Shown here: positions 1-64,000 of the stretch, one piece after another
Layout of the letters: the number at the start of each line of letters is the position of its first letter
Position numbering within the stretch: position 1 is the stretch's first letter
Assembly (NCBI RefSeq): GCF_004010195.1
Contig: NC_057751.1
Location: 17,709,768-17,773,767, forward strand
Length of the DNA stretch: 64,000 nucleotides
Source: Chiloscyllium plagiosum
Taxonomy: Eukaryota
Direction: 5' to 3'
The notes under the pieces: model-generated
Seen by the model: only the letters and a program-made list of their open reading frames with translations
The model's database searches: none
Told to the model about the DNA's origin: nothing
Position numbers and translations under genes: made by a program

Positions 1-1745
1 GATTTTCGTGTCTGAGGCTGGTTTGCTCGCCTAAGTTTATTTGAATCATTTCCCTCAATTTTTGGTTTGTATCGAGGTGAATCAACAACTGATTCAGAAA
101 CTTACATCTACGACCATTTGAAGGATTGTAACTGGAAACTACTATTAGTATTCCAGAATGGTTAACTAATTAAATGTCGTGTGGGTATTTATGTCTTATG
201 CATAAACAACTGCAGCTGCATATTCTATGTCAGTAAAGTTACCGTGGATCTACAAAGCTAATATTATTGTTCTTGTGAAGCATAGGAACTATTGTTCGGC
301 ATGTTCTGCTGCATTAGTAATATGCAGCCATTAGCTATTTTGTGCTGCTCAGTCATTAGCACCCGGAACAAGCTTCATTCAAAATGAAACCTCATGCTGT
401 GACAGTGCCTCGAAGTCTTTGATGCGACAGTGTAAAGGGAGGTTATAAAAAAAGTAGAGGGCATGTAATCTAATTTGGTACCAGCCGTTGCAATATTTTA
501 TGATGGCATTGAAAAGAGAAATTTACTTGCTTTTTTCAAAAAAAAACATCGTGGATGTTTATCCTGCATTGAAGCCTGTGTGATACCTGCATTAGATATG
601 TTTGATGTCGAAAGTGCAGTGGGATTTTATTGTAGAACGAAGACTGTGGTGTAACTGTCCTGGACGATGTTGCGGGTGGTCTAATCAATAATGAAACGCA
701 TGGTGAAAATTGCAAGGGAATTTCAAAAGGGTTTCTGGCCATTGCTAAAAGTTTAGACGATGATCCAAACTCTCATGTCCAGAGGTGACAAGCCGTATTG
801 CTCTTTGTGAAACACAGCAGTTTCTATTATCCTATCGAAATTTATAATCACCTCAAATCTTTTCTGACGCCTCCAAGGTTTGACGTCGAGCTTGATCCAG
901 AGACTTGAGCAGGGCAGGCTGAAAGCTTTTTGTTGGCGGAACCTAGTTGAAAATACTAAAATTGGAGTACTTTACTAACGAAGGAACTTTTCTATTCTTT
1001 ATTGTCATGTTCTTTGTTTTAAAAAAGTTATGATTCTTTCAAGACTGCAACTTACCCTACATACCCTGTGTGTTAGACGGCACAAAAGTGGCAACATTAC
1101 AAACTTCACTTCACTCATTCGAGTGCACGTCACAATTAAAACTAATTCAATTGAATTCTAAATTGCAGGTATTTAACACTTGGATTGTATCAATTCGACT
1201 TCCATTCACTGCATCCTAATTGGACATTTATCGCTCGGGTGAATCTCGGCTGCAATAAAAAGCATGTGGAATCCTAATTCTATTCTCTTTCTTGCTTTTT
1301 ACAATTAAAAGATAAATGTCATTCCTGGGCTAAGATCAAATGACTAAAGTGAACAAACCTGAATTGCATGTCTCATTCCTTCAGAAGCATGTGCCGTGAC
1401 TTGCAGATTGAACCACATCTCATAATTTATATATTATCGTCTTTTCAACTCCTGCATGTGAAATACAGAGAGATTTGCTTTTTTGGTGGTTGTACTAAGG
1501 AGAACGATATGAAAGAATTGGTCAAACACTCCAACAGAACAGGGCAGAGAAGGCATAAATTCTGTCAGCACCGGGTTAGGGGACGAAATGTGTCACAATC
1601 TGTTTCTGCTCATGCATTCATTCCTGTGCTGTAGAAATGTTAGTCTTGATTGCAAGGAGTGGGAGTTGAGAAGTGATATCTAAGCGTATATGCAGGGTAC
1701 GATGGATTTAGACACAAATTACAGAATCGATTCAAAGTTGTAGTG

Positions 1746-4140
1746 GAATAGAATCATATAGCACCAGTACAGATCCTTCACTCCACCAGTCTATACCGAC
1801 CATAATCCAAAACTACACGAGTCCGACTGGCCTGCACCTAACTCATAGCCCTGTAAATATTTTCTATTTGCATAGGTCCCTAAATATTGTTTAAACTCAT
1901 CACTGTAACCACATCCACCACTACCTCTGGAATTTCATTCTTCACACGAACCACGTTCTGTGGAATTACATTTGGATTTCATGTCTCTTTTTAAATCATT
2001 CTGCGTTTACATTCAAAATATGCTTTCAAATTCTTGAATTGCCCCACCCAAGGGAAAAGACAACTTAACTTCACCTTTTCTCTCTCCCTCATTATTCTAT
2101 ACACATGTATAACGTCAGATCGCAACCTCCTCCTACCCTCGTTAAAGAAAACGTGTCAGCCTAATCTGCATCTCTTTTGAACGCAAACCCTTCATTCCTT
2201 ATAATATTTTCGTATCCCTTCCTTACAGGTCGACAAGAAGAGGCCTCGCCAACATGTTCTACGTTTTCTGCATAACATATCAATTCCTATATTCCTAGGT
2301 CTCATCAATTAAGGGAAACACGCGAAATCCGTTCTGCACAGTCGTATCTAAATGTGATGCAATATTTAAAGAATTATGTAACTGAACAACTAGGCCGTTC
2401 TCTTCTACAACGCAAGGCTCTTCCTTTAATTGTATAAATCTCGTCAATGGTTATTTTTCCAAAATGCAGGATCATGCATTTGAATTAAACTCGATTTACA
2501 ATTCTTTAACCAATTGACGCAATTGCTCAAGACCTCTTTCTAATTGTTGATAGTCTTGCTTTCAGCCAATCTTTGTATCAAACGTCCTAACCATGCTTTC
2601 TATAGCCTCATCTGAATCATTTACATCAATGAAAAACGAAAGTGGACCCAACACCAATCCCTGTGGATCACCGCTGATCACAGTTATCAATCCGATAGAA
2701 AAACCTTCGCCATCATTCTCTCCCTCTCCTGTTCTTAAGCCAATTTTGTATCTAATCGGCAAACTCACACGGAATAAGCAAACGTCTCAGAACACCGATC
2801 ACTCTGCACTTATCAATTTTCTTAGCTGATTTCTGAATAACCTTAACCAAGTCTGTGAGTCATGATTTCCCTCAACAATGTCATGTTGATACCCAGTGAT
2901 TCCTTACCTTTTCAAATGCACGTAATTCCTATCTTTCAGAATCTCGACCCAAACTTACGCAATTCTGAACTCAGACTCACAAGTGTACAGTTCCAAATCG
3001 TCTGCTGACAAGCCGTCTGAAGAAATGCACAACATTTACCACTGTCCAATCATCCAAAACCTCTATTGTAGTTATATGCGACATGAATAATTTGCAACGG
3101 GCCCGGCAATTTCCTCCATAACTTCAAGCAAGGTTGTGGGACACAAACGATCGGGTCCTGGACATATTTCCAACTTTATATTTTCTCAGATATCCAGTAA
3201 TTCCTCTTTTGCAACGTGAACTTTTCTCAAATCCTAAATGTTTATTTCCTTGGGTTCTCCAGCTGCTCTTGCTTTCTCCACTGTAATAATTGATGTAATA
3301 TATTAATTCAATATCTCTCCTATCTGTTTTGGTTCAACATAAAGATGGACTCATTCATCTGTGAAGAGCCCGACTGTCACTCTATCTGTTAGCCTGCTCA
3401 TAATATACTTCAGGTATCTCTGAATCATCCTTAATATTATTTGCCAAGGCTATCTCATATCCAGTTTTTGCCTTCCTTTTAGGAATGCCCAGATATTGTT
3501 TTTTAGTGTTCAAGAACTTCATTTGAAGCCAGTTGTTTATATTCAAGTTATGATTAATTTTGTGTTCTTGATGCGAACATCAATATCTTTATTCTTTTTT
3601 TTTCTAATACTCACAGTCTTACCTTTTTATTTACGGAAGCATAATGAGTCCAAACACTCATTACCACTCGTTTAAAAGCCTTCCGCTTACCAGACGTCCC
3701 TTTATTTGCGAACAGTCTCCTCGAATTAGAGTTTGGAAGTTCTTATCATTGACCGTTAAAATTAGAGCCAATGTGCGGCCCCGTTCGATCATTTCATTTT
3801 GTTGTCCTGTCCTATTATACAAGAGAAGATGAAGTTATGCTCCTCTGCTCGTAAAATTTGTGTTTTGATAAATAGAGTTTTCTTGAAGACATTTAGCAAA
3901 GTTTGCACCATGCAAACCTTTAACACCACGGGAGTTCCAGTCAATGTTTGAAAAATTAAAGCATAACATTAGTTACAACCTTTGTCTTCCTTCATATATC
4001 CGGGTTTTCGCAACATATTGTTTCTCATTTTCCCTCTGATTGTTTAGTGGTTTGTGCTTAGCACAATTCCATCCAGGTTATTTTCTTTTAATTTTTAATT
4101 TCCATTGAAAGTCACTACTCCGAGTAAATCAAACGATTCA
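1746..4140 (-). mobile_element. Decayed CR1 LINE (ORF2 RT/endonuclease remnants)
   Basis: ORF 2562..2768 reads SGDPQGLVLGPLSFFIDVND, a degenerate CR1 'SGVPQGSVLGPLLF..ND' motif; CR1-type 3' end near 1746; boundaries approximate. Confidence 0.8.
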
Positions 4141-4959
4141 GGTGTATCTGGATCACATTCCAGAATTCAGTCAGAGTGATAGGAACATATAGAAAAAAAG
4201 ATATACCAAGCCAGCCTCTGAATTGTAAATGTGAAGCTTTTCTCACGATCTGACACACATATTTCACGTAGAATCAGGTTTATTCTATTCTGAAAGCTGG
4301 CATCTATCAGAACTGATAACATTTAAAAACAGCAAGTATTTCATCGGAGAATATTATGCGTCCATCTTGCTGTTATGACAAACAGAAAAATCCCATTTGT
4401 TTTCCTAGGAAGATTATCCTCGAATTGTACACTTTGAATTAATTGTTTGCAGCTCTCTGTAGGAATGGCGACAGCCTCGCCTGAGATAGAACATCCAGGA
4501 AAATCAGCTGAAACCTTTCTCTCTTGAAATGTCTGTTTCCTGTTTCTTTCTTTTTGTCTTGGTGACCCTTCCGTCAGGTGGGAGCCGACTGATAAATTTG
4601 TAAGGACTTTTATTTATTCATAAACCAGACGTAGAAGAAGTGTGCATATACGTGATTAGTTCAATGCAGAACGGGAGCATGGACAGACGCATCCGAACAC
4701 GAAAAATAACCTCCTTGTACCTGCTCTGTACAGATCTGTTGCAGTTGCATTATTTTCAACCAGATCTCTTTGCGTTCTTCTGAATTCCAGTCAATTCCCT
4801 AAACAATGCACTTTCCTGCACTTTCTCCAAAACACTGGATTCCCCGACTGGATCAAGAATCCATCTCAGCTTTAAACATTCGAAAAGTCTCTGTCGGAAA
4901 GAACAGAAAAGAACTCAGACTGTGTGAAGAAAGAAATTAATCCTCTTCTCAGTCTTAAA

Positions 4960-5462
4960 TTGGTGTGTGCTGTCCCTTTCATTGGAATGTTTGATGCAGG
5001 CAGTTGAAAAATGGCTTTTCTCTGCATCTCACGCCATGCTGTCCCTGTCCCTGGAACTGTTTGATAGGGAACTTGCAAAAGGTGCTGTTCTTTGTATCTA
5101 ACCAGGTCCTGTACGAATCCTGAGGGTGTTTACTGAGGGGAGTGCAGAGCACTGTTTATACAGCATCAAACCCTGTTATCTCCCTGTTCTCGGTGAGTTT
5201 GATGATGACTGTGTCGAGACAATTTCACTCTGTACGTAGATCCATTCTCTTCCAGTAATTGAAGTGATAAATGAGGGACAGGACAGAGAGAACTTTCCTC
5301 TGCCTGTCACCCCCTCCTATCCCTGCCCTGTGTTTGTTAGATGGGAACATTATAGAGGCATTTCTACTCTGTATTAAAACCCATGTTGTTCCAGTCTTGA
5401 GTTTACCTGATGGGGATGGTGGACAGTGTGCTTTAATGTATATCTGACCTTATGCTGTCCTA
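4960..5462. repeat. Degenerate ~69-70 bp tandem repeat (~7 units)
   Basis: Anchor tgtccc/tgtac recurs at ~4971, 5040, 5110, 5179, 5248, 5318, 5387, 5457; rough consensus TGTCCCTGGGAGTGTTTGATGGGGACAGTGTAGAGGGAGCTTTACTCTGTATCTAACCC. Confidence 0.75.
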
Positions 5463-6189
5463 TAGGAGTAGACCGTTCATCCCTCCAAGCCTGCGTTGAC
5501 ACGTTTTGCACTTTAATGCTAAAACTGTCTTCACTTACAGGATCCATAAATCAGTATTCCCTTCCTATCATGTTTTTGTTTCGGGTGCTTCTTTAATGTT
5601 GCTGTCGTGTTTGCATCCAGCACCTTCTCTGGCAGCGTCTTCCAGAAAGTCACCACCCTTTGCGAAATCTTGCCTCGCACATCTCTTTTAAACTTCCCGT
5701 ACCCAACACAGCTTGATCCTATGTTCCCTAATAATTGCATCGTGCGTCCTTGGAAAAACGCCCCATACGTTCCGCTGTATACATGCCAATCACAATCTTT
5801 CATGATTCTACCATGTCGCCTCTCAACCTCCTGCATTCCAGCAAAAAAGTCTATCCAACCATTCTTCACAGTTAAAATCCTCCATAGAAGGCAACATCGT
5901 AGTAAACTTTCGCTACCCCCTCTCCAAATCATCAACATTCTTCTGGTCGTGTGATGAACTGAACTGTACACAATATCCCAAGTGTGGCCTAATTGAAGTT
6001 GTACAGCGCTGCAGCAAATGTAGACTAACATTATACTCAATGCCTCTTCCAATGAAGGCAAGCATGCCATCGGCCTTTTTTACTATCTTACCTATCTATA
6101 CTGCCACCTCAGTGATCTGTGGAGCTGCACACCCACATCCTCTTCTGACGATTGCATCACTTTAACAACTTTAAATCCCTTGGGAATTT

Positions 6190-6705
6190 TGTAACAGCGA
6201 TCGTAAAGACAAAGATATGTTGGGTCGAGACAGAGACGAAGTTAACAATGGCAGGAGAGTGAACTGTTCTCCCAGCTTAGGTTCTTTATAGCTTCTGACA
6301 GTCAGAAGCTGCTACAGTTCAGAAATAACTTCAGGCTTCAGCAGAAGACACTTGACTGACTTATCACTCGGAAATCTCTTTGGAAGTGATTTAGCTTTTG
6401 TTTAAGTTTAGCTTTTTGCCAAGTGGTGTGTTTGTGGGATGTTGGTCGAGTGGAACAGCTCCTGAACTAATTTGCTGGATCGGATCCGTTAAGTTTCCCA
6501 TAGCTAAGGAACTCTAAGATCAGTTTTTTTTTCTTGTTTCAACTTGAGCATTTGAATAAACTGCATTTTGCTGAAAGCCGAGTGGTTTGACGACTAACAT
6601 GAAGCCTGGCTTTTCCACTTTACATCTGCCGTTAAATTAAGAAAAAAGTTAAGGTCTAGGCTTGCTTCCTAAAATATTTCGAAGGCATCTGACTTGTTCT
6701 GGAAT
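6190..6705 (+). mobile_element. Probable solo LTR (Gypsy-type)
   Basis: Non-CR1 insert beginning TGTAACA with AATAAA at ~6555; 3' part (aagttaaggtctaggct) resembles the reverse complement of 26440-26505. Confidence 0.5.
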
Positions 6706-7076
6706 ACTCTGCATGTAAACAAGCCTTGAGGTTCTGCCATGCATGTTTTAATTTTCATTAGTACTTGACCTTCCAAAATGCATCACCTCACATTCGTCCG
6801 GATTAAACACTACCTGTCATATTTCTACCCGTGCCCTCCAATTATCTATATCCTGCTGTATCCTTTGAAAATCCTGCACAATAATAATGATTCCACCAAT
6901 ACTTTATCGTTCCAAACTTACTAATCAGAACAGGTACATTTTTCTCCAGTTATATTGATCATGAAAGCCGAGGTCCCAGCCATGATCCCAAGGGATCAAC
7001 ATTAGTCTCAGCCCTCCATTCTGGAAGGCATTCTTCTATTTGCCTGATGTGACTAAGTTGGCTCTGCATCCATCTT

Positions 7077-7190
7077 CAGGAATGCCCGAAACGTCGATTC
7101 TCCAGCTCCTTGGATGCTGCCTGACCTGCTGCGCTTTTCCAGCAACACATTTTCAGCTCTGATCTCCAGCATCTGCAGTCCTCACTTTCC
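7077..7190 (+). mobile_element. Penelope-derived mini-element (5'-truncated within the hammerhead motif)
   Basis: cccgaaacgtcgattctcc...cagcatctgcagtcctcactttcc matches 11151-11268; flanked by gcatccatctt (7066-7076) and gcatcaatctt (7196-7206). Confidence 0.8.
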
Positions 7191-10100
7191 CTTTGGCATC
7201 AATCTTGCCAGCTCACTCTTGATACCAAGTGACTTCCCTTATTTACTGGTCTGCCACGAATAATTTTGTCAAACGTTTGCTGATGCCCATGTCAACTTTT
7301 CCCTGATCGATCATCTATGTCACTTCCTCAGTAAAACTCGATCAATTTAGTGAGGCGTGGGCTCCCTCGCACTGAACCATGCTGTCAATTGCGAATAATT
7401 CCATTTGCTTCTAATTGTGTGTCAAACCTGTCCTGAAAAATGTCTTCCCAAACGTTTCCCTACAACCAATATTACACTCACAAGTCTTTAATTTCTAGGA
7501 TAATCCCTACTACCCTTTTTAAAGAATGGGAGAGCATTGAATACTCTTCATTCCGCTGATACATTTCCTGTGTCCATGGGGAGAGAAAGATAGATTTTAG
7601 GTCTTCAGCAATTACCTCACCTGTCTCCCTCACTATTCTGGTGTAGTTCAATCAGTGCCTAGGGAATTAATTACCTTTATACATTTTATGGCGCATAATA
7701 CATCTTCCTTTCCTTTCGCAACTTGGCTTAAAAACTCTTCATTCTCTTAGCTGAGATCATCTTCTACCAATTCCTTCATTTTGGTAAAAATACTTGGCAT
7801 TCTACCTAAACCTACTTTCTAATGATTTTTCCTGACTTCTTTTAGCCTTTCTATTTCCTTGTTAAAGTTAATTCCTTCTTTCCTTACCTACTTCAAGGCT
7901 TTGGTACTCTCTATCCTCCTATACTTTATGTGTGCTTCTTTTTCTTCTTTCTGACAAAGGTTACAACACCCCTATTGATCTACGTTTCAGGTACCTAGCC
8001 ATATCTATCATTCAATCTCACAGGAACATTCTGCACCTGAACTCATATCAAAAGCCGTTTCAACTATTCCGACATGTCCGATGTTGGTTCACCCTCAAAC
8101 AGCTGTCTCCTATCACCAATTCACCAGTTCCTGCCCAATATTGGTATAATTCGCCTTCGTCCAATTTAACAATTTCATTGGGAGTCTTCTGTTGTCCCGA
8201 TGTACGAACATTTTAAAACTCGTGGTATTACGGTCACTACTCTCTAAATACTCCAGTCTTGAAACTTCATTCATCTAGCTGCGCTCATTCCTCGTATCTA
8301 GGCCAAGGAGAATCACTTCCCTGTTTCAACTGTTTACGTGTTGTGTCTAGAAACTCTCCTGATTGGTCATTAAAAAATCCAGTCCCATCCAAACTCCGAG
8401 CATGTAATGAGTTTCAGTCAATCTCGGGGAAGTTAACATAAACCTTTGCATAAACCTTGCTATTATTAAATCTTTTGAAAATCTGTCTACAATTTTTTTC
8501 CATATTGCACTGTCAGTTGGGAGGTCTTTTATGTGCTACAAAGATTCTGATTTCACCTTTCCTACTTCTGAGTTCAAAGCAGATTGCCTTATGCACAGGT
8601 CGTCTGTTGTATCCTCCTCCAATACAGCTATGAGATGTTGCTTTACCAGTAACGCAAATCCCCCACTCCCTTCATCCCTCGAACACCTTTCAGCTGCCAG
8701 TCTTGCAACTCGTTCAACAAAAAAGATCCCAGCACTGACAAAAAGTCTTAGTTCATCTACCTTGCCTATTATTCTTCACATATTGAAACACTCTCCTCAC
8801 CTCTGATGTGTTGCTGGACCAGTGTTCATATACTCAACAATGGCAGTGGTCTCGCCCTGCTTCAAATATAGGACAGTCCTCACTCACGTTTTTTTCCCTA
8901 TAACACAAGTGAACCATTCAGCAATCATAAAAAGAGAAAAATGATATCTGAATAGAGAGCAGGTATATTTCCTCCAAGGTTACACAAACATCAAACATGC
9001 GTCACAAGTATGAGAAGTGACACAGTTGGCAATTCTCCCGGGGTTAAATGCATTCTAACTCTCCATCTGCATTGTTCACGGCAAATATTTATGAGACTAG
9101 TTTGAAAACATAAGTGGAAGCAGACGCAAAACGCACTCTACAATGTCCCCATCAAACACTTACGAGACACATAAAGCACGGATATTTGTACAGAACAAAT
9201 CACGGTCATGATCACATAGTTTCGAAAGATTGAGCCTGGTCAGCCACAGAGACGGGCTGCAAAGCGTGATCTTCATTGATAAACTCAGTGAAGCACTCTG
9301 GAAAGTTTGGCATGCAGTCAGCGTTGCGGTGACAGAGGTTTGGAGGAGACCTTGCTGTGAGTAGCATAGTGAAGCAACCTGGACAGAGTGGCGTGCAGTT
9401 CAAACTCAATGCAAAATCCTATGGACAATGCCATGCAGTGTTTAATACATTGGTAAAATCCACAAAGAATTGTTATCATCCAGCTATTGAGTGAAACAGT
9501 CCATGAGCTGTACCTGACGTTTACATTGTATTAAAACAGTCGGGCAAGAGTGACTTAAATTTAGCATCTCAGTGAAGAACTCTGGAAAAGTTCCCTGCCC
9601 TGAACGTCGCAATGAAATAATCCAGCAAGAAACACATGCTGTCAGGAGGACAGTGAATAAGTCCTGGAAGAATGGGCTACAGTCAGCATCATCGGACAGC
9701 AGAATGGGATCAATATCTGGTCGTGAGTTTCGTAGTGCACTATGCGAGTGAGATTTGCTTCAAAAGAATATGGACGTAAAACAGCCTGAAATATGGCCTG
9801 AAATCAGCGTTGTAGTAAATCAGTGTGTGAGAGGTGGCCTGCAGTTATCATCACAGGGAAAATGTTTGTAAATGGTAGCCAACCGTGAGCAACGCAATAA
9901 ATGAGACCTGGAAAATTGACCTGCAGTGTCCGTCACGGTAAAATAGTCTGCAAAGGGTTGACTGGATTTAGTATGGTATTGAAGGAGATTGGCCTGTCGA
10001 CAGCATTGTAGTGATGTAATTTAGGAAGAATCACTGCCAATGGGTGTCATAATGAAGCCGTCTTTAAAGAGTGACCTGCCGTGAGAAACACGTAGAATGT

Positions 10101-11058
10101 CTGTGAAAAGTGATTTGAAGTTAGTATCTCAGTGAAGCAGGCCATAAAAATTGTCTGGCAGTGTGCATCGCAGTGACAGTCTAAGAAGAGGATTCCTGAG
10201 GTCGATGTGGTACTGCAACAGTCTGAGACGGGTCACGTGAAGTTAGCAGAACAGTGATGCAGACTGTGGTGTGTGTCGTGCAGGGACAAATGCAGTAAAA
10301 TAGTCTGTTAAGAATGGTGATCAGTCAAGACTGCAGTAAAAATGATTGGTAAGAACAGCCTGTCGAGTTCATCGTCGATAAAAATGGAATAGGTGGTTCT
10401 GTAGCCAAAACTTCAGTGAAGGTAGATTGTGAGAACGACTTGCAATGAACATTACTGTGTAAAATTCTGCAAGGCATGGCCCACAGTCAAAGCAGTCGTG
10501 AGGGACTTTGGACTTCAGGCAAAATGATAATGAAGCAGAATGGGAGGTGTAGTCTGCAGTGAGCAATCAAGGGAAGAGATCTGGGAGGAGCGATTGAAGT
10601 TTGCAATACAGGAAAGGGAGACTGGGAATATCGGCCTGAAGACACAATTTCAGTGAAGTATTTTGGGAACAGTGGTCTGCAGTCAACATGGTGGTGGAGC
10701 AGACTGGGAATGGAATCTGCAGTCTGCAACTCAGTGTCACAGAGTATGATTTTCGGATTTCAGTGGAGCAGTCCGGGAAGACTGACCTGCAGATAATAAC
10801 TCAGTGAATGTGTCTGGGAGAGGTGGACAGCTATCAACATCACATTGAATCAAACTGGGGTAACTGGTCTCAGTGCAAATCACAATGAAAACACCTTGAA
10901 AAAGTGGACTGCAGTTTTTTCTATCATAATGAGTCTGACAGGGATGAGCGACCTGAATTCAAACTATAGAGAAAATGGCTGAGTGAAATGGACTACAGCA
11001 GTCATCAAAATGAAACCACCCACCATGATTAGCGTGAGTCAACATTACAATGATGAAG

Positions 11059-11268
11059 CTAAAAATGTGTTGCTGGAACAGCGCAGCAGGTCAGGCAGCA
11101 TCTAGGGAACAGGAGAATCGACGTTTCGGGCATAAGCCCTTCTTCAGGAAGAGCTTATGCCCGAAACGTCGATTCTCCTGTTCCCTGGATGCTGCCTGAC
11201 CTGCTGCGCTGTTCCAGCAACACATTTTCATCTCTGATCTCCAGCATCTGCAGACCTCACTTTCTCCT
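11059..11268. mobile_element. Fold-back Penelope-derived mini-element with 16-bp TSD
   Basis: 11059-11140 is the reverse complement of ~11151-11232; TSD cattacaatgatgaag (11043-11058) / cattataatgatgaag (11269-11284). Confidence 0.9.
11118..11150 (-). ncRNA. Minimal type I hammerhead ribozyme motif
   Basis: Minus strand TTC-CTGAAGA-A-GGGC-TTAT-GCCC-GAAA-CG-TC-GA: CUGANGA box, 4-bp stem II, GAAA box, UH site. Confidence 0.8.
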
Positions 11269-12995
11269 CATTATAATGATGAAGTCAAAGAAGAAAAGTC
11301 TGCAGTGAATAACTCAGAGAAACAGTCCGGAAGAGTGACCTGCTGTCAGCATCATAGTAGATCAGGCAGCAAAGAGAGGCCTGCAATCAATATTGCAGTG
11401 ATGCAGATTGGCATCACGTCAGTAATGCAGTGAAGCAATCTAGCATGAGTGGCCTTCAGTGACCATCACAGTGAACCATCGAGGAAGAGTAACAGTCTTG
11501 GAGAAGTGTACCACAGTTAGCACCGTGGTGAAATAATTTACAACGTGTCGCCTAGAGCGAGCATCTTCAGAAAGCAGACAAGTAAGAGTTGACTGCAGTG
11601 AGCATTGCAGAGAAGCAACCTGGAAGAAGTGACAGACTGGCAGAATCAGAGTAAAATAGCCTGAAAAGTTGGGCCCACGATCAGAATCACAATAAGTAAC
11701 CTAGGAAGAAGGGCATGTGGGGACGCTTTCTGTTACGGCTGACCATGTGTTGCATCTGCATTGTATTAGCGTTCTGTTTCATTGAAGCAAAGTCGCTTAT
11801 GACTGAAGAGATCAGTGCTGTAGAGACAGACCAGTCATAGAGGTCACATCTATATGCGATAGTTGATCTGCTAGAATGTCTGCACTCAGCATGTCTGCTG
11901 CAGTGCTCATCAGCTTCTTTGCCCCTGTTTCGAAGTGTTGCTTCAGGGTGCTTCTCCATCTCGTGCAATCAGATGCATGTCTCTTCTAGGAACTACATAC
12001 CGATTTCATATCGCTCATATAGATGTCATTGAAGCCCTGATTGGGACGTCCAGTGGATAACTTCCCGGATGGAAGCTCTCCATAAAGGATATCCATTGGG
12101 ATGTGGCTATCCTCCAATTGTGGAAGTGGCCCGGCCAGTTTAGTTTCTGTTGCTTGTGCAGAGTGCAGATGCTGCGAAGGCCAATGCGAGATAGAGCAGT
12201 GGTGTTGCATATTCTGTCTTGCCAGGACATGTCCAGGATGAGGCGGATACTCCTCTAAAGGAACGTGTTCAGTCTTCTCTCCTGTCTGCAATATATAGTC
12301 CAAGTTTTAGTGCCACACAGCAGTGTGCTTATGTTTTCACGATGGTACAGCCAGGATACATAAACTGATGGATGACATTGAGTTCAGGGACATCGAAGTT
12401 GATGAATTGCGGTCCCTCTGTGTCCTGTCCCAGGACACTCGTCTTCTTCAGACTGATAGTCAGCCCAAAATTCTTGCACGCATGAGAGAGGCAGTCTATC
12501 AGTAACTGGAGTTGCTGATGTTTGTATGTTGCAACAGCAACATCATCGGCAAACAGCATGCCCCTGATGATCGTCGGACATATATTTTGCCATGACTCTG
12601 AGGCAGTCCAGGTTGAAGAACCTGCCGACTGATCTGGTGCCTTGCTGAATTCCCTCCGTTGCGGTGCCAAATACATGTTTCAGGAGCACTGCGAAAAAAA
12701 TCCTGAAGTGTGTGGGAGCAAGAATACAGCCTTGTTTGATGCAGCTGTGGATGTTGAAAGCCTCAGAAGAGCTGTCATTGGACTGCATGGTCCCCTTCAT
12801 GTTAGCGTGGAAGGATACTGACATGGTCAGCAGTTTCGTGGGGGTAGCTGATCTTCAGGAGGTCATTTCTTGAAAAAAAAGTCCTTTCTGCTGACCCGGT
12901 TTAACACATTGTTTGAGGTTCATAAAGTGGTGTACAAGGGCTTTTGCTGTTCTCTGCCCTTCTCCTGCATTTGGGAAGGGAAAAGTTCATGTCTT

Positions 12996-13834
12996 AGAAC
13001 ATAGAACATAGAACATAGAAGAATACAGCGCAGTACAGGCCCTTGGGCCCTCGATGTTGCGCCGATCCAAGCCCACCTAAACTACACTAACCCACTATCC
13101 TCCATATACCTATCCAATGCCCTCTTAAATGCCCATAAAGAGGGAGAGTCCACCACTGTTACTGGCAGGGCATTCCATGAACTAACGACTCACTGAGTGA
13201 AGAACCTACCCCTAACACCAGTCCTATATCTACCCCCCCTTAATGGTGGCCCAGGGACAAGCACCAACGCAGACTCACCTCAGATCCCACGAGACTCTAC
13301 CTTTTGTAGCAGCCTGCCGTAAGATGTGAAGCGATCCAGAAGAGATTACTGACGCAAAGGTGACTACACTTACCTGGGTGGCAACTTTCAGATATCTGTG
13401 TACATGGACACCAAGATCCCTCTGCTCATCCACACTACCAAGTATCCGACCATTAGCCCAGTACCCCATCTTTTTGTTATTCTTCCCAAAGTGAATCACC
13501 TCGCACTTAGCTACATTGAATTCCATCTGCCACCTTTCTGCCCAGCTCTGCAGCTTCTCTATATCCTGCTGTAACCTGCCACATGCTTCCTCACTGTCAA
13601 CAACTCCTCCGACTTTCGTGTCATCCGCAAACTTGCTCACCCAACCTTCTAACCCCTCTTCCAGGTCATTTATAAAAATGACAAACAGCAATGGTCCCAA
13701 AACAGATCCTTGCGGAACACCGCTAGTGACGGCACTCCATGAAGAAACTTTGCCATCAACTACTACCCTCTGTCTTCTTCCATCCAGCCAATTCCTAATC
13801 CAAACCTCCAACTCACCCTCAATGCCATATCTCC
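12996..13834 (-). mobile_element. Relatively young 5'-truncated CR1 with internal replacement; 5-bp TSD
   Basis: ORF 13275..13811 with SGVPQGSVLGP and SKFADDTK; (TTCTATG)n tail at 12996-13020; gtctt at 12991-12995 and 13835-13839; RTE frame RSIED|MNFS resumes across it. Confidence 0.9.
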
Positions 13835-13999
13835 GTCTTCTATTGACCTTTTAGCTCGGACGTCGCAATGTGCCTCTGGGTCGTCAACATTCTGCCAGTT
13901 TCTGCAGGCGAGTCAAGATGGCTCGATCAAAGGCTTTGCCGACAGTGTTGAGGAGAGAGATGTATCTGTAGTTGTTGACGTCGCTTCCATCGACCTTGG

Positions 14000-14822
14000 C
14001 AGATGGAGTTTAATTTAGATAAATATTGTGCTGCATTATGGGAAACCTAAACCTAGCAGGACTTATACACTTAGTGGTATGGTCTTTGGGAGTGTTGCTG
14101 AACAAAGAGACCTTGGAATGCAGTTTCATAGCTCCTTGAAAGTGGAGTCACAGGTAGATGGGATAGTGAAGAATGCGTTTGATATGCTTTCCTTTTATTG
14201 GTCAGAGAATTGACTACAGGAGTTGGGAGGTCATTTTCCAGCTGCACAGAAGATGGGATCGGCCATTGGTGGAATATTTCGTGCAATTCTGGTCTCCTTC
14301 CTATCTGAAAGAACTGTGAAATTTGAAAGGGTTCCAAAAGGTTTACAAGGATGTTGCCAGGCTTGGAGGATTTGAGCTATAGGGTGAGGTTGAATAGGCT
14401 GGGGCTGTTTTCCCTGGAGTGTCAGAGGCTGAGGGGAGACTTTATAGAGGTTTACAAAATCATGAGGGGCATGGATCGAATAAATAGTCAAAGTCTTTTC
14501 CGTGGAGAGGAATGTCCAGAGCCAGAGGGCATAGTTTTAGTGTGAGAGAGGGCAAAGACATAAAAGAGACCAAAGGTGCAACTTCTTTCATTCAGAGGGT
14601 TGTACGTGTATGGATTGAGCTGCCAGAGGAAGTGGTGGAGTCTCGTACAATTGCTACATTTAAGAGGCATCTGGATAGGTTGATGAATAGAAAGAGTTTG
14701 GAGGGATAAGGGTCAGGTGTTGGCAGGCGGGACTAAATTGTGTAGGATATCTGTTCGGCATGGACGTGTTGGACTGAAGGGTTTACTTCCGTGCTGTAAA
14801 TCTCTATGACTGTATGACTATA
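14000..14822 (+). mobile_element. 5'-truncated CR1 LINE
   Basis: EQRDLG, LSYRVRLNRLGLFSLE..RLRGD, QRVVRVWIELPEEVV; ctctatgactgtatgacta tail. Confidence 0.9.
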
Positions 14823-15339
14823 TAAGCACTGGATGGCATCAAGTACTGGAGCATGCATGGTATGATCTCTGGCATCGAGATCAGAGTAGTGTTCATTCCA
14901 CTTCTTCATCTGCTGGCCTTTATCTGTTATTACTTCGTCATTGGACGATTAGGCTGTCCTGTTTTGCTCATAGCTGGTCCTAGTGTCTTCCTGATGCCTT
15001 TGCACATTCTCCTCATGTTTCCCATTAAAGTGTCAGCCTAACTTTACTCGCTTAGCTGTGGCCTGTAAATGACAGTGCAACACCTGGAAGCCTGCTGAAC
15101 CTTCTACTTGACAGGCCTGTGAGTCTGGAATTACTTCCAGTGAGCTGACGGCGTGTACTTAGCTGCGGCGACATGCTTGGCTTCAAAGTTTGCAGTTTTC
15201 TGGTTTCCTTGGCTTCAAACCATTGGATGTCTTGCAGGTCTTCTTCCCAAGGGCAGCCAGGGATATGAGGAGCATGGTATTCCACAAAGTTTCTCATTTG
15301 GCTGTAGTGGAGTCTCCATGTCACGAGAAAATGAGTTCT

Positions 15340-15640
15340 CTCTCGAAAGTCTCTGAAAACTGCTGCATAAGGTCTGGCTGGGAAGAATGGAAGAATGGCT
15401 TGCAGCGTGCGTTACTGGAAATTAGGCCAGGCAGAGTAGCATGCAGGCAGCATCGCAGTAAATGAAGTTTGAGAAGCGTGAACTCCAGTCAAAATCGCCA
15501 GAAAGTGTTTAGGATGAGTGACCTGCAGTGATCATCAAAATAAACCACCCTGCAAAATCGCAGCATTCGATAAATTCTGCAGTGCAAATGTTGACACATA
15601 TATGAATGAGACAGGTAGAAACACACTTCGCATTTGTAGT
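15340..15640. repeat. Continuation of the ~41 bp minisatellite
   Basis: Units such as gaagaatggcttgcagcgtgc and gagtgacctgcagtgatcatc match the 9270-11690 array. Confidence 0.55.
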
Positions 15641-15649
15641 GGACGAAGT

Positions 15650-17900
15650 AATGTACAAAGGTACGGAGGTCTATTCGGTCTGAAGGTGGTCACAGCCATG
15701 GGCATGTTTTTGCGTTTGGAAGGTTTTAATGAAACGCACCCGACAAAGGTAGATAGTGCAGGGGGCATAGGCAGAATGTGCAGCGATCGGATGCATTATA
15801 AGGTGTGTTGCACTCACAGATTAATGGACATTGGTTTGTATGCATATACAGGGTGGGGCTTTTGGAAAGGCCCGAATGCAGAATCGGTGAGATGAATTTG
15901 AGAGATTTGCAGATATGTAGTCGGTTGTAGCATGTCATGGTTGATAAAATGTTGAGAGGGTATGAGTGATTGGCGTAGCTTAGAATAAAAATGGGAAGGT
16001 GTGTGGGAGATGTTGGAAGCTGCAGCGATAGTCACATATGTTGGTGCTTGAGACGATAATAGATATTAGATGGCAGTAACTGGAGAATAACTGGGGGAAA
16101 TACAGAGTGTTACTTTCATGTACAGGTGTACGCAGCAATGAACACTCTCTTTCTGGAAGAGGTTCCAGAAATATGGCGAACTTAGCAGGTAGAGGAGTTA
16201 CATAGGTAAGAGTGACGAAGGAAGCAGCGGAGATTGCTTTTTTTGCCGGAGAGATGGAAACTGTGAAACACATGGGAAGCGTTGTGATGTCTGCATGGTG
16301 TCACTGTGACTGTGCGTGCTGCAGGCACTCGTTGCATGAAGTGAGATCAAAATGCTTGTCGCTGGTGGCGCTTTACTAAATTGTAGATGTTGTCAAAGCT
16401 GGAGATTGGCATAGATAACACGCTGTTATGGAGAACATTAGAGGCAGGTCCATTTTAAAGACAGGTAGCATAACAGGTTTGAAGTGCTTTGCAGCGAATG
16501 GAAGGCTGCACCCGTTTATAATGATGGAGATCTGATCGCGACAAGAGAGCTTTGGGACTTCCAAGATTCAAGTATGTTATAGAAGTAAGGAGAAACAAAG
16601 TGGCTTCAGGAAGCAATCAACATAAATCCAGTAATAGAGAATTAGCAATTGCTATGTTTGGATAGGAAGAGGCCATGCAGAGATTGATATACAAGGGTAA
16701 GCTTATGTAATTCAGGATGGTAGTTAATAGGTGGCCTGAGTGTGGGCAGCAAGGAGACGGGAAGGATTGATGATTGGGAGGTCGTGACAGTTGGAGAACA
16801 GAAAACATTTATTTCGTTACTGTCCAGTTAATACAGCGTGGAATCTGTGAGTTCAAGCAGTAGTGTAATCCAGTCTGAGGAGGCAATGTAATCGATGAAG
16901 TTTTCAGCAACGAGCCTGATATCCGGCAGACTCAGCAAGTCATGAAAATGGAAAAGACTCGTCTGAGTGAAATCCTTCAATTCACTTGAGGCTCGAAAAG
17001 AGCTTTCTGTAAATTGTATATTCTGAAAGCATTTATACGGATGCAGATGGAGCAAGTGAACAACCCTCTGTTTAGCTCAGATTGACTGTTAATGCTTACC
17101 ATGAACAGGGAAGTGTACCATTCCCCCATTTGTGTGATTTCACTTCCCAACTCTGATGGTTGTACAAAAGTTCTACCACGGTCCTTTTCCACTCGAAATC
17201 CCAGAGGTTGACTCTGGTGGAGGGGTGACAGCAGTGACTGGACCAGAAATGCCCGAAAACTTGCTTCTCATTGTGAATTTCGTTAGAATATATAGAGTAA
17301 TTACACATGAAGACTTGCCATATGCAAAGTATTTTCTTTTCTTATGGTGTCATTGCTTTTCCTAAGCGGATGTGAGGAGCTGAGACCTAATGGAGGAGAA
17401 ACTGCGATCAGCTTCATTATCTCTCCTGCGGGAGGAAATTCGATTGCCCTTCTGTCGTTTTTATATCTGGTCAACCGAACGTTAGCTGCTTTGATGACTC
17501 TTCTTCGGCATATCTGACAACATTTGTAAATTACAGCTCTCAGCTGATAATCTCACCTCACCACGAGGAGAGTTCAATTTTTCAGTTGAACAACAACAGG
17601 AGTCAATGTGGTGTAAGAAACTGATATTGATGCTGATAATGAGCCTTGATCTGTTTGAATGGTCGAGCGGACTCAGAAATATAAACGGCCTCCTTCTGCT
17701 GCTAATTTTTGTCTTTTTATTTCCTCCGTGGACTCTGTGTTTTCCTTTTTTCTGTTGTTGTGAAACTCTTTCAAGTGACTGCTTCCTTCTTTTCATTCAC
17801 TTCAGGTCATCCCAGGGTCATCTCGCCTCCTTCGCCATTTTCTATTAGGTATCTGACAACAGCTGTCAGTATTCCTCAGATTATTCAACTTTCTGTTCCC
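15650..17900 (-). mobile_element. Possible highly decayed non-LTR retroelement (clade unresolved)
   Basis: Only weak RT-like fragments (SCRDQIS...FAAKHFKPVMLP); no intact catalytic motif. Confidence 0.25.
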
Positions 17901-18004
17901 AATTGATAAAGTCGCTCATACATCTCATAATATTTTCTTCTTACGACTTCTCCACACTGATTGATGCTGACTCCGTTGCTTTGATTGTTGCTGGGTTGAA
18001 TATT

Positions 18005-18865
18005 TCAAGCAAAAATAGCTTCCAACGGGTTCTTGAGCTTCTCTCTGAACTTGGACAAAAATGCCGCATAGAAAATGGTGTTCGCACAGCAATTCAAATT
18101 CCGCAGCATGTATGCAACTCTTTTGAATGTATGTTCTCCATCAGTATCTAAAGGGGCGTCAATATCAAAATAACATAAAATGTACAGCAGCCACAAAAAT
18201 ATGAAGCTTCCAGAAATGACGAAAAGTAAAATTATACACTGCCTTCTACTGTCCATCTCTGGGTCACTGGAATTTTCTCCCTTAGTCTGACCCTTCAGAC
18301 CTTTCCGGACTTGACTGGCCACTAAAATATGTTTGACTGTCAGGGCGTTGAGGAACAGTATTAAACCTAAAGGGAATATTGGTGTTAGATCTTTTCAAAG
18401 TCGTTAAAACCTCTCCACACAGGGTCATAATAGTATGCACCTGAATTCATACAGTACCATGGTACATTGTCAATGATCTCATAAGGTTAAAATCTGAAGT
18501 AGGTAGGAATATTTTTTAGAAAAAAACAGACAGCTGATTGTTGCAAGAACGACAGTTGCGGTTTTTTGAGTGCAGTATTTGGTTTTCAGTTTCTCATAAC
18601 AAATGATGACATATCGATCAAAGGCGAAAGCGATGGTGAACCGGACAGAATAGTCTATGAGTAGACGGCACAAAGCATAGTGAACACTACACACAGGGGT
18701 AATGTCCAAGAATGATGGTGGGAAAAAAATCATGTTTGATTCTTTCGAGTATGATCTCAATGCTAACGACCAATAGATCCACCATTGATGGCCAGCAGAT
18801 CGCGTCTGCTGCAGGATGAGAGTCCACAGTTACCCGAAGTAGAATTCCAACCGTCACTAAATTGA
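18005..18865 (-). pseudogene. GPR139/GPR142-like class A GPCR pseudogene (main coding exon)
   Basis: Acceptor ctccctcttacag at 18866-18878; VNLVTVGILLR, FLDITPVC, FTIAFAFDRYV, KYCTQKTA, NALTVKHILVASQVRK, DPEMDSRRQCIILLFVISGSF, NCCANTIFY, KFRE split over three frames. Confidence 0.85.
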
Positions 18866-19940
18866 CTGTAAGAGGGAGAAAAGGCAAAAAGCAATGATCA
18901 ATACAGACGAACATTTTCTTTCATGGAACCTAAGTGGTAAGTGTTCGCTTTCGTCAACTCAAACACGTCAAAATATAACAGTTAGAGGATTAATAATTTG
19001 AATTGACCCAACACTGAAACTCACGCCTCCAGTTTTAATACATATGGGACGTGCACAAGAAGCAGGCTCTCTATAAGAGGAAAGTGGGCGAGTAAGATTT
19101 TGAACGAGGAACAAATGCACAGTCAGATTATAAACTACCTGTTTCTTTCAGACCAATTGCAGTTCAGGTAATGCCAAAGAACGGAAGGTGCAACATTCAT
19201 GATAAAGCAGAGCTCTTCCTGAAGCTCCTGATTCTTCCTTGGATAGAATTTGTAATTCCACTTTCAGCAATAGCAGCCCATTGCAATTACACACTAGAAG
19301 CAACTCAAAGGCAGGTACCATTTGCTCCGAGGATGGCAAAATATTTATGTTGTGTAGAATGAGCATTCAAGCAAAACTGTTAAGAGAAGGTGAGCATTCT
19401 TTCTGAGCAAGCCAGAAATGGCAGTATGTGTTCAGGCATTTATATGTGCCCAAGAAGATGTGTAATAGACAGAGGGCTGTGTGGAGCTTTAATGTTGTCA
19501 GATATAGTTGTCCCAAATGCCAAGTTCTGTGCTTTAACTACTGCATCATTGGAATCATGTAATTACAATCAGTTACAATTTCATCCTAATCGAGTAATTT
19601 TACTTATATGTCAATACATATCCGGCCTGATTTCGGAGTAATAGATGGCTCAGCTCGAATAAATGCGCAATTTAACATTGCTGGTAGTCGTCAGAATTTT
19701 GTTCACCACACTGGCATAAATCGATCACGGAGGATACTCCATTCAACAGTGAAATGAAGCAGTTGCTTTAATCTACCCAGCACCTAGCTTCAAACAGTTC
19801 ACGAAGCACCAATCTTGACAGTAATTTACAGTCACTGGTGTAACGTGGAACATTCCACTTCCTGACCAATGCTGCTGTGACATCAACCGTTGGCAGTGCT
19901 GATGGAGTCAGAGTAAGTGGATCACAGAGTGAAATTGTCT

Positions 19941-19997
19941 ACGAGAGAGGGCAAGAGCGAGAGATGGTGAGGGAGAGGGGAGATAGAGAGAAAGAGC

Positions 19998-20030
<33 letters not shown>
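19941..20030. repeat. (GA)n-rich microsatellite
   Basis: Visible directly. Confidence 0.9.
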
Positions 20031-20031
<1 letters not shown>

Positions 20032-20639
20032 TAAAACATGAACTGGCCCATGACTCGGAAAAACATTTCGAAATGTACGTAATTCGAACATCAGATAAAA
20101 GATACAACACTTTTGCCTGAACAACAATCTTCAGAATATTCCAGCTTCACTGTAGGATAATTTCTGTATCCTTGCTCAAACTTCTTATTCATTTAGCATA
20201 ACTGCAATAGATTTCTTCACTGTCAAATTTCTGCAAACAGCAGAATCTGCTTTCCCCATCATCTTCCTCTCAAAAACTTGAAATAAACGTATGAGATGTG
20301 TTCCATTACCATGTGCCGAGAACAACTTCATCACATATCTCTGACATATCCATGACATTCTGTCAATTTTGTCAATGTTCGATGAGCAGTTAGGTTTAAT
20401 GTTACGATGACGATTACTTTACCGTCAGTCTTAGATCGAGGGGAATGCTCGACTTTGTGGTGTTAAGGCACATATGGATCGGTCAGCTGGAGCAGTTTGG
20501 CATTCGCAGATGAGCAGCAGTTAGCATCGAGATCAGTTTGAGATCCACATGGGGATAAGTGAATGAGAACTGGGTAGTTCAACCACATTTAACTTAGGAG
20601 ATAGTTTCTGGAAGTGAAGTTAGTGACACTGACGTGGCT

Positions 20640-20965
20640 TGGTGGATAACTTATAGGTGTAGTTTATTTGCACCCATTACACTTATCGAAGTCATAGGAT
20701 TGCAAGTTGCTTTCAATGTCATTTTGATGAATTTCTGAACGGAATCATGCAAATGGTGTGCACTGTTGTGGCTGAGAATTGCTGGTGGAGAGAGGAATGT
20801 CGATGGACGTGATGCCAGTTAAGTGGGTTTCTTTCTTCTGAATGCTGTCAAGCTGTTTGCGTGTTAGTGGAGCTGTACCAATCCAGCTGAGGGGGGAGAT
20901 TTCGATCACACTTCTTCCATATGTCTTGTAGATGTTCGACTGGATTTCTCCGAGTAAGGAGCTGA
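20640..20965 (-). mobile_element. L2-like LINE 3' fragment
   Basis: ctgaatgctgtcaagctg..ggagctgtaccaatccag..atgtcttgtagatg resembles the reverse of an L2 ORF2 C-terminus. Confidence 0.5.
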
Positions 20966-20974
20966 ATCGAGCAG

Positions 20975-21710
20975 AACCTCGGTGAGGCCACAGCTGGAGA
21001 ACTATGTGCAGTTCTTGTCATCGTAACATAGGAATTATGGCACTGTACTGCATTGGTTTACAGCGGATATGCACAAGCGTGTTACCTGGGATCGTGATAC
21101 CTTCAGAGCAGAGACTTTTCTGGGACGGGAACCTGGTAAAGATCGCCAAGTTTATCAGGACAAGTTGAATGGAAAACAGCTTCGACTTGAACTCGAAGCG
21201 TCAGTACGAAGGAGACATAACTTTCAACTGGAAGACACGAGACTTCGAGTCAGGAAAACATTTTCATGCTGAATATAATGGGTTCTGAAAGTTGCTGCCT
21301 GGGAACCTAGTTGAAGCAGAAAATTCACAACCTTGAAAATGACCTGAGACAATATTTTGGAGGAATAACTAAGATAGAGGCAGGAACGTTATTTCCACTG
21401 GCGGGTGAAACTAGATGTCGGGACCATAAACTCAAAACAAAGGGGAGCAGAAGTAGTATCAAGTTGAGATGGAACTTCTTCACCAAAATGTCAGTGAATC
21501 TATGGAATTTGTGGAGTTGAGGCTACCTCCTTGAATACTTTGACGGCTAAAATAGTTTTTCTTTAACAGGAAAGGAATTAGGAGTTATCGCGAGGGAGTG
21601 GGCAAGTGAATCTGAGTCCATAAAAAGATCAGACATGATATTATTGAATGGTTCAACAAGTCGCTGTGCCAGATGACCTATCCTACTCCTATTTTTAATA
21701 TGCTTCTGTT
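20975..21710 (+). mobile_element. CR1 3' fragments
   Basis: gtgaggccacagctggagaactatgtgcagttc (VRP.LE..VQF); LFPLAGETR..HKLK; RWNFFT..VNLWN. Confidence 0.7.
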
Positions 21711-23039
21711 TTTATGTCGTTATATCACTTGATGTTTTGTCATGTGTCATAATATTCAAGGCACCAGAATGATCGTGGAAAAGGGGAAAGTGTAGAGGGC
21801 TTAGTATAATTTGGCAGAGCCAATACAATGGTGGAGGGTGGGGAAGGTATCTTCGATAATGTTTCAGTCCATGTTTCCATCGGCTTGTATGTGTATTTCA
21901 TACTTTCTGGAGTGTCACCACATCTGTTCTTCAGAGAGGGACGAGATAAAGCGATACAGGCAATGTGTCACCCATATGAAAGCTAGAAGGTGTTAACGAA
22001 ACGGACTGGACAGAGGCAGGTAGTGCTGTGAAAATCGTCGTAATTTGCAGCCATAGGATGCATTGTAATGGGTGTTGGACTCACATATTAATAGACATTG
22101 CTTTGAATAATAGGAAAGGTCATGGAGAGATGTCTGTTTTGAGGTTCACTATGTATCTGGCCCTTCCATTCTGGCGTTGAGTGTGTTAATTGGATAAACC
22201 ATTTCATCCGTATGCAGGAAGCGAAAGTTCAGCCTCTCGAATTTGCCCCATAGTTCAATAAACTCACGGCTGACCTGGCTGCAATCTCAAAGATGCACTT
22301 CCGTCCAACCCGGTAACCCAAACATTTCTTGTTATACAGGATTCTCTGTATATGTTCCTGAACAGGTATTCAAAGTCTTCGTTACAAACACCTTATCAGG
22401 AAGCGTGTTCCATAGACTCTCAATAAAACCAGAAGATGCAGGAGTCGCAGTCGTCAATTTCGAACTTGACAAAATATTCATCATGGTCAGTTGATTACTA
22501 TCTCTGCAACAAAACTAACCGTTTTCTTTTCAGCATTCTTTCACAGAGAAATGACACACAGTCAAACAAAGACACTGACGGGACAAAGTAAAGAAAACAA
22601 CAATGCTTGCCAGATTATTGAGTAGAGTCAAACAGCGTGGAAGTCAAACCGCTTCATGCTGCCCAAGTTGCCAAACAAAATTAGTCATACTTGACGTTAT
22701 TTGACGCATTTCCATTCAATGTTTCCGACTCATCTTCTCACAGAAATGTCTTTTAAACGTTGTCACTGAAGCGGCATCCATTTCCCCCCAGAACAACCAT
22801 TCTTTTTGTAAAAGCGTTGCCCCGTTCTACTGTATACAGCTTTATCCTCTCAGCTTAAAAGTACGCCACCTAGTGTTGAACTTGCCCACACAATTAAAAA
22901 GATATTTGTTTTTCAAACTCTTATATCCCAAGGAAACAATTCCCAACAAATCCTGCCTATTTTTTAAAATCAAAACCTTCATTGGCTTGCTGTTGGGGAA
23001 GGTGGGATCTGTACATGAAGGACGAGTTGCACTTAAAGT

Positions 23040-24760
23040 ACAGTGGCACCGATGTCCAAGACAGGATAATAGTTGACCAGTTCGGGAGGTTTTAAACTAG
23101 CTTGGCAGGCGGATGCAAATAGAGATCAGAAGAAAGAGTTGTTGTTGAACGGGCAGAAATAGAATGCAGAACATCTGTCAGGAAGGACACCTCGTTGATT
23201 GGGCAAAGGGGTAGGTTAACGTTTTGTCTGTTCTAATGCAGTGACTTATGAATACGAGTGATGAACATACAACATGGACCAGCACTTAGAACTACGGCGT
23301 TGTGGAGATAACGAAGACGTGGATTTCACAAGGGCAGGCATGGATGCTGGATATTTCAGAGTTCAGAGTTGTTTTTGAAAACAAACAGGAATTTAGTAAA
23401 AGAGCATGGGGAGGAGATTTGTTAATGAAAAAGTGCATCACAGCTGCAGAAAAGGAGGTTGTTGAGTCGCGTTTGTCTGCTGAGTCAGTATAGGTGGAAG
23501 TGAATAACAGGAAAGGAGTAGTGAAATAATTGGCTGTTTTCTAGAGCACACCCTCTCCGCCAATAGCAGCAGAGAGACGGAAGAAGTGTTTGGAAAACAG
23601 GTGTTGGAAACAGGATTGTTGTTATAGGTGACTTTGCCTTCCCCAGTATTGATTCGAACGTCCTTAATGCAAATGGTCTTATTGGAGCTGATTTTATCAG
23701 ATGTGTCCAAGAATGACAAAATATGTAGATTGGCCGAAGAGTGGGGAGACCATATTATATTTGTTGTGCATCAACGAACCAGTGCAGGTGTCAGATCTCT
23801 TGGCGGGAGAGCATTTCTGTGTCAGCGACCACAACTACCTTATCTTTAGCACAGCCATGGAGAAGGATAAGGAATTATGTGTGGGAAGGTATTTCATTAG
23901 GGAGGGGTAGTTATACTGTTATTAGACAGAAAATATAGAGAAGCATTGGGAACAATCATTCAAAGGGAAACGTACAACAGAAATATGGAGGTTGGGTGAG
24001 GAGCACTTGTTGCAAGTGTTGGTAAATCTTGTCCCACTGATACAGGTAAGAAATTGTCACGTAAGGGACTGTGAATGATAAGAGAAGAGGAGCTTCACGC
24101 CAAGACGAAGAAGGACGATGACTTAAGTTTGAGGAATCAAGGATTTGGCACAGTTTTAGAAGATTACTGGTTACTGAGGAAAAAACTCAAAAATGGACTC
24201 AATTGATCTCGGAGGTGACATTGAAAAGGCTTGGCGGGAAGGATTGAGAAAAAGTCAAAGGCGTTCTACACTAACGTGAGAAATAAATGAATGAACAGAG
24301 AGAGAGAGAGTAGGGGCAATATTAGGTCGTGGAGTCAACTTGCATCTGGAGTCTGACGTGGTAGGACAGGCCCTAAATGAGATTTTTTCGCATCTGCATT
24401 CACGAGAGAGATGGAACTTGTTCATAGTGAGAAATCAGTGCAACAAGTTAATACGCTTGAACAATTCAATATTAAGAAATTGTATGTCCTGAAAATTCTG
24501 GGTAGCATTAGGATCGATGAGTTCCCAGGGCCGGACGAGATGTTTCCAAGCTAATTACGTGAAACGAGTCATGAGATTGCTGCGCCACTAGGGATGGTCT
24601 TTGCACCCTCACTCTTTACGGCAGTAATACTCAGTGGTTTGAGGGAGGCGAAAGCTGTTTCTCTGTTCATAAAAAGGAAATAGGAAATCCCTGGGAATTT
24701 CAGATCAGTTAGTCTTACGACTTTGGGGAACAGGTTAATGGAAAGGATTCTGAGTCATTG
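23040..24760 (+). mobile_element. Decayed CR1 (endonuclease to RT N-terminus)
   Basis: ITKTW, GEHF..SDHN, SPGPD-like and NFRSVSLT remnants. Confidence 0.75.
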
Positions 24761-24769
24761 AGTTTGGAG

Positions 24770-24970
24770 ATATGCAGTAAAGAAACAGACCCTTCGTTTC
24801 AATTCGTCCATGCCAGCTAGATCTCCTACATTTATCTAGTCCGATTTCTGAGATCTTGACCCATATCACTCTAAACCATTCCTATTAATGTGCCCACCCA
24901 GATGTCTTTTGAATGTTAGACTTTTACTAACGTCCACCATTTCCTCTGGCAGCTCATCTCATACACGCAA
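24770..24970 (-). mobile_element. CR1 3' end fragment
   Basis: Similar to CR1 3' UTR copies at 27995-28190 and 39900-40070. Confidence 0.7.
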
Positions 24971-25419
24971 ACAGTGTTCCTGCATTTGCATCCAAATCCT
25001 TTTATACAAATGACAAATGGCAATGGACCCAGCAGCATGTTTGCCACAGGATCCCAGTTTGGAAAACAACCCTTCTCTCTTTTAAAACTACAAACGTAAA
25101 TGCAAAATACCAAGACCCCCTTACACTGTTTGCGTCAGACACTCTCAGGACAGACACAGCACAGAGAAAACACTCTGCTCTTCCATGATGAGGAGGGGCT
25201 GGTATTGGACTTGGGTAGACAAAGGTAACCATCACATAAAACTAGGCCACAGTCAAAAGAAAAAGCATGGTTTATATCTATTTGGATAAGTATGACTTGA
25301 TTAGAAATAATCAGTATGTCTTTGGGAATGCCAGATCATGCCTCAGAAGTCTATTGAATTTTTTCAGGCTGAAGTGAGTTACATTGATGAATGTCCAACA
25401 GTGGATATAGTTAACTCTT

Positions 25420-25503
25420 AACTACCCTCCTGGCAATTAGAGATGGCAATTAATCCTGGCCTTGCGAGCAATGCACGCAACCTGTGAATGAATTTAATAA
25501 AAA
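25420..25503 (+). mobile_element. L2/Deu-type SINE 3' tail
   Basis: ggcaattagagatggcaattaatcctggccttgcgagcaatgcacgcaacctgtgaatgaat + A-rich end, resembling L2-derived tails. Confidence 0.55.
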
Positions 25504-26439
25504 ACTATACTTCCTCTCTGTCATGCCATTCTCTTCTTATGTCAATTTACGATATCGAGTTTCAATTTTACATCCCAGCTACTTCTGTGGAAACTAATTA
25601 AAAGGCTTCTCAAAGAAATGGCTTCCCGTTAGGACCTTTATTAGTTATATACTTAAACTAAAACTCCAGTGGATGTGCCAAGTGTTTTTGCCCTTTTGGA
25701 AATTTGTACTGAATCCGTCTGATTCTTCACACTTTTTCAAAGTGCTCTGCTCAAAAACCGTCGATCATGGATTCTCGTCTTTTCCCTCATGGTCGTTGTC
25801 AGGCTAACAGGTCTATAATGGCTGATTTTCTGCCTCCCTCCTTTATCTTTACTTTTACTTAGACCAGCTAACCTACAACATATGGGAAACTTTCTCGAGC
25901 CTGGGTCTTGAAATGTAACCAATAGCGCTTCGAGGATTTGCAGGACCTTAACTACTCTTAAGGGTATGCACATCAACGTGCTGACAATAGAAACACGGAT
26001 CGCTTATTATTATTATTATTATTATTTGACATGGTTAAGAACCTACCGCCAATGCAGAATCGAGTCATTCTCATTGTCATTTTGTGTATTTTTTATGGTG
26101 TACTGTCCTAAACTAGGTACACCAGTCTGAGGGGAAAATTCACTGAGACTCATTAGATAGCCGGTAGTCGTCTCAAATGGATGTTGGGACCTATCCCAGT
26201 TGAATACATCGGTCTCCACCTGTCCATACATTGATTGAAGATATTGTCATTGTTCACTAATACTGAGGCATAACGTTGTCTTCCAAGACAGGAATACTGA
26301 ATATAACTGCCAATGTCTCCCTGCAGACCATACTGAGCTGACATAGTAGTCTAGTGATAATACAACAATGAAATTACCTCTGACTGCACTCCCCAGTTAG
26401 ACCATCACCCTACCCAATGAACTAAGATGAATACCAGTT

Positions 26440-27035
26440 AGTTATGAACCAGAACGAACTCACTTAAGAATCATCAAGGTGACAGCCTGGGACCCTAACT
26501 TTTATTTGAAGGCAAGTGTCAGGCGTTGAACTGATGCAATTGCTCCACCACAAGGCTTTCAGACAAAACATACTTTATTCTTATAGCACAGCTGAATGGA
26601 AATAAAAAACAATGGCATAACTGCATCAAAAGCTTAACAATATAATATATTCATTAACTGCTTACCATTGACTATACCAACATGGCAGCCTCTCGTAGGT
26701 GCATGAGAGGGAGAAATTAAGTCAGAGAGCGGGAGAGAGAGAGAGGAATAGAGAGAGAGAGAAACGAAGGCAGAGAGAGAGAGAGAGGGAGAGAGAGGAA
26801 GAGAGAGAGATCAAAAACGAAATTCATATCCCAACTAATTGCAACACGTAATCCCAGTTCTGTCCGAGCCTGACTGCACCAATCATGATTCTTGTGTCTT
26901 ATTTAAAAAACAAAACTCCGGAAACTCCGGTGCTCAAAATTTTTTATCCAGGGCTTCTGAAGTAGACATTGTGGCACCAATGTAGCAATACCTCACTGCA
27001 AGAGAAATGGCACATAAATCTTGAAGTACCGTCAC
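26440..27035 (-). mobile_element. Probable solo LTR (Gypsy-type) containing a (GA)n tract at 26705-26810
   Basis: gttatgaaccag..agcctgggaccctaactttta resembles the reverse complement of the end of 6190-6705; tttatt (minus-strand AATAAA) at ~26575. Confidence 0.45.
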
Positions 27036-27984
27036 ATGTTGAACAGTGAGATGTGCGTGTGCATCTCCTCCTCTTCTAGCCTAGCCCTTCTCGGTAGTTT
27101 TACAATTCATTCCCTATGAAGTAAGACTGCAAATTGGAATCGAGGACACTGAGATAACATTTAATGGAAATCTAAGGTGTAGCTGTAGTCAGTAGGATCG
27201 AGACATTCTGCTAACGGAAACGTCAAAAATTAGGGAAAATAGATTTAGAGGACGATCGAAGATGATGCTTTCTACTCTGTGGTTAATGAGTTAATAACGT
27301 TTGATATACATCTGAGAGACCATAACCGACAAAAAAGCAACCAGATATTCTGGGTCTGGAGTCCCTTTTCACACATTGTGCCATACTATCTCCTTCTGAA
27401 TTGTAAATATTCTCTCTTTCTGTGAGCAGTCCTGCATTTTTCCCCTAAATGTTAAGACTGAGTCCGGGGATCATATGTGGATACCTGCAGTTCATCCTGT
27501 CTGCCCACAACTAGCGCCAGATACTGCGTAGCCAGGACTGAAACAGTAGTCTTGCCCCAGATCACAAACTCTCGATATTTTTGCCCATTACATCTCCATT
27601 ATTAATGTTCATTCGTTGAAATCTGTAGCACAGTTTATTTATATTGATGGATTTATATTGTGCATCTGTGTTATTTGTGGCTCAGTCGTGAAACAGTTGT
27701 TTTTAAATCATAGGGTATGTGTTATAAAAACTTATTAGCATGCTGGCGATCAGGGTTCCAACAAATAGATGGCAAGTGAGAAGATTTATTCATAATGCTG
27801 TCACCATATGTCATCAAAAATGGAGTTGCCTGGGTTTGCTGTCCTAAACTAAAAGTGAATGATATCTAAGACTGTGCTGTTATATCGTCCTGTACACAAT
27901 CAGTTATCATCACCAAACCTTAATTCAAATCGCTACAAGCTCCTGTGCAAATGCATGAACTCGTCTTGTCAACTAGAGTCATCG

Positions 27985-29210
27985 ACTCGTAGAGATGTAC
28001 AGCACTGGAACAGACCCTTCAGTGAAGTCATCTATGCCGACCAGATATCCCAACCCAATTTATTCCTACCGGCAAGCACCCGGATCATTTCCCTCCAAAC
28101 CCTTCCGATTCATACACCCATCCAGATGCCTTTTAAATGTTGCAATCGTACTCGCCTACATCACGTCCTCTGGCAACTCATTCCATACATGTAAGACCTA
28201 ATGCACAGAAAAGGTGCCCCTTAGATCTCTTTCATATCTTTCCCCTCTCAATCTATGTGCTCTAGTACTCGCCTCCCCTGCCCAGGCAAGACACTTTGTG
28301 TATTTATCCTAATCATGTCCCTCATGATTTTATAAACCTTTATATGGTCACCACACAGCCCCCGACAATCCAGGGAAACAGCCCCCAACCTGTTCGGCCT
28401 ATCCCTATAGCTCAAATCGTCCAACCGTGGCAACATCCTTGTAAATCTTTTCTGAACCCTTTCAAGTTTCTCGACATCCTTCTGATACGAAGGAGACCAG
28501 AATTGCACGCAATATTCCAAAAGTGTCCGAACCAACGTCCTGTACAGCCACAACACGACCTCCTAACTCTTGTATTTAAAACTCTGACGAATAAAGGAAA
28601 GCATGCCAAACGACTTCTTCACTATCCTATCTACCGACGACTTCACTTTCAAGCAACTGTAATCTTGTGCCCCAAGGTCTCTTTGTTCAGAAACACTCAC
28701 TAAGACATTACCATTAAGTGTATACGTCCTCCTTAGATTTGCTTTCCCAAAAATAGAGCACCTCATATATATCTAAATTAAACCCCATCCTCCACATCTC
28801 AGCCAGTTGGCCTATAATAATTACGCATTGCAATGTTGGGTACCATTCTTTGCTGTCCACTACATCTCCAATGTTGGTGCCATCTGCAAACTTACTAACT
28901 CTACCACCTATGCCCACATCCAAATCATTTCTATAAATGACGAAAGGTCGAGGACCCAGCACCGATCTTTGTGGCACTCCACTGGTCAAAGGGCTCCAGT
29001 GTGAAAAACAATCCTCCACCACCACCATCTGTCTTCCACCTTTGAGCCAGTTTTATATCCACATGGCTAGTTCCCCCTGTATTCCATGAGATCTAACCTT
29101 GCCAACCAGTCTCCAATGGGGAACCTTGTCGAACACCTTACTAAAGTCCATATCGATCACGTCCAACGCACTGCCCACATCAATTCTCTTTGTTACTTCA
29201 ACAAAATGCT
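27985..29210 (-). mobile_element. 5'-truncated CR1 LINE
   Basis: DFSKVFDKVPH, SGVPQRSVLGP, SKFADGT, LYRTLVRTLLEYCVQFWSP. Confidence 0.9.
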
Positions 29211-30273
29211 TCAACCAGAATGTAAGACAGCATGTCATCAACTGGCAATTTTAACTAGTGAACGTAAATATAAAAATTTAAACATTGCGTACATCAATAA
29301 CTTAATTTAATTTGCTGGATGACACTGACTGGAACAACACACTAAGACATGAAAATGAATTGATCACCAGTTACATCTACTTCAAAAACAAAATTCCAGG
29401 TGAATGTCACTGTGCAACACCAGACGAGTACAGCAAACATCAGATCCATTCACTATCACATGGTTTTTCAATAGAATTCAGAGGGTAATCATGTCTGTCC
29501 CGACTAGATCACGTTTGCATTCTCAGGTCGAGATGTTTGAATATTTCAGTCTCCACTAAACACACGGTATTCAATTTTCACCGTGATGCAAGTCCAGCGC
29601 CTTGTTACAATGGTAGAGACGTCCTTCAACTCTGCCAGTGCATATTCACTCCGAATAGCAGGATGCCCGCCTGGCACACGCTCCGTTTGTCCTTTCGTTC
29701 TGCTGATCCATCCTGGCCACGCAAGTCTCGGACATTTGCTCAACAGTCTACACCTTTTCGCTGTTAGTAACTTCAGTGTTCGCTGTGTTTTTCCAATGGT
29801 TGGATCCACTCAGATTCTGTCTCCAACCTGAAGATGCAACTGGTTCACTTCAGAGAAGAAAAAAGCAAACACGGATACTGAGCACGAACCCAGAACTACC
29901 GAGTGCAATTTTACCATGCCACTGCTGCCAGCCACAGCTTTAGCCTGGCTTCCTCCGGAAACACCCAAATGAACTTTGATCTGGAGTGCAGCTGCTTAAA
30001 CAAAAGGTACAGACAATAAGGCAACAATGTTCACACGACCACTTACATTTCATGTCTGGTTTCCAGCGGGATTATCAAGTTCATCTTTCTTGATTTCCTG
30101 AACTGATTTTGCTGCAACCTACAACAGAAAAAAAAGACTGAGACAAGAAATGCAGTGAAATTGGCGTAAAGCTGTCAACACTTTCAAAGCAACTACAAAT
30201 AGCGATCATAACCCTTGACTTTATTCAGCATATATTTTAATTATTACATTCAGTACTCTCCCCAGAATCTTAC

Positions 30274-31398
30274 TAGATTCGTTGCAGTCTCCGGCGGAAC
30301 ATTGTCAGCTGACAGATCGTCAGGATGATATGTTTGTGAAGGATATGATCCTAGCTTCCGAAACGCAAGTAACCAGTTTCGATTGAAATCGGAGGCGAGA
30401 TCATCAATAGCAGAGTCTGACAGACTGATGCCCCATACACTGGTTTTCAGAGAAATAAAGAATCAGAATCACAGATGACAGTGTGGCGTATCATAATAAA
30501 GATGGACAGCGTTTATAAGATCCTCCACAGGGTTCAGTAGTGACCTTTTTTTCTGTACTTTCTAAGCCGAGTTCCTCAGATCTGCAGACAGCGGTTTCAC
30601 AACTGAATCTACCAGTACATTATTACACAGGTTCAGATTCAACAGTCATTGGTTTGTTTGAAGAACGGAGATGAGTTTCTCAGCACACGACCCTGAGAGA
30701 CCAACAGCTACCACCTTGTGTAATCAGAGCAAGAAGTAATAGGAATCAAAGTAAACCCTTGGTATTTATCCATAAAAAATGTAAAAGGTATTAATAATGC
30801 ACTGTCCTTAATAGAAAAACTATTAATGATGCAAATCACGAGCAATGTAATAACAAACCTATTACTGTTGATAATAGTGTATTATTTATTAAATAAAACT
30901 TACTGACATGACTAACGTCCAGTCATGTTGAATAACAGTTATTATCAACATGTTCAGAGAGTCTGGCGCTTACTCAAGCGCCTGTATTTTACAAATCTCG
31001 TTTTTCAGATTCATTAAAAAGGGAAGCTTCGTTCCTGTACCTCCTGGTTTATTATTATCCAGATTCAGATCCATCAGCGACCCGTTTGTTCTGAGACCCG
31101 AGGCGAGTTCTTCAGCATAAGCATCTGTGATACCATTGTAATAGTGGATCAGGATCAGATGTAAAGTTGAAAGAGGAACAGAAACACGATAAGCAGGAAA
31201 CAGAACAAACATCAATGAATAGTAATAGTACTGTTCCTGATATCAGTAACAATATGCAGCGTCATACATTCAATTATTATAAAATCAATTAAAGTCAGGT
31301 ATTTTGTACAATTTCTGTATCTAACAGGCTGGATTTCACAGAGACACAGGCATCACGTTCACTTCTGAATCTCCCAGGTAATTGTATCACAATCTAGA
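30274..31398 (-). pseudogene. Ribonuclease-inhibitor-type LRR exons of the NLR pseudogene
   Basis: LGDSEVNVMPVSL*NPAC*IQKL; ITDAYAEELASGLRTNGSLMDLNLDNN..CKIQALE|gtaag; LSGSCAEKLISVLQTNQ*LLNLNLCNNVL; LSDSAIDDLAS; canonical splice sites on several exons. Confidence 0.85.
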
Positions 31399-32528
31399 CA
31401 AAATGAATGAGAAACAACTGGAACCAAACGTCCTGTCTATTAAGAAAAGTGTGGCTGTTTCTGATATTAGAACAACTGTCAAATGAATGGAATACACTGT
31501 TGACAATGAATCGCACGCTCTGCAGATACGTTTAGTGATGGACAGTGAATAATCTGCTCCCTCTGGGAAGCTCTAAATAAAGCTGATTCAGCAATGAGCT
31601 GGGAGCCTAAATGGCAGTTTGATTATGCAGGAGTTTGAGAGTAGAGTTCAGAAATAAGGTCTCAAGGATACAAGAAGGCACTGGCAGCAAAAAGTTGGTT
31701 TGAAGCACGTCTACTTCAATGCCAGGAGCATCCAGAATATGGCAGGTGAATTGACAGCATGGGTTGGTCCTTGGAATTTCGATGTTGACACATGGGTAGT
31801 GAAGTGACAGGAATGGCTATTACAGGTTCCGAGATTTAGATGTTCCACAAAGAGCAAAGAAGGTGGTGAAAGTCGTGTGTGTGTGTGTGTGTGGTATTTG
31901 TTAGTCAAGCACAGTACTATGATTGGAGAAAGGACATTTGAAGGAAATGGACAGCATTGAAATGTGAAGTTTATACAAGAAACCGCTTCTGTGAATGCTT
32001 TATAAGTGTGCACTTGCCAGGTAGGGAGGAGGTTGTTGCATGCGGGAGCCTTGGTATACAAAAGAAGTTGAACCTCTTGTCAAGAGGAAGAACAAGGCTT
32101 ATGTTAAGATGAGATATGATGGCTCATTTCAGCCTCTGGAAAGTTAAAAGTTATCACCAAAGACCTAAAGAGAGAGCTAAGAAGAGCAAACAGGGGCCAC
32201 GAGAAGTCGTTGGCAGATAGGATAAAAGAAAGGCCTAAGACATTCTGTAAGTATGCCATGAATAAAAGAATGACTAGATTAAGAATAGGGACAATCATGA
32301 ATTGTAGTGGAAAGTTGCGCATGGAGTCAGGGGAGATATAGGAATTGTTAAATGAATATTTTTTGTCAGTTTTCACACAAGAAAAAGACAAGGTTGTCGA
32401 CGAGAATAGTGACATATAGGCCACTGGAATAGATGAGATTGAGGTTCGGAAAGTGGAGGTGTTAGCAATTTTGGGTAGTTTAAAAAGCCCCCTGGGCGGG
32501 ATAACATTTACCATAGGATTCTCTGTGA

Positions 32529-35358
32529 TCAAAGTTTATGCGAAGATTTGTAGCTCGGGTGCTCGTTGTTGTGGTTCTGTTCGCCGAGCTGGAAGTTTTT
32601 GTTGCAAACGTTTCTTCCCCTGGCTAGGCGACATCATCAGTGTTTGGGAGCCTCCTGCGAAGCGCTTCTTTGATGTTTCCTCCGGTGTTTATAGTGGTCT
32701 GCCCCTGCCGCTTCCGGTTGTCAGTTTCAGCTGTCCGCTGTAATGGTTGGTATATTGGGTCTGTCTGGTTTGCCCTATGATAGTAGTGTTGTCCCAGTCG
32801 AATTCATGTTGCTTGTTGTCTGCGTGTGTGGCTACTAAGGAGAGCTGGTTCGTGTCGTTTCGTGGCTAGTTGATGTTCATGTATGCGGATTGTTAGCTGT
32901 CTTCCTGTTTGTCCTATATAGTGTTTAGTGCAGTCCTTGCATGGTATTTTGTACACTACATTCGTCTTGCTCATGTTGGGTAAAGGGTCCTTCGTTCTGG
33001 TGAGTTGTTGTCTGAGCATGGCTGTTGGTTTGTGTGGCGTTATGAGTCCTAGGGGTCTCAGTAGTCTGGCAGTCAGATTCGAGATGCTCCTGATGTATGG
33101 TAGTATGGCTAATCCTTTTGGTTGTGGTATGTCCTCGTTCCATGGTCTTTCTCTTAGGCATCTGCTGATGAAGTTGCGCAGTTATCCGCTTTTGGCGAAT
33201 ACCTTATATCGGTGTTCATCTTCTTCTTTTTGCAGTCCTGGTGTACTGCAGTGTGTTGTGGCCCTTTTGAATAGTGTCCTGATGCAGCTTCGTTTGTGTG
33301 TGTTGGGGTGGTTACTTTCATAGTTTAGGACTTGGTCTGTGTGTGTGGCTTTCCTGTATACTCTTGTAGTGAATTCTCCGTCTGGTCTTCCCTGTACCAT
33401 CACGTCTAGGAATGGGAGTTGGCTATCCTTTTCTTCTTCTCTCGTGAATCGGATTCCTGTGAGTGTGGCGTTGATGATCTGGTGTGTTTTTTTCTATTTC
33501 CGTGTTTTTAATGATTACAAACGTGTCATCGACATATCTGAACCAGAGTTTGGGTTGAATTTGTGGTAGGACTGTTTGTTCTAACCTTTGCATAACTGCC
33601 TCTGCTATGAGTCCCGAGATTGGTGATCCCATGGGTGTTCCGTTGATTTGTTCGTATATCTGGTTGTTGAATGTGAAGTGTGTTGTGAGGCACAAGTCCA
33701 GTAGTTTAAGTATGCCGTCTTTGTTGATAGATTCAGCGTCCTGTTTTCTGTTCTGTTGTCCAGTAGGTTGGCTATTGTTTCTCTGGCTAGGGTTTTGTCA
33801 ATCGAAGTGAACAGTGCCGTCACGTCGAATGATTTGGATCCGCTGACCAGGTGTTTCAGTTTCTGTTGTAGTTCTTTGGCCAGTTTGTATAATGGTGTCC
33901 CTGGTAGTGATACTATGGGTCTGAGTGGGATGTCTGGTTTGTGTACTTTAGGTAATCCATAGAATCTGGGGGTGTTGTTGCTTTCCGGTTTCATTCTTTG
34001 TAGGTCAGCTCTAATTATCTGTCCGTTTTTTTTGTAGATTCCTTAGTGTGTTATTTATCCTATTGGTGAGCTGTGGGGTGGGGTCAAACTCCCTCTTTTG
34101 GTAGTTGTTGGTATTTCAAGTAGTTGTTGTGCTTTTTGGATGTAATCAGATTTAAGTAGTTGTTGTGCTTTTTGGATGTAATCAGATTTATCTAGGATAA
34201 CCGTCATTCTGCCTTTATCTGCTGGTAGTATGATTATGTTCTTATCGTTTCTTAGTGATTTCAGTGCTTCCCTCTCCTTGGTGTTGAGGTTATGTGTTTG
34301 TCTTTTCCTTATTATCATAGGTACGACAGTTTGTCTCACTGTTTGTTGTGTCTCTTCTGTCAGTCCATTGTTCCTGAGTGTGCCTTCTAGTGCTGCTAGG
34401 AAGTCTGCTGTCTTGGCGTCCCTGTAGTTGTAGTTGAGCCCCTTGGCCAGTATTGTTCTTTCCACGTCTGTGAGCTGTCTGTGGGAGATATTTTTAACCC
34501 AGGTGTGTGTTGTAGTGTCCTCTTTGTTGTGTGTTAGTTTGGCCATTTTTTTCTTTTAGTGCCGTTTTTTTGCGGAGTGTAGTCCTGTTCTGTCCTATGG
34601 TGAGAGCCTGTTCTATGGTCCGGGTCCATTCCTGATTCGTGGTTTTTGAAATTAACGACTTTTGGCGCGCAATTTCATGTCTGTATCTGTGAAGTCGGTT
34701 GTGTGCGTCTGTGATCATTACCTGGATCATCATGAATCCGTTCTGCTGGGCTGTTTCCCTGGCTTGTGGGTTGTTGACTGGTAGTCTGTATCTGACACAT
34801 TGTGGAAGGATTCGATTCTTTCGGCATTCATGCAGGAACCGGAGTTGTTCGTATGTGGCGCTTAGTCGGTTAGCGCAGGATTCCCATTTCCTGGCTTGTC
34901 TCGCCCGTAAGTGTTCAAAGTTTGTGCGAAGATTTGTAGCTTGGGTGCTCGTTGTTGTGGTTCTGTTCGCCGAGCTGGAAGTTTTTGTTGCAAACGTTTC
35001 GTCCCCTGGCTAGGCGACATCATCAGTGCTTGGGAGCCTCCTGCGAAGCGCTTCTTTGGTGTTTCCTCCGATGTTTATCGTGGCAAGCCAGACAGAGAAC
35101 AGCCAGGGAATTCCTAGAGGCATGGCATTCATCCACAAACTCCATCAACAAACACATCGACCTGGACCCAATATACCAACCACTACATTGGACAGCTGAA
35201 ACTGACAACCGGAAGCGGCAGGGGCAGACCACTATAAACACCGGAGGAAACATCAAAGAAGCGCTTCGCAGGAGGCTCCCAAGCACTGATGATGTCGCCT
35301 AGCCAGGGGACGAAACGTTTGCAACAAAAACTTCCAGCTCGGCGAACAGAACCACAAC
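32529..35358 (-). mobile_element. Penelope-like element (Poseidon/Penelope type), near full length, frameshifted
   Basis: ILPADKG, PRFYGLPKVHK..PLRPIV, SFDVTALFT, GTPMGSPIS, RYVDDTF, YRKATHTD, GIY-YIG (VVYKIPCKDC..YIGQTGR..RIHEH); pLTRs 32529-32760 and 34915-35077 (direct) and 35078-35358 (inverted); TSD attctctgtga 32518-32528 / 35359-35369. Confidence 0.95.
35283..35322 (+). ncRNA. Minimal hammerhead ribozyme motif in inverted pLTR
   Basis: GCA-CTGATGA-T-GTCGCCT-AGCC-AGGGGAC-GAAA-CG-TT-TGC; further copies on - strand at 34990-35029 and (mutated) 32604-32643. Confidence 0.75.
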
Positions 35359-37923
35359 ATTCTCTGTGAAGCCAAGGAGGAGACTGTGGAGCCTTTAGCC
35401 TTGATCTTTATGTTGTCATTCTCTACATAAATAGCGCCAGAAAACTGCTGGGTAGCAAATATTGCCGATTTTAAGAAGTGGCGTGAAAGCAAACCTGGTA
35501 ATTACAGAGCAGTGAACCTTACTTTGGTTGCGAGTGAAGTGCTGGAAAGGGTTATAAGCGATAGGATTTATAATTGTCTAGAAAGGAATAAATTGATTCT
35601 GGCCAGTCAAAGCGGTTTTGTGAATGGTAGGTCATGCCTCACAAATCTTATTGAGTTCTTTCAGAAGGCGACCAAACAGGTGGATGGGGGTAATGTAGTT
35701 GATGCGATATATGTGGATTTCATGAAGGCATTCAATAAGGTTCCCCATGATAGGCTATTGCGCAACATAGTAAGGCATGGGATTGAAGGTGATTTATGTT
35801 TTGGATCAGAAATTGGCGAACTGAAAGAACACAGATGGCGATGATTAATTATAAATATTCATCCAGGTGTTCAGTTCCTAGTGGTTGACAGAAGGGAATT
35901 GTTTTGGGTCCACTGTTGCTTCTAATTTTTGCGAATCACCTGGATGAGGGTATAGAAAAATGGGTTAATATACGTATATGTGACATTAAGGTCGGAACAG
36001 ATGTGGATAGTGACGAAATATATTGTTGGTTACAAGTGGACAGAGAAAAGCTGCAGAACGGGGCTGAGTGTGCCAAATTGTGTTTAATGTGGAAAAGTGT
36101 GAGGAGATTCACTTTGGAAGGACAAGCAGGAGTGCAATGTACTGGACTAATGGTAAGATTCTTGGTAGTGTAAGTGAACAGTGAGATCTCGGTGTCCATG
36201 TATATAGATCCTTGAAAGTTGCCACCCAGGTTGATAGGGTTGCTCAGAAGACTGATCATGTAGAGGAATTGAGTCGTGGAATGATGAGGTCATGCTGCAG
36301 CTGTACAAAATTCTGGTGTGGCCGCACTTGGAGTATTGTGTGCGATTCTGGTCCTCGCATTAAAGGAAGAATATGAAAGCGTTGGAAAGTGTTCAGAGGA
36401 GCTTGACTACGATGTTGCCTGGTATGAAGGGATGGTCTCATGAGGAAGGTTGACGGATATGTGGCCTTTTTTTTTAGCGCGAAGAGGTGACTTAATTGAG
36501 ATGTATAGGATAATAAGTGGGTGGAATAGGGTCAACTATGAGACCATTTTTCCTCGGATGGTGATATCTAACACGAGGGACATAGCTTTAACCTGCCGGA
36601 TGATAGACATTGGACAGATGTCAGAAGTAGTTTCATTACTCAGATTGTAGTGGGGGGTGCAATGCACGGCCTACAATAGTCGTCAACTCGCCAACTTTCA
36701 GGGCATTTAAATGCTCATTGAATAGGCATATGGTCAAGAAAGTAATACAGTAGGTTAAATGGGCTTCCGATTGATTTCACAAGTCCGTGTAAAATCGAGG
36801 GCCAAAGGGCCTATACTGTGCTTAGTGTTCTTAGTCCAATGTTCCATATTCCACCTTCTTCCCCAAGAATCAAAATTTCTGCCCACGATCATTCGCTGTT
36901 TGGTAAAAGCGGCACTCGCAGGAGGTTCTCACATTACTTCTCCTAAAAAAAAGGTCTTTACATTACAGCAACTTCAGGTGCGCACTGGACATAGTTTTGG
37001 AAAGCTTTCCAAAAGTTCATTCCAAACATTGAGAGGTGTGTCAAACATGAAAAGAGACTTTAAAAAAATTCTGGTGACACGAGCTGCACTTAGTCCAGCT
37101 CCTGCCCACTTTCGAAGAAGCCTTGCCATTCTCAGCTGTGTGACTGTATTTTCGGGCTAATGCCTCACAACACTTCCACTTTAACAGCTAAGGTGCAAGA
37201 CTCTGAAAGCTCAAGACTGCGAATAATGCTAACTGTTTGCAACTAAACGAATACCCTCATTCCCAACACAAAACGACAGTTGAGAACAATGCTTCAGTTT
37301 TTATTGTTGTTAGATGGTACATTACTGAGGTGCAATAAACTTTGTTTTAACTGGCAGCTTTTGCTAATCCAGCAAAAATTATAGACCTGATATAGCGAAA
37401 TCACAATCTCCATGCAGTCGGTTGGGAGTGCTTTCCACCATCAAGTTTTATTTAAGGCAAAGTTGTGTGATTATTTCTTGGGACTTATGATATAAGTAAA
37501 CTATAACAGTGATGTGCACGCTCCCTCCGTTATGTTTCTATCATTTACTGTGTTTTATTTTGCAATACGTAAAACTCTTCATCAATGTGCAAAAGTTCAA
37601 GTTAATGAAAAGGTTGTTGAATTAAATCCCACCATCACGTCTTATTAACTAAGTAACAACAAATTCGCACAGATCAGCCACTTCCAGTGATCTCGACTGG
37701 CTGATTGAACACAGGCTGTGAAATAATTCCTCCTGATCCACAAAGATCGATTTTGGATTCTCCATTGCTGACAAAATTATGAATGAGTCTTCACAATTTT
37801 GATAGAGCCAGGTTCAAATCTGCTTGTGTCGTTGAACTGAGCAGTTGTTTCTTTTTATGATAGAGCAAGAACATAATGCATACCTGTTCACTGACTCCTC
37901 CAGCCGTTCGAAGTTAGGACTTA

Positions 37924-39075
37924 TCACAGTACCCAGCATTTGTGCAGTACACATTCCCAACGTTGTAGACCTTCGCAACCTATGATACACCTTTCTGAAT
38001 CAAGCTGTTTTATTTTCGAACAGAGATTAATGGTCTGGGACAAGACCACGCAGCCAAACGAGGTCAACTGCAGCTCGCGAAATCCAAGCATTTTCATTAA
38101 TGCCACTGCGGTCTGACGCAGTCCTTTATTCAGAGGCACAAACAGTTACTGAAACGATTTCTGGAGGTTCCTTTAAACAGTTTCAGTTTTTATGTTTCCA
38201 ATGTGTACTCCAACCTTCTCCTTCACTCGGTCGATTAAGCAAAAGGTTGTTTGATGAAGAAATTGATCAATAAACTACTCGAGTGGCCAATCTGCCTGTT
38301 TGGAGGAGCAACCCGAAGGAAAGCGGAGAAAACAAACATCTCAAATCAAGCATAATTCTTCCTGTTGGCTTCACGGAGGAATTTCTGGATGTCCCCAGGC
38401 TCTGGAGCGAAGAATTGCCTGCATGTAGAGGCAAACGTTTGGATGGTGAGGTGCGGGAATATGTAAATTACGCTCCGGGCAGAAACATCTTTTTCCAAAT
38501 GTTCCAGTCCAAACTGGAACTTGGAGTGTTGCAGATCGAACTGGGCAATATCTCCTTTTCTAAACAGGAAATTCTTTCAGAGATTCCATCAAAGGCAACC
38601 TCAGCATGCGTCTGCAACACATTACTGTGATTTCCAACGTCTCTGCTATGGTTTACCAGAACGTTGTGAAAATTTAGGAATATAGTTGGACGACGCTTTT
38701 GAGAACATGCTACTGTGTTTGTTTCTTTGTGTGAACAAAGGGCCCAGTGACAGGCCGTGGATCCAGCAGTACGAAGGTTGTAGCAGATGGCTTACAGGAT
38801 CTTGTTCTCCTCCACTTTCCGCTTTCCAAAACAAATTGTTGAATTATTCCTTTCGCTCAGCACTATCAAATCCCAGGATTTCAGCCCCTCGACTCGTGAT
38901 TGTCTCGTCCTCTTGCCTGCTGTTCATACTCTAAAGTGTCCAATCTCGAACAGTAGAAATGATTCTTAGCTTAGCTAATCGATCAACCAAGAGGAAACTC
39001 TTCATTGTCTCCTTGTTTGGAAGAGAGCTGTCTCGTATTGTTCAGTTTGAAGCCGGAGTGTCTCGTTGTGGTTCA
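37924..39075 (-). pseudogene. NLR NACHT-associated exon (P-loop core missing)
   Basis: HNETLRLQTE, SFLLVDRLAKLRIISTVRD, RGRDNHESR|AEILGF, PSYCWI..LSLGP, FPHLTIQ, LCSKIKQLD..CIIGCEGLQR. Confidence 0.85.
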
Positions 39076-39159
39076 ATTGAATTGGTTCAATTAGGACAGA
39101 CAAGAAGTAGTTCCCCATGTTATTTGGTTTATGCATAAATAACTTTTCAACACATCTGC

Positions 39160-39580
39160 TTTAGAAAGCATGTTGTGAAACTTGAAAAGGATCGGAAAAT
39201 ATTTAGAAGGATGTCACCAGGGTTGGAGGTTTTAAGTTATTTGGGGTGGCTGAATCGGCTTGGACTCTTTTCCCTGTAGTGTTGATAAAATCATGAGAGG
39301 CATGGATTGGTAGAATAGCCGAGGCCTTTTCACAGTCTTGGGGGAGTCCAGAACTACAAATTACAAGGAGGTGCGATAATGGAATGAGCTGCGTGACCAA
39401 GTGTTGGAGGCTGATACAATTATCACATTTAAAAGCCATCTGGATGGGTACATGAATAGGAAAGGTTTGCAGGGATTTGAGCCAAATAGAGGTAAATCGG
39501 GCTAGATTAATTAATGATATCATATCGTCATGCCACAGTGTTCCAAGGAGTCTGTTTTCATGCTAGACAGTTCTATGAGT
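39160..39580 (+). mobile_element. CR1 3' fragment
   Basis: CR1 C-terminal/3' UTR similarity to 14330-14810. Confidence 0.75.
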
Positions 39581-39764
39581 CGATTTGAATGCTGAGTGAA
39601 TTGATGCAAGAATTGATCTGTAGCTTCAGGAATTTTTGAAAAAAATTAAGACTAGGTCAATTTAAACTCCACTTGAAAGTTAATAGTCGTGGGAAAAAAA
39701 AATCTTCAGATAATTCTAACTCTGAACCGTGGAGATTTTCTTTATTATAACTGATAGCATCACA

Positions 39765-42700
39765 GTGATGTACAGCATGGATACAGGCCTTCAACGCAAC
39801 TTATCCATGGCAACCAAATATCCTAAAGTAATCTAGTCGCTTTTCCCAGCACTTCGCTCCTATCCCGCTGACCCCTTCATAGTCATAGAGTCATAGAGAC
39901 GTACGGCATGCAAATAGACTCTTCAGGCCAAACCGTCCACACCGACCAGATATCCCAACCCAATCTAGTCCCACCTGCCAGTACCCGGCCCGTAACTTTC
40001 TAAATCCTTCCGATTCATATACCCATCCAAATGCCTATTAAATGTTGCAATTGTACCAACCTCCACAATGTCGCATTATCTGCAGCATGAAAACATTGCC
40101 CCTAAGGTCTCTTCCATATCTTTCCCCTCTCATTCTAAACCTATGCCATCTTGTTCTGGACGTCCGACCTCAGCGAAAAGACTTTGCCTTTTTATCATAT
40201 CAATGCCCCTCATAAGGTCACCCCTCAGCCTCTGACGCTCCAGGGAAAATAACCCCAGCCTGTTCATCTCTCCTTATAGCTAAAATCCTCCAATCCTGGC
40301 AACATCCTAGTATATCTTTTCTGAACCCTTTCAAGTTTCACAACATTTTTCCGATAGGAAGGAGACCAGAATTGCACGCAATATTCCAACAGTAGCCTCA
40401 CAAATGACCTGGTCTGCAGCAACATGACCTCTCAACGTCTGTACTCAAAACTCTGAGCAGTAAAGAAAAGCGAACCAAACTCCTTCACGATGCTATCTCC
40501 CTGCGACTCTACTTTCAAGATGCTATGAACCTGCATTCCAATGTCACTTTGTTCAGCAACATTCCCTATGACGTTAGCATTAAGTGAAAAAGTCCTGCTA
40601 GGATTTGGTTTCTCAAAATGCAGCACCTCGCATTCCTCTGAATTCAACTCCGTATGTCACTTCTCAACCTTTTGGCCCATCTGATCAAGATCCTGTTGTA
40701 ATTTTAGGTGACATTCTTTGCTGTCTACTGCACCTCCAATTTTGGTGTCATCTGCAAAATGTACGAACCATACTTCTTATACTCGCATCCAAATCATTTA
40801 CTAAATAACTAAAAGCAGAAGGCCCAGCACCGATCGTTGTGGCACTTCACTGGTCACAGACCTCCAGTCTGAAAGAAATCCTCCACGACCACCCTCTGTC
40901 CTCTCCCTTTAAATCAGTTCTGTATCCAAATGGCTAGTTCTTTCTTGTATTCTGTGAGATCTAACCTTGCTAACTAGTCTCCCATGGGGAACCTTGTCGA
41001 ATGCCCTACTAAACTCCATATAGATCACATCTGCCGTTTTGCCCTCAACAATCTTCTTTGTTACTTCCTCAAAAAACACAATCAAGTTTGTGAGACATGA
41101 CTTCCTACCTACAAAACCATGTTGACTATCCCTAATCAGTCTTTGCCTTTCCAAATACATGCATATCTTGTCCCTCAGGACTCTCTCTAACAACTTGCCC
41201 ACCACCGACGTCAGGCTCACTGGTCGATAGTTCCCTGTGTTGTCCTCACCAACTTTCTTAGACAATGGCACCACATTACCGAACCTGCATCTTTCGGCTA
41301 CACATCCGTGACTATTGATGACACGCATATGTAAGCAAGAGGCCCAGCAATCACTTCTCTAGCTTCTCATTGAGTTCGAGGGCACACTTGATCAGGTATT
41401 GGGGATTTATCCACCTTTATGCGTTTCAACACATCCAGCACTTCCTCCTCTGTACTATGGACATTTTTCATGGTGTCACTATCGATTTCCCTACATTCTA
41501 TATCTTCCATCTGCTTTTTCACAGTAAATACTGATGCGAAATACTCGTTTAGTATCTCCCCCATTTTCTCTGGCTCCACACAACGGCCGCTTTTTTGATA
41601 TTTGAAGTGCCCTATTCTCTCCCAAGTTGCGATCTTTTCTATAATGCATTTGTAAAATCCCTTCGAATTCTCCTTAATTCTATTTGATAAAGCTATCTCA
41701 TGCCCCCTGATTTCACTCTTAAGAACACTCCTACTGCCTTTATACTCTTCTAAGGATTCACTCGATCTATCCTGTTGATATCTGACATATGCTTCCTTCT
41801 TTTTCTTAACAAAACCCTCAATTTGTTAGTCATCCAGCATTCCCTATACATACCAGCCTTTTCTTTCACCCTAAAAGGAACATACTTTCTCTGGATTCTC
41901 GTTATCTCATTTCTGAAGGCTTCACATTTTCCAGCCTCCTGCGAACATCTTCCCTCAGTCAGCTTTTGAAATGTCTTGCCTAATGCCGTCAAAATTGGCC
42001 TTTCTCCAGTTTAGAACTTCAACTTTTAGATCTGGCCTCTGCTTTTCCACCGCTATTTTCAATCTAATAGAATTATGGCCCCAAAGTGCGCCCCCACTGA
42101 CACCTCAGTCAACTGCATTGCCTTATTTACCAAGAGTAGGTGACGTTTTGCACCTTCTCCAGTAGGTACATCCACATACTGAATCTAAAACATTTCTTGT
42201 ACACACTTAACAAATTCCCCTCCTTCTAAACCCTTCACACTATCGCAGTCCCAGTCTATATTTGGAAAGTTAAAATCTCCTACCATAACCACAGATATTC
42301 TTAGAGATAGCTGAGATCTACTTACATGTTTTTTTCTCAATTTTACTCTGACTATTAGCGGTCTATAATACAATCCGAATAAGGCGATCATCCCTTTCTC
42401 ATTTCTCAGTTCCACCCAAATAACTTCTCTGGATGTATTTCCGGAAATATCCTCTCTCAGTAGAGCTGTAATGTTATCCCTTATCAAAAACTCCACTGCC
42501 CCTCCTCTTTTACCTCCCTTTCTTTCCTTTCTGTAACATCTGTATTCTGGAACATTAAGCTGCCAATCCTCCCCATCCCCGCCCCATTTTTCTGTAATTC
42601 CTACGATATCCCATTCCCATGTTCTGAACCATGCCCTGAGTTCATCAGCTTTCCCTGTTAGGCCCCTTGCTTTGAAATAAATGCAGTTTAGTTGATTAGT

Positions 42701-44310
42701 CCCACCTTGTACCCGCCTGCAATGACTGTTTGACTCGCTTCTCTTCTCAACTGTACTAGTCTCAGACTGATCTCTTTCCTCACTATCTCCCTGGGTCCCA
42801 CCCACTCCCCCTTTCCACCTTACTCGTTTAAATCCTCCCGAACAGCTCTAGAAAATCTCCCTCTCAGTATATTAGTCCCCTTTCAATTTAGGGACAACCC
42901 GTCCTTCTTGTGCAGGTCACTTCTACCCCAAAAGAGATGCCAATGATCTCTTCGCCCTTCTTCCAGCTCCTCAGCCATTCAGTCATCTTGTCTATTCTCC
43001 TATTCCTGCCCTCACGAGCACCTGGAGTAATCCAGATATCACGACTCTCGAGGACCTCCTTTTTAAATTCCTGCCTAGCTCTCTGTAATCTCCCTTCTGA
43101 ATTTCAATCTTTTGCCTTCCTTTGTCACTGGTTCCAAAGTGGACAATGACCTCCTACTGGCTCCTCTCTCACTTTCGAAAATTCTGCACCCTCTCTGAGA
43201 CATCCTTGATCCTGGCACCAGGGAAATAACACATCATTCTGATTTTTCGTTGCTGGCCACAGAAACGTCTGTTATGTACCTCGGACTAGAGGGTCCCCTA
43301 ACACAATTGATCTCTGGGAATCTGCCAAAACCCTTGTTGCATTAGAGCCAGTCTCAATACCAGCAACTTGACTGTTCGTGCTATGTCCCTCTGTGAATCG
43401 ATCACCCCCTACATTTTCCAAAACATCATACTTATTTGAAACGGGGATGGACACAGAAGACTCCCGTACTAACTGCCTACATCTCTTAACTTTCCTGGAG
43501 TTAATACATCTATGTGTCTGTATCTGAGAATTTCTCCCTCCGATAAATGTCATCCATCACATACTATTGCTGTTGCAAATTCCTCATTGCCTGCAACTGG
43601 ATCTCCAAACGATGCATTCGATATGATAGGATTCACAACCTACAGCATTTAGTTGCAGGTATAATCCACAGTAACTCTTAAACTCTCTTTAAACTCCCAC
43701 ATCTGTCAAGAAACGCATATCAGTCTGCTAAATGCCAATTTTGTTCCTTCGCAATCTACAGACCCAGAAAATAACACGATCTTAGTCCTATACAAAACAC
43801 TGCTCCAGGTTTAATTAAAAATTATGGCTTATATTTTAAGGTTAGTCAAGAGACATATCTCACAAAAAAACAAATAATCAATAAAGAACCCGCACACTTA
43901 AAACAATTCAGTTACCTGTTTCTGTGCTGTGAACTTCGCCCAAACAGTTCCTCCAAGATCAGTTGTGGATTTCACTGTTTGTTAATTTTCCCAGATACAC
44001 TCCGATGTCCAGTGATAAATGAATTCAAACAGCAAAGGTAGTAACTGTGCAGGTTCACTGTGGTATCGGTTCTCTCTCTCCCTCACTCTCTTGCACTGAC
44101 CTCACCATGTGCTTCCTTTGCCTGTTGTTCTCCCTTTTAAAACAGCTGTTGCTTTTAACGTCTTTTCACCATTGTTCCAAAGCAATGCAGCAGCATATAA
44201 AACAGCAATTGCTGTTCCTGGAATTCGAGGAAATCACCTCCAACACCTAAAATACCCCAAATAAAGGTGCAGCTGTTGCAGCCAGAACTGTTTGCGTCTT
44301 CAATCTTGGA
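39765..44310 (-). mobile_element. Near full-length CR1 LINE (ORF1 + ORF2, decayed) plus a short adjacent CR1 3' fragment
   Basis: ORF1 VLGDPLVRGT; endonuclease VVMVGDFNFPNIDW; RT NYRPVSLTS, QHGFVGRKSCLTNL, FSRAFDKVPH; tail atagtcatagagtcatagag ~39880. Confidence 0.9.
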
Positions 44311-44319
44311 TTACCCAGG

Positions 44320-44680
44320 ATTCCTATTTATTTACCCATCCAGAGGCTTTTTGAGTGTTCAAATGGCCCAGATTCCACGACTTCCTCTGGCAGCCAATTC
44401 CATGCTGATACCACTGTCTGTACGAAAAGGCTACCCCTTAAGACTCTTACAAATTATTCCCCTCTCACCGTAAATGTATGCCTTCTAGTTCTGAACTCCC
44501 CCATCCTCAGGAAGATATCTTGTCCATTTATGTTATCCGTGCCCTCATAATGTAAAACCTTTCTCGCGTCACCCATCTTCCTCTGAAACTGTAGGGAAAT
44601 GAGCCACAGCCTAGTAAGCCTCTCACTATGGCTCAAACCTTCAAAGCCTGGCACCATTCTTGTAAATCTTTTCTTAAGAC
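44320..44680 (-). mobile_element. CR1 3' fragment
   Basis: KRFTRMVPGFEGLSHSERL in ORF 44454..44729. Confidence 0.75.
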
Positions 44681-45974
44681 TATAACGTTTAGGAAGAGGA
44701 TCCTGCAGTGCCTCTACTCTGCTAGACATAACGTATGTTAGACAAAATTGTATACTCGGTTACTGATATGGTCAGTAATGCATTTAAATGTATTTGTTTC
44801 CCAATACAAATCTGCAAGTCAGCTTTCTTTACTAGACAATGGCACAGATATTCAGAACAGATTAAGGAATTCCAATTGCCTTCAAATGCCTCCTGTGCTT
44901 GAGATTACTGATAGGGGTCTCCTGTAACAAACTTGGGATGGCATCCCCAAACCGGCTGTGAAAGAAGATCTTTCTGAAAATGGCAGTAGTCTGTGTGCCA
45001 TATTCTGTAATTATAAATTCCAGAGCCCAGTCCCCAACTGTTACCACTGCTACGAAAGGGTGCGTTCATGAGATGTATAAGGTATATGAGGCATTCCAGT
45101 TTCACGGGTGCACTGTCTGTCCCGATCTCCGTTTGCTTTCTTACAGAAATGCAAGGAGATCGGCCCTTACCGTCTGTTCTACCATCCAATACGATCATGA
45201 GATGGCCATCCAACTCTGTACCTTCATTACCACTACCTCCCTTTCGCTCCAGAAAAGATATCCAACTCTTTCCTGTAAACACTCAATGTTTTTGACACTG
45301 AGGGCTTTCTGTGGCAGAGAATTCCACAGGCTCCCACGCCTTCTCGTGGTGAAGATACTTCTTCCTAATTTTAATTCTGCCTTTGTAACCTTCGACTGTG
45401 ACCCCTGTTTCCGGCTTTCCCCCCATCACCAACGCCACTCACACCAGTGATTGGGAACATTAGTTACCCTGTCTGCTCGCTGTTTTCTATTGTTCATTCT
45501 GCTAAACTCACAGTGATTACAATGCTAACCTGTTCCGGTCTCTCTCCATTCGTCGGCCAAAAAAGCTGTCCGTTGCCTTCTGTCCATCGTCAGAAGATCC
45601 TTCCTCAGATAAGGAGTCCCCAAACCGCAAACACACAATAAACCAAGGGTATGCTCTCATCCTGCCCTTCCCTGCTTCTGTTTTTGAAATCTCTCTCCTC
45701 GGAGGGCCGAACATCCCACTGGACATCCTCAAAATCAGCAAGTGGGGTTGGAGAGAATTCCAGGTATTCTTGCAGCTCTCCTCCTTTTCCGATCGAAACC
45801 AGTGTGAAGTGATCGGTATTGTTCCTGTTTACTCCCTGATCCACTGTTCTCTGGGATTGAAAGTGACATTATCAGGAGTTGACTTACCACTTATCCATTT
45901 CTGTGCTTTACAGCAATTTGGCGATCGTCAAAGACACCATTGGAACTGTCACCTTTGTGGATACGACAACCCTT

Positions 45975-47823
45975 TCAGTAAGAACAGAGAAGATGATAAA
46001 AAAGGGGGAGGTGTGGCGTTGTTGGTCAAGGACAGTATTACAGTTGCGAAAGAATGTTTGGGGACTCGTAAACTGAGGTAGTTTGGGCTGAGGTTATAAA
46101 CAGGAAAGGAGAGGTCAGCCTGTTGGGAGTTTTCTCTAGGTCTCCGAATCGTTCCAGAGGTATAGAGGAAAGGATAGCAAAGATGATTCTCGATAGGAGT
46201 GAGAGAGACAGCGTAGTTGTCATGGGGAGTTCAACTTTCCAAATATTGACTGGGAACACTATAGTACGAATACTATAGATGGGTCAGTTTTTGACCAGTG
46301 TGTGCAGGTGGGCTTCCTGACACAGTATGTAGTCAGGCCAACAAGGGGCAAAACCACATTAGATTCGGTACTGGGTCATGAGCCAGGCCAGGTTTTAGAC
46401 TTGGAAGTAGGTGAGCACATTGTTGATAGCGATCACAATTCTGTTATGTTTAATTCAGTGATAGAAAGGGATAGGTGTATACCATTGGGCAAGAGTTACA
46501 GCTGGGGGAAAGGCAATTACGATGCGATTCGGCAAGATTTAGGAAGCATATTTTTCGACAGAATTCACTCTAGAAAACGACAATGTTGTCGAAGAGAATG
46601 CTGAGATACAGGCTACTTGACTAGGTGGGATTGAGGATCGCAAGGAAGAGGAATTAGAAATCCTGCAGAATGTGAAAATAGATAAGTCCCCTGAGCCAGA
46701 TGGGATGCATTCTGGACTACTCTGGGAAGCCAGGAAGGAGATTGCCAAGCCTTTGGCATCGATCTTTAAATCGTCATTCTCTACAAGAATAGTGCCAGAA
46801 GACTGGAGGATAGCAAATGTGGTTCCCCTGTTCACAAAGGGGAGCAGAGACAACCCAGGTGAGCCTTACTTCCGTTGTTGGTAAAGTGTTGGGAAAAGTT
46901 ATGAGAGATAGGATTTAAAATCATCTAGAAATGAATAACTTGATTAGGGATAGTCAGCACGGTTTTGTGAAGAGTAGGCCGTGGAGAGTGATGAAGGATG
47001 CTGTAGGTTACACAGAGACATAGATAAGCTGTGGAGCTGAGTTGAGAGTTGGCAAATGGAGTATAATGCGGACAAGTGTGAAGTGATTCAGTTTGGTTGG
47101 AGTAACCAGAATTGGGTAATGGTAAGATTCTTGGTAGTGTAGATGAGCAGAGAGAACTCGGTGTCCACGTACACAGATCCTTGAAAGTTGCCACCCAGTT
47201 GGACAGGGTTGTTCAGAAGGCATACAGTGTTTTAGCTTTTATTAAAAGAGGGATTGAGCTCCGGAACTATGAGGTTATGCTGCCACTGTACAAAACGCTA
47301 GTGCGGCCGCACTTGGAGTATTATGGACAGTTCTGTTCACTGCATTATAAGAAGGATGTGGAAGCTTTGGAAAGGGTGCAGAGGAGATTTAATAGGATGT
47401 TGTCTGATATGGAGGGAAGTTCTTACGAGGAAAGGCTGGGCTGTTTTCGTTAGAGAGAAGATGGTTGAGAGGTGACTTAATAGAGCCATATAAGTTAATC
47501 AGAGGTTTTGGTAGGGTGGACAGGGAGAGTCTTTTACCAAGTATGGTGACGGCCAGCACGAGGGGGGCATAGATTTAAATTGAGGGATGATAGATATAGG
47601 ACAGATGACAGATGTAATTTCTTTACTCAGAGAGTAGTAAGTGTATGGAATGCTTTGCCTGCAACGGTAGTAGATTCACCAACTTTAAGTACATTTAAGT
47701 CGTCATTGGACAAGCATATGGACGTACATGGAATAGTATAGGTTAGATCGGCTTCAGATTGGTATGGCAGGTCGGCGCAACATCAAGGGTCTGCACTGCG
47801 CTGTAATGTTCTATGTTCTATGT
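45975..47823 (+). mobile_element. CR1 LINE with several internal deletions
   Basis: KKGGGVALLVK, VGEHIVDSDHN, KSPEPDG, VPEDWRIANV, EQRELG..LYKTLVRPHLEY; (TTCTATG)n tail. Confidence 0.9.
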
Positions 47824-48251
47824 TTTTTTCTGTGTGGTCGACCTTATTTTCGGTTTTAACTTCTGTAACAAGCCAATCTCGGTAAGACCCCTGCCATCAT
47901 TGGGACCCTGAGCTAACTAACACTTTTGCTTTAACGTCCCTTCTGCTCAGTCCTTGGAGTACAGCAGCTGCCACGTCATGTTGAAGTTGTACAGTACATT
48001 GATGAGGCCTCTTCTGGAATAATCTTTCCAGTTCTGGTCGACCTGCCTATGGAAGGATACATTAAAATGGAAATGGCTCAGAAGAGAATTCTCAGTATCT
48101 TACTGAGTATGGAAGTTTGAGTTGAAAAGAAAGGCTGCATTAGCTGGTTTTTTTTCACTGGAGCATTGTAAGATAAGAGGCGAATATGTAGAGGTTTCTA
48201 ATATGGGAAGGGGTGTTAATAGACTTAACGGTAGTTGTCTTGTTCACCCAA

Positions 48252-48889
48252 TGTTCGAATTTGTTTTTTGTATCCTCGCAACAAAGCTCTTATATGTTTT
48301 AACCAAATGGTACACGGTACAAATGGTATAAATTAAACCAAGTTACCAAAATCCAATCGAATTTGGAAAAGTAAAATAATGTATTGACAATACTAAACCA
48401 ATAAAATGACCTGATGTTTTTCGTATAAATATGGAACATTTTGAACAATTACCCAGAGTGGCAAACATCACCTAATACCAATGTCTAGAAAGGTTGCTTG
48501 CAAAAATATCTGGTCTCCTAAAGGTCAAAGTTTTGTGAAAGAAAATCCTGAAAAAGAAGAAAAGAATACAGAGGAAAAATTACAGAGGACAGTCGGCAAG
48601 GTTCACTGATTTTGAAACGTGACTTTTTTTTTGTAAATCACTATCACTACTTTTTTTTATTGGACCAGTATTATAGAGGGGAAGGCAAAATATAGGTTTC
48701 AAGAAATAAATTGCAAACAGTTGTTAGCTAATCTGCTTGCCGACAAAATAAAGATTTTAGTTTTTACTTTAAATGTGACTTTTGGGACAGTTTATTGACA
48801 CTCGAATTTTAACAGAATTACAGCACTGGTTGAATCTTTTCTGTGTTGCACGTTTAAAGTAGCAAAGGGGTTTATCCAGTGTCCTAACA
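48252..48889 (+). mobile_element. Probable 5' LTR of Gypsy element
   Basis: Ends ..ctaaca just before a tRNA-Pro PBS; AATAAA motifs; start approximate. Confidence 0.55.
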
Positions 48890-48892
48890 GTT

Positions 48893-48910
48893 TGAGGGCT
48901 CGTCTGGGAT
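48893..48910 (+). promoter_or_regulatory. Primer-binding site, tRNA-Pro type
   Basis: TGAGGGCTCGTCTGGGAT, 16/18 match to the tRNA-Pro PBS TGGGGGCTCGTCCGGGAT. Confidence 0.8.
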
Positions 48911-49233
48911 TTGAAAGGTTTGAGTCTCGGATTCCTAATTTGAAAAGATTTAGACAGATCCAGTATGAGATATGAATAGGTTTGAATAGAATTGCCGGAA
49001 GGAAAAGCCTAGTAGATTTAAACACTTGCAGATTAGTGTCCTCCATCTTCAAGGAAAACGTACATGAGAGAATTTGTTTAATTTCAGTGACGTGTAGTTG
49101 CTATAACTAAACGTGACAAAAATGGCTCTTAGAATTTCTAGAGATTATGGGATTTGAAGATGATTCCCAAATTTGCCAAAAAAAAGAAGGAAAGTAAAGG
49201 GCCATACTTTTAGAATTTTAAAATGAAGATTTT

Positions 49234-49554
49234 GGGCGGCCCGGTGGCACAGTGGTTAGCACTGCTGCCTCACAGCGCCAGAGACCCGAGTTCAATTCTC
49301 GCCTCAAGGCGACTGACTGTGTGGAGTTTGCACATTCTCCCCGTATCTGCGTGGGTTTCCTCCGGGTGCTCCGGTTTCCTCCCACAGTCCAAAGTTGTGC
49401 AGGTCAGGTGAATTGGCCATGCTAAATTGTCCGTAGTGTTAGGTAAGGGGTAAATGTAGGGTTATGGGTGGATTGCGCTTCGGCGGGTCGGTGTGGACTT
49501 GTTGGGCCGAAGGGCCTGTTTGCACACTGCAATGTAATGTAATCTAATCTAATC
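49234..49554 (+). mobile_element. tRNA-derived V-SINE (HE1-like) with CR1-type tail
   Basis: A-box TGGCACAGTGG 49245-49255, B-box GTTCAATTC 49290-49298, V-domain tgtgtggagtttgcacattctccccg..gggtttcctccgggtgctccggtttcctccca, (TAATC)n tail. Confidence 0.9.
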
Positions 49555-50789
49555 ATAGATTAGGGTTTAACCTGAACTTGTAAGGGAGTTACTGGAACAC
49601 TTCGATGTTTCCGACAAACAGACAAGTGCATTGCAAATTGAGAAACTTAAATTACACTTGACGAAAATGGAGTCAGAAGATAAGCAAGTGAAGAAAGAGA
49701 GAGAAAGCGAAACAGAGAGAAGAAAAGGGAGAAAATGAGAGGCCCTTTGGAATGAATTTTTTTCAAAAATTGACAGGACCAAAGTCGGAGATCTCACACT
49801 TCGATTATGTTTGGAGGTGAGCGAGAGATTAAATCAAGTCGTTGAATTAGCTAAACAACAGCGAAAGATGGCACAGTGTAGAATGAAGCAGGTGGCATAT
49901 AAAAGCTCTCAGATTCGGACGTTTATCCCAGAGGTTGACGTGTTATTACTGTTACAATTGATAAAAGACCTCTTCAAAGCCAGATTTAGTCGTCCCTATC
50001 AAATAGAGAAGACGTTGAGTCAGGTGAAATCTCTAGTAAAGATGCCAGACAAGACAAAACGGCACCAGGCATGTCATATGTCCATGTTGAATCCATACTA
50101 TGAAGGATGGAAAGAACTGGAGAAACAGTTGTTCGTTACTGCCCCGCAGAGTGAGGAATCCATTGCAGACGATGTAGATTTGATGTGCCACAAAAATAGA
50201 TTTAAAAATGTAGAGATTCTCGAGAAGTGGGATAGTTTCTTAAACTGTCTGTCTGATGAGCCAATAACGCAGTTCAAAAGATTGTTACTGCAGTATAAAG
50301 ACATATGTAAGAATAAAAAGGGGAGGATTAATGTTATTGTATCTGAAGTAGACGTAGGGAATACTGTCTCGTTAAAGCAACACCCCTATTAGCTTAATAC
50401 TTTCAAAAAAGGAGGTGGACGCTATGCTCGACGAGATAATCGAACTGAGGTAGAGCAAGTGGAGTTCGCTGATTGTCTTAGTTCCCAAATCGCACTTGGT
50501 GTCAGCAATTTTGCGTGGATTATCAGAAGATAAATCCGTTACAAAATCGGACTCACATTCAGTTCTGGGATTGGGATACTGCATAGAGAAAGTAGTACAA
50601 GCCAGTTTCATCATCAAGTTGAACTTACTGGCAGGTACCTTTCGCTGGAACAGCGACAGAAATTTCTGCGTTTGTAATCCTAAATGGGTTATATAAATTT
50701 AAAATGTTGCCTTTTGGAATGAAGAACAATCCTGCCATATTCCAAAGACACATGAACAGACATGTAGCTATGTCAATAAACATTTGGTA

Positions 50790-51295
50790 GATTACTGACC
50801 CATTGCTGAAAACCTCAACTTCCCCTCCCATTCCACCAAGGACAGGTAGGCCCAGGGCCCACTACATCGCCACAATCTAGCACCCGATGCATGGAGGAAG
50901 AACACGTCACCTTCCGCCTTGGGATCCTCCAAACACAATGCATCAATGTGAATTTCAAACGTTTCCTCATTTCCCATCCCTCCACTGTATTCAGGGTCCA
51001 ACCTTCCAAATCAGCATTTCGCTCATGACCTGTCCTTTCCACCTTTCTGCTTCACCCTCCTCTCCGATCTATCACCGTTATCCCTACTTCTATCTACTGT
51101 TAGATACATTGCCCACAACTCCACTGCCTCTCATTTATCTCTCCACACCCTTGGCTCGCACGTCTCATTCCTGATGAAGGGTTCTTGCTTGAATCATCGA
51201 GCCTCCTGCTCCTCGGAATCTACCTGACTTGTTTTGCATTTCCAGCACATCACTCTTAACTCTGATGTTCAGCATCTGCAGTCCTCACTTTTTCT
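50790..51295 (+). mobile_element. 3' end of a Neptune-like Penelope element (endonuclease C-terminus + pLTR)
   Basis: MEEEHVTFRLGILQTQCINVNF, CT-rich 3' UTR, then cattcctgatgaaggg..cagcatctgcagtcctcacttt, similar to the mini-elements. Confidence 0.8.
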
Positions 51296-53954
51296 GAACA
51301 AACTTTGCATTCTACTTGGACGATGTAGTGATCTTTAGTGAGTCCTTGAAATATTAGATGATAGAGTTGGCCGAACTCTTTAGAACATAGAACATAGAAC
51401 AATACATCACGGAACAGGCGCTGAGGCCCTCAAAGTTGCGTCGACCTATGAACAACTCTTAGCCTATACACAGCAATCAGCATTCACGTAGTCATCCAAG
51501 GATTATTTAAATCTCCCTAATGTGGCTGAGTTAACTACATTGGCAGGTAGGGCAGTCCACGCCCTAACCACACTCTAAGTAAAGAAGCTTCCTCTGACAT
51601 TTGTCTTATATCTATCACACCTCAAATTTGTAGTTATGTACCCTCGTACAAGCTGACGTCATCATCCCAGGAAAAACGCTTCCAATGTCTAACCTATCTA
51701 AGCCTCTGATCATCTTGTATGTCTCTATCAAATCCCCTCTTAGTCTTCTTCTTTCCAATGAGAACCGACCCAAGTACCTCAGCCGTTCCTCATAAGACCT
51801 GCCCTCCAGACCAGGCAACAGCCTGGTAAATCTCCTCTGTACCTTTTCCAATGCTTCCACATCCTTCCTGAAATACGGCGACCAGAACTGTAAACAATAT
51901 TACAAGTGTGGCCGCATTAGAATTTTGTATAGTTGCAGTGTGATATTGCAGCTCTGGAATTCAAATCCTTCACTAATGAAAGCTAACACACCGCTTGCCT
52001 TTTTGACAGCTCTATCAACCTTGGTAGCAACTTTCATGCATCTATGTATGTGGACTCCAAGGTCCCTCTGCACATCCACAATACCAATACACTTTCCATT
52101 GATCCAGTAATCTGCCTCCCTGTTATTCTTCCCAAAGTGAATCACCTCACATTTAGCTGCATTGAACTCCATTTGCCACCTCTCAGCCCAATTCTGCAGT
52201 TTATCCATGTCCTCCTGCAACCTATAACATTCTTCCAATCTGTCCACTAATGCACTGACTTTAGTGTTATCTACAAATTTACTAATCCATTCACCTATGC
52301 CTGCGTCTAAGTCATTTATAAAAACGACTAACAACAGTAATTACAAAACAGATCCTTTTGGCACACCGCTAGAAACCAGACTCCAGGCTGAATATTTTTC
52401 ATCAACCACCACTCGCTGCCTTCTTTCAGAAAGCCAGTTTCTAATCCAAACTGCTAAATCACCCTCAATCCCATACCTCTGCATTTTTCCAACAGACGAC
52501 CATGTGAACCTTTAGCAAAAGCTTTACTGAAAACCATGTATATCACGTTAACTGCCCTACCCTTATCTATATACTTCGTCACCTTCTCAAAAAGCTCAAT
52601 GAGGTTTTTGAGACACGACCTGGCCTTGACGAAATCATGTTGACTATCTGAAATCAAATTGTTGCTTGATACATGATTATTAATCCTAACTCTTGTATCC
52701 TTTCTAAAAACTTACCTACAACAGAAGTAAGGCTTATTGGTCTATAATTACCAAGGTAATTTCTCCTGCCCTTCTTGAAGAAGGACACAACATTTGCAAT
52801 CCTCCAGTGCTCTGGTACTAAATCTTTGGTCAATGACGACTCAAATGTCAAAGCCAAGGGCGCTGCTATCTCCTCCCTGGCTTCCACAGAATTCTTGGAT
52901 AAATCTCATCCGCTCCGGGGGACTTGTCTACTTTCACTCCTTCTAGAATTGATCATACCTCTTCGTAACTAACTTCGATACTTTCTCGCCTAATATCTCG
53001 TACCTGATTGGTCTCCTCTACAATATACTCCTTTTCCTGAGTGAAACCGATGAGAAATGTTCATTTACCACCAATCCGATTTCCACAGGGTCCTCACTCA
53101 ACTTCCCACTTCTTTCTTTGACTGGCCTTATTCCTTCCCTGGTCATCCTCAGATACCTTTAGAAAGCTTTAAGGTTCTCCTTTATTCCATTTGCTAAAGA
53201 GTGCTCGTGTCCTCTCTTTGCTATTCTTAACTCTCCCTTTAAATCCTTCCTAGCTGATCTGTAACTCTCCATCGCCTCATTTCAACCGTCTGTGTCTCAT
53301 CGACACACAAGCCTCCTCCTTCCGCTTAACAAAAGATGCAATTTCTTTCGTAAATCACAGTTCGTTAACTTATCACTTCCCCCTGCCTATAGGGACGTAT
53401 CTATCTAGGATACACAATATCTGATCCTTAAAGCAGCTCAACATTTCCATTGTCTGCATCCCCTGCATTTGCTTCCCCTTTCTAGTCATCATAATTCATG
53501 CCTAATCGCCATATAATTGCCCTTGCCCCATCGATAACTCTTGACCTGTGGCATGTACCTTTCCCTTTCCATCGCTAATCTAAACGTAACTGAATTATGG
53601 TCACTCTTTCCAAAGTGCTCACCTACAACTAAATCAAACATCTGGTCTGATTCATTACCGAGCACCAAATCCAATGTGGCCTCCCCTCTTGTCGGCCCCT
53701 CGACATACTGTGTCAGGAAACCCTCCTGTAGACTTCGGACAAAAAAACTGATCCATCCGACGTACTAGGTGTGTAGCATTTCCAGTTAATGTTGGGGAAG
53801 ATAAAATCCCTCAGAATGACCACTCTGTTCCTTTCACTGGTACCCAGAATAACTTTGCCAATCCTCTCCTCCCTTTCCCTGGAACTCTGCGGAGGCCTAT
53901 ATATAAAAAAAAATACTCCAAGCAGTGTGACCTCTTCTCTCCTGTTTCTAACCC

Positions 53955-54481
53955 TGTTGGGGAAAAGTTAGCATGGTTTGCCTGGAAGCCATTTTCCTAA
54001 TCCGGCTGAGGAACCATTTTATGTACCTAGAAAGTTTCTGGCTGTGCATTCTTTACTTATCTTCCTATGGTGTCAAGTTTGTGTTTTTCCCACTTTGATG
54101 AATGATCAGTGCAGGCTGTAGTACCAGTCAAGCAGATATAGACTTGTTAATTAGTCTCACTTCCTTCACGAGTTACTGCCACTTCATGGTCATTCAGCTA
54201 GTTGGGCAGATCTCTGCTCAGTGTTAGCAATATGTCGAATGCATGATAGTGCTTCAGTTTTGACACTAATGACTAACCTCTAATTTAGTACCAACTTGTA
54301 AGCATACCAAACTGTGTAATTAACGATCTGCCCCAATCCGCATTCACTGTATAATCCTGTAGTATCCTGATGTACTTCGGAATAGCACCGAACCACATAT
54401 AGGACGGTGAATTCCCCGTGATATATCATGTAATAAACTGATCAGTTCTCAAGGTCTGAGACTCGAGAGTTTTCTTCAACA
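53955..54481 (+). repeat. ERV 5' LTR
   Basis: TG...CA with imperfect inverted termini; AATAAA at ~54432; 54160-54481 homologous to 60352-60708. Confidence 0.85.
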
Positions 54482-54483
54482 AT

Positions 54484-54496
54484 TGGCGTAGTCGGC
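54484..54496 (+). promoter_or_regulatory. ERV primer-binding site, tRNA-Ser
   Basis: TGGCGTAGTCGGC, complementary to the 3' end of vertebrate tRNA-Ser (..GCCGACUACGCCA), 2 nt after the LTR. Confidence 0.85.
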
Positions 54497-54881
54497 TCAG
54501 CCTCATTTACTGTGGAATTTGTCTTGTAAGAAACAATGTTTTAAATTTGTGTTCAGTTGACTATTAGAGTGTGAAGGGCTACTGGAAATTACTTCTACTG
54601 GCCGCACGCATGACCCTGACCTGGGCCTTGCAGGCTGATCCCCTGGGGGCAAGACGGAATAAGGGAAAGATCGCATTAAATTTCTTTTTAGTTTGATCTG
54701 ACCTGAGATTGCTTGCTGATCCCTGGGGCAAGACAGAAGATGGACTATAGCCTAAAGCACTGCTTCTCTAAGGAGCTTGAGGAGTGGTTGCAGCGCTGCT
54801 ATTTGTACTGTTAATTCTTTTGACTTTGTCTGTTTTGTTGCTTTGTTTAGACGTGATTGTTTGCGATTCCAGGGCGGTGCG

Positions 54882-56790
54882 ATGGGTTTGCGAGTATCTA
54901 CAGGACTGATTGAATCGCTGGCCCCCGGAACAGGTCAATCACATTCTGTTGTGCATGCCGGACCCCGTCCTTTGGCCCCATTGGGGGCTATCTTGAAGCG
55001 CCATGGTAAATATGTTCGTTGCAAGAGTAAGGTAGGAGAACCTCTCATCCCCCCCCGGGCTCGCTGGCTGACACCGACTGGAAGGAGACTGGTGACAGCC
55101 GGTATCTTATCCCTTTCACCTCCGATCTGTATGGTTGGTCCCATGGCAATTAGCCTTGTGGGGGCTCTTTTCGGTTGGATAAGATTGATTACTGTGGTCT
55201 AGATCAGAGTGCTTCTGGAAAAGCACAGCAGTTCAGGCAGCATCCGAGGATCAGGAAAATCGACGTTTCTGGCAAAAGCCCTTCATCAGAAATAGAGCTC
55301 AGGAAGCTGCTTGACTAGCTGTGCTTTTCCAACACCACTCTAATCTAGACTCTGGTTTCCAGCATCTGCAGTTCTTGCTTTAACCTAAGATTGATTACTG
55401 GCTTGTGAACATTGAGGGTGGGTACAGGGATCACTCCTGGGACACCAGGTACATGGTCGTGTGTCTGGAGAAGTTTAAGGAAGTTGATAAAGACCATCAG
55501 TCCCCCAAGACTAAAAACCGCTCTCAGCATTCCAGTGAAGCTGGCGGCCTTTCCGCTACTGCGGATCCCGCTTATACCGCCCCTCCACCTTATTCCACCC
55601 AGTATCCCAAACTTGCCACCCCTACCTCAGACTCTGACTCTCAGGTTGATGAAATTGCTGCTCTTGTGGCCTCACGGCTGCAAGGTCGGGATGCTGCTCA
55701 AGATGCTGCAGCAGCTGCTCTTCCACACCAACCCGAAACCTCACATGCTTCGCAGGGTCCAAGTGCTCGTCTTGCTGGTTCTGATGCAACGGTTCCTGAT
55801 TCCAGCTCAGAGGCTGCTGTCTTCCTTTCCACTGATGGTGCTACTACTGGGCTGCGTAGCCACTTCGACATGACTCTCCAATCCCAGGACACGATGAAAT
55901 ACGCCACCCTGTCTCCCCGGATCATGATTGGTGACGTCCCTTTTGACACGTGCTGAGGTCCGGGCTATGCTCCAGGATGCCCCCGACCCGATTAAGCATT
56001 CTCCTTCCTTTTGTGGTGGGCTCGTTCAGGTCTGCGATATTTACAACTGCCTGCCTCAGGATGTGAACACTTTGCTGTGTTTGGCGTACGCGGCTCGCTG
56101 GGCAGCTGTCAACGGCTCCCCGGTAATCCCTGCAGAGATGTAGGACAATGGAGACGCGCAGCCTGACTGACTGAGAGACTAGGTTTAACCCATTATTTTG
56201 GCAGCAGCGAGACAGCAGGCAGACTTCTGTGAAGTCACCTGCTGTCTGCAGAAATCTGATGAATCCTTCCCTGATTTTCTTGCTCGCTTTAAGGAGGTTT
56301 GGGAGTCGACTGCAGGCATCCTCCTCGCGACTAATGACAAATTGGCCTCCCAGACTCTGATTCATTGCATGCAGCCCCGACATGTCCATACTTAAAAGTC
56401 TCTTAATCTTGATTGGCAAACAAAAACTTGCCATCATTTCTCTTATTTCTCTCACTAACATGGTGCATAAGGGCCTTTTCGAAACCAGGAAGTGACAGGA
56501 TGTCATTTCCCCACTTAACGCAGGCAGGGTTTCAGAATCAGGCTAGTAGCACGAGGAAGCGGGTCGGCAGCAGATATTAGCCAGGGTCAGTGCAGTTCGT
56601 GTGGGAACTGTGGTCACTGGTCACAGGACTGCCGCGCTTCACCCCCTCAGCGGGTTCCCCAGCAGCAACCTGTTTTCCCCATGCAGCGGCAGCCTTTGCC
56701 GGCCAGCTACTTTGTTGGCAACCCCGTCCCCGCTACTCTGCAAGCCTCGGGCAGCCGCATGAGGGAGGTTTTGCAGGCGACTTCAATATG
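54882..56790 (+). pseudogene. gag: ERV gag (disrupted)
   Basis: MGLRVS myristoylation consensus at 54882; YTAPPPY late domain; Q..DESFPDFLARF (major-homology-region-like); CSSCGNCGHWSQDC zinc knuckle 56591-56632. Confidence 0.85.
55195..55385. mobile_element. Fold-back Penelope-derived mini-element with perfect 15-bp TSD; hammerhead motif on - strand at 55262-55289
   Basis: TSD taagattgattactg 55180-55194 / 55386-55400; minus strand CTGATGA-A-GGGC-TTTT-GCCA-GAAACGTC. Confidence 0.9.
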
Positions 56791-59700
56791 GCTCTCCCAC
56801 TCCCCGTATGAGAATACTATGGTGGACTTTGAAATGGGTGGCCATATAGTTTCGGTTCTGATGGACTCCGGGCCACTCATTTCTCTGTACCTCACTCAGC
56901 AGCTCTTCCTGACAGCTCTGATACTGTTAACTCTGTTGGTGTCTCTGGAGTACCCTTCAAGGATTCTCTCTCAGATCCTATCCTTATTGGTGTTCGCCCA
57001 TGCACGGTGCCTGACCGGGCTATAAGATCCCTTCCTGCCTCGTCGACCTTTTGGGCGCCAAACACGATGCAAACGTAATGCCTCTATTCGCTGTTCCCCT
57101 CAGGGGCTTACACTGGAGCTTTCTGCCTTCAATTTGCCCATGCTGCATGCTGCTATATTTAATCTGTCATTCCCACTCAGCCCTCCTCCCTCCCTTTATG
57201 CTTGTGCATCCCACGTGAACCTTGTGCACGCCTCTTTCCTCGCCTATCTTCCATCTTTACGACATGCTCCGCCATTCCCCACGACTTCCTTCCTTCACTG
57301 GATCCTTCAGGCGAGTCATTTTCTGCGTGATTTATATTGCGATGCGGCTTACTTCTCCTCCCATGAGCCATCCTACCCCATTCTTGTGGGACCCTACCTC
57401 GACATGCCCTCTGCCCTCCAGCTGACTGGGCTTTATTATGTTGGGCAGGAAGGCTTGGCAGTAGAGGTCCGACTTGCTGCCGATCAGCAGCAACTGTTCC
57501 GCTCAGACACGGTTTCCTTCTCCTATGTCCCAGTTGTGTTTAAAGCCACGACACGCCTGCAGGATTTGGGGCCCATTTTGCTTCGGGTCCGGAAGTTGTA
57601 GCGGGAATTTCGGCCCCTAGTCGTGTCCGAACCTGACTCCCTGCAGGCTGGTGAGTTGGGACCGGACAGATTGCGCGTTCGTTGCCGAACGTTCACAGTG
57701 CCTCAAGTTTTTGTCCTGGTGATACCATTGTCCACCCCGAGCTTTAGCAGCCGCATGCTACTTGAGGCTCTCCCTCCATCGTCGTGGGCGCAACATTCCA
57801 ATGACGCGGGCCTAGTGTCACCAGCTACACTTCACACAGTCACTGTGAAGTCAGAGCCACCTTGCCGTCTTTAAGACAGTATAATCTGTCACCGGCTGCA
57901 GCTAAAGGGATTAAAACATTTATTGAACCCCTTCTGCACCAGGGCATCCTGGTCCCTACTGTGAGCCTCTGAAACACAGCTGTAATCCGTATCCCCAATC
58001 CGGGGAAACCAGACCGATGGAGGTTTGTGCAGGAGTGGTCTCCTGCTCTCCAGTGGTCCCGGATGCTAATGCAATCCTTACGAGCCTCATTGCTACCGCT
58101 ACCTGTTTTTCAGTTATAGACCTCTGCTCAGCCTTTTTCTCCATTAAATTTGCCCCGAAAGTCAGTACTTTTTTGCCTTTACTTATGACGGTCGCCAATA
58201 TTCAAGGACACAGCCTCCACAAGTGTACATGGAGACTCCCCACTGTGTATGCCTCTGCAGTGCACAGGACCCTGAAGGATCTCTGCTTGACAGGGCACAG
58301 TACCTTGATCCAGTATGTCGAGGATTTGTTAATGGCTTCTGCCTCGCCTGCTGCTTGAATGGCGGACACTATGGCGCTGCTCCACTGTCTGGCTCAGGAT
58401 GGACATAAAGTCTCAGTGGTAGATGCAGCTCTACCAGATGCAGCTCTACCAGATGAAAGCACAGGACCTGGGACATGAGTTTACACACGGCCGCAGAGCT
58501 TTATCTCCTTATCGCCTTGCAGCCATTGTCAAACTTTCTCCTCCCGCTTCACGTTCTGAATTGCTGACTTTCCCGGGCGTGGTGAACTATTGCAGACACT
58601 GGTTCCCAGACTATCGTATCGTGGATGTGCCACTCCGTGAGGCTTCCTCAGCAAAGCAGCCAACCCGAGTGACATGGACGCCTGAGATGTCACGGGCGTT
58701 TGACACACATAAACAATGCCTGGCCTGGGCTCCTGCTCTGGGTATACTTAATTATGTGCTGCATCAAACCAACATTTTACAGCATCACAGAGAACTGGCT
58801 ACGAGGTCATCTTACTATCCCGTACCAAGCTAACATTGCAACGCGCACCCGGGCTGAGTCCAGCTACCCTTCCCCAACCTCCCATGATCAACCTGAGGCG
58901 GACCGTGACTGCTTGCATGTAGTGCAAGAGATTGTCACCCCATGCCCTGACATCTCTGAGACCCCATTAGACAACCCAAACATGATTCTCTTTACTGAGA
59001 GTTCCTCTTTTCGGCTCTCGGATCATCAAATGTTAGCCGGAGATGCGATCTGCACACCTTTCGATACCCTCCAATCAGCTGCATTGCCGGAAGGGACTTC
59101 TTCGCAAGCAGCCGAATTGTTTGCCCTCACCAGAGCCTTTATTCTAGCTCACAGAAATTCTGTTAATAATCACAATGAGTCCAGATGTGCATTGGAGTGG
59201 TACATGGGTTTGGAGCCCTATGGAAGCATAGATGATATATTAATTCATCTGGGAGACCCCTGCAACATGCCCTACTCTTCAAAAACCTTCTGCAGGCGAC
59301 AATGCTTCCTCTGTTGTGGCTGTGATTAAGTTTGCTGCCCATACTGCTACCGACGATCCAATATCCCGAGGGAATGCATGTGGTGACCAAGCTGCAAATC
59401 GAGCTGCTTTAACCCCTACTGTATATGTCTTGCAGGCTCTCAAGATGGGGAATTCAAAAGATGCTTTCGACCTAGTGGTGGATGGGATACTGGCCGCTGA
59501 GCGGGATACCCCTCAGGCCAAGAAAGATAGCTGGGTGCGTATAGGTGCCAGGGAATCAGGCAGTTTATGACTAATACAACACTCGGATGGTAGAACCGTC
59601 TGTCTCCAATCGAACGTGCATGTTTTGGCATTGGCTGCCCATAGAGGTGATCACACAGGAAGACGGGGAATGATACATGCAGGAAGACAAACCTGCATGC

Positions 59701-60252
59701 TCCCGCCTTCATTGCGACAGCACAAGTGGTAGTTTTTCACTGCCTGATATGCCTACAGAGTAATAATGCTAAACCACTGGCCAAGTATGATTACGTGCCT
59801 GCCCCAGATGGACCCTTTCATCATTTGCAGATTGATTTTTCCGATATGCCACCGAAACTGGGTTTTAAATACATCCTTGTCATAGTTGATATGTTTTCCA
59901 AACGGGTGCAAGGATAGTGCTACAGTGTCTCATGAAGGATGTGATTCCTCGGTTTGGTGTCCAAAATAGTGTTAACAGGAAGAGAGGGACGCATTTTACT
60001 GCTGAGCTCACAAAAGGGGTTAGTAAAATTTGGGGTATTACAAGGACACACCACGTTCCGTGTCAGCCCCAGTCCTCGGGGATAGTGGAACGGATGAATG
60101 GCACCCTTAAAATTACTTTCACCAAGGTCACCAAGGAAACGATCATGCCGTGGCCAGAAGCATTGCCACGAGCCCTTTACACTCTCTGGAGCCAAGTGAA
60201 TCGATCTACACGTCTATCTTCGCACTCATGGCTCCCTTTTGGACTATGTTAA
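56791..60252 (+). pseudogene. pol: ERV pro-pol (protease, 2H-like insert, RT, RNase H, integrase), disrupted
   Basis: VLMDSG protease; YVED at 58314-58325; RNase H and DDE integrase motifs over several frames. Confidence 0.9.
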
Positions 60253-60340
60253 CTCATTGTGCCAGGTCATCACTCACAACCACGATTTAGTCAAGGAGGC
60301 ATTTCCTTCGCCGTGTGATAGCCCCATGCATGCGTTCTAC

Positions 60341-60708
60341 AAAGGGGAATATTCCTTCATGATTTATTGCCACTTCACGGACATTCAGCTAATTGGGGAC
60401 ATCTCTGCTTAGTGTTAGCAATCTGAGTAAATCGAACAAATGGTGATACCATTTGTTCTGTCCACTTTGGAATGCATGATAGTGCTTTCTTTTTGACCAT
60501 AATGACTAACCTGCAATTTAGTACCAAATTGTAGGCCTCCCAAACTGTGTAATTAAGGATCAGACCCTGCTTTCTCTATGTAATCCTATCGCATCCTGAT
60601 GTACTTCAGACTACCGCCAAACCACAGTTAGAACGGCGAATTCCTCATGATATATTGTGTCATAAATTAATCAGTTCTCAAGGTCTAAGTCTCGAATTTT
60701 CTTCAACA
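60341..60708 (+). repeat. Polypurine tract and 5'-deleted ERV 3' LTR
   Basis: aaaggggaa (60341-60349), then sequence aligning to 5' LTR from ~54160; ends ttttcttcaaca. Confidence 0.8.
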
Positions 60709-62609
60709 CTTATCCCAAACTAAATCAGTAGAGGAGTGCTCGTCAAAAGTTCTTTCAGCCTCCGATATGCTATCCTTGGCTAACAAGGCCACACCTCTCC
60801 CTCTTTTAGCGCCTTGCTGTTCTTAATGAAACGTCTAAACCCTGGAAGCTGCAACATTCAATCCTCACCCTTCTCCAGAAATGTCTCCGAAATGGTTCCA
60901 ACATCAAAGCCCCAGGCACCTATCCCAAGCTCATCTACCTTATTTCGGATACTTCTGGCATTTCAAACCAGGTTGCTGTCTGCCAGCCCATTCCTGTGAC
61001 CATGAGATCCTGTTCCTGTCCTCCCTACTCTCATCCTCCGGTGCACTGCAACGAACCCTCAGGTTCCCATTCCCTTACTGAGTTAGTTTAACCCCACCCG
61101 AATAGAACCAACAAATTTCCCACCGACGATATTAGTACCCCTCTGTCTCAAGTGAAGACCGTCCTATTTGTATAGGTCCCACCATCCCAGAATGAGACCT
61201 AATTATCCAAGTACCTGAAACTCTCCCTCCTGCACCATCCTTGCAGCCACGTGTTAGGCTGATATCTCTTCCTACGCGTTGCTTCACTATCACGAGGCAC
61301 AAGTAACAAACCGGATACAAAAACTCTGCCTGTTCTAACGCCCAGCTTCCACCCTAACTCCCTGAAATCCTGCCTTACACCCCTATCCCTCTTTCTGTCT
61401 ATGTCATTGGTACCTAGGTGGACCACGACTTGGGGATGGTCGCCGTCTCCCTTCAGGATAGCAAAGATACGATCCGAAACATCACAGACCCTGGCACCTT
61501 GGAGGCAACATACCAAACCTTGAGTGTCGTTCGTTTCCAACAGACCTATTATCTGACCCTCCGACTAATGACTCCCCAATGACTAATCCTCTCCTCCTTT
61601 CCCTCCTTCCCTTCTGTGCAACAGGGACAGTCTCTGTGCCAGAGACCTGGACCTCACTGCATACCCCTGGTAAGTCGCCCCACCGCAACAGTATCCATAA
61701 CAACATACATGTTCTTCAGGGGAACAACCACAGGGATCCCTCCATTGATAGTTTATTCCCCCTTAGAACAGTCACCCAGCTTTCGTCGAGGAGCAACTAC
61801 TTTCCTGTAACTCTTATGTATCACAGCCTCTGCCTCCCGAATAATCCGAAGTTCATCCAGCTCCCACTCGAATTCCCTAACCCGATCTTGGTGGAGGAAG
61901 AGTTGGATTAACCTCCTGTAGATGTACTTGGAAAGGACACTAACAGCGTCCCTCACCTCAAACGTCATGCAGGAGGATACCTCCTCTCCCTGCATTGTCA
62001 TCTCTGCTGGACCACTTATCAGAAAGTAAAAAAGAAGAGATGTATAAATGGAGGACTTCCGCGCTCGAGATAAGATTTTAAAGGTTTAATTTGTGACTCA
62101 CTGCTCACGGAAGGCCACCTGGTCCAAACCCCCGCCCTTCGAGCTGCTGCTGCTGCTGCTGCTGAAAAACAGAAACAGAGTACTCCCGTGCTCGAGGGAA
62201 GTTTTTAAACGTTCAAATCAGTGAAACGCCGCTCCCGGAAGGCCCCTGGTCCATGCTCCCGCCCTTCCAGCTGCGGCAACTACGAGAAGCAAAACTGGTC
62301 ATAAACAAAAAGAATTTGCAAAAGCAAAAGCGATGTGCTTGTGACAAAACATCGGTCATGGGAATGCAAAGATGAAGGCCATCGAGGAATTGCCACATCC
62401 AACCTAGAGGAAAAGAAGCTTCAATTCGTAGGACGAAGCGTATTCTATCGATAGTTTGTTTCTATCAGAAGGAGAACACAACGTTTCAGTGGACAGAACA
62501 ATGCCAGGAGGCATTCTACCATTTGAAAGCAATATTAACTGGTGCATCAGTTTTAGTTTTCAAGTTGTCATAGGGCCTGTACTGCGCTGTAATGTTCTAT
62601 GTTCTATAA

Positions 62610-63770
62610 TGTCAAATGTAGATGTTGATGACTGTGGGTATTGACGAGTGTTGATATTGACGAATGTTGGTGTTGACAATAGTTAGTATTGACGAATGTT
62701 GATATTGATGGATGTGGATATTGACAAAGATTTTTATAGATGAAAGTTAAGTTTGATGAATGTGGATATTGATGGAAGTGGCTATTGACGAATGTTGATG
62801 TTGACGAATATGATGTTGATTAATGTTGGTATTGATTAATGTTAGTATTGATGAATGTGGATATTGACAAATGTTTAGAGTTTATGAATTTTGGTCCTGG
62901 TGAAAGGTAGCATTGACGAATATTGATGGTGATGAATGCTGATACTGACGCGTGTTGATCCTGATTAATGTTGATCTTGACGAAAGTTGCTATTCACAAA
63001 GTTGGTATTGACGATTGTTGATATCAATGAATGTCTGTTTTGACGAAATTGGATATTGATAAACGTTCACATTGAATGTGGATGTTGAGGAATATTGATT
63101 TTGACGAATGTTGTAATTAACAAATATAGACATTGATGAATGTTAATGTTGACGAATGTCGATGTTGATTACTGTTGATATTGATTAATGTTTTTGTAGG
63201 AGAAAGTGAGGACTGCAGATGCTGGAGATCAGAGCTGAAAATGTGTCGCTGGAAAAGCGCAGCAGGTCAGTCAGCATCCAAGGAGCAGGAGAATCGACGT
63301 TTCGGGCATGAGCCCTTCTTCAGGTTATTTGTAGGTTAGATTAGTTCTTAATTGAGTCCTTTTTTTCTTCTTTTTTTCTATTTGTTGTGTTTCATTATTG
63401 TTTATTTAACATTTAATGGTGTATTAGTGTTTAATGTTGTGTTATTTTGTAAGTTTGTAAAAAATTTTTAAAAATGTCCTTTTTCTACAATAAAAATATC
63501 TATAAATATACTGAAGCATGTTGATTTTGATGAACGTTGATATTGACAAATGTTCATCTTGAAGAAAGTTGGTACTGACGAATGTTGATATTGGTGAATG
63601 TTGGTTTTGACGAATGTAGGTATTGATGAATGTTCGTATTCACAAGTATGGCTATTGACAAATATAGATATTGACGAATGTTGTTATTGACGAATATGGA
63701 TATTGAAAAATGGCGATGTTGATGAATGTTGGTATTATTGAATGTTGTATTCACGAATGTTGACACTGAT
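62610..63770. repeat. Degenerate 16-bp tandem repeat (GAYGAATGTTGATATT)n, interrupted at ~63190-63510
   Basis: Consecutive 16-mers gacgaatgttggtgtt/gacaatagttagtatt/gacgaatgttgatatt/gatggatgtggatatt. Confidence 0.85.
63199..63324 (-). mobile_element. Penelope-derived mini-element with intact hammerhead core (63296-63323)
   Basis: Minus strand CCTGAAGA-A-GGGC-TCAT-GCCC-GAAACGTC-GA; flanked by tttgtagg at 63193-63200 and 63328-63335. Confidence 0.9.
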
Positions 63771-64000
63771 TCGAACTTTGGTTGATGGTCATTTGCCTGA
63801 CTATATTATTCTCCTCTGCTGTGTTGGTGCGATCGCTTGGCGCTGCTGCCAATGGTATTGACGAGGCTGGACCACACAAATCATGCTTAAGCAGGCAGCT
63901 CAGACCGTAGCTTTGCTATTTTTTTCAGTAAGAGAACAGTAAAAACTACCTAGCATAACTTAGCTAGGTTGACATCCAAGTTTTAAAACAAACAAAAAAG

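What the first reader, a model, noticed from the sequence alone, without database searches (positions are those of the whole stretch)
11043..11284. Short fold-back retroelement carrying a minimal hammerhead ribozyme (retrozyme-like PLE satellite family)
Seen: a ~210-bp insert of two head-to-head copies of one ~130-bp unit (~80-bp stem), with a 16-bp TSD (1 mismatch). Its minus strand has an intact CUGAAGA-stem II(GGGC/GCCC)-GAAA-CG-UC core. The same unit occurs five times in this window (7077, 11059, 51171, 55195, 63199). Established: Penelope-like elements (PLEs) carry minimal hammerheads lacking a stable helix III, and these can cleave as dimers through a palindromic loop (ACGU here). Inference: this is a high-copy, non-coding family mobilised in trans by a PLE, with ends defined near the ribozyme. 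It would place self-cleaving RNA motifs and dsRNA hairpins in many introns. I cannot tell whether the family is already catalogued.
Basis: partly seen in the sequence, partly recalled or inferred. Interest (0 to 1): 0.75.

Follow-up and report, generated by a model that had tools for sequence, protein, structure and literature searches.

The report
Fold-back stub of shark Penelope retrotransposon
This 210-base hairpin insert is real and is one of very many short copies that are likely the end pieces of a known class of jumping gene (Penelope-like elements) in a shark-like genome, laid down in an already described 'inverted copy plus tail' pattern, and its ribozyme motif is predicted to be locked shut inside the hairpin, so it is likely an insertion by-product and not a new self-cleaving element.

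Summary
Observation confirmed: two head-to-head arms (86 bp, 95%), a 16-bp TSD with 1 mismatch, an intact minimal hammerhead core on the minus strand, five copies in the window. One arm carries a 35-37 nt extra tail, the published 'inverted pLTR + tail + TSD' layout of Penelope-like elements (PLEs); an ORF-bearing PLE in the same window has the same layout. Copy 51171 runs about 400 nt upstream into a Neptune-like endonuclease remnant (no database hit confirms it). In this insert the ribozyme's stem II has folding probability 0.00. None of 8 arms starts at the cleavage site; all 3 tail-less arms end 31-32 nt upstream of it, at an initiator-like TCATT. Contigs show a very abundant repeat with a fixed 3' end and few tandem copies, so it is not a satellite or retrozyme array. 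No host exon was found. Most likely: two cDNAs primed from both nicks and joined by microhomology. This scan noted the same kind of element before (23 notes, at least 8 genomes).

The parts
11043..11058 (.). left target-site duplication (16 bp)
11059..11150 (-). inverted, tail-less arm; its inner end is at +2, where +1 is the A of the initiator-like TCATTCC just 5' of CUGA
11120..11147 (-). intact minimal type I hammerhead core; predicted cut after C at 11120; predicted to be sequestered in the hairpin
11148..11150 (.). 3-nt overlap (GAA/TTC) shared by the two arms at the head-to-head junction
   Evidence: sequence
11148..11268 (+). tail-bearing arm; starts at +10, lacks CUGA, stem II broken (GAGC)
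11234..11268 (+). one-sided 35-37 nt tail; the family's fixed 3' end
11269..11284 (.). right target-site duplication
7066..7206 (+). sister copy: 11-bp TSD (1 mismatch), arm starting at +19, and a 7-nt inverted mini-arm ending at +1
55180..55400 (.). older fold-back sister copy: exact 15-bp TSD, tail-less minus arm ending at +1, plus arm with 33-35 nt tail
63193..63335 (-). single-arm sister copy with intact core and tail, 8-10 bp TSD, starts at +4
50770..51297 (+). long decayed sister copy (about 530 bp) that interrupts an RVT_1 remnant (model positions 111-136 left, 148-169 right); ends in the hammerhead unit and tail
50799..50975 (+). Neptune-like GIY-YIG C-terminal remnant (one stop, one frameshift) inside the long copy
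   Evidence: no database hit
32518..35369 (.). internal control: a different, ORF-bearing PLE (Poseidon-like) with the same head-to-head layout, one-sided ~38-nt tail, exact 11-bp TSD and another hammerhead

Best explanation
The insert is two short head-to-head copies of the hammerhead-bearing end (pLTR) of what is likely a Neptune-type Penelope-like retrotransposon, likely built at the moment of insertion, and its ribozyme is predicted to be inactive because the core pairs with the opposite arm. Inferred steps: the element's GIY-YIG endonuclease cuts the target with a 16-nt stagger; reverse transcriptase primes from both nicks on uncleaved element RNA, at two internal start sites about 35 nt apart (hence a tail on one arm only); one cDNA runs off at a fixed boundary just 5' of the ribozyme, probably the transcript's 5' end, the other stops at a variable point; the two are joined through a 3-nt overlap and repair leaves the TSD. 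The ribozyme is a passenger inherited from the autonomous element, where it appears to be under selection.
For: Shown here: TSD, unequal arms and tail in 2 of 2 fold-back copies with a full second arm. Same layout in an ORF-bearing PLE of this window whose protein matches shark PLE-type proteins at up to E 3.5e-60. Published layout: inverted 5'-truncated copy, 30-40 bp tail on one end, TSD (PMC8557442; PMC3846280). In vitro, an anole PLE protein cuts and extends both strands, starts RT at two internal sites that bound the tail, and uses uncleaved RNA (PMC11167929). The 51171 insert holds two blocks in the register of Neptune endonucleases (by eye against Fig. S2 of PMC8557442); 4 of 5000 local shuffles reach its score. 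Both arms of this insert share three letters that copies 63199 and 7077 lack. Stem II probability is 0.00 in the insert and 0.97-1.00 in single copy 63199; forcing the core costs 26 against 1.6 kcal/mol. 0 of 8 arms start at the cleavage site (+33); 3 of 3 tail-less arms end at +1/+2; tail-bearing arms end at +4, +10, +19, about +42 and about -400. Contigs of two organisms: fixed 3' end, and many joints from the boundary to varied points of the other arm. Variable sites in laid reads and contigs avoid the core: 2 of 22 constrained positions (both CpG) against 4 of 6 free ones, Fisher p 0.0096.
Against: The endonuclease remnant has no database support, and window-wide its motif score is reached in 26 of 100 shuffles; it rests on position and register, with motif spacing chosen after I saw it. 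The long copy is only 72-76% identical to the young copies, so an autonomous partner of the young subfamily was not seen. Short copies ending near the boundary are very numerous (488-670 contigs per run, 935, with flank-like agreement 0.34-0.36), which a self-propagating short unit would also give. The transcript start is not measured. Core against the rest of the unit is only p 0.069, and reads are clipped near the end of the reference. Stem II shows no covariation among 7 arms.
Confidence: 0.72

Rival explanations
1. The ~127-nt unit is a non-autonomous, SINE-like PLE derivative: it would be transcribed from its own internal promoter and copied in trans, with rare head-to-tail dimers acting as retrozymes.
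For: Very many copies end just 5' of the core. Head-to-tail joints exist: 39 and 12 contigs in X1, 2 RNA reads in X21. pLTRs can move other sequence in trans (PMC3846280), Penelope has an internal promoter (PMC2377424), and retrozymes are reported to derive from pLTRs (bioRxiv 10.64898/2026.07.22.740005).
Against: Tandems are about 1.5 per 100 3' junctions (51 against 3306 contigs). Junctions differ from copy to copy. No end lies at the cleavage site, and RNA reads show no pile-up of ends (a weak test). A long copy with an endonuclease-like remnant exists.
Confidence: 0.13
2. Same PLE origin, but the palindrome would arise by fold-back self-priming (on an antisense template, or by a nascent cDNA folding back), not by two independent cDNAs.
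For: Proposed for head-to-head PLE repeats in PMC3846280. The arms share diagnostic letters and meet with almost no spacer.
Against: In copy 55195 and in many contig joints the arms are offset by tens of bases at the junction, and the 7-nt mini-arm of copy 7077 overlaps the target end. In vitro extension of both strands gives a simpler source.
Confidence: 0.12
3. A MITE or fold-back DNA transposon, or a miRNA hairpin, with a chance ribozyme-like motif.
For: 86-bp inverted repeat; weak Rfam miRNA matches.
Against: Single-arm and long copies exist; TSD lengths vary from 8 to 16 bp; arms are unequal; the motif matches 3 times against 0 in shuffles; miRNA scores are far below cut-off.
Confidence: 0.03

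Closest known systems
Inverted-pLTR + tail insertions of endonuclease-positive Penelope-like elements (Pen2a_Av in PMC3846280; layout figure in PMC8557442)
   Same: Head-to-head inverted copy, 30-40 bp tail on one end only, overlap at the junction, TSD of about 8-16 bp, initiator-like motif in the pLTR.
   Different: Here no ORF is left: both arms are only 92-121 nt, and many copies stop at one boundary.
Minimal hammerheads of metazoan PLE pLTRs (PMC4209133)
   Same: Type I core, extra base between A9 and G10.1, G10.1-C11.1 pair, palindromic 15.2-16.2, no helix III; mostly single motifs, some 100-700 bp apart on opposite strands.
   Different: Helix I here is only 2 contiguous pairs; no shark family is named in the parts read; activity untested.
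Poseidon of Anolis carolinensis (PAc), in vitro mechanism (PMC11167929)
   Same: Two-ended layout and tail fit both-strand extension and two internal RT starts; ends are not at the ribozyme cut.
   Different: Different clade (remnant here looks Neptune-like); that paper does not, in the parts read, describe run-off at a 5' boundary.
Metazoan non-LTR retrozymes (PMC7229834; bioRxiv 10.64898/2026.07.22.740005)
   Same: Non-coding, type I hammerhead, PLE-related, long TSDs; reported in one chondrichthyan genome.
   Different: Those are head-to-tail tandems, mostly of 150-450 bp with canonical ribozymes, expressed as circles; this insert is head-to-head with one buried minimal core.

Membership tests
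EN+ Penelope-like element insertion | pLTR with minimal type I hammerhead | tested here: met
EN+ Penelope-like element insertion | adjacent inverted 5'-truncated copy | tested here: met
   recurrent in contigs
EN+ Penelope-like element insertion | 30-40 bp tail on one end only | tested here: met
   35-37 nt (11059) and 33-35 nt (55195)
EN+ Penelope-like element insertion | target-site duplication of variable length | tested here: met
   16, 15, 11 and 8-10 bp in 4 of 5 copies; unclear in the fifth
EN+ Penelope-like element insertion | linked RT + GIY-YIG ORF | tested here: inconclusive
   C-terminal remnant only, by register and local shuffle; no database hit; no RT seen
Neptune clade | RT phylogeny and CxxC linker | not testable with these tools
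   no RT of this family in the window and no genome held; only the E...N spacing fits Neptune rows
Non-LTR retrozyme | head-to-tail tandem of at least two units with complete ribozymes | tested here: not met
   0 of 5 window copies; a minority of contigs show it
Non-LTR retrozyme | unit ends or circle junction at the cleavage site | tested here: not met
   0 of 8 arms start at +33
Non-LTR retrozyme | self-cleavage and abundant circular RNA | not testable with these tools
   needs a cleavage assay; the poly(A) single-cell run shows no pile-up of ends but is not suited
Catalogued Dfam/Repbase family | match to a curated consensus | not testable with these tools
   neither library is on hand

The most novel reading that the evidence does not exclude
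These stubs are a genome-wide fossil record of how PLEs integrate: the tail-less arm is a 'strong-stop'-like run-off cDNA that ends at the transcription start just in front of the hammerhead, while the tail-bearing arm is the variably truncated one, so each insertion is made from two cDNAs on uncleaved RNA and the ribozyme does not define element ends. Thousands of such junctions in one shark genome would make the open question of PLE integration directly testable.
Probability: 0.45. Interest if true: 0.5.

Novelty: new member of a known kind. Interest (0 to 1): 0.27.

Why it matters
As a single copy it is ordinary repeat debris. As a class it offers many independent junctions for testing how Penelope-like elements insert and whether their hammerhead has any role in setting ends. 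Fold-back copies that are read through would give 80-90 bp double-stranded RNA, and the 3' end looks like a splice acceptor, so host effects are possible but were not shown.

Tried and rejected
No genome is held, so no genome-wide count or tree. Rfam: no hammerhead model reached E<=1. Pattern scans of prokaryotic and viral collections gave 1, 9 and 0 matches; all 10 loci match over only 20-34 bases, and the one translated (L001) lies in a bacterial gene: rejected as chance. Protein searches for the endonuclease remnant: nothing; two phmmer hits are tandem-repeat proteins whose scores come from summed repeats: rejected. 14 PLE-type proteins did not hit the remnant by tblastn. The open frame through the tail found no protein. 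Stem II covariation: none in 7 arms. No RNA holder of the locus was listed; run X22 laid nothing: no test. Empty site: no listed joint skips the insert (547 joints not shown); two organism-B contigs start at the right TSD with no element letters, a weak hint only. A-to-I editing: T>C changes are more frequent in one read orientation, but so are non-editing changes, and no matched DNA was laid: rejected as evidence. A 9-bp TSD candidate for the long copy conflicts with the RT reading frame of the flanks and is not relied on. The paper on dimeric cleavage (PMC5785218) is not held; I saw it only as cited in PMC6765202.

Full report
Observation. The insert is as described: 210 bp (11059-11268) between 16-bp direct repeats with one mismatch, made of two inverted arms, 86 nt at 95%. 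The minus strand holds an intact minimal hammerhead core at 11147-11120; the pattern matches 3 places in the window and none in 100 shuffles. Five copies are present. The insert sits in a degenerate ~41-bp repeat, in which only one other 16-mer pair of this quality was found among 2284 positions, and the repeats abut the arms exactly, so I accept the TSD. Rfam has no hammerhead hit here.

Host. No genome is held. The protein of a second PLE in the window is 84% identical to a Hemiscyllium ocellatum protein and 55-88% to eight Chiloscyllium punctatum proteins among 14 hits, so the window is likely from a bamboo or epaulette shark (inference). Penelope LINEs are listed for the whale shark genome (PMC8455134, one passage). 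20 of the 30 open frames of 130 aa or more, or parts of them, were scanned with Pfam; the only hits above cut-off were retroelement domains. The intron claim is therefore untested.

Anatomy. The arms are unequal. The plus arm runs 35-37 nt beyond the point where the minus arm starts; copy 55195 (exact 15-bp TSD) shows the same 33-35 nt excess. The arms overlap by 3 nt at the junction. This is the published PLE layout: an inverted 5'-truncated copy and a 30-40 bp tail on one end (PMC8557442, passages and supplement parts 54-55), with a TSD and a junction overlap (PMC3846280, passages). The window supplies a control: a different PLE at 32518-35369, with RT and GIY-YIG remnants and another hammerhead, has the same head-to-head layout, a one-sided ~38-nt tail and an exact 11-bp TSD; its pLTR is unrelated to our unit. 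The fold-back is thus a trait of PLE insertion, not of a special family.

Link to a coding element. Copy 51171 is the end of an insert of about 530 bp that splits an RT remnant (RVT_1 positions 111-136 on the left, E 0.00018; 148-169 on the right, E 0.15). Inside it, 50799-50975 translates in two frames to PIAENLNFPSHS and EEHVTFRLGILQTQCIN, in the register of the second His block and the E...N block of the four Neptune rows of Fig. S2 in PMC8557442 (by eye). A motif score built from those rows ranks this site first of 13 candidates in the window; 26 of 100 window-wide shuffles reach the same score, but only 4 of 5000 shuffles of the 409-nt stretch itself do. Database searches gave no support. 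I take it as likely, not proven; this copy is also old (72-76% to the young ones).

Ribozyme. In a minus-strand transcript the antisense arm comes first and pairs with the core: stem II probability 0.00, against 0.97-1.00 in single copy 63199; forcing the core costs 26 against 1.6 kcal/mol. The plus arm lacks CUGA. There is no second core in the same orientation, so no cis dimer. Helix I is only two contiguous pairs. Minimal PLE hammerheads are inactive as monomers and weak as dimers (PMC4209133, parts 1-2 of 4), and the anole one needs protein and is dispensable for insertion in vitro (PMC11167929, parts 1-2 of 4). Family-wide, sites varying in at least 8 of 100 laid reads or contig depth fall on N7 and loop II (4 of 6 free positions) and on 2 of 22 constrained positions, both CpG (p 0.0096); against the rest of the unit the contrast is p 0.069, and clipping near the reference end favours apparent conservation. 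No covariation is seen in 7 arms. The motif is probably selected in the source elements, not in this copy (inference).

Ends. Numbering +1 as the A of TCATTCC just 5' of CUGA (initiator-like; consensus recalled, and a TCACT initiator-like motif is noted in a rotifer pLTR), the cut would be at +33. None of 8 arms starts there. The 3 tail-less arms end at +2, +1 and +1; the 5 tail-bearing arms end at +4, +10, +19, about +42 and about -400. Contigs of 5 DNA or unlabelled runs from two organisms agree: 47,765-90,706 contigs laid per run, summed depth some 10^4 to 10^6 times that of the flanks (not a copy number), a 3' end fixed to three adjacent places (3306 contigs in X1), and 488-935 contigs per run that leave the reference at the 5' boundary with flank-like agreement of 0.34-0.36 after a few shared letters. 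Caveats: the reference itself ends there, collapsed young copies are under-counted, a faint trace of the upstream sequence persists in the loose-end consensus, and the tables are cut (1481 and 507 rows not shown). Joints link that boundary to many different points of the other arm (15 shown, 547 not). Head-to-tail joints are seen in 39 + 12 contigs, and tandem copies of the tail alone also occur. In RNA run X21, 2758 of 12,955,460 reads were laid, in both orientations, with no pile-up of ends and smooth depth across the cut site; the library is not suited to see cleavage.

Mechanism. Shown: layout, TSD, ends, predicted folding. From the literature: both-strand cleavage and extension, two RT starts bounding the tail, uncleaved template; transcripts start inside the pLTR (PMC6765202 and PMC2377424, passages). 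Inferred: two cDNAs, one a run-off at the transcript's 5' end, joined by microhomology. Rivals are a SINE-like self-propagating unit (0.13) and fold-back self-priming (0.12).

Novelty. The layout and motif are known. I found no paper on this shark family in six full-text searches; subscription papers, Dfam and Repbase were not searchable, and the supplements of the 2026 retrozyme preprint (part 1 of 5 and passages read), which covers one chondrichthyan, were not seen and may list it. PMC6155905 and PMC7229834 were read as passages. This scan holds 23 notes on such elements in at least 8 genomes, 8 shown; they are unchecked, and I took from them the transcription-start reading and one paper, which I then tested only in part. 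Verdict: a new member of a known kind, interest 0.27.

Noticed in passing
window 11255-11268 and 63197-63212; contigs: The family's fixed 3' end reads CTCACTTTCTCC followed often by TAG or CAG, like a splice acceptor with a pyrimidine tract; sense copies in introns could be exonised. Not scored.
   Followed up: no
window 11189-11269 (+): A frame starting at ATG CTG CCT is open to the end of the tail in 3 young copies, and the only indel in the alignment is 3 nt; it may be the start of the PLE ORF. A protein search found nothing.
   Followed up: partly
window 32518-35369: Poseidon-like PLE, internally deleted and frameshifted, with three pLTR copies, a different minimal hammerhead (one copy mutated), inverted arm, tail and 11-bp TSD.
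   Followed up: yes
window 9270-11700 and 15430-15560: Degenerate ~41-bp tandem repeat (best period 41) with no long open frame; the insert lies inside it.
   Followed up: partly
window 62567-63800: Degenerate 16-bp satellite array; copy 63199 is inserted in it.
   Followed up: no
window 54700-61900: Decayed LTR-retroelement or endogenous-retrovirus-like stretch with weak zinc-knuckle, RT and RNase H matches below cut-off; copy 55195 lies at its start.
   Followed up: no
window 49739-51380: Decayed Gypsy-like pol region (weak SH3_Tf2-1 and RVT_1 matches), interrupted by the long PLE copy.
   Followed up: partly
table 5: The 33-35 nt tail occurs alone as tandem duplicates and as a whole inverted arm joined to a unit starting at the 5' boundary, so the tail behaves as a discrete module.
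   Followed up: no
window 13000-14750, 28000-29230, 36000-47750, 51500-53750: Many CR1-like LINE fragments on both strands (RVT_1 and Exo_endo_phos hits in two frames; family name recalled).
   Followed up: no
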